Shown: one piece after another, positions 1 through 64,000 of the stretch | How the letters are laid out: each line of letters opens with the position of its first letter | Numbering within the stretch: position 1 is the first letter of the stretch | Source: Tubulanus polymorphus | Lineage: Eukaryota > Animalia > Nemertea | Assembly: GCF_964204645.1 (NCBI RefSeq) | Contig: NC_134029.1 | Location: 13,418,850-13,482,849 of the forward strand | Direction of reading: 5' to 3' | DNA length: 64,000 nucleotides | Notes under the pieces: generated by a model | The model's input: the letters and a program-made list of their open reading frames with translations, nothing else | Told to the model about the DNA's origin: nothing | Databases searched by the model: none | Made by a program: the position numbers and the translations under genes

Positions 1-696
1 CGGAAGAAGCATAGTATCAGAACTAATAAAAGTATAGTATCAACGACCATATTTCTTTAAAACAATTGCGGAGCTTTTCTTGAAAGACAATATAAACTTT
101 TACTCTGAAATTATTGACTATATTAAGGCATTAGACACTCTATGGAGGAAGACAATGTATAGCCACATAAAATCTGTAGTTAAAATTTAGGAGGTAAGTT
201 CAGAATCTTTCCTAAATAATCTCATATGTGTCAATGACCTCGAAGAATACATGTATCAAAATAGTTGCTCATCTATTAATTTCCCTGTAAATGATATGTG
301 ACTCCGGCTCTTAGCATTATTGTATGCAGACGATACTATTTTGATAGCTGAAAGTGCAGCTAATCTGCAGCAGATGCTTGATGTAACGGCTAGTTGTTGT
401 AAATTGTGGAAACTAATTATCATTACCAATAGAACGAAAGTGATGATATTCGGAAAGAAGCTCAAAGCGTTACCCAGCTTTTTACATAGACGGAAATGAA
501 ATAGAAACTGTTGAGATTTTCGATACCTAGGGATAATATTTAACTACAATTGGGTCGTTTAGTAAGTGTAAGGAAAGTATTTGTGAAAATGCCAAGGAAA
601 GTCTATTTTTGTACTTAAAAAGGTGAAAGAACCGTTACTTGATCGGGATGTAGCTGCTAAGTTATTTGACTCTATGTTTGCACCAATTCTAACTAT
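1..696 (+). pseudogene. Old, degenerate non-LTR retrotransposon RT fragment
   Basis: LLYADDTILIAE (ttgtatgcagacgatactatt, ~320-345), then YLGIIFNYN (~525-550). Many stops and frameshifts; interrupted by a younger copy at ~697. Confidence 0.7.
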
Positions 697-2037
697 TATA
701 TTATTATTATATGCAGACGACACAATTTTATTTGCAGAATCAGAATCTGAATTACAAAACAATTTAAATATACTATATGATTATTGCCAAGTAAACAAGT
801 TATTTGTTAACATTGATAAAACGAAAATAATGATTTTTGCAAGATCGAAGCAAAGATTAAAAAACCTTCCCGATTTTCTATTCGGTGATGAGACATTGGA
901 AAGAGTAGATAAGTACAATTATCTTGGAATTTTGTTTAATTGGGATGGAAAATTTACAAAAGCGAAAAAAGCAATTCACGACAAAGCTGTTCGAGCAATG
1001 TTTGCTATTATTCAAAAAGGCAGAAGATGTAATCTTCCTCCAGACTTACTTTTTAAATTATTTGATTGTTGTGTTGCACCAATTCTATTGTACGGGTGTG
1101 AAATATGGGGCCATGAAAATATCGATATACTAGAAAAAGTCCACACAAGGTTTTGTAAATTAGTTCTAAAAGTACCAAAATTCTGCCATAATACTATGAT
1201 ATATGGCGAGACTGGCAGATTACCTTTATCGACTACTATTAAACTTAGAATGATTAAATATTGGAACAAAACTTTGAATGCTAACAAGTCAAAGCTGAAT
1301 CTAGTAATGTATAATATTTTGTACGACTTATACAGAAAAGATTTATATGTATCTGATTGGATTTGCCAAATTAAGGAAATTATCAAGACCAGGTAATCGA
1401 TCTACGGTCGATAAATATCATAAAACAATCTCTAAAAGATAGATACATTCAGACATGGAGGGAAAAATTGCAAAATAGTGACATATGCGTAAATTATAGA
1501 ATCTTCAAACTTAAATATGATTATGAAAACTATTTATCCGTTGTACCGAACCACCTCATGTATAGTCTCGCTGAATTTCGGATCGGTAGCCGTAAATTAG
1601 ATGCAAACAAACTTAGCAATGTAAAAACATTGATAGAAACGAACGTATTTGTACATATTGTAGTCTTAACAAAATCGGTGATGAATTCCATTTTCTTTTG
1701 AGTGTTCCAAACTATACAATATACGAAGAGTTTTCTTAACACCTTTTTATGTAAATAGACCAAACACTTTTAAAATGTCACAATTACTTAATGCTGTAAA
1801 TAACAATATATTAATTAAACTCGCTGGATTGTAAATGCTGGTCTCAAGCTACTTAAGTAAAATTCATGTATACATTTCTGTTATCTCTATTATTATTCTA
1901 TTCTCTGTGTATCTCTGTTTTCTTGTTTTTAAGTTTTGTAAATTATAAATTTTATCGTACAAATTCTTGTAACCTCTATGTACCAATGTTTGGTTAGAGC
2001 GAAATAAATAAACCTAAATAAACCTAAACCTAAACCA
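697..2037 (+). mobile_element. 5'-truncated LINE (CR1/L2/RTE-X-like RT C-terminus, 3' UTR and tandem tail)
   Basis: ORF 623-1396 contains LLYADDT, YNYLGI, LLYGCEIWG and IYGETGRLPL. A frameshifted C-terminal Cys/His motif (ERICTYC...IGDEFHFLFEC) lies at ~1640-1705, and the element ends in an aataaa/(taaacc)n tail at ~2003-2037. Confidence 0.85.
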
Positions 2038-2224
2038 TAAAATTGTAACTTTATAACCTGGCTCTATAGCCTGATGTCCACATATGTTCATTGAAATATG
2101 AAGAACATTTTTTTCTCAAATTTTTTGAAACTGATACTGAATTTGTGTTGTATGCAATTAGAGGATGCAGAAAACATAGGTCAATAAGAAATATCATAGA
2201 TTTTTAGGGCTGAGGCACTAAAGG

Positions 2225-2470
2225 GTTAAAGGTCGCTTCTGTCGCCTTAAATATATTGACATGCATGATCCACAGAGACTTGACTTGATATTAAATTGTT
2301 TTGTGTTACACAACATCTGTTTCCTGAACCATGATGCTGTAGAAGAACAACTCAATGAAGACGTCGAGATAGAGGAACAGGCTCATAATGAAATTGAAAA
2401 TGATGATGAAAATGTTTCAGCTGTTGCCAAGCGCAGAGCCATTTCTGTCATGTTGTCATTGTACAATTGA
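2225..2470 (+). pseudogene. PIF/Harbinger transposase C-terminal fragment
   Basis: LKGRFCRLKYIDM...ILNCFVLHNICF followed by an acidic tail matches the DDE_Tnp_4 C-terminal LKGRFRxL...CxxLHN motif. Confidence 0.7.
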
Positions 2471-3124
2471 CTTTTGGAGTATGGTTATTGGTAATTTGTG
2501 CTCTACTGTAAAATCAAGGGCAGATCCAGAGGAGGGGGCTCTGAGGGTTCTGGAATACCGTCAAGCTTTGTCTATGCCCCTTAATCCATTAAAAGTGCCC
2601 TCGATTGGCATGATTTGGTGAGTAAGTGCCACTGAAAACTACAAGTTTGATGTAAAGTGCCCTTTTTTGCCATGATTTGACATAGAAAGTGCCCTCCCCC
2701 ATAATAGTGACTTCCCTTATACAATCGGAACCCCCTCGAGACAGGGCCCTGGATTCGCCCATGAAATCTAACTTGGTATTTATTTCATGTATTTTCTATT
2801 TCAGGTGTTCATTGGACAGTAACAAACAGCTCACAGTAGATTGAATTATACCGATTGATTTACAACCAACACTCAGTACCTTGCCAGGAATCATCGTTGT
2901 CCGCAATACTGTAAATCGCGTTCTTCAATATATCCGAGGGAACTGTACTTTTCAGGATAATTTCATGAATGTAGTTACATTTAAAATTTAACCAAAGTGT
3001 GATTGTGCACTTCATGTGTGATCTGTTGTTATACTCAATATAGATGAAAAAAATATAAGTACAATTGACCAGATACATAAAATTGTTTTTGACCTCTCTT
3101 CTCTACTTCAATATTAGTTGGCTA

Positions 3125-3287
3125 CAGTAACCTCATTACAGCAAATATCAAGGGACCAGAAAATCTGTTCGTTATAACTGATAGTTCACTACATCCAGTA
3201 TGAAATCAAATTGTTTTACATGGGACAAAATTCTGTTTGTTATATCTGATGAATCGTATCCGAGTTTGTTATAATGAGATTCCACTG
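3125..3287. mobile_element. Tigger/pogo-like MITE
   Basis: ta|cagtaacctcattaca ... tataatgagattccactg|ta: CAGT...ACTG termini with TA TSD. Confidence 0.6.
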
Positions 3288-5486
3288 TATTTTGCTTGGT
3301 GTTCTGGCTGTATTTTTGTCTCACAAGTGGGCGACATGACGGCATGCTTAAAACAAAGACAGTAAACCTCGCCTTACTCAGACATGGCAAACTTATGATT
3401 AATGCGGACTATGAAGAACTATAATCATTTTCCATATTCTAATTCTTAATTCAGACCAATTTGGCTGGTCCCAGTTTATTCTAGTAAGACTAACTGCATC
3501 ACCGATCTGACCAAATATTTTCCAATGTTTGTGCCGTTGAAATGAGAAACGGGCAGTCGTTGCTCCTCAAGCCCCTATGGAGAAATTGAATCCATTAGAA
3601 GACTTGATACAGTCTAAAAGAATGGAAAAATACTAGCATGATTGCAAATCAGTTCGTTTATTAAATGCAAAAAGTATCACAATTAAAACTGACAAACACA
3701 TCAGTTATTTTAATACTTCTGTATGACTGAGACAAATATTTAAATTCAGTTAAAACTTTTGCAGGTCACCAAAAATTAGAACATTATCAGGTTCCCTAAC
3801 TACAAACAATAATACTAATTCTTTAACAAAATTCTTAATGAACAGAAAACCTTAACAGGTCAACACAACTTGGACCACTATCAGGTTTGATAATTACTCT
3901 AATGGATCCAGATTCGCAAAACAAATTACTCTTAAATCAATTTACGATGAACAGAGTTAATTAAGAAATTAAATCGATTTAAGAGTTACTCTTTTTGTGA
4001 AACTGGACTCGGAAGTATGTTACAGAACTTATCAAAGGTGAGTGTGTGATGGCACATTTCCCATCACCTGCCTTTGATAAGTTCCCAGAGTGGGCACTTT
4101 TAAGAGTCAACAACCAGTATGCTGGGTGGGACACGGAATTAAAATTCTGAAATGAAAGGGGCCCAATTCCCGACCACCTTCATGCTGGATGTATCGGCCC
4201 CACTCCGCGCGGTTGCGCCACCGCACGGGATTTACGCGAAGCAGCAGAACACAAACATGGCCACTCTCTCAATTTTCAATGATAGAAATCGTGTGTGCAT
4301 TTCAATTATTTCGGCTGTTAGGGTTTTAAGGCACAATATAAGTTGATGATGTGATATGGCGATGTTAATTAATGATAATTCCGCAGTGAAGCTAGTCACG
4401 AACGGTGCCGATTGAGTGTACAGCTGCCAAAAACACTGAAATGTGCGTAGTTGCGTAACTATTTGCAGTGAATTGCAGACGAAACATGAAGCCTAAACGG
4501 CCGTTTAAAAAAAATTATACCAATTGCAATTGTAAAATAAAAATGAGAAAGAACCTAAGTTAAAATTCTGGCCATTTCTAAAATGTTATTACTAATTTTA
4601 AGTCAGTGCGGAACGTTTAGTTTTCCAACAATAATGAGGGGTGGTAGGTAGTCATGCAATTCAAGTCATCATTTATTACACGTTACTTCCATGTTGTTGA
4701 AAATCTCGCGAGTCCTGGACCAAACCCCAATGAACAATGTGATCTGTGTGCTGGCCACAAATTCACACAAATCACACTACACTACCCATTACACACTCCA
4801 GTACCAACAGCTTTCATATATCCATCCAAATATTTAGTGTCTTTCTTCCTGGATGTTGACTAAAAGAGGTACTTAGGGCCTTACAGGGTTATACATCAAT
4901 GGACTTAATTACAATAGTATTTTGAGGTAACTTAAAATATCACTGATTTTATGAAGGAATTACAAAGTGAGAATAATCCACAATTTCAATGCCTTTAAAA
5001 TTTATCAAGTTGTTTCTCAAATAGATTTATGTTTTTTTTGTTCATTTTCCATCAAATCTCTGTGCTGCTTTTGTAATTCCTTGATAAAAACGCCTCTAAT
5101 CCCCAAACAACCCCCCAATCCCAACTCTCAATTCTCATTAAATCCCCACGCCCAACTCTCAAAACTAATCCAACCTACCTCCAAATGTCGAGAAAGGCAA
5201 TTAAGGTTGGTAGTAACTCTTCGAATCCAGCTGTTGGCCGAACAGTTTTTTTTCTTAGTTTAGTTTAGTTTAGTTTATTGCTCCATATAAAATGAATATA
5301 ATGAGCACAGATAGTACATATGAATAGTGAAAATACAATTACAGTGACAAGATGGTAGCATACAAAATACAGACATTTACCTACGCACACGAACCCGTCC
5401 AGCCATAAATGTTACATATTAATATTGATAAGTGGTTTCACAAAACACCGGTTGGTCTAATCTACGAGCAATTACGTTTAGATAAT

Positions 5487-6020
5487 AGTAATAGGGGTAA
5501 TGGGCTTTCAGGCCAAAGGTCGAAGGGTCGAGCTCATTAAAAAACAAAACATTAAAAGTAATTTAAAACTATAATATATTTTCATAACCGTGTGTATTTT
5601 ATATTATAACTAAATATTTATTCTAAGATATTAATAATTTTAATTTTAAAAGCATATTTAATATGCGCGCGACCAATTGATTTATTTACAATACACAAAT
5701 TCATATAATCAAATATATTTTAATAATAATTATTATTCTATTATTCAACTGAAATACACACGGTTATGAAAATATATTATAGTTTTAAATTACTTTTAAT
5801 ATTTGTTTTTAATGAAATCGACCATTCAACCTTTAACCTGAAAGCCCATTACCTATTACTCTTAAAATAATCATATAAATGATTAACATTTAAATTGACA
5901 GATTATTCAATATAAAAGTATATATTTACAACATTATTTCGATATTCATATTTGTATGAGATTTTTAAACATTAAAAGTGTTAGTAAAGTGTGATTGAAA
6001 TAATACATATATAAATCATT
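5487..6020 (+). repeat. Left TIR of 6.2-kb element (includes palindromic unit 5487-5860)
   Basis: Reverse complement of ~11151-11720. The terminal motif recurs inverted, ending at 5860. Confidence 0.9.
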
Positions 6021-6060
6021 GAACTTCTAAAATCAATTTAAAAAAAAATTTAGTATTAAA

Positions 6061-6837
6061 ATGGAAGCAAATAAGTACTACTTTCCAACATAATAACGTA
6101 ATATCAATATAGATAAATCCCAAAAAGCAAGACACAATAAAACTAAAACACATTTAGAGAATAAATTGAAACTAGAATATAAAGATGATATATTAGAAAC
6201 TAAATTAGATGAATTAAAGAATGAAAAAGAAACATACAAATGTGATACATGTAATCAATCATTCAGTGATAAAAGATATTATAAAGATCATTTAAAATCT
6301 AAAAGTCATATCAGAAATATGAATAATGATATTTTAGGTGAAGATTATTTTGATAAAGATAATGATAAGAAACAGAAGACAATTAAAAGCATAAAAAATA
6401 AATTAAACAATAAAAGACCATACATGGAAGATGTAAGAAAATATATTAATTTATTGGATAATAAAAAAGATATAGAGATAACCGAAGCATTTAAAAGTGA
6501 TATTGGCCCAGCAGCTATCGAGTTTAAATTTCATAAAGGAAAAACATTAGAAGAAAATAAAAAACATTTAGAAAATATGTAAGAAATAATAAAAATAATT
6601 ACTGATGTTGAATATCATAAAATTAGTATATCAGTTAAAGTAAAGTTTATAAAATCTGAAGATAAACCAATATATGATATAAATTCTCATTCCCAACATA
6701 TTATTTCAAAACAACATATAGATGATAAATTAGATAAATGTTATAATGAAGTAAAAACTGAAATAGAAGAGAAATATTTTGAAGGATCTGGTTTAATATT
6801 TGATGAAATAATATTTATGACTTTACATGTTTATAAC
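6061..6837 (+). pseudogene. N-terminal fragment of Polinton pPolB (C2H2 zinc-finger region)
   Basis: Near-identical to the start of pPolB at 55194 down to ~54420 (MEANKYY..., YKCDTCNQSFSDKRYYKDHLKSKSH, MEDVRKYIN...). Has a frameshift, a stop at 6580-6582, and is cut at 6837. Confidence 0.9.
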
Positions 6838-6934
6838 ACCAATAAGGGTAAAAAAATATTTTAAAGCGTAAGGTTTCAGCGAACTCTAACTCTTTTTGAA
6901 TTTTAACCTATTTTAATAAAAATTTGATATATAA

Positions 6935-9207
6935 ATGTGCTCAAGATTAATTAAAGTTCCCGCGAAAGACATGAGTAATAAATATATAAATTCAATATTA
7001 TATTATTTAACTGTTAACAATAATTTAGCAGATATTTCAGGAGTAAATATAAATAAGTATTATAAATTTGAAAATAATGAATTAATTGAAACATCAGATA
7101 TATTTTGCGATAATATAATGCTATATAAAATCATGTTAGAAAAAAAAAATATTAAAGAAAATAGAACAACTTTTCTAAACGTTAATCTGGGAAAGATAAC
7201 CCATTATGAAATTAAAGAATGTTTTAGTCAAGTAAATATTATATTAGATAACTTAGCTATAAAAACTACACGTGTTTTAACAATTCATGATGATAATTCA
7301 AAATCATATATATTAAATAGAATTAATCAAGAATTAAAATTAACAGATTATATTGCTGTATTTAAAATTTCATTATGCAATCAAAATTTAAATGAATTAA
7401 TACAGAAAATGGATAATATTGAAAAATTATTAAATGAAAAAAATTAAAATATATTAGATGTAGATGTGACACAAAATTTTAAAGGATCATTTAATTCAGA
7501 TGAAATAAAATCAATGTTCGAAAATAGAAAATATAAAGTTCTAAAAGAATTTTCCAATAGTTGTGTTTCAGCATTACATAAGGATGATAAAATAAAGATC
7601 TATAATAAAACAGCATGTCAATTCAAATCTCCTGGTGTAAATATAAATTTCGGTTCAAATTTAATGAGTTACATTAATTGCTATCAAGAGAGGTTAAAAG
7701 AATCATTTGAAAAATCAATTGAAACAGGATTGATTAGAATTGAAATAACAAGTATTTCATTTAAAAGAGGATTAAAAGTGATGGAAAAAATAAAACAATA
7801 CTTAAAAAAAGAAAATATTTACTATTCACCTACATATTCACAACTTAAATCATTATTTGATGAGGTTCAACAGACTGTATGTATTTATGATTTGATTGAA
7901 AAATGCTTTTATTTCTGTTATTATGGTGATTTATTAGCAAGGAAATTTACAGGATATAAATCTAGGATAAGTAAAAATATTGAAGAGTCCTCCTTTTTAC
8001 TTATTTTATCAATGTTTACAATTAAGAATATCCCGTGTTTATACCTAACAATTAATCAAAATGATGATAAATCAGAATTCATTATTGATGCAAAAAAATA
8101 TATTAAAACTGAAGGAGCAACTGTTATATCTTCAACTAATTCAATGTTTACAGTATTGAATAAATTTATATTTAGATTTAAATTACGTGAAACAGGAATT
8201 AGTTTTACAACTTTAAAAAAGAGATACAATATAAAACCTAAACCTTTTTATAAATTAGATGCACTTGATATTGAAGAAGATTTTGATTTAAAATTATTAT
8301 CTAAAAGTGAATTTAAAAAGTTAGAAGAAATGAAAGAACTTAAACAATTACAAGAAGATATAGATGAAAACAGAAATAAAATTTGTAATGAATTAAAGCA
8401 ACAATTAGATATTGATAATGAATTATTTGAGACAGAATTTAAAAACTTGAAATAATTCCTGAAGTAAAATTAAATGATTATACTCCTAAAATATCTGGAA
8501 TTGACAATAATACAATTTTTGAAATTAGAGGTTTTTCAACTCAATGTAAACGTATAACAGATCTTTATTTCAGTTATATTTTAACAGATCAAGGCTTTTA
8601 TGAAACTACTACTGATTTAAGAGAATTATTGATAAAAACATTACAATTAGACGTATTAAATAATATTTATTTTGAAATGTCGATAGAAAAAATCATCGAA
8701 AAGTTAAAAATAGGTGTTCATAGCCCTGATAGACACTTTATTTTATCAAAATTAGAAAAAACTATGTTCCAAGTAAAGAAAATAACACACAATCATTTTG
8801 AAATAATTGATAAAATGGATTTTGAATTGATGAAAAAATATACTGAATATTTAAAGATAAATTCTAATGATTTTATAAATGTATGTGATATGCGTAAAGA
8901 ATCTGATTATTTAAGAAAAATGAAACTTAACAATATGAAAATTAAGCAATGCGAGCGTTTAGAACTATTGAAAGATAATTCTGAATATAATATTGATTTC
9001 ATTAATCCTAGATATTTTAGAAATAAATTGCGCCATCTAATTTTAATTCATAATGATGAAAATATAAACATATCAAATGAATTTTTCGATAAAGAAATGA
9101 TCAAGAATAATATAACAGAATATCAGGTGATAAAATTGATTACGCACAAGCAAAAATATAATTCTCAGCGGCATAAAGAATTAGTAATAAGTTTAATTGT
9201 TATTTGA
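6935..9207 (+). pseudogene. ORF X, ~757 aa if repaired; putative Rep_trans-like rolling-circle initiator
   Basis: Pieces 6935-7447, 7466-8455 and 8629-9207 are joined by one nonsense codon (TAA at 7445; TAC in the other copy) and one frameshift near 8440. The downstream frame is open from KLEIIPEV to 9207. Motifs: DVDVTQ(N)F, KIKIYNK, GLIRIE. Confidence 0.6.
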
Positions 9208-9361
9208 ATTGAAACATATAAATATTTAATATTTTATAAACTGTTTAATTTCTTTCTTAAATAAATGAATGGTTTCATCCCAACTGGGAAAAGTGATTTG
9301 AAGCATTATCTTGTAGCAGGAGGATTAATATTGGCCGCGCTTCATTTATACTATGAGAATA

Positions 9362-10873
9362 TTAGTAATATATAGTCTCAAATAATTCATTATCAATATC
9401 TAATTGTTGCTTTAATTCATTACAAATTTTATTTCTATTTTCATCTATATCTTCTTGTAATTGTTTAAGCTCTTTCATTTCTTCTAACTTTTTAAATTCA
9501 CTTTTAGATAATAATTTCAAATCAAAATCTTCTTCAATATCAAGTGCATCTAATTTATAAAAAGGTTTAGATTTTATATTGTATCTCTTTTTTAAAGTTG
9601 TAAAACTAATTCCTGTTTCACGTAATTCAAATCTAAATATAAATTTATTCAATACTGTAAACATTGAATTAGTTGAAGATATAACAGTTGCTCCTTCAGT
9701 TTTAATATATTTTTTTGCTTCAATAATGAATTCTGATTTATCATCATTTTGATTAATTGTTATGTATAAACACGGGATATTCTTAATTGTAAACATTGAT
9801 AAAATAAGTAAAAAGGAGGACTCTTCAATATTTTTACTTATCCTAGATTTATATCCTGTAAATTTCCTTGCTAATAAATCACCATAATAACAGAAATAAA
9901 AGCATTTTTCAATCAAATCATAAATACATACAGTCTGTTGAACCTCATCAAATAATGATTTAAGTTGTGAATATGTAGGTGAATAGTAAATATTTTCTTT
10001 TTTTAAGTATTGTTTTATTTTTTCCATCACTTTTAATCCTCTTTTAAATGAAATACTTGTTACTTCAATTCTAATCAATCCTGTTTCAATTGATTTTTCA
10101 AATGATTTTTTTAACCTCTCTTGATAGCAATTAATGTAACTCATTAAATTTAAACCGAAATCTATATTTACACCAGGAGATTTGAATTGACATGCTGTTT
10201 TATTATAGATCTTTATTTTATCATCCTTATGTAATGCTGAAACACAACTATTGGAAAATTCTTTTAGAACTTTATATTTTCTATTTTCGAACATTGATTT
10301 TATTTCATCTGAATTAAATGATCCTTTAAAATCTTGTGTCACATCTACATCTAATATATTGTAATTTTTTTCATTTAATAATTTTTCAATATTATCCATT
10401 TTCTGTATTAATTCATTTAAATTTTGATTGCATAATGAAATTTTAAATACAGCAATATAATCTGTTAATTTTAATTCTTGATTAATTCTACTTAATATAT
10501 ATGATTTTGAATTATTATCATGAATTGTTAAAACACGTGTAATTTTTATAACTAAGTTATCTAATATAATATTTCCTTGATTAAAACATTCTTTAATTTC
10601 ATAATGGGTTATCTTTCTCTGATTAACGTTTAGAAAAGTTGTTCTATTTTCTTTAATAATTTCTTTTTCTAACATGATTTTATATAGCATTATATTATCG
10701 CAAAATATATCTGATGTTTCAATTAATTCATTATTTTCAGATTTATAATACTTATTTATATTTACTCCTGAAATATCTGCTAAATTATTGTTAACAGTTA
10801 AATAATAAAATATTGAATTTATATATTTATTACTCATGTCTTTCGCGGGAACTTTAATTAATCTTGAGCACAT
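9362..10873 (-). CDS. ORF X second copy, uninterrupted 503 aa but 3'-truncated; putative Rep_trans-like nickase
   Basis: Open frame with ILDVDVTQDF, KIKIYNK (Tyr codon 10205-10207) and GLIRIEV. Diverges from the + copy after ...NELFET. Confidence 0.6.
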   Translation of the reverse strand: MCSRLIKVPAKDMSNKYINSIFYYLTVNNNLADISGVNINKYYKSENNELIETSDIFCDNIMLYKIMLEKEIIKENRTTFLNVNQRKITHYEIKECFNQGNIILDNLVIKITRVLTIHDNNSKSYILSRINQELKLTDYIAVFKISLCNQNLNELIQKMDNIEKLLNEKNYNILDVDVTQDFKGSFNSDEIKSMFENRKYKVLKEFSNSCVSALHKDDKIKIYNKTACQFKSPGVNIDFGLNLMSYINCYQERLKKSFEKSIETGLIRIEVTSISFKRGLKVMEKIKQYLKKENIYYSPTYSQLKSLFDEVQQTVCIYDLIEKCFYFCYYGDLLARKFTGYKSRISKNIEESSFLLILSMFTIKNIPCLYITINQNDDKSEFIIEAKKYIKTEGATVISSTNSMFTVLNKFIFRFELRETGISFTTLKKRYNIKSKPFYKLDALDIEEDFDLKLLSKSEFKKLEEMKELKQLQEDIDENRNKICNELKQQLDIDNELFETIYY

Positions 10874-11150
10874 TTATATATCAAATTTTTATTAAAATAG
10901 GTTAAAATTCAAAAAGAGTTAGAGTTCGCTGAAACCTTACGCTTTAAAATATTTTTTTACCCTTATTGGTTATTAAAATTGATATTTTCATCAACTCGTT
11001 AATTACTCGTTACTTTTAAACATAAAATAAGGATTTAACGCATATAAATATAAATATTCACTGTTTTAAATATGAATTATTTCACTCGTTAATTACTCGT
11101 TACTTTTTATATTAAAAATAAGAATTTAACGCATATAAATATAAATATTT

Positions 11151-11720
11151 AATGATTTATATATGAATTATTTCAATCACACTTTACTAACACTTTTAAT
11201 GTTAAAAAATCTAACTCATACAAATATAAATATTGAAATAATGTTGTAAATATATACTTTTATATTGAATAATCTGTCAATTTAAATGTCATTCATTTAT
11301 ATGATTATTTTAAGAGTAATAGGGGTAATGGGCTTTCAGGTTAAAGGTTGAATGGTCGAGTTCATTAAAAACAAATATTAAAAGTAATTTAAAACTATAA
11401 TATATTTTCATAACCGTGTGTATTTCAGTTGAATAATAGAATAATAATTATTATTAAAATATATTTGATTATATGAATTTGTGTATTGTAAATAAATCAA
11501 TTGGTCGCGGAGCGGAGCGGTCGCGGAGCGGTCGCGGAGCGGAGCGACCAATTGATTTAATACAATATGCTTTTAAAATTAAAATTATTAATATCTTAGA
11601 ATAAATATTTAGTTATAATATAAAATACACACGGTTATGAAAATATATTATAGTTTTAAATTACTTTTAATGTTTCGTTTTTTAATGAGCTCGACCTGAA
11701 AGCCCATTACCCCTATTACT
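11151..11720 (-). repeat. Right TIR of 6.2-kb element (palindromic unit 11315-11720)
   Basis: Inverse of 5487-6020. Inner AGTAATAGGGG at 11315; GC-rich (GGAGC)n centre at ~11500-11555. Confidence 0.9.
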
Positions 11721-11726
11721 GATAAT

Positions 11727-12356
11727 TACTCGTAGCATTGATTGAATGAAATTTTTTCCTGTTAATGTAGACTTCGCCATCTTTCAACTTAGCTGAAATG
11801 ACAAAGAGATGGAACATAGCCTACTGCTTAAAGGAATTGATGTAACTTTGTCTGCTATTCATATTGTACATAACGTGATCATTTGACTTACCAATAATAC
11901 TAAACACTGATGCTTCACACAACAGCCAAATATATCAGCAATTCTAATCCATGGATCCTGGGTACTACACTAATAAATGAAAATGAGTATTTGCTTCTGA
12001 TACGATATGTCCGAATTTCTTGTCCGAGATGCAGCAAGAATAGGCGTAATGTGATTCTCTAGTACGGCAAATGTCTGTCTGCTTATCCTGAACCATGATT
12101 TGAAGTCACCAGGTGAGTACAAACTCGCAACCGTTGACAGATAATTCTGTATACGAGGTTTCCGTCCATCTTTCAAATATCTTAATTCCTCGCTCAGTTT
12201 CAAATCATCGAAAAAATTGGCGTCACAGTATCTTATTTTCCTCTTCAGAACTTGTATACCCGTCTCCGGTGGACGCGTTAAAGACTGCTGCAAAACTGAA
12301 TTGAAGACAAAATTCTTCAGACGATTTCGTCTGACTTACGCGTCAGCCGCCGCCAT
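11727..12356 (-). pseudogene. PIF/Harbinger transposase N-terminal part, probably intron-containing
   Basis: YSPGDFKSWFRISRQTFAVLENHI...KQILIFIY*..QDPWIRIADIFGCCEASV, and downstream DGEVYINRKKFHSIN (~11735-11780), the Harbinger YxNRKxxHSIN motif. Confidence 0.72.
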
Positions 12357-14288
12357 ATTTGATACCCTGCAGTGTTTATTTAAGGCGATTCGATTTCTAC
12401 CACGTGATAGTAATCGGCGGAGCAACGCGATTTGATCCGTGTTGCTTAAATAAAAACGCCTTAGGAGAGTTAAGGCTATTAGGTGTGATAAGAATGGCTT
12501 GTACCCCATATCTATATATCTGCAGCACGCCCGTATATTATATTATTCTCACGCGGCGCTGCGAGTATGCGGAAGTTATTCCGTGTAGCTTTGGTTTGAT
12601 GGAGGTAAGGTCGTGTAACGACAACCTTCGGTGGTGAAGTAAAAAAAAACAACAGAAAAAAATCCTGTCCGATTAGTGCGTGCTTGGTGCAGAGCCCCGG
12701 CTTGTACCCCATTTCTATATATCTGCAGCATGGCCGCTCAACGGATGGTGAGAATATTATACAAATTTTACTCATTGCGATAGCGACCCATCCATGCTCT
12801 AGAATTCATGTACCTCAGAAATAATCTACAGACTGTCTACGGTTATCGGAGGATGTACTAGGGCCTATATCTCTCGCCCATTGCGGCCAAGAAGGAGAAT
12901 CTATTTTCACGTTGTTTTCATTGGTTTTGAAGATCCGATGCATCGGCAGGGCCGGATTCTAACCTGATGGCTTCGCTACGATCAGCCACGAAATGAACCC
13001 GACCACACTAGACCGAATCAGATTAACCGTTGTATAATCGCTGTGGGGAAAATTTCACGGAAGAACTATGGAAAAACCCGGGCTAAAATTAAAAATGATA
13101 TCATCTAAGCGGCGCGTGTAGATGCGTGCTTAGTCTAGTGGCAGGGTTCCGTACCTTTAATCAGGTTCGAATCATTTCCGGGAGGATGGATCCGACGAGA
13201 CATAAAACAAAATTAGATAGGCCTTTATTTTTTAGGCCTTTATTTGGAGCTAGGCCTACTAGACGTAAATGTGGTAGTAGGCTAAGCTAATACAAATGAT
13301 TTTCCAGGGGCCGAAAGGGATGGAACCCACAGGAAATCTTGTTAAACAGTTTTCGGGTTTAAAAACCCGGAGGTGAAACAAGTTGCATTTCTATATTTAT
13401 TTGGGTAGGAATACACCGTGCACCAATACATCAATAGAATTAATGGAAGAGTAACTTATACCTATATTGACGCCGACCTATAATCCAAGTGAAATTTGTT
13501 TGAAATGCATACAAATGATGATAATTCCTATTTTCCAACTACGTTTTTCACTGTTGCGTGGGTTACTTATGCTTAAATTACTTATCTGGATTCGGTTACG
13601 TTATTTCACTTTCATGTCGGGCTGAGTTTGTAGGATCGAATGGACGACCACCCATTTTAGTTGGTATCGGCATTTTCTACGATACTATCAATGAATTCAA
13701 ATTTATGTTTTCAGATTGCTATCCCTGAACATCGTGTTTAGTAAAAGTTAGTAAACGGAGCTGATTTCACTTTCCCTGATTGGATAATCTCGGAGCAATC
13801 CTCTTTTTGTCTGATGCAGAGACCAACCTCAAGTTCGTCGGGTAAAATTATGAATTAAGGCATTAGAAATAAACGAATGGCGAATCCTTTATCTAGTTCG
13901 GTGTTTGTATTTTCGCCGTGAGATTAATTCGACGAATCGAAGAATACATAAGAAAAATTCTAGCTAACGCATTCAGAGCGCTATGATGCTCACCACATTG
14001 ATTATAGTGTATTAGTAGTCGAATCTGAGAGAAGACATATTTATTGTTAGAAATGAAGTGGATAGATAGTAATCACGACGATCGTTCTCTGTGAAAAAAA
14101 TCCAGAAAATCCTTTGGCTAATTACTTCATCTTGTAATATTAACCCTAGTTAATTACTGTCAATTACTAACTCTGTACTTAGCTTAGGTTTTCGTGTCTC
14201 TGTTTTTAATTTCTTTAATTTAACTCACTTAGTTCCTTTGCTACATTCTTGTATAGATATTATGTCAATCCATTCTGATTCAGTACGC

Positions 14289-14597
14289 CTGATGATGGTT
14301 AATAGTTTTTAGCGGAAACGTCACTCGAGTATATATACATTTCTATTAAAGAACTTTTTGCATTTTTCGCTTAATTATTGTGGAATTTCTCACGTTTATA
14401 TCTACCCCTAGTTTGCCGTTTGCTTGCTTTGTTCTCTGGTTTTTGTTATTTAATTGCTAATATCTGAATCCTTCAATCTTTATTTCTTTGTCTGATTCTT
14501 GTATAAATATTCTGTTATTTCATTTTGTTCTCAGTACTGATTATTTAAGGTTTCGGCTCCACCTGATGATGGCTAATAGTACTTAGCGAAACGTTGC
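14289..14597 (+). ncRNA. Two Penelope-type minimal hammerhead ribozyme motifs in diverged ~274-bp tandem units
   Basis: CTGATGA-stem II-GAAACGT at 14289-14322 and 14563-14595, with similar flanking sequence. Confidence 0.55.
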
Positions 14598-15111
14598 ACT
14601 AAATATATATCTTTTTTTTACCTCGGAACCTTTTATTTTGGGCTGAATTTATAGTGGGATTGCTCTCGTTATGCATGCATGCCCTTAAGTAGTCTTAATT
14701 TTTGAAATTTGAAGCTCGAAAGAGACCCTTTCTCGAAAATCTAAGGCAAAATATTTATCAAATATCCGGAATGTGAAAAAAACTAAATTTGGAACTAAAG
14801 AAATTAGGAATGTGCATGTTTTGAAGATAGCACCGAATAGCTGCTGCTAAGCGCTCATTTAACCCATCTAAAATCGACGATATACCATTACAAGCGCCAA
14901 GTCGAGGGCTACTAAACACTAAACTATCACCACTTTTCTATATATTTGATGAGCCAAGAGCAAAATAATCGTCAAAAATATTACATATTACTATTATTTT
15001 CTCGTCGGGTAAAAAAGTGAAAGTTTGACGGGTAAAATATGAAAGTAAGTTGAAAAGAATGGGTGTTTTGAATATCGAGAACATTCCACATTCTTGAAAA
15101 TGAACTTTGCA

Positions 15112-15365
15112 TGGCATGACTTTTCGTTGTTGCGTCCTAGCAGAGACCAATACATGTATTTTGCTCAATTAATTTTTTATCTTAGGACCTAACTTTTCGT
15201 TTTCGCTCTGCGATTATTCGTTTTTGCGCCATGTGTTTTATGGCATGACTTTTCGTTTTTGCGTCCTAGCAGAGACCAAATACATGTACTATTTGGCTCA
15301 ATGAAGTTTTTATCTTAGGCCTTATTGTTCGTTTTTGCGCTGCGATTATTCGTTTTTGCGCCATG
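15112..15365 (+). repeat. ~130-bp tandem duplication
   Basis: tggcatgacttttcgtt..gcgtcctagcagagaccaa...gcgattattcgtttttgcgccatg occurs twice. Confidence 0.8.
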
Positions 15366-17520
15366 AGTTTCATTTTTAGCAAAAATTAACGTCTCTGCTT
15401 AAAAAAAATCAAATTTAGAGGTACATTCTCTGTCAAATCATATTTGATTTTCCTAATTGTAATTTGCTAGTCACGTATCATTCATTCAAATCAGATTTCT
15501 ATAATAGAATTACTTTGACTACGAACTTCATAATGCAGCCGTCAATGAATTGGATCAATGATTGGATCAATGATGATCAATGATCAATGAATTGGACTAA
15601 TTCGTAATTGCTACGAATTAACTAATAAAGTATGATTTAAGTGTACAATCCGTATAATATCCGTTTTATTAGTTATGTCTCAAACCGTGGACGACTGATG
15701 TAATAAAACCACATTCTAACTAACCGTTGGGGGGGGGGGGAATAACAAGTTCATAACATCCGACCCATTGGACATCATATATACATGAAAAGAAAACCGG
15801 GGTAACTCACGCATATACATAGGCTATGTACTTGAGGGCGATTCAGCAAAGGATTTTGCTTATTGACAAATAATAGCATCTGGACAAAAACTAACTCGAC
15901 CTCACTACTGTAGCCAATCGATTATGTGAAATGAAGCTTGAGATTATGACATTGAAGGATTAACTTGAGTGTTTTCTGGAGTTTTTCATATTTCATACTG
16001 ACCACATAAACCTCGTACAGATGTTAATATACTTTTTTCACTTCAAGTGAATGTTCCCGACAGCTGACAGCTGATGCAGATTACACATAAGGATTTACAT
16101 ATATATTGGACAACGGGACCATGCATTTGTCTACGGAATAAGTGAAATACGGATTATGGAGTACGAATTAGACACAGAATTTTAAAGGGAATAACGTTAC
16201 TTAAAAATGGGACCAATTTATTTATACGGAATAAGCACTTATATACGGTTTAACCGATGCTGTAGTATTTTTTACGGATGAGTTTTGACTATTTTGATCA
16301 GTTTTCCAAAAGCATTCATGAGATGATTTTCCATTTGATAACACTGATCACCAATGAGCATGTTCACAGCTAACAAAATGGCGGAAACTATGTGAAAAAG
16401 TATGTAAGTCAGTCATCTTTAAATCGTCAAACCTCTGATGTGACCTGATGATTTGATAATTCAATTTGAATGCTGTGTTAAATTCAATATTAAGACTAGA
16501 TCAAATTTGATTATGCCCAGGACCAGGATGACTAATAAATTTGAAATAATAAATTCGCCTAAGGTTGTAAAGGCCCCCCCCCAAAAAAAAGAAATCAACT
16601 AGTATATCAGGCATCACATTGTAATAAACTGATATCCCATACTACCCATTTTATGGTTATAACTGATCTTGCATAAGTCAGTTTTAAAAATGTGCTCACA
16701 GAAATGTGTTGAAACTTCAAATACTCTCGTATTTATTTCTTCATACAGTGGGTTTTCCGTCAATTGAACTAAACAGTTACTTGTCTAATGATACCAACTG
16801 ACTGCTTGTTGACATCCACCGGCAACATACCGTGCTGATAAAAAACATTTGATTCTTCGATAAACCAACATCATCAATATCAGAGTGGATCAGATATGCA
16901 CCCCAGGTTATACGTATAATAATGATAATATCCTACATGAAATATAAATGACGAGCAAAACATCACGATTTAATTTTGCATAGGTGATGAAAGCAGTCAA
17001 AATGTCGACGACTCCCCGCGCGCGTCAAAGATGAGATGCTATTAAATTATAAATGATTGGATTTTGGGGAATGACCAAATTTATTTTTGTATACAATATG
17101 TAGATACGTATATCAGTTTGGCAAATTGAACATTCAAAACGCAAGTGTTTCTGACAAACGGTACACTTCAAATTGAATAATCGATTGATATTTTCAGTTA
17201 ACGACTAACACTCAATGGATTATCGACTAGCTTAGACATATAGTAATATGCGACGTGACACAACATACACTAGCACATATATAATGTGTGTGTGTGTTGC
17301 ATGCACTCCAAAAATTATAATTATCATTAATGAAGTACATGCAACGCAATTCCAATCAATCCTAAAATCGATAATTACAAATACATATATATGACAAATT
17401 TCTTAATAACTTAACGGTTATAGGCCTAACGATTCGTTTTTATATATAATTATTACGCTTGTAGCTATATCATCGATTATTTAGCATGCGCAGTTCCCCA
17501 TTGATCCGGCGTCCGTGTCT

Positions 17521-18327
17521 CTAGAGCCTTTGGAACACAAATTCATTGTAATGTTGCCAGCGGTTTTCCTCCGAATCCATACCGGGCTTAAGCTCACCAG
17601 AAGCATTGGTACCCGAACCACATGCACCGCACATCCTAAATCCACTTTCCATCAACATGTCAAATGCCTGTTCGAGAAATGTATGTTTTAGGAAGAAACG
17701 GCTGGTGTAACGGTCCGAAAGACCTCTGTCGGGGTCTCGGCTTTCGTTTAGGGTGTCTCCAAACACCTCCCGACAAAATGATACGCGGCCGCTGACTAGA
17801 ATGCGAGATAACTTCCGAAATTTAACATCTGCCAACCCATCTCTACCAAAGGCAAATGTTCCACGATAGCCTATTATCAGGAAACCAGGTTTACCAATAT
17901 CGGATGTACTTTCATTAATGCTACTGTGTTTCATTTGCAAGAGAGCATTATTTTTATTGGTTTGTTGTGTTCCGTGCCCATATGGTGCGTGGACATTGTA
18001 CGCTGCTTGCACACACTGAATCATCCGGTTTAAACGAAAATATTCAGCCTCACATTTCAGCCGCTCTCGTTCGTGAAAATTTTCCGGAAGAACAAGCTTT
18101 TGGTTGCGAAGATAATCTAAGACATAGCGAAATAACACGCCATCGCGATCTATAAAATATTTTCCCTTTGTGTCCTTTAAAATCATATTCTTTAGTAATC
18201 CAGTGAACATTTGACCTAAAAGTGAATCCGGTTCTCTTGTTAATGTCGACAAGGTTGTAGTGTAAAAAACACCACCAACGTTTAATTCGATTATAGGCGG
18301 AAAACTTTCACTATCAGCGTTGGACAT
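17521..18327 (-). CDS. KCTD16: BTB/POZ (T1) domain protein, KCTD8/12/16 subfamily (GABA-B receptor auxiliary subunit-like), intronless
   Basis: T1 domain: IIELNVGGVFYTTTLSTL, YFIDRDGVLFRYVLDYLR, LKCEAEYFRL. H1 domain: IGYRGTFAFGRDG.ADVKFRKLSRILV...EVFGDTLNESRDPDR...RYTSRFFLKH. The symbol indicates subfamily only, since an invertebrate gene would be co-orthologous to KCTD8/12/16. Confidence 0.93.
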   Translation of the reverse strand: MSNADSESFPPIIELNVGGVFYTTTLSTLTREPDSLLGQMFTGLLKNMILKDTKGKYFIDRDGVLFRYVLDYLRNQKLVLPENFHERERLKCEAEYFRLNRMIQCVQAAYNVHAPYGHGTQQTNKNNALLQMKHSSINESTSDIGKPGFLIIGYRGTFAFGRDGLADVKFRKLSRILVSGRVSFCREVFGDTLNESRDPDRGLSDRYTSRFFLKHTFLEQAFDMLMESGFRMCGACGSGTNASGELKPGMDSEENRWQHYNEFVFQRL

Positions 18328-21300
18328 AATTATCAGTGTCCAGAGATGGTCAGATAAATCCTTGTTCGTTTAGTATAGTTGTATAAATACCAACACGAAT
18401 CTGTGCGATGAAGTGTTTTTATGTACCCGTATCGTTGACGTGTATATCCTTCATTTCAGTTGGTAATGGCCAGAATGATATTTAACCGTATTATAAATCC
18501 CAAAGGAAATCTGCTGTTAACTTGATTTCTGGAAGAAGTACACGCAGCGCATAGCATGCACGTAGCGCGTCCTTGCATCAATGTATAGCTCTGTCTCTGT
18601 ATTCGGCTGTGCAAATAAGCTGCAAACACTACACTCTTCTACCCACCTCGAAATCGATCGTTCGTGATTGCAGAGACTAGCAGTTAGTACGCGAGTAGAA
18701 TGCATCCGTGTGTTAGCGTGTGAGCTGAGAGAGTTGCAGCATGAATACATGGATATCAACGTACGGTACTTGAAAATTGTACTCATTTTCAAACGTAGCC
18801 GTGTCTTTCTAATACCGACTACGTATAATTTTTGTTTGGTAGGAATTGTTGACCCACATTTTTCAGAAATTTATTATATCGTATATTTATGTAGCACGGC
18901 GTCATCGAAAAATTTTCCCTCTAAATGGCATCCCGCTGGAGTGATCTCAACTCAAACATGTGTGAAGACAGCCATTTGTATACTAAGTCTATCCCAGTGG
19001 TTATGACCGCGGCATTTCACTCTAAAAGAGCCAGTATCAACAATAATTTTATTGATACTGACAGCTGTAAATGGTTAAACTAATTTCCAAGTTGAAAGAT
19101 TATATCTAGACGGTATTTCAGGTATTTCAAGCAAAACAACGGCACTCGACACATGTGATAATTCCAGAAACTGCCATTTTGTAGAGTAGAGTGATGGTTA
19201 TAGGCTCGTTGGAAGCAAAAAGTCTTCTATTGTATTAAAGCTGATTTCATGTGAATCGTTTGAGAATTTATGAAATAACGGTCGACTGAAGCGGAGAGGT
19301 GATTATCAGATTGCCACCCTTGTTTCGATAATCATTCGTATGCTTAACACACACGCTCGAAGCTATTTTTAGCACACTCATACGCAATTTCATTAGCCTG
19401 TAATTTCACCACTAATAGGCGAATCAAACGGATTAAGGAAAAATATATTTCGTAATTGGATTTTCTTCATGGTGCGCAAAGCTGAAAGCCGTGGGTTTCA
19501 TATTTTTTTGAGAAATTTACCGAAAAGTTTCAAAAATTCGATTTATTTGAGCACGTTTTTTTTATGCAGCATCTATAACTGTCCAAAATAACACGTGAAA
19601 ATTCAATGCAATTTGCGTTTGGCAAGCCACTGGACCATTGGTCCTTTATCTGTTTATTTTATGATACAGGGATACTGGGGTTGGTCATTGTTACTGGTGA
19701 TTCATTCACTACAATGATGTGACAATCGTGACATGTCCCTGTGAGATTGACGAGGAAAAAAGGGATTTCCTGGACTTTTTTGCTTGGAGTAAGGCTACCA
19801 AACACAGTGGGGGATTCCCTTCGATATTCTGCTCGGATGTACTGGCATAACTGTACTGGGATACCCCTCCTTTCTAATGGTTTGATTATTTCAAAAATTA
19901 GGTTTGGTATGTGGGGCAAAAACCACTTCATAATGCGTAGCAAAGATGCTCGCCTATGAGCCATAAGCAGGATTTCCCTTGAATTTACACGCTTAATATG
20001 AACTAAACTCTACAATTTCTTGTTTTTACTTGCGATATAGAAGATTTTGGAATAGTGGTCTGAGCTCTGATTGATTGATGGATGACCTCATTTCCTTGAC
20101 GAGAGTCGGAATCTTCAGTTGAATCAGGAGGAAGAATTTTTCAGGACACAATGTATAACATGATACTTACTAGCCGAAAACTAGTTCATCAAAACTACAT
20201 CAGTTCCGAAAACAACCATCATGCTTCCCCAAAATGGAAAATTAAATGAATAAATATAGCTGCAAAGCAGCGATAACGGGTTTCTGCCTTGCTGGATAAG
20301 GAGCGCCATCTAGGGGTCAGCTGATAACATGGCTATGTTGATCCACATTGGCTACTACGTGAAAAATTCTAATGATACCAAGGTTAGGGGAAATGACACC
20401 GAGAATAACAAAGATACGGTACTTTTACCGTGCCCAAGTGGCCGGGAATTTGCCGGTTAGCATACTACTGAATTACAATCGAAAAAACTGATGCTAGAAT
20501 GAGTTTTCAACATTAACACCCCCTAGTGGTTAGAATAGGAACTCATTATGTTAGGAATTCGTTGTATCTTGTATCCAGGTATATGTATATAAATTTCCAT
20601 TGAAATCCCTTTATCCGCTTAGTAGATATCAATTAAAATGCATTTCCAGCAACTTGTAGGTGGCGCTCCTAGAGAACCGTATGAGTAACCTACTTAAACC
20701 ATACATCAATACAAGTGTCTTGTAAAGGGCTACTAACCACACATTCAAACAACGATTCCATTGGCAACGGTAAGAGCCTAGGAGCAGAAATCGTTGTTTT
20801 CACGGTCCCCTGGTGGTAGTTGTATGAACTAATAATGCAGGTTGGCATATTACACACATTTCTGTGTACTTATACCAAGTTTTGTGATTTGCATAATAAG
20901 CAGACCGCATTACATGCGAAAAATGGATGCTGAAATGAGTTTTTTAAAATTTACGCCCCCTATTGGTTAAAATAGGAACTAATTATGTAAGGGGTTCTTT
21001 GTATTTAGTAACCAGGTACATGTGTATCAATTTTTATAGAAATCCATCCACACGCTTAGTCGATATAGATGAAAATGCGTTATCGAGCATTTTATAGGTG
21101 GCGCTACTGGAGAACCAAATGAGTTACATGGTTAAACCATACATCAATACAAGCGTCTTGTCAAGGGCTACTGATCACTCATGGCAACCACGATTCTATC
21201 TCCAACGGTTAAGGAGCTAGAAGCAAAAATCTCATTAAAAATTTTTGGTGCCCATTTAAGAGCCCCTAGAGCCCAAACGGTTAATCGCATATCGGGCGTG

Positions 21301-22261
21301 CCACTGACTTTTTTAACCTCCGGGCTGTTATGAACAACTTTCGTGCTCGCCAGAAGCTGAAAAGTCAAACACAGAAATTTTTCTCACACAGTAACTTTTC
21401 GATGTCAGAATTTTCAAAAGTAAAACGCCTCCTGGTGGGTGAACGGGGTCCCCAATCAAAGATCCCTTCGACTTACCTCAAGTTACCTGTGTTCCGTACA
21501 TCTCGCGTAAGTTTCAAGTTAATCCGTTACAAAATAGTCTTGTTACTAGCCGAATTCGAAGTATTAAAGCCTATATACTGATATATGATGCTCTCTTACT
21601 CGTGTATACGACACAAACAAGCTATAAAAATTCCTCAGTTGCGTTCAGTCGAGCAATGTCCTAATTCAACAATCGACTCTTAGAGGAGATAAAAATATCA
21701 CTACTGCTGATGTGTTTACTACAGATCTAGAACAACCCAGCTCTATCAATATAAGGATACACACACAAACACACGTACTTAGGAGGCGCTGTGGGAATAA
21801 GACACGTATACAATACATACACGTATATGGATACTGTTTGAATCGGGCTTAAATTTCGATGTTTAGAGGCTCACAGTGAGTAAACAGTGCAATTCTAATT
21901 AATATTATATACAGTATTTGTCAATGTATTGTATTTGTATTTGTCAGCGTAGTACTTGTGATACAGAATGGTTTCACTGACAGTGAAGGTAAATTGCAGT
22001 TGTTTATATCCTTTCAGTAAGATCCAGTTTCTGCCTTGCTGGATACAATGTCGTACAAGGGTGCGTGCAAACATTTCACCGAAAGGAGCGCCACCTAGGG
22101 GTCAACTTATGACATGGATATGTTGACTTACAAGGGCTACTACGCGCAAAGTACTTATGTACCAAGTTTAGAGGAAATCGAGAATAGCGAAGATACAGTA
22201 TTTTTACCATTCCCTAGTGGCAGTTGTATGAACTAATCTTGGCGGTTTGCGTACTATACTT

Positions 22262-25200
22262 GAAAGGCTGAATCCAAGAACATGTCTATCGCACTTTTGA
22301 GCCCAAACGTCTACTTTTACTTAGTAGCCACTTGAGAACAATAAGCAATTAACGATATCAGCCACTTTTCCAGTAGTATACATTTCAAAACAGTCACTCT
22401 GGAATAGTATTCCTTTCAATTCGGTTGGTTTTCTATAGTGGCTGTTTCGAAGAGTCTACTATTGAAAAGTGACCATTTTGAAACATCTGGTTTCGATAGT
22501 GCACACTAGCAGTAGAGGTGACTGTAAAACCATCCGCCTGTTAACAGTGACTTTGTGATAGTAACTCCTACCATAGCAGCTACTCTCAAAACACATCGTT
22601 TCTAAAAGTCAACTATTGAAAAGTGACCATTTTGAGATCGCTTGCCAGATTCCCTGTTATAAATACACTGTAGCAACATATGCTTCAGATTTGCAGTGAT
22701 ACGTGACAATATAAACATACTGAGAAACTCTACTCACGCTATAGTTTGGGGTATAGTTCTATTAAAGAGTGACTCAGTTGAGATCTGAAGATATTGTAGA
22801 TACTATCTTTGAGGATGTGAAATGTAATGAGCGATTCCCAACTCTCAATTGGAGTTAAATTTGTTTACAAATTGTCAATAGTTATGTAGTTTTAAGATAA
22901 ATCAAAATTTCCTTCTTTTCATGGCGATGTAATTGAATAAAGAATTCAATTTGAACAAATGCAGCTATTTTCAAGCATAGGTCTGCATTTATTTTTGATT
23001 TAAATTGTTAGATTAAAAGCGCAAAAATTCAGGCTAACCTCTCATTATTGAAATGGTGGTTTATCTTTAACGGGGGCCTGGATGTCTTTGCATCTTAAAT
23101 TAAGATGTGCATTTCGGAGTGTTCGAATTTCCCTGAATTCTAATTTGGCGAAATCATTGATTTTTTTCAAACAAAATATGCTATATCCATGTGGATTTTT
23201 AACATTCTAAAGAAATCATCTAAATTGTGCCCATATTTGATCGAATTCAATAGAAGAAACTTTGTATGGTATTCAAGATTTCATTTGGATTACGGTAACG
23301 GCCTTTGGTGATCGTCCCTGGAGTCATGAATGAAGAAATCCCGTAATAGAATTTTAAATATGATAAAATTTGTTAAGGTGAAACCGCAGCGTTTTGACTG
23401 TAGACTAACAGCCATCATCAGGTGGAATGTAGACATTCCTAGTGATAAGGGCTTTTAGTAAGATGGCTGTCAGTCAACAGCTGAAACGTTGTGGTTTAAC
23501 TATAATAAATTTCATGATACAAAATTCTATTGTGGAATTTCTTCATTTGTCTACAGTTAACACGCTTTAGAGTATTTTATTCGACTTCTTCGGGTCCTGT
23601 AGCCGTTTAGATCGAAAATTATTTACTAATCGGCAAAGAAGGGATATAAAACCGTGTTGGTCGCTAGAAGAGGGATTCCCTGTATATCTGCACCTTAAAC
23701 CGGTACCTTTGTTAGTTCTAGCTCACATTCACTTCCAAATTCAAGTATTGGTAACGTTGGTTTACGATAATTTGAGAAAAAGAGTTTAGTTGGAGAAAAC
23801 TGATAATTCAGTTAATGAGTTAACTGATAATCTTATAATTCAGCGATCATTGGTTCATCGATTCAGCGAAGTTCAAACACCGTACATTTTGGCTTGTTAT
23901 TGTATTGGCACCTTGAAATAAAGTTTCATAGAAATATTGCGGTGCTAAGTTTATCAATATTAAGAGGTAATTACTTTTGGTTTGTGGTCTTTTGGTGGCC
24001 AATGCAGTTTGTTCATTCGTTCATCAATCACTGTCTAGTTAGCCAGTGTAATTGACCTGCTGACCGATAGCTGCTGCTGGGTTTTTGATAACCTATATAA
24101 ACAATTTACTCAACAAAAAGGGAAAGTATGTGAAACTAGAATTACAGCATATTGCATTTCTTTCACATCTTAAGCCAAAAGAAGTTTTCTCTATCAAATG
24201 AAATTGCTGATATTGCAGCATATTGCTGACAAAATTACGTGAACATCTCAACACTGCACTTTTATACGCTAATCGTTTGATCTTTTATAATAAGTTGGTA
24301 ATTTCATTTCAACCAAACTGTATAACTACGAAATAAGATTTTGATTATGGTATCATTTCTAGCAAGCGATAAAATGATTCAATATTCATTAACGAACAAG
24401 CAGAGAACAGCGTGACAAAGTGAAAATCACATGGATTATTTAAAAATCGTTTGTATCGAAATAAACAATTAATTCAAGGTTAATTCTAAGTATTTTAGAT
24501 ACATTTTTTTCGTAATTCATTTTTTGAACATATGATTTTATTTGTATATTCCTCTCTCATATACCCTTAAAAACAAATTAAGCCTAAAAGACAAATTTAT
24601 TTTTTTGTCTTGTCTTTCTTTTCTACAAAATCAAAGATTTATGAACGCACCAGAATGTTTTATAATCGCAAATGTAAAGAATTCTAGGACTGGCACTATA
24701 TTTTAGTATTAATGGATTTAATCCATGATGATGTTATATGAATGAATAATTTTCCATTTTGTTGAGCGTAATATAATTTAGGGGATTCTTAGCATCTCAA
24801 AAACTTTGATTTTCTATTCACAGAACTGTATTCAAAGCATACAGAGTTCTGTACACAAAGCATATAGGGTTTAGCAGTACCTTTGAACCTGTCACGTATC
24901 ACTGCAAATCTTTAACAGATGCTGCTATTTTGAACAGGAAATAACCATGCCATCTCAAAATGGTCACTTTTCAATAGTTGACTTTTAGAAACGATGTGTT
25001 TTGAGAGTAGCTGATGGTAAGAGTTACTATCACAAAGTCACTGTTAACAGGCGGGTGGTTTTACAGTCACCTCTACTGCTTGTGTGCACTATCGAAACCA
25101 GATGTTTCAAAATGGTCACTTTTCAATAATAGACTCTTCGAAACAGCCACTATAGAAAACCAACTAAATTGAAAGGATTACTATTTCAGAGTGACTGTTT

Positions 25201-25326
25201 TGAAATGTATACTACTGGAAAAGTAGCTGATATCGTTAATTGCTTATTGTTCTCAAGTGGCTACTAAGTAAAAGTAGACGTTTGGGCTCAAAAGTGAGAT
25301 AGACATGTTCTTGGATTCAGCCTTTC
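22262..25326. mobile_element. Non-autonomous long-TIR DNA transposon (Sola-like?) nested in the HINE
   Basis: ~380-450-bp TIRs gaaaggctgaatccaagaacatgtct... / ...agacatgttcttggattcagcctttc, with 4-bp TSD ACTT (22258-22261, 25327-25330). Superfamily is inferred only from TSD length and long TIRs. Confidence 0.8.
23329..23550. mobile_element. Inverted pair of Penelope-like pLTR remnants with degenerate hammerhead cores
   Basis: Minus-strand ccacctgatgatggctgttagtctacagtcaaaacg (~23390-23425) faces plus-strand gatggctgtcagtcaacagctgaaacgttg (~23462-23490); the flanks are mutually inverted. Confidence 0.5.
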
Positions 25327-26958
25327 ACTTATGTATATGTACTCACACCAGGTTTTTGTTTAGGTCTATCATAAAATGACTGAATTACACGTAAGGAAAC
25401 GGATGTTAGAATGAGTTTTCGAAATGTACGCCCCCTACTGGTTAGAACAGGAACTTATTATGTGAGGGGTTCGTTGTACCTCATATCCAGGTATACGTGT
25501 ATCAATTTTTATAGAAATCCCTTTATCCGCTTAGTAGATATGAATAAAAATGTATTTCCAGCAAAATGTAGGTGGCGCTCCTGAAGAACCATATAAGTTA
25601 CCTACTTAAACCATACATCACTTCAAGTATCTTGAAAAGGGCTGCTAACCAACATTGCAACCTCGATTCTATCGCCAACGGTTAAGGACCTAGGAGCAAA
25701 AATCGTTGTTTTCACAGTCCCCTGGTGGCAGTTGTATGAACTATTTATGCAGGATGGCATATCACACACATGTCTTTGTACTTATACCAAGTTTTGTTAT
25801 ACGAATAATAAACAGACCGCATTACATACGAAGTATGGATGCTGAAATCGATTTTTCAAAATTTACGCCCCCTAGTGGTTAAAACAGGAACTAATCATGT
25901 GAGGAGTTCATTGCATTTACTAACCAGGTACATGTGTATCAACTTTTATAGAAATCCAATGATACCCGATATAGATGAAAATGTGTTTTCCTGCGTCTTA
26001 TAGGTGGCGCTACTGGAGAATCATATGAGTTACATAAATATACCATACATCAATACAAGCGTCTTGTCAAGGGCTACTGATCACTCGTTGCAACCACAAT
26101 TCTATCTCCACCGGTTAAGGTGCTAGGAGCAAAAATCTCTTTGAAAAATTTGGGGTCCCATTTTCGAGCCCGTAGAGCCCAAACCGTTAATCGCAGATAG
26201 GGCATGCCAATGACTTTTTTTTAGCCCCGGGCAGTCATGAACAACTTTCGTGCTCGGCCAAAGCTGAAAACTCAAAGACAAAAATTTTTCTCACACAGTA
26301 ACTTTTCGATGTCTGAATTTTCAAAAGTAAAACGCCCCTGGTGGGTGAACGGGGTCCCCAATCAAAGATCCCTTCGACTTACCTCAAGGTACCTGTGTTC
26401 CGTACATCTCACGTAAGTTTTAAGTAAATCCGTTGCGCAATATTCTTGTTACTAGCCCAATTCGAAGTATTAAAGCCTATATATGATGCTATCTATCTTG
26501 TGTTGCCGAATTCGAAGCTATATATGATGCCCTCTTACTTGTGCATACGACACAAACAAGCTATAAAAATTCCTCAGTTGCTTTCAGTCGAGCAATGTCC
26601 TAATTCAACAATCGACTCTAAGAGGAGGTAAAAATATCACTACTGCTTATGTATTTACTTCAAAACTAGAACAACCCAGCTCTATCAATATAAGGATACA
26701 CACACAAACACACGTACTTAGGAGTCGCTGTGGGAATAAGACACTTTTACAATACATATACGTATATGGAAACTGTTTGAATCGGGCTTAAATTTCGATG
26801 TTTAGAGGCTCACAGTGAGTAAACAGTGCAATTCTAATTAATATTATATACAGTATTTGTCAATGCAGCGTAGTACTTGTGATACAGAATGGTTTCACCG
26901 ACAGTGAAAGTAAATTGCAGTTGTTTATATCCTTTCAGTAAGATCCAGTGTGAAAAAG

Positions 26959-26973
26959 AATATAATAATAATG

Positions 26974-27050
<77 letters not shown>

Positions 27051-27580
27051 GACGACGACGACGACGACGACAACAACAACAACAACAACGATTATGATTA
27101 TGATTATGATTATGATTATGATTATGATTATGATTATGATTATGATTATGATTATGATTATGATTATGATTATGATTATGATTATGATTATGATTATGAT
27201 TATGATTATGATTATTATTATTATTATTATTATAATTATTATTATAATTATTATTATAATTATTATTATAATTATTATTTTAATTATTATCATAATTATT
27301 ATCATAATTATTATCATAATTATTATCATAATCATAATCATTAATCATAATCATAATCATAATCATAATCATAATCATAATCATAATCATAATCATAATC
27401 ATAATCATAATCATAATCATAATCATAATCATAATCATAATCATAATCATAATCATAATCATAATCATAATCATAATCATAATCATAATCATAATCATAA
27501 TCATAATCATAATCATAATCATAATCATAATCATAATCATAATCATAATCATAATCATAATCATAATCATAATCATAATC
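26959..27580. repeat. Compound microsatellite (AAT)n(GAC)n(AAC)n(GATTAT)n(TAT)n...(AATCAT)n
   Basis: Directly visible; occupies the microsatellite slot of the HINE. Confidence 0.97.
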
Positions 27581-28916
27581 AGCAGGAATAGGGTATCTGC
27601 GAAGGCAGCAGAAACCCTAATAAATTTTCTTCATTTATTTAAATCTTATTTGTCTGTGTATTATGATATAAATTGTTTTTATTTTTTTATGTGCACGTAC
27701 CGGTACGAGCTAACAATGAAGTTATCACTTCATTTGAATAAATTCTTAATCACACTAATTCTCAATATTTTTCTTTTCTTTGATAGTTCCTTGCAGCTTA
27801 TCATTTCCACGTTTCATACAAGTAGTAGATGAATGAAAGTGCAGTACTTAAGGCTGAACCTGGTAACTCAAATTAGGTGCTAGCACCGAACTTATGATTT
27901 TGATTTTATTTTCGGTGTCATTGAAGTTCGTAAATAAAGATTCAACCGTCATAGTATACTGTACTTAGCATAGCTTCGATTGGGTGTAATATTTCTACAA
28001 TACAAGGAGGAGGAGTCAATTAAAGGGTCTTCCCCGGGTATGGGTACAACCTGGTTTACTTTCTCTCTCAACTTGCTGGAGACTATTATCTGCATTCATT
28101 CTTGAATAGAAGAGGACAGTCAACTCCTCTTAATCCGTATAATTCGGACCTGGCTAAATCATACAGATTAACTGAAAATACGGATTACTTGAAGATTCTA
28201 AGAATATTAATACCTAGCCGAGTATAGGCAGGAAATAGCACTCAAGGGGTGTATTACACCGTAGTCATAAATTTCTTCACTTTGTAAATTGATTACTGTA
28301 GCATTTGCATCGATTTGTATAAGTTCAGAAAAAAAACGCAACTTGAATGCTATAGGTACGGTACATCGTTTTTCCATAATCCAATCGTTTGTGAGGGTAA
28401 TCTAGACAGGCGCGTTAAATGATTGGTTGAGGAAAGTGGGGAATTAATTCCCAAAGGGTAAAAAAGTAATCAACGAAGTTTTTTTTTCTCACTCTCACTT
28501 TGTTTGGATAATCAAATTAACTTGGTGCAAAGTAAAATTAACAATCACAAACGGCGGCTTGAATCTTATTACATGTACCGTGTATTATTTTGGCGCGAAA
28601 AAGAAGACACAGCGCAACCACATGCTCACATTCAATGACAGAAAATCAATAAATGTGTGTCCGGGGAACTTTTAGTACAGCATCTCAGCATGAAGTACGT
28701 ATCCTACACCATGTCGAACTCGATACGGAATAAGTGACAAGGAAACCATTGATTATGCATGAGTGGACCAAAATGTTTGTACTGATAAAGTGAAAATACG
28801 GATTATTTCATACGGATTAACTGAATTATTTATAAAGGATTTGAACACGAAAAAATGTGACTTTGAAAACTGGGATCCGCATTAAGAGGAGTCTACTGAG
28901 TAGAGTATATATTTTG

Positions 28917-29006
28917 AGCAACGTTTCGGCTAAACACTGTTCTGTTATTTCGTTTTGGCCTCGGTACGCCTGATGATAGCTAATAGTGTTTAGCCGAAAC
29001 GTTGCT
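28917..29006 (+). ncRNA. Penelope-type hammerhead motif with inverted partial copy
   Basis: CTGATGA (28970)-tagctaa/ttagcc-GAAACGTT (28996). A 22-bp perfect inverted copy agcaacgtttcggctaaacact lies at ~28917-28938. Confidence 0.55.
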
Positions 29007-29277
29007 AAAAAAATACTCGTCTTTTCACGAATTAATGCTTTACATCTGCCGGAATATGTTGTATGGAGCGGTGTTGTCATATCGCGGAAAGACGGAATCG
29101 CGGAATTTTCCAAAAACGCGGAATTTCTTCATTTTTACAATGAATAGTAAACGGGGTTTTCCCACGGGAATACCCACTGTCGGACAGGGCACCGGACCCA
29201 GGTTTTCAACACCGGGAATTAGTATTTGATAATTTATTATATCGTCAGTCAACAACTTAACGATACTGTTCCAAATA

Positions 29278-29367
29278 ATGGAGAACCTAGGCAATACGTG
29301 CTTTGCGAATTCAGTGATACAGAGTATCGCTGCATTAACTGAAGGAATACAAATCGATGGTACGTAA
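29278..29367 (+). pseudogene. Ubiquitin-specific protease (peptidase C19) Cys-box fragment inside the MULE
   Basis: Translates as MENLGNTCFANSVIQSIAALTEGIQIDG, followed by a possible donor GTACGT. Confidence 0.65.
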
Positions 29368-30008
29368 ACGTAGGATTTGTGATGACACCATGGGTCATTC
29401 TCCAGGACTCATTTCCGAGTTAAGATTTGACTCTGGTCTCTGGATTTAAAACATTGGAAATGAATTGATTCTAAGTAACTGAGAGTTAACTCACAACTGT
29501 GGAACTGGATCGATGTCAGACGAAAATAAATAGACATTATGTATATTTCATTCTGGCTTAGGATTGTTCATGCGTGTTGTGTGTCTACATTGTTGTTATA
29601 AGCGAATGTGGTTTATCTTTTAGAATTAAATGATATGAAAGATTATAAAATGGTTTCGTTTTTTTTAATGTTAACTTTGTGACTGCTATAACATATATGT
29701 CCCTATGCTGATTATTTGGATCAAAAGAATCTTATTGGTACCGGTACTGGACGGCCGTAAAATTATAATAATTGCGAAGGAATTTGAACCGGTACTTGTT
29801 TGGTCGTAGGATTTCATGTTTGCAACCATCTACAACTACGGTCCGACACCGCGAACGTGCTCAATATTTATCTGATAATATTCGTTTCTGAAGTTCTCAA
29901 AAAGTCGATGAACTTCGATAACCGAAGTTTGCCTAGTAGAAATAGACAATAGGTGCCTGGTCTCTTTCACCCCAATTGATTCTGACTTCTTCTACAGGTG
30001 GCAGCCAG

Positions 30009-30167
30009 GGCCACCTTCGGTTGTCTGAGTTAGTCGAGTATAGTCGAACTAAACGAAACCGAATGTCCGGTAGTCGGAACTATATTCCGGAAATAGTTCG
30101 AAAATCAAGCGCATTCGGTTATTAGTTCCGACCACTAGTTGACTAGATACGAAAACCGAATTTGGCC
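30009..30167. mobile_element. Harbinger-like MITE nested in the MULE
   Basis: cag|ggccaccttcggtt ... aaccgaatttggcc|cag: 3-bp CAG TSD and foldback interior. Confidence 0.55.
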
Positions 30168-31702
30168 CAGTCAACGGTATCGTAATATAATAATTCCATA
30201 TAAAATTGCCTGCAAATAATGGGATTCGAACCTAACTCGTTGTATCGATCGGTCCGGTGCCCTGTCCGACAGTGGGTATCCCCGTGGGAAAACCCGTTTA
30301 CTTTTTAAAGTAAAAATGAAGAAATTCCGCGTTTTTGGAAAAAATTCCGCGATTCCGTCTTTCCGCGATATGACAACACCGTGTATGGAGATGTTGATTG
30401 GGAAGACCACAGGCTCAAGAATTAAATAAATTTCATTTTTTTGCCGAACGATTTAGCCTACGCTGTATTGTTAAACCTCATTTATGCGATTTTGTTACAG
30501 ACGAAAAGTTAATTCTAATTTACATCATGTCGCAGCCAAAGATTTCACCAAATAATTCTTATCAATGTATAACATGCGACTATTTTGAATGAGCGCGACA
30601 CATATCCGGGATATGTGGATCCACAAGGGCTACCACGTAAAAAGTAGTGATGTACCTTAATTGTTTGGCGCTTTCATAGTTCGCTGGGAGTTGCATGAAC
30701 TAATCGTACCCATTGGCATGTGGTGCTTATGTGTGTATGTACTTTTACCATGTTTTTTATGTGATCTAGCTTTGAAACTGAATTAAACCACCTGTACTCA
30801 GTAGATGCTAATTGCTAGTTTCAACATGTATTCGTGAAGCATTTTGATAATAAAATATCTTGATTTGTTCTATCAAGAACTCAATATTCTGATGAGTTGA
30901 CGTTAAACAGAGATAAGAATATATCTCTGTTAATTCGATAAAAGATATCTGTTTTATTGAAATATTTGAATACATACGTATGTAAAGTTGTAGATCGCCA
31001 ATAAAGCACTATTATCAATATTATTATAAATTAATGACTGATGGAATCCCAAGCAATGAATCGCTTCAGGTCACATGTATGTAAGATGTCAGAAAACCCG
31101 TTATTGCCGCTTAACAGCTATATTTTACATTTGATTTGGAAGGTAATCTTGCTTAGGAGTCAGTTTGTCAAAGCACGGAAGCAATACAGTCTTACTTGTT
31201 TATGTCTCAGTTGCAGCGGGGCTGGGCGCTCATTATATTGCTCACTTAAATCACTTATACTGCCCAATGTTTTTCACTGTGTAAACTCCATCGTACTAGG
31301 TATACAGGGGCATTGAGGAATTGAATTTTAGGCACCTGAGCCCTCAACTTGATTCAAGCAAAAAAAAAATTAACTGTCTTCACAGAATTTTATTATGAGT
31401 CTAGGATTTTCTAAATTGCTGAATGCTTTCTGCTCTGGTTTTAAGGTCAATTCAAATTCAATCTTGAATACATAAAAATAAGTCAAATAAATATTCATTT
31501 TATTGAAAGAATTCTACTGAACACAGATTTTGAAATGTATGATGTGTTTGTTGATTTATCCAGGCAAAATAATTACAGCAAAATCAACTGACGATCAACG
31601 AGGTGAAGTTTTCATTTATCTTCGGATAATTTGTCTACCCCTGATGATACAAGCATTTTGGCTACACCTTTTGAAACCTCAACGCTTTATCTACTCGCGC
31701 CG

Positions 31703-34700
31703 ATAATTGCACTAACAACAGTAATTAATAATAAAATAATATGTTCAGCAGCAAAGTTAATAATATTTCCTGCAGATTTCAATATATCCAACCAACAATC
31801 GATGCAATAATTCCGGGAAAAGCTGCTGCAGATTTTTTAGATAGTTCCCATAGATATTTTGCTAATTTCTTTAATCCATCTTTTAACTTTATCTTGTATT
31901 GAATTATTATGACTTGGAGGTTTATCTGGTTTATTGGGTGTAGGCGTAGATTTCAGTGAATTTGATATTGCTAAACCAATTGTTGTAAATAACATAGTTA
32001 CAGCTGTTAGAATTGAAAGAATTGTTATTCCTTCTAATTTAAATAATAATCTAATTCTATCTTTTAATGACATTTCAGAATTTGGTTTTATCAACAAATC
32101 TTTAAAAATAACTTTTAATTTTTTAATATGATTAAGATCATATGATTTTTATAATATGTCTCTTTCTTTGGTAATTCTTTGTTTTATTTTAAATCATCAA
32201 TTTCTTTTTCTAAAGCTAACTTTCTGCTTTCATAATCAGCTTCATCAAGATTTTTATCTAATTCTAATTGTTTTAATTCTTCATTTGCATTAGTTCATTC
32301 TTTTTCTAACATCATGGTTATTTAAGAAAATCTCATCTTAATATTAGCAATTTCACCAGCTGAGTCTTGCATACCTTTAATTTCTCTACGTGCTTGTTCA
32401 GGAAATATTTTTAATTGTTCTTCATTTAAATCAAGTAATCCTTTTTTTAATAAAGATTGCATTCGATTTGTTCCAGTTTCAGTACCAGGTGTATCTAAAA
32501 TACTATTCATATCTTCTTCAATTGAATTCATTGTATCCAGTAAGTTATCTAAATGTTTTCCTAATTGTAATTTACTTGAATCATTATCAATTTGTTGAAT
32601 ATCTCGATGTTTCTGGTGTTGAAGTTCTTAATTAATCTAATCGATCTCCATACTCTTCCATTTCTGGATCAACATAAGTAGGATTTAAATTTGGATTTTT
32701 AAATGGTGAATATTTGTTAATATCGATACCAACATTTGGTTATTCTTCAATTATTCTATCGAGTGCATTCCATATAATTCTGAGTAATTCTGAACCACCT
32801 TTTGAACGTTCAATTGTAGATCCTACACGCATTCCAGGTTCAAAAATATTTTCTTGACCCATTCTAGATAATTGTATTGATGCAGTTTTGTTATTTAATT
32901 CAACATTATAAAACCATGCATCATTTTTAAATTCTAATTAATTATTCATGAAATGTGGATCATCTTTTAAAATTTGCATTACAATATCTTCTGTATCAAC
33001 TTTATCTATTACATCTTTTGGGTAATAATTCGTTAACAATTGTATCTATTACTCTACTTTTCATTCCATATAATTGCCCTTTCCAATAAGGATCAGTTGT
33101 ATTTACTAATCTATTCATTAAATCTTTTCTAAATGGTTCGGGTTTAATAACTTCCCTTTCGGGAGCTGTCATATATTCTTTCAATTTTTCACGCGTTTCG
33201 TAATCAATTACACCATCATCTTCATCAGCTAAACTAGAATTATATGATGGATCATCATCTTCATCATTATTTAAATTATTATTATATACTGATCCTTCAT
33301 CATTATCAATATTAGTTTCATTAAAATCAGGTTGTGGTTCATCACTTATACCAGGGGCGTCACCAAAAGTATCCATTGGAATATCTGCTTCCATTTATAA
33401 AATAAAAAATTAAAATTTGAAATATAATATTCCTCCTATTACAATTCCTATACAAGATATAGCTAATTTAGAATTTTCATGTGATTTATTATCATTATAA
33501 CCTTAAATTATTTCATGTTCAATAATATCAGTTTTTATATTTTCTGATGTATTGTAATCTTTTATTTTAGAATCATTATCCAATTTAGGGTTTTAGTTTC
33601 TGTTGATTTAATATGTTTTTTAATTTTTTCACCTTCCATTAATTTTGGAGCAGTATTAATCATTTTATTTATATCATTCAATCCAAATGAATTATTGATT
33701 GTTGCAGTTTTAATTAGATTATTATAACCAATTATATTTCCCATCTTTAAAACTAAATCATTTGAAATAATTAATAGATTAGGACCTATACAATAATTTA
33801 ATCTCACATGAGATTTATCTAAATAATTTTGATATCTTTTGATATGTTTTCTGGAATCGATCTGTTTTTATCATTATGAATTGAATATTCAAATAAAACT
33901 TTAAATTGTTTCTGCGCGTCAAATGAAGTGTTATCATTTCCAACTATTGGGGATATTGTTTCAACCTGTGCACTTAGAATACAAATCAAATATATTCTAA
34001 TAGATTGATTTATTCTTTGTATACCTGATTTAGTAAAACCTTCACTATTATCTAAAATAAAATAAACCCAACCATCATTATTATCAATTTTATAATTATG
34101 ATAAGCACCAACTCTATGCATATAATCAATTCTTTTTATTTCAAACTGTTCAGCAGAGAATCAACAACGGACAACAAGAATTCTTAAAACAAAACGCGTT
34201 ACAAATTTATTCTAACGTTACTTCTACAGTTAATTAGAGTAAAGTTCGTTCACACTTCTCCAGTAGTGAGCTGTGGTGGTATCCGAGTAGATCGCGATCT
34301 TGATGTGTGCACACTGATCAACGTATGACGAGCCTTCCAGGATATAGTGAATGTTGATGACCGTAAGTTAACCGCACTAACTGACGTAGCTTGAGTGCGG
34401 GAGGTTTCGAGACACACACACAATTGACGTATCTGAGTGGACATAATCCACAAACTAAAAGACAACAACAGTTACTGTTACGACATTTATGAGGGTCATA
34501 AACCCTGCAAACCAAACGTGCGTTTCAATGGTAACGTTATTTGATTATAATACAAAGATTTATCCGAAGATAGTACAATACAATGGTTTATCTATCAAGC
34601 AATTTGCTTGGAATGATTATTAAGAATAAATATTAGAATAGTTTAACTTACCCCGTGAACAGCACACATGTGTTAATATATTACACCCAATACGGTGTCC

Positions 34701-35258
34701 TAACAGCTGGACGGGTTTGTCGTGTCTAGTGAAACGACGCTTAAACCAAATCTTATATAGAATTGACCGCTATGGTTGAATGGTCACATTGAGAAAGGTG
34801 CGCTGATCCCAACCAACACACAGCTAGCTATAAGCTATGCATGCATCCAGAATGCATGAATATTAGAAGCTATGAATGCAAGGTCGTGACACCAACTGAT
34901 AGTAATGCTCCATTATATAAACCAGTTATTGTCCACTTATTATCACTCATTTATTAATCAAAAAAATTACCATCTTCAAAATATTTACTTATCTTAGTGA
35001 TAATTATTTCTACATTTATTTCATTACTACTTATATGTTTATCATATATTTCAGTTAATATGTGTTTAATATCATCGATAATTCCATCTTCATTTAATTC
35101 ATAATATTCTAAGGGTGTTTTAATTAAATCAATTACTTTTTCTATATTATAATTTTCTTTATTAATCATTGATGCATTGTTAAACGATTTACTTTTAATA
35201 TCAGTAATTACATCATTTACTTTAATTCTCATTTCTTATCCATGTTTAAAATCAAACC
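31703..35258 (-). mobile_element. Decayed internal fragment of a related Polinton copy
   Basis: 31703-~34085 aligns by eye to 45485-~47825 (coiled-coil/TM gene and 440-aa gene), and 34892-35258 to ~49578-49945. Many frameshifts; no TIRs. Confidence 0.9.
34147..34891 (-). mobile_element. Putative solo LTR
   Basis: Minus strand starts TGTCACGACC and ends TGAACA, with AATAAA ~60 bp before the end. Higher GC than the Polinton flanks; flanks caaac/ccaac are an imperfect TSD. Confidence 0.5.
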
Positions 35259-37361
35259 TCACTGACCGAGGCTACAATATTGTAGCCTAGGTCGGTTCAC
35301 TGCATGAACTTTGCTTGCGATTACTGGCCCAACCCCAGTCGGTTGTTTTTACAGTATTTGAAGTACTGGCCAATTGGATGTTACCATAAATAAACAGTAT
35401 TTTGAAGATGTGGTGACAGAGAGAATCTGTTTTTATTTCGTCTTGAGAAGGTCCTACTGTTCGCTATTCTGTGTCAAAATATGAATTGAAATATAAAGGA
35501 TGGAGTTAGTTTCCTTTCCCGACACTGTAGTTATGCTTTTAATCATGAAGGATAATTATGTTATAGCAATTATAGTGATAACCTACGACAGGTTCAAATT
35601 CACGTATTAGAAAACGACAATTATCTTTAAATTCCAAATTTAATTTGGAAAGCGGCGTTTATGCGCACGATTCCGAAAATGTCAGAATTCCGAAAACTAG
35701 GGATTCACACGGTTAGAATGTTAACTAAATAAGTTTCGTCCGAGCAAATGATTACTTTAAGAAACTAACGGCGAAACTTCACGGGTTGGTGCGGTCTGTG
35801 CGCTGCATGAACGGGTTTTTGGTATCAAATGTAAAATATCGGCCGGGTACATGTTCGGATTTGTACCGATACATTGAGTTTAGTTCAATTTTTTGATCAT
35901 TATAGTTTAGGAGCTCTGTGTGACGTCACTTAGCGCGCTGATCAAAAATAGTCTGCACACTGTGAGCATCACATGTTGCTTGGTTTTAAAGGACAGTGTG
36001 CTAATTGACTATACATGAAAAAGGGCTTGCCCAAAATTCTCTTCCTGACAGAGGAATGTATAATCGCACTGATATAGCTGTCTTGCTAGGTTGAAGGGTG
36101 TTTGAACTTCGCCGAATTCAGTTAAAATTCAATGAAATACCATAATTAATAAAATCTTATTGACGGAAATTTACCGCTATATCTAAGTTATTTTTCAGTG
36201 CGTTTTAAAATTACATTGAATTCATCGTTCGAGGTCAATGATGGCGCAAAAAAATTTAAATTGAGTCCAGTTGGGAGAATATTCCCTTACTTTAGGGTGA
36301 TTTAGTATTTTATGAATCAAGAAATTATTTACAATGGACTAATTTTCTGCTAGCAGCAAAACAACACACTGTTATCTGAACTGTCAATCATTACGTCGTG
36401 TCTAGTATATATAGACTAAAAAAGGATGCGTGGTTCCCACGCGAGAACCAAACAAGACGGTTGTTAGTGGACGTACTCAAGTTGGATGGTCAGGAGTCAA
36501 CAACGGTTTAAATAATTTATAAAAACAGATGTAAGCAGTTGTAAACTTAGAGGAAATATCAACATATATACACAATTGTGTCTAACTTTCTCCTGTCTGG
36601 TTTTATGTTAAATATATATTTTGTTTGAATAAATATTGAATAAAAAATCTGTTTCTTATCGAAGTCCTTGATTCGTGCTTGAATATATACATAAGATTTT
36701 ACAAATGAACACAAAGATATAACAAGAATTGAGGTCTTGGTTATTCGGTGACAAGTCGAATCGTTTGGAACTAAGAAAAATCCTCAGACTTAGAAAAGTC
36801 TGACTTAAGTTGAATTTCCGAAAAGTACGACTACTAATTGTTTCTGTTATCGGAAATTAAATCAACATCTACATCTAATGTATCTATTGATACGAAACGG
36901 TTTTAGGACCGTAGATTGATTGAAAGTTACGGAGAGGGAGGGGTAGCTCTATCGCATTAAAACATTATTGCTCAGTTATACATATGGCATTCATCCATTT
37001 AGCTCAAACAACAAACACACTTCTGCGCAGAAAAATACCAAGGCTATATATGCTTAATCATGTATTTCATTGATACAGACAATAAAATCGCTGTCCGCGT
37101 TTTGTCCCCTTGCTTAAGTCACGTTTGTTATCTAATACAAATTAATAATGGTCAGCAGAATTTAAGGGCTTTCACCGATGAGTAGTAGCCTATCTGTCAT
37201 GAGGCCTGATCATGCACATGTGTTATATTAGAAATACAATATAGCTTTTCAATTTTTTAGGCGAAACGTTGCTTTAAATATATTCGCCGCGTCTTGATTT
37301 TCTTGAGGGATTTCTCTTGATTGTTAAAACAATATCAAATCATCCTGTCTCAAAAAGTATG

Positions 37362-37950
37362 AGTAATAGGGGTAATGGGCTTTCAGATCAAAGGTCGAAC
37401 GGTCGAGCTCATTAAAAAACAAAACATTAAAAGTAATTTAAAACTATAATATATTTTCATAACCGTGTGTATTTTATATTATAACTAAATATTTATTCTA
37501 AGATATCAATAATTTAAAAAGCATATTGTATTAATTCAATTGGTCGCTCCACTTCGCTACCGCTCCGCTCCGCGACCAATTGATTTATTTACAATACACA
37601 AATTCATATAATCAAATATATTCAAATAATAATAATATTCAACTGAAATGCACACGGTTATGAAAATATATTATAGTTTTAAATTACTTTTAATATATGT
37701 TTTTAATGAACTCGACCATTCAACCTTTGATATGAAAGCCCATTACCCCTATTACTCTTAAAATAATCATATAAATGAATAACATTTAAATCATTGAACT
37801 TCTAAAATCAATTTTAATAAAAAATTTAGTATTAAAATGGAAGCAAATAAGTACTACTGACCAACATGTAATATCAATATAGATAAATCCCAAAAAGCAA
37901 GACACAATAAAACTAAAACACATTTAGAGAATAAATTGAAACTAGAATAT
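37362..37950 (+). repeat. Left TIR (palindromic unit 37362-37756 plus copy of the pPolB start)
   Basis: Reverse complement of 55081-55684. Confidence 0.93.
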
Positions 37951-38886
37951 TTACAGTTATATTCAGAACAGTTAACAAAGGCAAAGAAATTTATTGAATT
38001 ATGGAATAATGATCCAAATAATGAACAACAATACGTTGAGTAATTTGATATCAAGGATCCGATGTTTATACTAGAACATGATTCTATTTGAACCTATATA
38101 CATTCTATTTAAAGAGCTATGGAATAAATCTATAAATTCACAGCTGTTACAGCCGTTACTATGACGCCGAGACATTATGACTCATAATATTACAAACGTG
38201 TAGAGAAAATTCTAGAAAGGTGTGCTGGAACTCTGAATAGAGATGACATGTCATAATCAGAAACGTGTAGAATATTCTATAAAAGGCGCGCCGGAACCAG
38301 ATGACGTGGCATAATCAACGGCGTGTTCATTCTAGAAATCGCCCCGGAAATGAACAGACGCTGTAACATTGTGCTCAGGATATTCTATCTATCGAAACGA
38401 AATTAGGAGTTTATAGTTTACAATTATAAATCTAAATGTAAGTACTGTTTTTTGTAGTTATTGGGGCTATTAAATATGAAACCTTTAGATATATTTAAGT
38501 GTATTTAGTATATCTTTTAGATGGCTAGAGTTGCCGCTAATATCTTTTAGATTAATAAAACGCCATACGCATCAAGAAGTGATAGAGAAACTCAAGATAC
38601 TCTTTCTGACTGAGGAATCAACAGCAATGGAGATATCGACGAACCAATAAGAATTAGCACAAGAAACACAAGAATCGCCAAAAGATCGACGAAGAAACTA
38701 TATAAGAATTTCAAAAACATTAAGACTCCAATGATTAAGTTTAACATTTGTTGATGTAGTTAAATATATACCAGCAATTGAAAAAATGCTTGTAATTATA
38801 AATTGTATTTATAGAAATCAAATGATGTATTGGAAGAAATGACTGAACAACTTGTATAATGTATTGTGTAAATCTGTTTGGTGAAT

Positions 38887-39235
38887 TTTTATGTTCGGTC
38901 GTTTCTATTTCTAGAATGAATATATAATTAGGATTAACGCATGCGCATTAAGCAAAAGCGCGCACGAATGCGCGGTTTGCTCAGTGGTATGATTCAGATA
39001 TTTTATGTCGGTTGTTTCTATTTACATAATGAATATATAATTATGATTAACGCATGCGCATTAAGCAAAAGCGCGCATGAATGCGCGGTTTGCCCAATGC
39101 GAACACGTTTTGATATTTTCTGTGTTCGGTTGTTTCTATTTTACAGAATTTATAGAATGAATATATAATTATGATTAACGCATGCGCATTAAGCAAAACC
39201 GCGCACGAATGCGCGGTTTGCTCAGTGGTATTATT
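38887..39235 (+). repeat. Three ~115-120-bp tandem repeats inside the Polinton
   Basis: aatgaatatataattatgattaacgcatgcgcattaagcaaaagcgcgcacgaatgcgcggtttgc occurs three times. Confidence 0.9.
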
Positions 39236-39359
39236 TAGATATAAAGGAATCGAAACAACTTATCAAAAGCAGCGAGGAATGAAAAAGGATGACGTTGGTC
39301 GAAGAAATGGAAGAGGATTCTAAAATATTAACCAATTTAGTAAAAAATACATATAATAA

Positions 39360-40034
39360 ATGGAACCAGAACAACCACAAACTATCAATATTACAAATAA
39401 CACTGGCGTTATAAACATATACTACAAGAAGTGTTCTAAATGTGAATTAGATAAATCATTAACAGAATTTAGTAAGCGTAAGATTAGCAAAGATGGTTTT
39501 CAATATTGCTGTAAAACTTGTACTAAACTATATACCAAACAATACCGAGAAGATAATGTAGAACATTATAATTATTATATGGCAGAATATATGAGAGAAA
39601 GATATCAAACAGATCTTAATTTTAGATTGAAACAATGCTTAAGATCTAGATTAACACAATTATTCAACAAAGAAACACATTCAGAAACACTATCTAATTT
39701 ATTGGGTTGTTCAGATGAATTTCTCAAATCATGGATTATATTTCAATTCGATGATAAAATGAACATAGATAATTATGGGGATTATTACCATATTTATCAT
39801 ACGTTACCGATTTCTAAATTTAACATGAATGATGAATACAATAAAAAACTTATTTGGAATTGGAAGAATTTAAGACCTTTAGAAAAGAAGGAGAACATAA
39901 TTAAATCTAATAAACTAGATTTACAGTTATATTTAGAACAGTTAACAAAGGCAAAGAAATTTATTGATCAATGGAACAATGATCCAAATAATGAACAATA
40001 CGTTGAGGAATTTGATATCAAGGATCCGAAATGA
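39360..40034 (+). CDS. Zn-ribbon plus HNH-like endonuclease of the type common in large DNA viruses
   Basis: KKCSKC...FSKRKISKDG..YCCKTC; LLGCS..FLK.WI..QFDDKMNIDNYG.YYHIYHTLPISKF...WKNLRPLEKKENIIK. The usual HIDH reads HIYH here. Confidence 0.7.
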   Translation: MEPEQPQTINITNNTGVINIYYKKCSKCELDKSLTEFSKRKISKDGFQYCCKTCTKLYTKQYREDNVEHYNYYMAEYMRERYQTDLNFRLKQCLRSRLTQLFNKETHSETLSNLLGCSDEFLKSWIIFQFDDKMNIDNYGDYYHIYHTLPISKFNMNDEYNKKLIWNWKNLRPLEKKENIIKSNKLDLQLYLEQLTKAKKFIDQWNNDPNNEQYVEEFDIKDPK

Positions 40035-40312
40035 CTTATCTGGACAGTTATAATTACTGCTCCTAATAGATAAACAAAAGTAGTGAGATATCAAATAGAT
40101 TTTAAATAAAAAGTATTTAAAAAACAATAACTTCAACTAGCTTGTGAATTCTATTATATTTTTAATATTTTCTTTTCAAAAAAGAATACTTTATATCACA
40201 AATAAAAAATACTAAAAAAACAATAACTAATACTAGAAAACTTTAGCTTTAACTAGCTAGTATCATTTTATAATACTTATAATATTTTTCTTATTAAATT
40301 TCTCTAATATCA

Positions 40313-40915
40313 ATGTCAAAGAAATCTAATAAGAATAGTATTGATATTGAAAAGACATTAGATGATTTGGGTATAAGTGATAATAAAGATACAGTTGTTT
40401 CTAATTCTATTCAAGTTAATAACAATATTGATTATGAATACTACTTATATTGTAAGCATCATCTAGAACTATTGATTGCCGGTGGAAAAACTAAAGGGTT
40501 TTTAACTAAGACTATTACTTTTCAAGAATTAGATGTTATGAAACCAGATAAAGTAATAAAATATTTTAAGATTTATGAAGAAGCAAGATTATCCCGAATA
40601 AATGATTCTATTTCAGATGGTATTGTCAAATGTTATTCTAAGTTATGTAACCAGTTAATACCAATTAATGATGAAAATAAATTATATAGTGATTTGAAAG
40701 ATGACTACTTAGTTATGACTGAATTACAAAAATGGGTTGGTTACGCTTCATTCCAATTAGGATCGTTTATGACATTAATTTCTACTGGCGGCATAACATT
40801 TTCGAATATCAAGCCTATGGAATATAAATCAGGTAAGAACGAAACAGATGAACTACAAACAAACGGTGAAACAGAAAATGAATCAGAACAAAAATTAACT
40901 AAAATAAATGAGTGA
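40313..40915 (+). CDS. Uncharacterised Polinton protein (200 aa)
   Basis: Intact ORF in a tightly packed + cluster, with a hydrophobic segment near the C-terminus. Confidence 0.7.
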   Translation: MSKKSNKNSIDIEKTLDDLGISDNKDTVVSNSIQVNNNIDYEYYLYCKHHLELLIAGGKTKGFLTKTITFQELDVMKPDKVIKYFKIYEEARLSRINDSISDGIVKCYSKLCNQLIPINDENKLYSDLKDDYLVMTELQKWVGYASFQLGSFMTLISTGGITFSNIKPMEYKSGKNETDELQTNGETENESEQKLTKINE

Positions 40916-41271
40916 TAGCGTTAAGAAAAAGGCTAGATCCGAGAAACAAATTAAATTGGCAAGAGAATTAGGTAAAAGATCTTCAGAATTAAAAAAAGCT
41001 AAGAAAAATAAATTAACTGATATAAATGAATCACAGACTTTATCTGATATTAATTCAAATAATAATCTAATTCTTCTAATGCTGGAAGTAATTATAAATT
41101 ATATATTACAATTGGATTAGTAACAGTTATTATATTATCCGGTGTAATATATAAATCAAAATTCAAATCTGATGATAAATATGATTCCAATGACAATAAA
41201 CCTATCATACCAGAAAATAAGTCAAATCATAAAGCCATTGAAACTAAATCTAAATTATTATTAATGGATTA
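40908..41271 (+). pseudogene. Small basic protein with probable TM segment, likely frameshifted
   Basis: MSDSVKKKARSEKQIKLARELGK...; another frame continues as YILQL-like/IGLVTVIILSGVIYK to a stop at ~41271. Confidence 0.45.
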
Positions 41272-41278
41272 AAATAAA

Positions 41279-42382
41279 ATGAAAAAAGAACAATATTTAA
41301 GAGATTTATATTATAACCCAGAAAGTGAAGTATCATATTCTAACGTTTCAGAATTATGGAATAAAATTAAATCTGATAAGAAAAATGGTGATATAAAATA
41401 TAGTGAATTGAAATCATGGTTACAAAATCAACCAACATATCAAATCCACAAGAAAATGGATAAAACTTATTTAACAAGAAAAGTTATGGTTTCATATATC
41501 GATCAACAATGGCAAGCAGATTTAATTGACATGAAGAACTTAGAAGAATACAACAGAGGATATTTCTGGATACTGAATGTTATAGATATATTCAGTAGAT
41601 AGGCATGGTCAATTCCAATCAAAAATAAAACTGGTATAGAAGTAACAAATGCTTTTAAATCTATATTTAAAGAAGCTATTCCAGATAAGATACAATTTGA
41701 TGAAGGTAAAGAATTTTATAACAAACATTTTAAAAAACTATTATCTGATAACGATGTAGATTATTTTTCAACACACTCAGATAAAAAAGCATCTATTATA
41801 GAAAGATTTAATAAAACATTGAAAACTAGAATGTGGAAATACTTTACTGCTAATGAAACATATAAATATATCGATGAGTCTATAAATATATTAGATGATT
41901 TAGTGAAAGGTTATAATAATTCTAAACATAGTTCTATAAATATGAAACCTATACAAGCTAGAAAAGAAGATAATTCGGAAATAGTTTGGAATAATTTATA
42001 TGGAGCATTTGTTACACATGATTTCGGAGAACCTAAATTTAAAAATGTACAACACGTAAGAATATCTAAATATAGAAAAACATTTTATAAAGGTTATACT
42101 CCAAATTTTACTGAAGAAATATTTAAGATTAAAAAGATAATATTAACTAAACCATTTGTTTATAAACTAGAAGATTTAAAAGATGAAGAAATATTAGGTT
42201 ATTTCTATGAACAAGAATTATCACTTGTACCAAATCCAGATGAAATAGAATACAAAATAGAAAAAGTATTGAAAACAAAAACTCTTAAAGGAAAAAAGTA
42301 TTCTTTGGTGAAATATAAAGGATATGATGATAAATTTAATGAATGGATTTTATCTAGTAAAATTAAAAGAATAAATGAATAA
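41279..42382 (+). pseudogene. Retroviral-like (rve) integrase with C-terminal chromodomain; one nonsense codon
   Basis: DDE motifs QWQADLIDM, IQFDEGKEF and IERFNKTLK; chromodomain YKIEKVLK...SLVKYKGYDDKFNEWI. Both track ORFs are in the same frame, separated only by TAG at 41600-41602 (IDIFSR*AW, expected Y). Confidence 0.93.
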
Positions 42383-42986
42383 AGATTTATTTATATTTGA
42401 ACCTCATAATATGTTAGTTACTGGAGTAACAAACTGTGGTAAAACACATTTCATATTAGATTTGTTAGAAACTATTTATAAGAATCATTTTGATAATATA
42501 ATATTATTCTGCCCTACTTATGAAATGAATAAAACATATGATAGAGATATAGTTAAGATGAAAAAGTTTATTATATTAGATCCTAAAACAGTAAAAGAAA
42601 ATTTAGATAATTGTATAAAAATAGCAATTGATGCTTATAAAGGATCAAATACATTATTCATTGTAGATGATTGCGCAAATTTACATGATTCAAAAGTTAG
42701 AGAAAGTGAGTTATGTTATCTAGCTTTCTCTGGAAGACATTTTGGGATAACAACATGGGTTTTAAATCAAAAATATAATTCAATTGTTAAAGACTTTAGG
42801 GAGAATATAAGATTTCTATTTTTATTCTACAACAAAGATAAAAAATCTATGCAACAATCATTGGAAGAAAATCAAATTATACCTACTGAATTATATGATG
42901 AATATATGAATAAATTAAAGAATAATAAAGGTTCAAAATTATTACTGAGACTACAATTTCCATATGAATATAAATTTATAAAATAA
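42375..42986 (+). CDS. A32/FtsK-like genome packaging ATPase
   Basis: Walker A GVTNCGKT, Walker B LFIVDD, and SGRHFGITTWVLNQ. Confidence 0.92.
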   Translation: MNKDLFIFEPHNMLVTGVTNCGKTHFILDLLETIYKNHFDNIILFCPTYEMNKTYDRDIVKMKKFIILDPKTVKENLDNCIKIAIDAYKGSNTLFIVDDCANLHDSKVRESELCYLAFSGRHFGITTWVLNQKYNSIVKDFRENIRFLFLFYNKDKKSMQQSLEENQIIPTELYDEYMNKLKNNKGSKLLLRLQFPYEYKFIK

Positions 42987-43331
42987 ATATTTGTATACCT
43001 ATGTATTACATACCCTAATACCTGATACCCTATTAGATACCTTAAATACTTAAAACCCCCTTTTTTAAAATAAATATTATTTATACAATTTTCAACCAAT
43101 TTATTTTCATTTTTTCAACAAATATATGAATAAGTTTGAAAATAATTAAGGTTATTTATTATTACTGAGGTTTCAATTTCCATATGAGTATCAGTTTATA
43201 GAATAAGATATTTTTATGTATTAGATTGTATTAGATTGTATTAAATATGTATTAAATACCTTAAATACCTTAAATACTTAAAACCCCCTTTTTTATTTAC
43301 TATTATTTTATACAATTTTCAACCTTTATTA

Positions 43332-44126
43332 TTATTTGATTGTTAGATAATTACTTTCTGAATCACTTTCACTATCAGACCCTAACAATTTTCTCAAATT
43401 CTCTACCGAATTTTCTTCTTCAAATTCTCTATTATTTTTATACTTATTTTTCACCTTTTTTACCGAATCATCAATAGTTGTTTCATTGTTATGCTTATTC
43501 ATCCAATCAAATTTATCATTATTTTCTACTTTATGTTTCATAGAATCTTTATTAGTGTTTGCTCCTAATATTTCATTTACAGTGTTTGATCCTAATATTT
43601 CATTAGCATCAGTTAAATCTAATTCATCTTTATTAGGTGTTGCTAATAAAAAATCTTCATATAATTCTTTACCATTTACTTTTTTATTTGAAACAAATTT
43701 TTTAACATATCTAAATGGGTGTTCTATAAATTCTCTTAAACCAACACGTTCTATAACATTAGTAATATGTACCTTTGTATTCATATGTTTATTCCAATTT
43801 GATGGAGCGTTTGAAAATTCACCTTTACAATAATCACAATAATTTCTATTTTCACTAACATTTAATATTATTTCATCATTAGATGTAGAAGGTATTACTG
43901 TAGTAGGTATTACTGTAGTAGGTATTACATTATTATCAATTACATTACTTAAATTATCAACAACACCACTTTTATTATTATCGATTTCTATTAGTTGAGT
44001 TTTATAAATTTTGAAAATAGGATCAAATATCAAAGCTATATTACAAGGTATTACATAATATAAACCATCATTATTTTCATGTGTATCGATGTATGGAATA
44101 TGTTTATATACTTTACCTCCTTCCAT
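43332..44126 (-). CDS. Uncharacterised protein with a C2H2/U1-like zinc finger
   Basis: YCDYCKGEFSNAPSNWNKHMNTKVH; VIPTT repeats; acidic tail. Confidence 0.65.
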   Translation of the reverse strand: MEGGKVYKHIPYIDTHENNDGLYYVIPCNIALIFDPIFKIYKTQLIEIDNNKSGVVDNLSNVIDNNVIPTTVIPTTVIPSTSNDEIILNVSENRNYCDYCKGEFSNAPSNWNKHMNTKVHITNVIERVGLREFIEHPFRYVKKFVSNKKVNGKELYEDFLLATPNKDELDLTDANEILGSNTVNEILGANTNKDSMKHKVENNDKFDWMNKHNNETTIDDSVKKVKNKYKNNREFEEENSVENLRKLLGSDSESDSESNYLTIK

Positions 44127-44158
44127 TTATTATATATATATTTATTAAAGTTAAAATT

Positions 44159-45403
44159 TTAATACATAACACTATCTAATTGTGAATTCACAATATTTAA
44201 TTGCGCGTCAGATATAATATAAATGTGCATTTTGAAATTTTTGATTCCTTTATTCTTTGTCATGAATAATTGTATTCCATCTTTAGTGTTCTGTAGTTTT
44301 TTCCCAGAACGATGTAATGAATTATCCTCTGCTGTTCTAAAATCTAACCATAATGCGTATTTATTACCGGTATAATAATCAATTTGATTAATATTACAAT
44401 TTTCAGATGATTTCACTTTTTCATTCATAAAATGTTTTCTAATTTCTGGCCACTGATCAATCATTCTCATTCCTTGACAAAATATTTTATTTGCTATTCC
44501 TTCGATAAATATTTCTATTTTTGTTATTTCATGATTATAATAATTATCAACATTTATTGCGCCATTAGTATATGTTGCAATTGTAAAAAATATTAATATA
44601 CCTTTAATAGATCTTCTTGGGAAGTTAATATTGTCATTAATTATTTCATCATTTGCATTAATGGTAACAGTTTTAAATTTATCAATATAATCATATAATA
44701 ATGAAAATCCTTGATTGTATTGAGTTTGAATTATACTTGAAATATTTTCATCAGTTACTGTATCATATTCTAAACATATATTCGATAATTTATAACTCAT
44801 ATCTTTATTAACGCTAGATAATACAATTTCATTTACAGGAGCAAATGTTATTTCGAATATAACGTCTTCTTGAATTGCATATTTATATAAAGGCGCATTG
44901 TTATTTATCAATTCAAAGTCTAATGGAATTTTATATTTGCTTCCATATATACTTTTTATCAATTTATCTACAGCATTAGTTAATATTGCGCTATTAGCTT
45001 CTGATCTTAATTTATTTTGGTTTTCCGATTGAATGCCCTGAAATATATTATTTCTATTTTCTTTAGTTACCCATAAATCTTTATAATGCATGAATAAATT
45101 ATAATCATCTAATGAGAAAACTGTTTCTGGACCAATCTTTATAGTTAATTTTTTAATCAAATATCTTCCAACATTATCAACAACATAATTATTATTATTA
45201 CCGATTACTTTTATATCGGCTGATAAATAAATACTATTTGGAACGTAAAAAGTATTTTGTGTTAATCTAGGAATTCTAACGTATAAAGTTTCATCGGGAT
45301 TAATATTTGAAGGATTATGAGTAATTATATGATGTGATCTTTCTGCTTTAATAGCATTAGATATTCTAGAAATCTTAGAAGGACTTATATAACTCCCACC
45401 CAT
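44159..45403 (-). CDS. Putative double jelly-roll major capsid protein (414 aa)
   Basis: Size, beta-rich pattern (LIKKLTIKIG, YKIPLDFEL, YKLSNICLEYDTV, YALWLDFR) and genomic context; fold is inferred. Confidence 0.78.
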   Translation of the reverse strand: MGGSYISPSKISRISNAIKAERSHHIITHNPSNINPDETLYVRIPRLTQNTFYVPNSIYLSADIKVIGNNNNYVVDNVGRYLIKKLTIKIGPETVFSLDDYNLFMHYKDLWVTKENRNNIFQGIQSENQNKLRSEANSAILTNAVDKLIKSIYGSKYKIPLDFELINNNAPLYKYAIQEDVIFEITFAPVNEIVLSSVNKDMSYKLSNICLEYDTVTDENISSIIQTQYNQGFSLLYDYIDKFKTVTINANDEIINDNINFPRRSIKGILIFFTIATYTNGAINVDNYYNHEITKIEIFIEGIANKIFCQGMRMIDQWPEIRKHFMNEKVKSSENCNINQIDYYTGNKYALWLDFRTAEDNSLHRSGKKLQNTKDGIQLFMTKNKGIKNFKMHIYIISDAQLNIVNSQLDSVMY

Positions 45404-45445
45404 TTATTTAACAAAAAAAAATTAATTATTTATTTTTTATCATGG

Positions 45446-47134
45446 TTACTTGATATTTTTTGATATCATATTTACTAACCCAAAAATAATAGCACTTACA
45501 ACTGTAATTAAAAATAAAATAATATGTTCAGCAGCAAAGTTAATAATGTTTCCTGCAGATTTCAATATAAAACCAACAATTGATGCAATAATTCCTGGTA
45601 AAGCTGCAGCAGATTTTTTAGATAGTTCCCATAAATATTTTGCTAATTTCTTTAAACCATCCTTAATTTTATCTTGTATAGAATTATTATCATTCGGGGG
45701 TTTATCCGGTTTATTGGGAGTAGGAGTAGATTTCAAAGAATTTGATATTGCTAAACCAATTGTTGTAAATAACATAGTTACAGCTGTTAGAATTGAAAGA
45801 ATTGTTATTCCTTCTAATTTAAATAATAATTTTATTCTATCTTTCAATGATATTTTAGAATCTGATTTTATCAACAAATCTTTAAAAATAACTTTTAATT
45901 TTTTAATATGATTAAGATCATATGATTTTAATAATGTATCTCTTTCTTTTTCCTGTAATTGTTTGTTATATTTTAAATCATCTATTTCTTTTTCTAAAGC
46001 TAACTTTCTGCTTTCATAATCAGCTTCCTCGATTAATTGAAGATCTCTATTTAATTCTAATTGTTTTAATTCTTCATTTGCATTAGTTAATTCTTTTTCT
46101 AACATGGTTATTTTAGAAAATCTCATCTTAATATTAGCAATTTCACCAGCTGATTCTTGCATACCTTTAATTTCTCTACGTGCTTGTTCAGGAAATGCTT
46201 CTAATTCATCATCAGTTAAATCAAGTAATCCTTTTTCTAGTAAAGATTGTATTCCATTTATTCCAGTACTATTCATCTCTTCTTCTGAATCTCTTAATCT
46301 ATCAATTTGTTTTTCTAATACTAATTGTAATTGACTTGAATCATCATCAATTTGTTGAATATCTCTTCTCGATGTTTCGGGTGTTGAAGATCTTAATTTA
46401 TCTGATCGATCTCTATTCTCTTCCATTTCTGGATCAAAATCAGTAGGATTTGGATTTGGATTTTTAAATGGTGAATATTTGTTATAATCAATTTTAGGAA
46501 TTGGTTTTTCTTTATTTATTCTATCGATTGCATTCCATATAATTCTGAGAAATTCTCTACCGCCTTTTGAACCTTCAATTGTAGATCTTGATCGCATTCC
46601 AGGTTCAAAAATATTTTCTTGACCCATTCTAGATAATTGAATTGATACATTTTTGTTATTTAATTCAACATTATAATACCATGCATCATTTTAAAAGTCT
46701 AAATTATTCATGAAAAATGGGTCATCTTTTAAAATTTGTTCTACAACACCTTCGGAACCAATTTCATCTATTTCATCTTTTGGTAATAATACGTTAACAA
46801 TTGTATATATTACTCTATTTTTCATTAATTTTATTTGATATTTCATAAGAGGATCAGTTGTATTTACTAATCTTTCCATTAAATCCTTTCTAGATGTTGC
46901 GGTTCTAATAACTAACCTTTCGGTAGCTGTCATATATTCTTTAAATTCTTTACGCGTTTCATAATCATAATCATCACCATCATCATCATAATCGGGTATA
47001 TTTAAATTATTATTATATCCTGGCTCATTACCATCATTAAAACTTGTTTCACTAAAATCAGGTTGTTGTTCATCACTTATGCCGGGTTCATCTAAAGGAT
47101 CCAATGGAATATCTTCTCCACCTTCTACATCCAT
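45446..47134 (-). pseudogene. Acidic/coiled-coil protein with C-terminal hydrophobic helices (563 codons; one in-frame TAA)
   Basis: Track ORFs 46691-47134 and 45446-46627 are in the same frame, with only TAA at 46691-46693 between them (LDF*NDAWYYNVEL...SRMGQE). Confidence 0.72.
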
Positions 47135-47150
47135 TTATATAATAAAAAAA

Positions 47151-48473
47151 TTAAAATTTAAAATATAATATTCCTCCGATTACAATTCCTATACAGGTTA
47201 AAGCTAATTTAGTATTTTCATGGGATTTATTATCATCATTAGTTTTAATTATATCATGTTGAATATTATCAGTTTTAATATTTTCTGATGTATTGTAATC
47301 TTTTATTTTGGAGTCATTATCCAATTTAATATTCTTAGTTTTAGTTTCTGTTGATTGAATGTGTTTTTTATTTTTTTCACCTTCCATTAATTTTGGAGCA
47401 ATAATCTTTTTATTTATATCATTTAATCCAAATGAATTATTTATTGTTGCAGTTTTAATTAGATTATTATAACCAATTATGTTTCCCATCTTTAATACTA
47501 AATCATTAGAAATAATTAATAGATTAGGGCCTATACAATAATTTAATCTAATATGTGATTTATTTAAATAATTTTGATATCTTACAATGTTTTCTGGAAT
47601 CGATCTATTTTTATCATTATGAATTGAATCTTCAAATAATACTTTAAATTGTTTCTGCGCATCGAATGAAGTGTTATCATTTCCAACTTTTGGGGATCTT
47701 GTTTCAACTTGCGCACCTAAAATACATATCAAATAAGTTCTAATTGATTGATTTATTCTTTGTATTCCGGCTTTAGTAAAATCTTCACTATTTTCTAAAA
47801 TGAAATTAACCCAACCATTATTGTTTTGTTGTTGTATATTATTATAATATTTTGGTAATTCATTCCAATTTAGTGTTCTTATATCTGAATTTGTCATTAT
47901 TTTTCCAAATTCTTTAGTATATAATATTCCTAATCCGCCCATTGTTCCAATTTTTGCTCTAAAATCTTTATTTGAATTAATATTAAATTCATTACATATT
48001 TTATAAAACTTAGAAAAATTAATATTATTATTCAATTCTTTAAAATATTTTGAACCTGGTAAAGGACATTCTAATTCATCTAATATTAATTTTATTTGAA
48101 AATATGTATGAAATCTAAAAAGTGATAACATCAATGGTAAACTTGGTTTGTTTAAATGATCATTACAACTTATTCCACATCCTGTTGTTGCACAATAAAC
48201 AGCAAAATTTAATTGGTTCTGCCAATACTTCATATTAGATTTTAATAACCATTGTTTTGCCTCATTTAAATTTTTGAAATTAATTGTATACACATGAAAT
48301 ATATTTTCCATCTTTACATGAAAATTATTACTTTCAGTAACATAAATATATAAATCAATTAATGAATTTAAAACTTCATTTCTATATGTAATATCTTTAT
48401 TAAAATCTATTGCTGGAATATTATATTTAATTGATTTATTATATTGGAAAGCTTTTGGAAAACTATCTGCCAT
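47151..48473 (-). CDS. Uncharacterised 440-aa Polinton protein with C-terminal TM anchor
   Basis: Intact ORF; WQNQLNFAVYCATTGCG motif; ends LALTCIGIVIGGILYFKF; conserved in the 33415-34121 copy. Confidence 0.78.
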   Translation of the reverse strand: MADSFPKAFQYNKSIKYNIPAIDFNKDITYRNEVLNSLIDLYIYVTESNNFHVKMENIFHVYTINFKNLNEAKQWLLKSNMKYWQNQLNFAVYCATTGCGISCNDHLNKPSLPLMLSLFRFHTYFQIKLILDELECPLPGSKYFKELNNNINFSKFYKICNEFNINSNKDFRAKIGTMGGLGILYTKEFGKIMTNSDIRTLNWNELPKYYNNIQQQNNNGWVNFILENSEDFTKAGIQRINQSIRTYLICILGAQVETRSPKVGNDNTSFDAQKQFKVLFEDSIHNDKNRSIPENIVRYQNYLNKSHIRLNYCIGPNLLIISNDLVLKMGNIIGYNNLIKTATINNSFGLNDINKKIIAPKLMEGEKNKKHIQSTETKTKNIKLDNDSKIKDYNTSENIKTDNIQHDIIKTNDDNKSHENTKLALTCIGIVIGGILYFKF

Positions 48474-48601
48474 TTATATAATTAAAAAATTAATAATTAA
48501 CTAATTCTTTTAATAATTTATCTTGTTCTTCAACTGTTATATGGCCATTTAAACTTATGATATAATCTAGTGTGTTCTTTAACTCTTTCCATGCGACTTC
48601 T

Positions 48602-48955
48602 CTAAAAACCAGATCCTGAGATTTTATTAATTTCTTTTATATTAGTTTTAATTTTTTCTTTATTACTTTTTATATTTGATTTTGAACTTATACCAGTGAA
48701 AACACTTGAACTTAATCCTAATACACCAATTGATATAGCTAAAGGTGTTAATGGTGAAAATATTGCTAGAAATGTTATTACAGAACTAATTGTAACCGAA
48801 CCACTTATAATCAAATAATATATAATTTTACTTTTTAAATATTTTTTCTTTTTTATCTTTAAGTCACTTTCAAATTCTAATATTTGTTTTTCTAAATATG
48901 TTTTTAATTTAGTTTTATTTATATCATGAGGAATAATATCAATATTATCATCCAT
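48602..48955 (-). CDS. Small two-TM membrane protein (3' end possibly disrupted)
   Basis: Hydrophobic hairpin IIYYLIISGSVTISSVITFLAIF / LAISIGVLGLSSSVFTGI. Confidence 0.65.
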   Translation of the reverse strand: MDDNIDIIPHDINKTKLKTYLEKQILEFESDLKIKKKKYLKSKIIYYLIISGSVTISSVITFLAIFSPLTPLAISIGVLGLSSSVFTGISSKSNIKSNKEKIKTNIKEINKISGSGF

Positions 48956-48976
48956 TTATTTAGCAAAAAAAAATTA

Positions 48977-49389
48977 CTAATTAGTAAACTTATAAGCAAC
49001 AAATATAACAATAACAGTTCCACCTAAAATCCATATTATTTCATATTTCTTCTGTTCATTACTTGGGGTATAATAATCTGATAATTTGGGTTTGTATAGA
49101 TGTAATTTTTCTTTATTGGTTACCGCGTTATATAAACTCATTGCATCATCAATTGATTGAAAATCTCTATGTGAAATCTTCTCATCATATAATTCCTTGT
49201 TAATATAATCCATATAGTTTTGCCTCTTTTCTCTCTTGCTTTATTGTATTTCTCTAATGCTAAGTTATGTCTTTTTTGTTCTGTTAATGAACCATTTTTA
49301 TCAATATGTTTAAATAAATATCCACCACCAGTAAATGCTAAAGCGTTAACAATTGCTGATCCTATAATAGTTATAACTGCAGAAGCCAT
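48977..49389 (-). pseudogene. Small membrane protein split by a frameshift
   Basis: MASAVITIIGSAIVNALAFTGGG...EQKRHNLALEK switches frame near 49220 into MDYINKEL...WILGGTVIVIFVAYKF. Confidence 0.65.
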
Positions 49390-49413
49390 TTATTTAGTAA
49401 AATAATTACGCAT

Positions 49414-49635
49414 TTATATGGGAGGAATATATTTTTGTTTTTCTAAATAATCAATAGTTAAATTAGATAAAGTAACTGCTAATGTTAATTTTAAGATATC
49501 ATTTATATCAAATCTATCAACATTAACACTTCCCATTTTAAATACTTTTTTTAATACCATTAAATAACCAACAGTTCCAACTGATAGTAATGCTCCATTA
49601 TATAATCCAGTTATTATCCACTTATTATCACTCAT
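49414..49635 (-). CDS. Small hydrophobic protein (73 aa)
   Basis: Intact ORF with TAAATG start; conserved in the fragment at ~34892-34950. Confidence 0.65.
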   Translation of the reverse strand: MSDNKWIITGLYNGALLSVGTVGYLMVLKKVFKMGSVNVDRFDINDILKLTLAVTLSNLTIDYLEKQKYIPPI

Positions 49636-49979
49636 TTATTTATCAAAAAAATTACAAATTCATCAAAATATTTAGTTATCTTAGTGATGATTAATTCAAC
49701 ATTTATTTCATTACTACTTTGATGATTATCATATATTTTGGATAATATGTTTTTGATATCTTCAATAATTCCATCTTCATTTAATTCATAATATTCTAAA
49801 GGCGTTTTAATTAAATCAATTACTTTTTCTATATTATAATTTTCTTTATCAATCATTGATGCATTGTTAAATGATTTACTTTTTATATCAGTAATTACAT
49901 CATTTAGTTTAATTCTCATTTCTTTACCATGTTTAAAATCAAACCCAAAACATATACTCGGTCCAACAGTTATATTCAT
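49632..49979 (-). CDS. Uncharacterised 115-aa protein
   Basis: Intact ORF; homologue at 34954-35258. Confidence 0.65.
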   Translation of the reverse strand: MNITVGPSICFGFDFKHGKEMRIKLNDVITDIKSKSFNNASMIDKENYNIEKVIDLIKTPLEYYELNEDGIIEDIKNILSKIYDNHQSSNEINVELIITKITKYFDEFVIFLINK

Positions 49980-49996
49980 TTATATAGTGAAAAGAA

Positions 49997-50758
49997 TTAC
50001 TCTCTACATCTTATAACTAATTCATAAATTACAGGGAAATTATTTAAATCAATTAAGTATCCATTATGATTTCTAATTTCTAATCTAAAATTATTAAAAC
50101 GAGGAATGCATGGTTTGAAATCACATTCTGTTAAATTATAATTTATTTGCGTTCCAAATTCTTTAACATTCTTCAATGGTAAAATGTTTAGTAAACCAGA
50201 ATTACAAGTTATATCTTTAGTTGCTTCGAATGTTTTTGTAGGATCGATTAAATTGCAATAAATATAAAAATGTGTGTAAGGTATTAAGTTTGGTGTAGTA
50301 GCGTCAATATTTGTAAAAGATCTATCTGGAAGAATTCCTAACAGTTTAGCTATAGGTTTTTTTACCATAAATTTATGTTTTTCACTATTAGACAACCTTA
50401 TCTTTATTCTATCAGAACTCTCACTTTTTAAAAATCTAATACTAAACCCAGAACTACTACCTAATTTGTGCCAGGCTTTTCTATTAATTTCTTGTGCTAA
50501 TGTATCTAAATTATATAACCCCGGTTTTAAATATATATAGACCCATTCATTTTTATTTTTATTAAAAATTAAAAAAGCTCTATGTTCAATAGTTTTATTC
50601 GATATATTGTAAAAAGAATTACATAAACTTATATTAACTAATTTTAAATCTACACAATTCTTGAATTCTCTATCTAATTGAACTATTAAATTATGAGATT
50701 TATAATTTGTAAGTCTTCTAGAATCAACAAATATTCTGTATTCTTTTAATTCTACCAT
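49997..50758 (-). CDS. Putative single jelly-roll minor capsid (penton) protein
   Basis: IFVDSR, SFYNIS, LKPGLYNLDTL, AKLLG, FYIYCNLI, FNNFRLEIRNHNGYLIDLNNFPVIYEL match the Polinton/PLV penton pattern. Confidence 0.8.
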   Translation of the reverse strand: MVELKEYRIFVDSRRLTNYKSHNLIVQLDREFKNCVDLKLVNISLCNSFYNISNKTIEHRAFLIFNKNKNEWVYIYLKPGLYNLDTLAQEINRKAWHKLGSSSGFSIRFLKSESSDRIKIRLSNSEKHKFMVKKPIAKLLGILPDRSFTNIDATTPNLIPYTHFYIYCNLIDPTKTFEATKDITCNSGLLNILPLKNVKEFGTQINYNLTECDFKPCIPRFNNFRLEIRNHNGYLIDLNNFPVIYELVIRCRE

Positions 50759-50775
50759 TTATTTTACATATTTTC

Positions 50776-51129
50776 TCATTCGAAATCTATTTCATGGTGC
50801 CCTTTTTCATTCTTACCTTTGTATACGAAATAGAAATCTCCAGAACATAATTCTTCTAAATCTTCACTTGATAATCTATGAAATCTATCTGGTAAATATG
50901 TTCTGAATTTATATGTATTTCCTTTTAATCCTTCATATTCTAAGTGTATAACTAATTTATCTCCATAGTTATTAGTAACTGTATCAACATCTGTAATTAG
51001 ATGTTTCTTATGGATTGTTAATTCTGTTAACTTTTTGAATTTATAATCTACAGATTTTACATTTGTTATATCTTTAATTCTATCTAGAAATAATTTGTTG
51101 TTCTCACTGTTTGCTTGTTTACTCTCCAT
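50776..51129 (-). CDS. Small putative OB-fold/ssDNA-binding protein next to pPolB
   Basis: FKKLTEL...VTNNYGDKLVIHLE...TYLPDRF...FVYKG beta-rich pattern; function is inferred. Confidence 0.5.
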   Translation of the reverse strand: MESKQANSENNKLFLDRIKDITNVKSVDYKFKKLTELTIHKKHLITDVDTVTNNYGDKLVIHLEYEGLKGNTYKFRTYLPDRFHRLSSEDLEELCSGDFYFVYKGKNEKGHHEIDFE

Positions 51130-51158
51130 TTTAATAACATATTTTTATTAAAATTTGA

Positions 51159-54100
51159 TTAACACGTTAGAATTCTTTTCATTATCTCGTTCTCTTTTGT
51201 TTCTTCTCTTTTAAATTTTAAGTATTCATCTAAATTGCAACCATAAGCAACTGTATGAATTCCATCATCTAAAATATATCTTTTATCATCAAATGGGTTT
51301 AGACTTATCTTTTCAATTTCTTCAATAAACATTTCATGATCTTCAGATCTTAAACATCTCATCTTATGTTTTCTAACTTCTTCATTGAATATACAATTGA
51401 TATAATCTTTGAAATGAATATTCTTTTCTACTACACTTTTTGTTATTCCTTTTAACTTTTTAGCTTCATGTTCTTTAGTTTTATATGAATACATTTTAGA
51501 TCGAATACCTATGAATTCAATCATTTATTCACCACCTAATTCATCTTTGAATTTACCGGGAACTTTTTTATTATCATTGCTAAACAATTCATGATGTTTA
51601 GGATAATTACTAAAATCAAAATGATGTTTTAATGTTTTTAAATCATCAGTTATGTTATCAGTTTTTATCTTTAATATGTAAGAATCTGTATCAAAATATA
51701 ATATTTCTATATGTTTTTCTCCAAAAAGTGGTTGTAATACATTATAATAGAATTCATACATTAGTAATTTTGATAATTCTAAAACTGAAGCGCCAACATA
51801 GATTGGTTTATTAAATTTCATTGATGTTCTTCTCATCTTAACTGCAGCTAAATTTTCATCAAATATTCTGTTACCTATAAATTTAGGATATGTTTGTAAA
51901 TGTCTAATTCTTTTACCATTACTGACTAACTCAATATCATTTCTATTTCTAATATACAAGTCTTACCATAGAATGCATTATTCATTAACCTGAAGAAATC
52001 TTTCTCGAAATCAGTTTTAGCTTTAGTTCTCTGTTTGGTGTTAAAATCTATATATTTTTCTAACCACTTAGATTGACTAAATGAAATATATCTATGTACT
52101 TTTTTTAGAACCATTCCTTGTTTTAGATAAAACTTTAACATTCTGTAATGTACTACATAATTATATTTATCTTCTTGAGTTACCATTAACTTTTCTGTAT
52201 GAATATGATTTTCGGGTTTAATTCTTTTTTGGTAATTTGATAATTCTTCATGAGTTACAGTTTTATGTTCGGGACAGTATGCTAGATTTCTAGATTTAAA
52301 TTTAATATGTTCAGGATATTCTAAATCTACAACAAAGAAGTAACCAGTATCTGAATCATCTGCAATATCTAGAATTCTTTTCTTCCAATCAAATTTATCA
52401 TTATTTTCATTCTGTTAAACTTCAGTTAATTCAAATACTCCATAAGGTTGTGGTTCCATCATTGCCCAACCATACAAATTATTTGCATCTATATATAATA
52501 ACTTATATACGGTGTTATCATTTACATTGGAATATCTATCACCTAATACACCTGAAACTCCTCCTCTTATAGATTTTTCAAATAATAGTAATTGATCTAT
52601 ATTTGTTAACAAATCCATTTTTATATCTGTAAATTTTAATCCACAATCCCATGTTAAACCTGGACTTGAATAACAATGACAAGGATCAATGTTAAAATAT
52701 TTTTAGTTTACATCTCTAAACCTTTCGAATATATCGGTTAATAATAATACATCTGATTTTAAATATATATCTACTAATTATCCATGATTTTCTATTTTGA
52801 AATGATTCCAAATATTCAATGTTCTATTATAGACTTCATCTTTAACATATTCATTTTTTAATTCATCAGAGAATTGTTCTTTCAATAATTCAGTTATATT
52901 GAAATCATTATGATTCTTATAAATTGAATATGGAATTGCTCCTTTATATCTCATTAATTTAAAATCATCATTATTTGGGTAGTGTTGTTTTAATATCTTT
53001 ACTTCATCATCAACTAATGATTTTGATAAGTTATCTAATGAACTATTTAAAAATCTATATGAATCTATAAATCTTAAACACCCAAATTGGAATGATATAT
53101 AATTCTCAGATGTTTTAGCTAACATTCTAAATTTATAAGTTGGTATTTTATCTTTTGATCTATTTGAATTTAATCTTTCTATTTCATTATTAATTTCTTC
53201 TATTTTATGACATAACTGTTTGATAAATAAATGTGCATCATATCCTGATAGATTATGAAATATAACTGTCACAAAGTTAATTTTCTTAGCTTGTAAGTTA
53301 CAATTCTCATGTGCAGCGCCTCTAAACTTTCCATTCAAATGATCATGGTATCTTACTTTTTTATCTCTAAAATTAAATATCTTTTCACAATAATAACACA
53401 ATAATAATTTATCTGCAAACGCAAATGCTTCTTTATCTTCTTCTGTCATAATTATTTCTATATTTGTATTCAATAATTTACTAAATCTTATTTCATATTC
53501 AATTAATAAGTCACAAAAATGATTGATAACATTTTCATTTCTATAATCATAATATTCACTTTCAATTAGTTCTGGATAATCAGATTTTATATATAACCCG
53601 AAAGCAGCAGCTGATTGATGAATCTTTTTAATTGTATTTGTTTTTGGTGGTTCATCTGAAAAATCATTTTCATTAGAATTTAATTTCTTTCTTTTATAAT
53701 ATATTTCTTTTCTATCTTGATCAGTTAATTCTTTATTTAATGATTCAAAATCTCCATATATTACAAATGGTGCTTTATTTTTGTAATCATATTTTTTGAA
53801 TTCTAATATTTTATCTTTTTCATTTGGTAAAACTAATTTACAATAATCATGATTTTCACATAATTGTTTATGATTTAATAATGTACTTTCATTACTGAAT
53901 CTATGTAAACATTTTCTACAAAGATATATTTTATGGTGATCATTTTCTGATTTAAAAAATAAATCGATTTGTTTAATCCACATATAATGATTCTCATAAT
54001 ATAGTATATCTATAATGTCGTTTGAATCATAATCTTTTGATAGATATAAAAGTTCTAATGTATAATGTTTTATATTGTTACCTTTTGTATTTGGTAATTT

Positions 54101-55194
54101 GATTAAATCAAATACATTTATCTTTATATTATTATCTCTTTCTATTTTTGGGATGTTTTTAATTCTAACAGGATACTTATCTATCTTATAATTATTTTCA
54201 AATGGTTTATAATGAGTTAATCTACAAATATTATAAGTTGCAGGATGTAAACAACTTATTATAGTCCATAGTAAACATTTATCATCAAAATTTTGTACAT
54301 TTATTACAGCATTAGTTTTAAATGGTAGTTTAATATAACTTGATGCTTCAATATCTGGTTCTTTATAATATGATACATTATTTTCATCAATTGGTTTTGA
54401 TTTAGTTAACTTATTATATTTTGTGTTATAAAAATGTAAAGTCATAAATATTATTTCATCAAATATTAAACCAGATCCTTCAAAATATTTCTCTTCTATT
54501 TTAGTTTTTACTTCATTATAACATTTATCTAATTTATCATCTATATGTTGTTTAGATATAATATGTTGTGAATGAGAATTTATATTATATATTGGTTTAT
54601 CTTCAGATTTTATAAACTTTACTTTAGAAGATATACTAATTTTAGGATATTCAACATCAGTTATTATTTTTATTATTTCTTTCATATTTTCTAAATGTTT
54701 TTTATTTTCTTCTAATGTTTTTCCTTTATGAAATTTAAACTCGATAGCTGCTGGACCAATATCACTTTTAAATGCTTCGGTTATCTCTATATCTTTTTTA
54801 TTATCTAATGAATTAATATAATTTCTTACATCTTCCATGTATGGTCTTTTATTGTTTAATTTATTTTTTATGCTTTTAATTGTCTTCTGTTTCTTATCGT
54901 TATCATTATCAAAATAATCTTCACCTAAAATATCATTATTCTTATTTCTAATATGACTTAGGATTTTAAATGTTCTTTATAATATCTTTTATCACTGAAT
55001 GATTGATTACATGTATCACATTTATATGTTTCTTTTTCATTCTTTAATTCTTCTAATTTAGTTTCTAATATATCATCTTTATATTCTAGTTTCAATTTAT
55101 TCTCTAAATGTGTTTTAGTTTTATTGTGTCTTGCTTTTTGGGATTTATCTACATTGATATTACATGTTGGACAGTAGTACTTATTTGCTTCCAT
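51159..55194 (-). pseudogene. Protein-primed family B DNA polymerase with N-terminal Zn fingers and endonuclease VII-like insert; several stops and frameshifts
   Basis: Exonuclease motifs IYGDFES and FHNLSGYDAHL; CYYC...HDHLNGKFRGAAHENCN; polymerase motifs YIDANNLYGWAM, FFRLMNNAFYGKT, YFDTDS and KKLKGI. Broken into at least 6 track ORFs. Confidence 0.95.
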
Positions 55195-55684
55195 TTTAAT
55201 ACTAAATTTTTTATTAAAATTGATTTTAGAAGTTCAATGATTTAAATGTTATTCATGTATATGAATATTTTAAGAGTAATAGGGGTAATGGGCTTTCGGG
55301 TTAAAGGTTGAATGGTCGGTCGAGTTCATTAAAAAACAAAACATTAAAAGTAATTTAAAACTATAATATATTTTCATAACCGTGTGTATTTCAGTTGAAT
55401 AATAGAATAATTATTATTATTTGAATATATTTGATTATATGAATTTGTGTATTGTAAATAAATCAATTGGTCGCGGAGCGGAGCGGTAGCGAAGTGGAGC
55501 GACCAATTGATTTAATACAATATGCTTTTTAAATTATTGATATCTTAGAATAAATATTTAGTTATAATATAAAATACACACGGTTATGAAAATATATTAT
55601 AGTTTTAAATTACTTTTAATGTTTTGTTTTTTAATGAGCTTGACCGTTCGACCTTTGATCTGAAAGCCCATTACCCCTATTACT
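55081..55684 (-). repeat. Right TIR (palindromic unit 55275-55684)
   Basis: Inverse of 37362-37950; inner AGTAATAGGGG at 55275. Confidence 0.93.
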
Positions 55685-56397
55685 AGTATGAAACCTAGAA
55701 ATATGTAGCCAATTTGGAATTGGATGAAATGTTCAAATTCAAAATAAGCCATTCGACCCTGTTATCAAACATATCAGTGTTCTTTAAAACACTTGTTAAA
55801 TATCGGAGGATTTTTAAGCCGAGCTTCAAGCATTTCGATTCCTGAACTAAAATGATTATGTGGCATGTAATTATCCAAGACTATGAATATGTTTTAGGTG
55901 ACCGTTTAAGGTGTTCCTTTTATCCGGGAAGGATTTGTTTCCGTCTAAACACGTCTAAACACGATTGCGTATGCGACCGCGAGACTCGCGGTCGCTATAC
56001 GTCAGTAAGCTGCGTCTATTAATAACATAACTTGGTTTAAGAACGTGTGTATTGCTCGGTCGTTTTTCTCATCACCGAATCGACTTCTTCATATGTTATT
56101 CGCCTCTTTAATCATTTAATCAATAAACCATCGATTGTTCCCGAGCTATAGGGTATTGATTAGTCAGCACTGAAAGGGTTAACAAGAGAGAAAGTTTCTA
56201 ACGAAAGTTATCGAATCCCCAAGACAACAATATCTGCAAGCCCATGAAATTGTAAGATATAAAATAAACAGACGCTTTCTGCCTACTAAATCACCCTTCA
56301 TGCAGGGTAAATCCATTGTCGAAGATGAAAAAACAATCACTTCAATATTCTATTAAACTTAATATTTTCCTATCTATCAAATTCCATAGAAAAAAGA

Positions 56398-56570
56398 CCG
56401 GGAACCGGGAGCCGGAACCGATTCGGCTCCCGATTCAAAATCATTTTGAATCGGGAGCCGAATCGGGAACCGGTAGCCGGCTCCCGGTTCCCGGTTCCCG
56501 GTTCAAAACCATTTTGAATCGGGAGCCGAACCGGGAACCGGGAACCGGTAGCCGGCTCCCGATTCAAAAT
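56398..56570. repeat. GC-rich nested palindrome of gggaacc/gggagcc heptamers
   Basis: ggctcccgattcaaaat|cattttgaatcgggagcc and repeats of it. Confidence 0.75.
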
Positions 56571-57305
56571 GTGAAGCTGGTTACTTATTCGATTCGACTC
56601 TATTGCGGACAGGTAAATGTTATGATTGCGTAACTATGGTGTCTGCTCTCAAGTGCTAGCCGCAACCTTGACCACCAGTCGAGACGAGGCCAATCGAGAC
56701 GTCTAAACACATCGCGCAACCAGGTGTGCTGACCGCGAGCGTTGCCCGGAGCGTTGACCTGCATTTTGACTCGGCAACTCATAATATCTTCTTTCATTCA
56801 TTGAAGGTTTTGTGAAATAAGCGAAATCCTCGGAAATTTCTTTCCTTTTAAAAACTGCCAGCTGCTGCTACTACGTCATCATTCCGATATGTATGAAGCT
56901 ACGAGATAGATTGTACGCGTGACTTGTGATATGTAGTTTTTCCCACAGCCAAATGGGTTAATGCCCTGGGCCCGGTTTAGGTGATAATTCGAATTGAAAG
57001 TGCTTTATTCTAGTTAGTGAATTCGATGATTAAATCTATTTCACAAACGCTAATTAGGGAAGAATTTACTAATTAGAAGTATCTACAAATAGAAGTCTAA
57101 TACCTGGACACAACAAATCACCAGGTGATGGCACGAGCCAATTCAGACGTCTAAACACGATTGCGTAAACATGTCTGCTGATAAGAGCTATAGTTAACCT
57201 CTACCTCAACCACCGTAACAAAGTGGAAGCCAATGGAGACGTCTTAACAAACACCACGTGCGTGCCGATGTCTGCAACTCTAGTAAATATTTGATCAGAA
57301 CAGAA

Positions 57306-57750
57306 TTAGAAAAGAATGGATTTATTTTCACCATTTCACCCAACATTTGAATGCTTGAAGAAGGATAAAATTATTTAAAATTACATGTTTAACTGAATGA
57401 ATTTTTTTTTTAATACCTGTTTATTTGTTTAATTTGTTTGCAACGGAAAATTTTCAGTCTTTGGCAATAATGAAAATGTCTGCTGATTGTGGTTTAACAC
57501 GAAACATTTGGACACATCAATTTATGACTAACCAATTAATGACAAACATTTAAAGGATTAAAACATAATTTCCGTGACCAGTTTAAGAAAATATGTCTGT
57601 CATTGATTCTTATGCCCCGCTCTAAATATTTTATTTGGTGAATCCCATTGTGTGTTCCTTGAGTTGAACATGTAATTGTAAATAATGTTATCCTCCCTCA
57701 AGCATTGAAATGTTGGGTGAAATGGTGAAATTAAATCCATTGTTTTCTAA
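57306..57750. mobile_element. Foldback/MITE-like element
   Basis: ttagaaaagaatggatttattttcaccatttcacccaacatt... is inverted at ...aatgttgggtgaaatggtgaaattaaatccattgttttctaa; TSD not identified. Confidence 0.55.
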
Positions 57751-58128
57751 CACATCAATGTATTCAGTTATCGCGACTCACAGGATGATTTGACCGATCG
57801 GATGGATTTTATTTGTCAGTTTGCTAATCGACCTAAGTGACACCGCTTGCCCGGTCGTAAGAAACCAGGTGTCCTTTTATTTAAGCATATCAATCGGATT
57901 GCCCCGTGCTCTATTAAATATTGTGAATCTAGTTTTCAAAATGATATTAGTTTTCTCTGCATGTCTGCCGAATATTTGTAAACGAAATTTGGCCAGCACA
58001 TACCATGGAAATAGTTATCAATAGAATAATAGAAATGATGTTTTATTCTCTGAAGAACCATGTTGGTGCCGGGACATTTCCTCACAGAGGGAGATATCTT
58101 CAGCGAAATGGCTGATGATGTGTTTATA

Positions 58129-60054
58129 TTTAGGGTTTTCTGTTATTTCACAGAAAACCCTATTGATATCCGCGTGATTATTATTAGGGTTTTCTGTTAT
58201 TTCACAGAAAACCCTATTGATATCCGCGTGATTATTATTATTATTATTTTCTTCCACACTATTTTTACCAAAAGAACATAGGCTTTGTTACCTTACCGCT
58301 GTTTCATATACAATCCATATAATATCGTTCAGCTCACTGAGATCTACAAATAGCCCGCGTGTTTTTTCACGAATCATCGTTACAAAAGCGCTGTCGGGCC
58401 GTAAACATCGAAAATTTAGCCCCATTCAATGGGGCGACATGTTTTTCGAGTCGTCATCCCGAAATCAACCCGCAGGCCGACTGTCACTTCGATTATCAAT
58501 TCAAGTATAAATGAACTAATTTATTACCGCAGACTTCACATTCAGTCGCGGTCTTCAAACAGTGATTTTAACAATAGCCCATTTTCCTCGTCAAATCATA
58601 TTACCGATACACTGGACATTTACTACTTTAGATTGTAAAAGCACTGTCGAGCCGTAAACATCGACGATTCGACGTGTGTTACTCCATCGTCGTTCCGGGG
58701 ATCAGCTGCGAGTTTCTCCTCATCATGAACCTACGTGAAGTGAGCCTGTTATTCCAGCCTCGTATTCAGATATAGTGTGTACACACTGTACAGCTGCCTT
58801 TAGATACTGGTTGACATGAAATGTATAACTTAGCATGACGGAGCGATGATAACTAACGTTAACGTTAGTATATAGCATCGGATACTGATACTCAAATTTC
58901 TCTGAAACAAAAACTCCAGGTTTCGTAAAAACTGAGTATATTACTGAATAGGCTCGATTGTTCAAGTAGATATATAAAGTAAATGTCTGTGCATCGATTT
59001 GTTCAGGTATTATTTCAACTCACGATTGCATCATTCCGCGACAATTCAATATTTTGGTTTTGTCGCCCGCGACAATTCATTATTTTGGTTTTATCGCCCG
59101 CGACAATTCAATATTTTGGTTTTATCGCCCGCGATAATTCATTAATTCGGTTTTATCGCCCGCGACAATTCAATATTTTGGTTTTATCGCCCGCGATAAT
59201 TCATTAATTCGGTTTTATCGCCCGGGACAATTCAATATTTTGTTTTTATCGCCCGCGACATTCCGCGACAATTCAATATTTTGGTTTTTGTCGCCCGCGA
59301 CAATTCATTATTTTGGTTTTATCGCCCGCGACAATTCAATATTTTGGTTTTATCGCCCGTGATAATTCATTAATTTGGTTTTATCGCCCGGGACAATTCA
59401 ATATTTTGTTTTTATCGCCCGCGACAATTCATTATTTTGGTTTTATCGCCCATGACAATTCAATATTTTGGTTTTATCGCCCGCGATAATTCATTAATTT
59501 GGTTTTATCGCCCGGGACAATTCAATATTTTGTTTTTATCGGCCGCGACAATTCATTATTTTGGTTTTATCGCCCGCGACAATTCATTATTTTTGTTTTG
59601 TCACCCGTGACAATTCAATATTTTGGTTTTGTCACCCGCGACAATTCATAATTTTGGTTTTGTTGCCCGTGGTTTTGTCGGAACATTAAGTTTTTTGGTC
59701 GAACAGTGTGTTAAGGTCGTTTTGGAGTTTACTCGGTCTGGTATATTTTGGATTACTGTGTATGTCATTTGTCAGGAGATTAAACAGAAGACGACTTAGG
59801 ATACTACCTTGCGTGACTCCACTAGTTAGACCGTCTCATTCCAAGATGAGGCGTTCCGTTGATTTCGGTTACAAGTTTCCGTTCAGAGATAACTGCTGAG
59901 CAATTTGGGCGACCTATCATTGATACTGTTTCCTAATAGCCTGTTTAGTAATGGCTGATGTTGAGCCTTATCAAATGCTTTGTTGAAATCCACCGTTGAA
60001 CAGGATTCTAAGACTGTGCAGAAAACCCATTATCGCTGCTTTGCAGCTATATTT
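58129..60054 (+). mobile_element. Second HINE (Helentron non-autonomous) with duplicated 5' end and central satellite
   Basis: 5' tagggttttctg...cagaaaacccta + (att)n occurs twice (54-bp unit). 3' subTIR cagaaaaccc (60019-60028) plus stem-loop gctgctttgcagc (60035-60047), identical to the hairpin at 20259. Confidence 0.75.
59036..59670 (+). repeat. 31-bp minisatellite, ~20 copies
   Basis: Unit ccgcgacaattcaatattttggttttatcgc, contiguous with no unique spacers. Confidence 0.95.
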
Positions 60055-62304
60055 CAGTTTGTTATGATTTTATATGTTATACTTAATCCAATGCCTAATT
60101 CTAATAATTATTCATATTTTGGCCAGGGTTATTAAGTACCAAATTTGAATTGTCACATCTACATGAACACCCATCAAATAACTGTGACGTGTTCCCCCCC
60201 CCCCCAAAAAAAAAAAAACTCCAACCAAGATTACGCTGGTTGAGTCCATAGAAACCACAGGGTTCCAGGTGTGTAATGATGAGAAGCTGTAAATGTAGCG
60301 TGACCAGAGCGCTTCTGTTAAACATCAATCTACAAGCGCGTAGATGAACTGAGAATACTGCCTCCCGAGCGCAAACAAATTAATTGATTGTTCCCAGTCA
60401 TAAAACGCTTTTAGTGCACGAGCAATGCAACCCCCAGTGATAGGAGAATGAATGCAACGTAAGACACTCAAGCCGCCTGTATCCGCCATGGCACTTTTTT
60501 CGTATGCTGCGTAAAATGGTTATAGTGGGATTCGAACCCAATAGCTTGTGATAAACTAGACACCTAAGTAATCGAAATACCGAACAGAAATCAACATCCT
60601 CCTATTTCAATTTCCGGAATATTATTTCGCAAAAGGTTGAAAGCCTGTTTTGGTCGATGGCTAGTGACATCATCAAGATCGCCTTTTTGTTACTCCCACA
60701 GCTAAACAACTCACTTTTAACGGTTAACCGCTGAATTTGAATTTGCTGTCAAGTGTATTCTTGCTGGCTGTTGATTAAAAGATTGTGAATCATGTTTTCC
60801 GAACGTGTTAAGCTTGTCTCCGGACCAGTTGGTGGGAATATTGGTTTGAAAAAAGAGGTAGATTGCAAGATTATAAAAATCTCACTGGGTAACACTGGTG
60901 AACGCCGCGAGCATCGTACACGGTGGTGCAGGCGAGGTGTCGCGACCGCGCGGCGGCAGGGCTTTTTAATTTTGGCTTTTGCCAGTTTTGGAGTCTTGTT
61001 ATTGCCGCCACGGCCACGTTACCACCACACTCACATTGTCGCTAGGCCTACTGTACTGCCACTACTTTACTTGCTACTTACTCGACTAAATTAATTTGTC
61101 TTCATCCACGCATACTTCCCCCCTCCCCCCCCATGTTAACAAGTAATTTCTGCCAACCGAACCACCAGTCGCAGTAGCCGTAGGCAGTATACTATAGTGC
61201 AGTAGTGGGTACCCAGTGGCATGCCATTGCCATGCCACTGGGTATAGGCCTATGTTGCCCGTACACAGTCACCACCTACTAGGCCTTAAATATTCCAACA
61301 ACCATTCCAAATCCAGCAACAAAAAATAAACAATAAATTTTAAGGCCTCGAAACAGAAGAATGGTAGTTCCCTGTATTCAGAGTCAATGAAAATGTATTT
61401 CTTGTTGCAGATAGATAGCCTAACCAATTTCAGGATAAGTACTTTTCATTCCTTTATTTATATACGTAGCCTAACTGTTTAATCCTGGCCCTGGCCACTG
61501 AGGGTGTATGCATTAGGTCTGGTCCCAGTTTCACTGAGCTAGTTAGCCAACAATTAAGCTGAGAAATTTTGTTAAGTGGCAATTCAGGGGCAGATCAGGA
61601 GAGTATACAGGGGTGTACACCCCTTAAAACTTTTAAGTTGCACTGAAATTTAAAGGAAAAATTAAAAATATCAACAAGTATTTTTAAAAAGCTTATATTC
61701 CAAAACATGTTCTCTGTAGGCCTACTTCCAAAATATAGGTATTATGTTTTCTGATGATCTGGTGCCCTTTTGATTTTTAATTATATATGATACTGATACG
61801 TATGCCCTATTTTTGGCTGCACCCCTCCCTGAATCAGTCTGCCTGCAATTAAGAGGATGTTTATAGATAATTTGATTTAGAGGAATCTTTTAATTTAGTG
61901 CCTGATGTTAGGCCTTCCACAGCCTGGTAGAGGTGGTTTAGGTGAACAAGTTGGTCTTCACACTGCAGGACTTTTAGGTGAAGGTGAAACTGGCCCTTGT
62001 TTATGCATAGGCTACTGTGTGTGCACGCTTATCTTTATGCTTATTCAATTAGAATACCCATGTAGCTACCAAATAAGCACCGCTTCAGAGGATTTTAGAA
62101 ATTTTCACTTCAATAACACTGTGTTCTATTTTTGGGCACTAGCTACTATTATGCACAATCAATCTATCACATTGATATACATATATGTGTCACTTCTTTT
62201 GCATATAGTAGGGTCTTACAGTAACCAGTGTGCTCTCTCACACCTCCCTGTGATATTGGCCTGAGACTGACAAATAATCTTTTTTGTAGCGTATTGTTCT
62301 CGTA

Positions 62305-63040
62305 GCAGACAGCATTTTAAAGTATGCTGGGCTAGATGGTGTAGGCTTATTTGAATGGACAAGGATCGTGTGCCCCGGAGGAACCATTGAAACATTGATG
62401 GAAGGTAATTTCTCGGTTCAGTACTGATTTATATTGTTCATTTTCATTGGGTAACTGATTAGTTGTATATTACAGAATTGAAAAAGGTGAAGATGCTGAA
62501 TGTGGAACAACTAATCGTCCATGTTGGAACAAATAATATGACGCGTGATGTCCCGCTTGAGATTGTTCTGCGAAGACACGTTGAATTAATTCGATTGTTG
62601 CTCTATAAATGTACTGGGACCATCATTGTACCAGCTCTTTTTCCTCGATGTGATGAGTAAGTATCAAGAATAGATTTTTCTTGAAGTACTATATTTATGA
62701 TCGATGTAATGATTTTTAAATTTCTTTCTTTTTTAAAGTTTCGATGCTGACACAAAGATATTTCATTACAATGAAATGCTGCACCGCGAATGCTTTACAC
62801 TTGGTGTAAAGTTCGTTGATTTTCACTTCTCAAGAGATCTCCTTTCACCATAAGTAATCGTTTAATTTTAATAAGCCCAGTAGGTTATGTGCATTTTTTC
62901 GCGATTTAAACTAACTTGTTTTTTTCTAAATTTTGTGATCTAGGACTGACTTATTACACCCCAGCCGTAAGGGAAATCAGTTCATAAATAACAGGATAAT
63001 GGAACTACTGCTATTGAAAAATGAAGATGAAATGTACGTA
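62305..63040 (+). CDS. Probable intron-split SGNH/GDSL hydrolase domain; gene may continue to the window end
   Basis: Colinear blocks DSILKY (~62310), VCPGGTIE (~62370), LIVHVGTNNM (~62510) and DLLHPSRKGN (~62948), separated by GT..AG stretches. Exon boundaries are approximate. Confidence 0.55.
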
Positions 63041-64000
63041 GAATTGCATTATTTTATCCAATTACCAGGTATGCAAACTACATAAATTTTATGATTGTAC
63101 TGGAAATAATGAATGATTCTTAATCAGGTGCCCTCAATACTTTCCATATGAGATTGAAAAGATGCAAAGAAGTAGAGCAGTCCATCGACGAAAGGTAATC
63201 ATTTAGCATTGATACCCTAGAAAATGAATGATTTGCAATTAGTTTTTATAACTTGAATACGAAACCACTTTATTCAAAATCCTTGCATTGAATTAATGAA
63301 TCATATTGATAGCTGATAGCAAAAAACAAATTGAAGGATGATCAAGCAAGAGCATGGGATGATTCAACAATAGTGGTAAAGTTGTTTTCCTAAGTGATTT
63401 GTACGTGATTTATCTTTATAAAGTTAGATATATTTTAACAGTTTTTTGTATCCTTCAATCCAGTATAGCAGTTTTGACGTTGCGCATCATACAAGGAAAC
63501 AATTCTGTTGTGTAGATCAAAGAGCCTTTTTCACATTCGACCAGGTACATATCATCTCAAGAACTTATGATTTAATATTAGTTTGGTCACTTTTATTTCA
63601 CAATTACCTAAAGGCTGTGCATGCACAAATCTGTCTTTTTTTTCCAGTACATGACTAAAATTGATGTGGCTGGTGTTGCTATTTGTTTAAAGCCTAAATT
63701 ATTTACTCCTTTTTATCAGACTAAGAACGTGAGTAATATGTTTCTCGAAATGAAATTATAGAAATTCATTGGTATTGGTATGATTTATGCTGTAAAGCTT
63801 TGTTTTCATATTCAGGGATGCTACAATAGAAGTTGTCACAATACTAAAAGATTTAACAGAAAAAGGAAGTCAGTGGAACATGTAAGTTTGATGCCCTTTC
63901 TGCGAGACGCGGGTTCATTTTTGTTATTTTTGCTTAGATGTTGAAGCAAAAACAGATTAATGTGCTCTCCCACATTAGGTTATTCATCCACAGACGGATC

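Follow-up and report, generated by a model that had tools for sequence, protein, structure and literature searches.

ORF X, a gene found inside Polinton-type ends in the genome of the nemertean Tubulanus polymorphus, is best explained as the predicted Rep_trans-like nickase of a small rolling-circle-type cassette that joins DNA inside Polinton ends. In other words, the cassette would be a Polinton parasite. We give this explanation an even chance of being right. It draws on the Polinton ends and target-site duplication (TSD) of the element that carries ORF X (element A), on a D/D/Y/K/R/E set of residues in the ORF X protein, on a fixed cassette edge joined to varied flanks and on the minority abundance of ORF X, together with a TBP-like fold that is predicted. 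The window, that is, the whole stretch of DNA analyzed, is 64,000 nucleotides long (NC_134029.1, positions 13,418,850 to 13,482,849).

Element A occupies positions 5487-11720. Both of its ends start with AGTAATAGGGG and GATAAT is present on each side, which bears out an earlier note on this DNA that placed ORF X within Polinton-type ends with a 6-bp TSD. Each end forms an imperfect hairpin of 374-410 nt. Terminal inverted repeats and a 6-bp target duplication, by which Polintons are recognized, are thus present, and integrase, ATPase, capsid, and complete pPolB genes are absent from 5487-11720; only a 5' piece of the polymerase gene is retained, which includes a C2H2 zinc finger within 6097-6582. 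Element A is a non-autonomous Polinton derivative. Its segment 6009-6842 is 95% identical to 55247-54420, the polymerase end of a sibling Polinton (B) in which integrase, ATPase, capsid, and polymerase genes are found. From left to right, element A runs from a hairpin through Polinton DNA to a sharp switch at 6838, followed by a leader, ORF X, a small ORF, a fold-back at 9368-9375, an inverted copy, 90-bp repeats, and a second hairpin. The features of element A and its sibling are as follows:

5481..5486, plus strand: left copy of the TSD, 6 bp, GATAAT
5487..5860, unstranded: left terminal hairpin of element A, a Polinton-type end, with a GC-rich tip shorter than in the other three ends
5861..6837, plus strand: Polinton-derived segment of element A, subterminal DNA and the 5' polymerase gene piece
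6838..6934, plus strand: cassette leader, 97 bp, whose first bases are the fixed edge joined by several differing Polinton flanks
6935..9207, plus strand: ORF X, plus copy, ~755 codons, interrupted twice, by a stop (7445-7447) and by a frameshift around 8440
9228..9368, plus strand: segment of higher copy number that holds a small hydrophobic ORF (TAAATG start at 9265), not in B, cut off at the fold-back point
9375..10970, minus strand: inverted duplicate, 1596 bp, of 6838-8433, 98% identity, with a TATATA spacer at 9369-9374 as the joint
9362..10873, minus strand: ORF X, minus copy, 503 open codons, with the entire predicted catalytic domain and lacking the C-terminus
10994..11253, unstranded: subterminal tandem repeats, ~90-bp units
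11315..11720, unstranded: terminal hairpin on the right of element A, tipped with GGAGC repeats
11721..11726, plus strand: right copy of the TSD, 6 bp, GATAAT
37362..55684, unstranded: sibling Polinton B, the 18.3-kb reference, with the same AGTAATAGGGG ends and AGTATG on both sides, lacking ORF X

Polinton B has 600-bp terminal repeats and carries chromodomain integrase pieces (41273-42382), an A32 ATPase (42375-42986), a capsid gene (45403-44159), and a broken polymerase gene that encodes a C2H2 finger at the N-terminus and includes an insert resembling endonuclease VII. The four Polinton ends of the window (5487-5860, 11315-11720, 37362-37756, and 55275-55684) each consist wholly of a hairpin of 374-410 nt with GGAGC repeats at a GC-rich tip, in DNA that is 78% AT. 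GC-tipped hairpin ends and TAAATG gene starts recall the telomeres and late promoters of poxviruses. A second, decayed Polinton remnant without the terminal motif lies at 31703-35258 (85-92% identity to B 45486-49945). Elsewhere, the window holds a reverse-transcriptase fragment (587-1396), a host KCTD8/12/16-type gene with BTB and H1 domains that points to an animal host (17521-18369), a minisatellite array of a 12-bp unit laid out as a large palindrome (26935-27600), and a tandem array of a 31-bp unit (58943-59767). At 20467-26949, a 1.6-kb direct repeat (86%) flanks a segment with 470-bp inverted repeats (22261-22732 and 24865-25327), which is probably a DNA transposon.

The minus copy of ORF X (10873-9362) has an open frame of 503 codons that is ended early by the fold-back point. 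Five longer homologues have C-termini to which the piece at 8443-9204 aligns (E 4e-32 to 9e-15), and ORF X is therefore one gene of ~755 codons; the earlier note gave ~757 aa for the repaired protein. Both copies start in the context TATATAAATG, and TAAATG also starts 11 of the 21 ATG-started ORFs (at least 80 aa) of B, so the shared start context claimed for ORF X and the Polinton genes is real. The GC content (0.21) and GC3 (0.13) of ORF X, like its TAAATG start, resemble those of Polinton genes, as compared with 0.42 and 0.40 in the host gene. This Polinton-like composition and start would fit a long residence in Polintons. The plus and minus copies differ by 22 non-synonymous and 3 synonymous codons out of 499, and therefore neither copy looks under selection at this locus. 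As had been claimed, ORF X is missing from B, where no match was found by tblastn or by the family profile on six frames. No significant hairpin was found at the cassette edge or behind the ORF X stop codon.

How the cassette is connected to Polinton DNA can be seen in reads of run X5, about 12% of which was read and which comes from another sample under the same species label. Taken as a ratio only, the mean depth of the polymerase piece (~790 over five bins, 6257-6851) against that of ORF X (~31 over 19 bins, 6971-9231) makes polymerase DNA ~25-fold more abundant. ORF X as a core Polinton gene was ruled out, since it is missing from B and has 1/25 of the depth of the polymerase piece. A total of 413 X5 reads depart from the window sequence at 6839, as reads from ordinary Polintons should. 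Other reads show different neighbors at the same edge. Among the junctions listed, four X5 reads from two starts and two X1 contigs of a different study connect 6267 to 6838, and four reads connect 6838 to a point 24 letters beyond 6180. At the inverted copy, 26 reads depart at 10970 and 18 at 10971, with mixed flanks (agreement 0.59 and 0.77). The cassette edge (6838/10970) is therefore one fixed point that has at least four different 5' flanks, including the window's own two junctions. The four placeable flanks are internal to a Polinton end by 1351, 781, 613, and 750 bp, and in all of them ORF X points inward; two of the four were detectable only because they fall within the mapped stretch, and the junctions are those of the best-supported rows. 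The interrupted Polinton DNA reads ACAAA (B 54424-54420), ACAAA (B 37975-37979), and ATAAA at the three known joins, and ACAAA occurs at 83 of 36,646 positions in B. On the 3' side of ORF X, contigs continue into the small ORF (9265), and the true cassette end lies beyond the DNA that A retained. The fold-back is not the common form because 18 reads at 9375 run on as normal ORF X. The segment at 9228-9368 has ~7 times the read depth of ORF X, with other upstream sequence in 22 reads and 53 reads running past 9368, and is probably part of another Polinton-related family.

The earlier note had suggested an animal Polinton lineage or satellite with a Tyr nickase that possibly acts on the hairpin termini. 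Spelled out as a model, ORF X would serve such a stable lineage or satellite as its replication gene, nicking the terminal hairpins in a rolling-hairpin manner and replacing the protein-primed polymerase. Hairpins of ~400 nt with GGAGC tips are indeed present at both ends of element A, but the same hairpins occur on B, which lacks ORF X, and the point that resembles a recombination site is the cassette edge at 6838/10970. The proposal that ORF X acts on the hairpin termini is thus not supported. The minus copy lies 750 bp inside the end with no polymerase DNA in between, as a satellite might be arranged, and the Polinton-like composition and start context of ORF X, as well as the finding that all four placeable flanks are Polinton ends, suit a Polinton lineage. 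However, such a lineage predicts a single 5' flank, whereas at least four are seen at one fixed edge, and the ~25-fold excess of polymerase DNA over ORF X points the same way. We consider this explanation unlikely.

A search of 1.84 billion representative sequences found 129 proteins related to ORF X at E ≤0.001. The family alignment contains ORF X and 88 of the longer matches, including close ones but excluding short fragments, at ~20-25% identity. The conservation of D-x3-D, Y-N-K, and R-x-E that the earlier note wished to see was found in this alignment. D59 is conserved in 77/77 rows, D177 in 85/86, T179 in 80/86, and D181 in 85/86. Around the tyrosine, K221 is conserved in 86/89 rows, Y223 in 89/89, N224 in 86/89, and K225 in 89/89, followed by G265 in 89/89, R268 in 87/89, and E270 in 84/88. 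D59, D177, Y223, and E270 occur together in 72 of the 76 rows that span all four. The open frame of the minus copy holds D59, D177, D181, Y223, K225, R268, and E270. A quick unrooted tree of 85 of the 89 rows groups ORF X with four metagenomic proteins (support 100), separate from proteins of Planococcus. Upstream of a distant ORF X homologue, ~180 bp from its start, a 66-bp tandem array is present (L003 234-450), comparable to the 90-bp array upstream of the minus copy.

The family appears to be eukaryotic. An organism was named for 4 of the 30 clusters looked up, namely three proteins of Planococcus citri (on an 84-Mb chromosome) and one of the chytrid Blyttiomyces helicus, and none of the 30 had a prokaryote name. 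Relatives of ORF X were absent at E 1 from 50,697 phage and 72,556 plasmid records. A scan of prokaryote genomes gave one 1.4-kb contig in one bin, and a second contig, of 1.5 kb, was also found; both are probably contamination. One ORF X-related fragment came from a metagenome scan covering 22 of 64 parts. No meaningful match to ORF X or to any of its relatives came from searches of Pfam, PHROGs, NCBIfam, and PDB sequences.

This distribution bears on another explanation, namely that a free-living family of single-gene host transposons uses ORF X as its transposase and that the location of ORF X in Polinton ends here is due to chance or local capture. No relative was found in six scans of viral contigs, and neither these nor the metagenome scan revealed a linkage of homologues to Polintons in other species. 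Likewise, an ORF X-like fragment in L001 is situated amid host-like genes with no evident Polinton-like ORF, and 44 edge reads have flanks of unplaced origin. The contigs are also small: 24 of the 29 looked-up clusters with a recorded length are on contigs of less than 9 kb, and one cluster has 13 full-length members on contigs of 2.9-4.5 kb. However, short contigs are usual in that collection. Furthermore, the composition and TAAATG start of ORF X follow the Polinton and not the host, and all four placeable flanks are subterminal Polinton DNA. A free host transposon is, in our judgment, doubtful, and slightly more so than nicking at the hairpins.

The likeness of ORF X to Rep_trans proteins is seen in its motifs, its conserved residues, and its predicted fold. 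DVDVTQDF, KIKIYNK, and LIRIEV occur in this order, as had been noticed at the outset. A chance match was ruled out by shuffling, in which a loose pattern arose in 12/5000 shuffles and a strict pattern, written after both proteins had been seen, in 0/5000. According to the available text of PMC4797284, the nucleophile of RepD/RepC is Y191 and the metal ligands are D46, D142, and E214; the corresponding part of PMC5714925 defines Rep_trans motifs N' and I-IV. In pT181 RepC, the residues in question are D46, R140, D142, D146, R189, Y191, K193, R212, and E214. D59, D177, D181, Y223, K225, R268, and E270 of ORF X follow the order of RepD D46, D142, D146, Y191, K193, R212, and E214. ORF X has motif N' (F-x-D in both), the acids of motif I, the Y-x-K of motif III, and the R-x-E of motif IV, and lacks the Arg of motif I, motif II, and the Glu of motif III. 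At the R140 position, the family has Asp in 62/86 rows, then Ser, Glu, and Cys, and the stretch preceding the Tyr strand has a conserved V-G-x-x-C-L in place of the T/S-x-Y/E-x-G of motif II. The Asp-to-Tyr spacing of 46, against 49 in Rep_trans (RepC/RepD), is as similar as had been proposed, whereas Glu follows Tyr at a distance of 47, compared with 23 in RepC. The earlier note also reported an Asp-to-Asn change in the plus copy. The difference is real, but it affects residue 181, which corresponds to RepD D146, whereas the metal ligand D142 corresponds to D177. The reading that the Asn removes a ligand was thus rejected.

Predicted models of the ORF X family (pLDDT 93-94) display a curved, antiparallel, TBP-like sheet and place all seven residues that follow the RepD order on beta strands, with the Tyr strand at 218-224. 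The structural match to Rep_trans that had been anticipated from Foldseek was obtained: RepDE is the top PDB match for both models (E 1.5e-3 and 5.2e-4). The alignment end points with 4cwe (model 12-253, chain 39-236) bring D59 and E270 to within one residue of D46 and E214. In the viral library, inovirus G2P ranks third (E 1.2e-4), and Atlas clusters labelled Rep_trans score 0.92-0.93, with no usable Atlas match for the C-terminal 254 residues. No HUH proteins are among the fold matches listed, which in itself excludes nothing; the family has no conserved His pair, only H242 (59/89). At the profile level, PF02486 matches 0 of 70 family members at E 0.05, PF25227 matches 0 of 70, and hhalign of ORF X with RepC gives 0.8%, a value that carries no information because the RepC alignment is shallow (Neff 1.3). 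The earlier assignment of ORF X as Rep_trans-like is therefore supported by fold, by conservation, and by D59, a fourth catalytic residue that the note had missed, but not as membership of PF02486. These findings support a family that is a sister of Rep_trans, and ORF X is predicted to work like Rep_trans. In the fold searches, TBP, viral TBP-like, and early-transcription-factor proteins scored equal to Rep proteins; we know of no TBP with such a Tyr-x-Lys and acid set. That ORF X is instead a different TBP-fold protein that binds DNA, or a simple nuclease, without strand transfer and with a motif likeness due to convergence, is the least probable explanation, since these equal scores and the absence of profile-level homology to Rep_trans are set against an invariant Tyr-x-Lys and three near-invariant acids on strands in the RepD order, and archaeal Rep-Arvir is likewise tied to Rep_trans only by its fold and these residues in the available text of PMC13107129.

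How would the nickase of a Polinton-invading cassette act? Judging from Rep_trans chemistry, the D59-D177-E270 triad would hold a metal ion, and Y223 would nick a single strand at the cassette edge or close to it and remain covalently bound. By strand transfer, the cassette edge could then be connected to an A(C/T)AAA site that lies within a Polinton, 0.6-1.4 kb from one of its ends. Because ORF X showed no helicase domain, unwinding and copying would be supplied in trans by a Polinton or the host. Element A is likely a dead-end product, in which a Polinton end, joined to the cassette, formed a near-palindrome through a fold-back at 9368-9375. It appears to have been integrated by the integrase of a helper Polinton, because the 6-bp duplication implies integrase action, and both ORF X copies would have drifted afterwards.

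The ORF X family is probably undescribed, a eukaryotic sister of Rep_trans that is carried in this genome by a cassette linked to the ends of Polintons. No description of a eukaryotic or Polinton-linked Rep_trans-like family was found in the main text of open full-text papers; the orthogroup tables of 10.64898/2026.10.13.758929 and 10.64898/2026.06.19.733378 may contain it unnamed. A 2026 paper, in its available text, treats Rep_trans as apparently restricted to bacteria and then extends it to archaea (PMC13107129). A eukaryotic family that shares this catalytic set across 129 clusters would make up a third branch, and probably also a class of transposable element that is new and missed by current protein-family libraries. 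The broader claim of a widespread, undescribed class of eukaryotic mobile element with a TBP-fold Tyr nickase, which would be the first eukaryotic non-HUH rolling-circle system, would complete the superfamily across all three domains, and would live here as a hyperparasite of Polinton ends, falls a little short of an even chance. ORF X would also be a candidate enzyme for site-specific nicking and joining in animal cells.

Among known systems, ORF X is close to Rep_trans (PF02486; pT181 RepC, RepD/RepDE 4CWC, RepSTK1 4CIJ, and the MOBT relaxases), with which it shares the predicted TBP-like sheet, a strand Tyr in Y-N-K, the D/D/E triad, and counterparts of D146 and R212. It differs in having Asp for R140, no motif II, and 24 extra residues between Tyr and Glu. 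Furthermore, ORF X proteins are 700-1000 aa long with two further regions, have no Pfam match, and occur in eukaryotic hosts, and no significant stem-loop was detected at the cassette edge, where ORF X likely acts. Rep-Arvir/DUF7845 of archaeal viruses and plasmids is likewise a sister family through its fold, its Tyr, and three acids, and its Foldseek scores are marginal to a similar degree. It differs in the sequence around the Tyr, which is KHYYM where ORF X keeps YNK, and in having a winged-helix domain (PMC13107129, available text). Element A shares terminal repeats, a 6-bp duplication, and gene-start context with Polintons/Mavericks and their non-autonomous derivatives. Invasion of element ends by replication genes has been proposed for the mobile replication modules of polisuviruses, and the modules named in the available text are pPolB, PolA, AEP, SF3 helicase, and a circovirus-like (HUH) Rep, none of them a TBP-fold nickase (10.64898/2026.10.13.758929; PMC11296320). 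The ORF X cassette would be a testable case of this process, which was proposed for mosaic virus genomes. Rolling-circle genes named in the available text of papers on Polinton-like viruses and Replitrons are of the HUH type only (10.64898/2026.10.13.758929; 10.64898/2026.06.19.733378; PMC11296320; 10.1101/2022.12.15.520654). Replitrons, Helitrons, and IS91 resemble the proposed cassette in their single nickase gene, one sharp end, and orientation-specific joining at a short target (10.1101/2022.12.15.520654, available text). For the cassette, one fixed edge was found, with A(C/T)AAA at all three testable joins, and the opposite end was not found. Unlike these HUH transposons, the cassette encodes a non-homologous enzyme that has no conserved HUH motif and bears its Tyr on a strand and not a helix, and it shows an apparent preference for Polinton ends.
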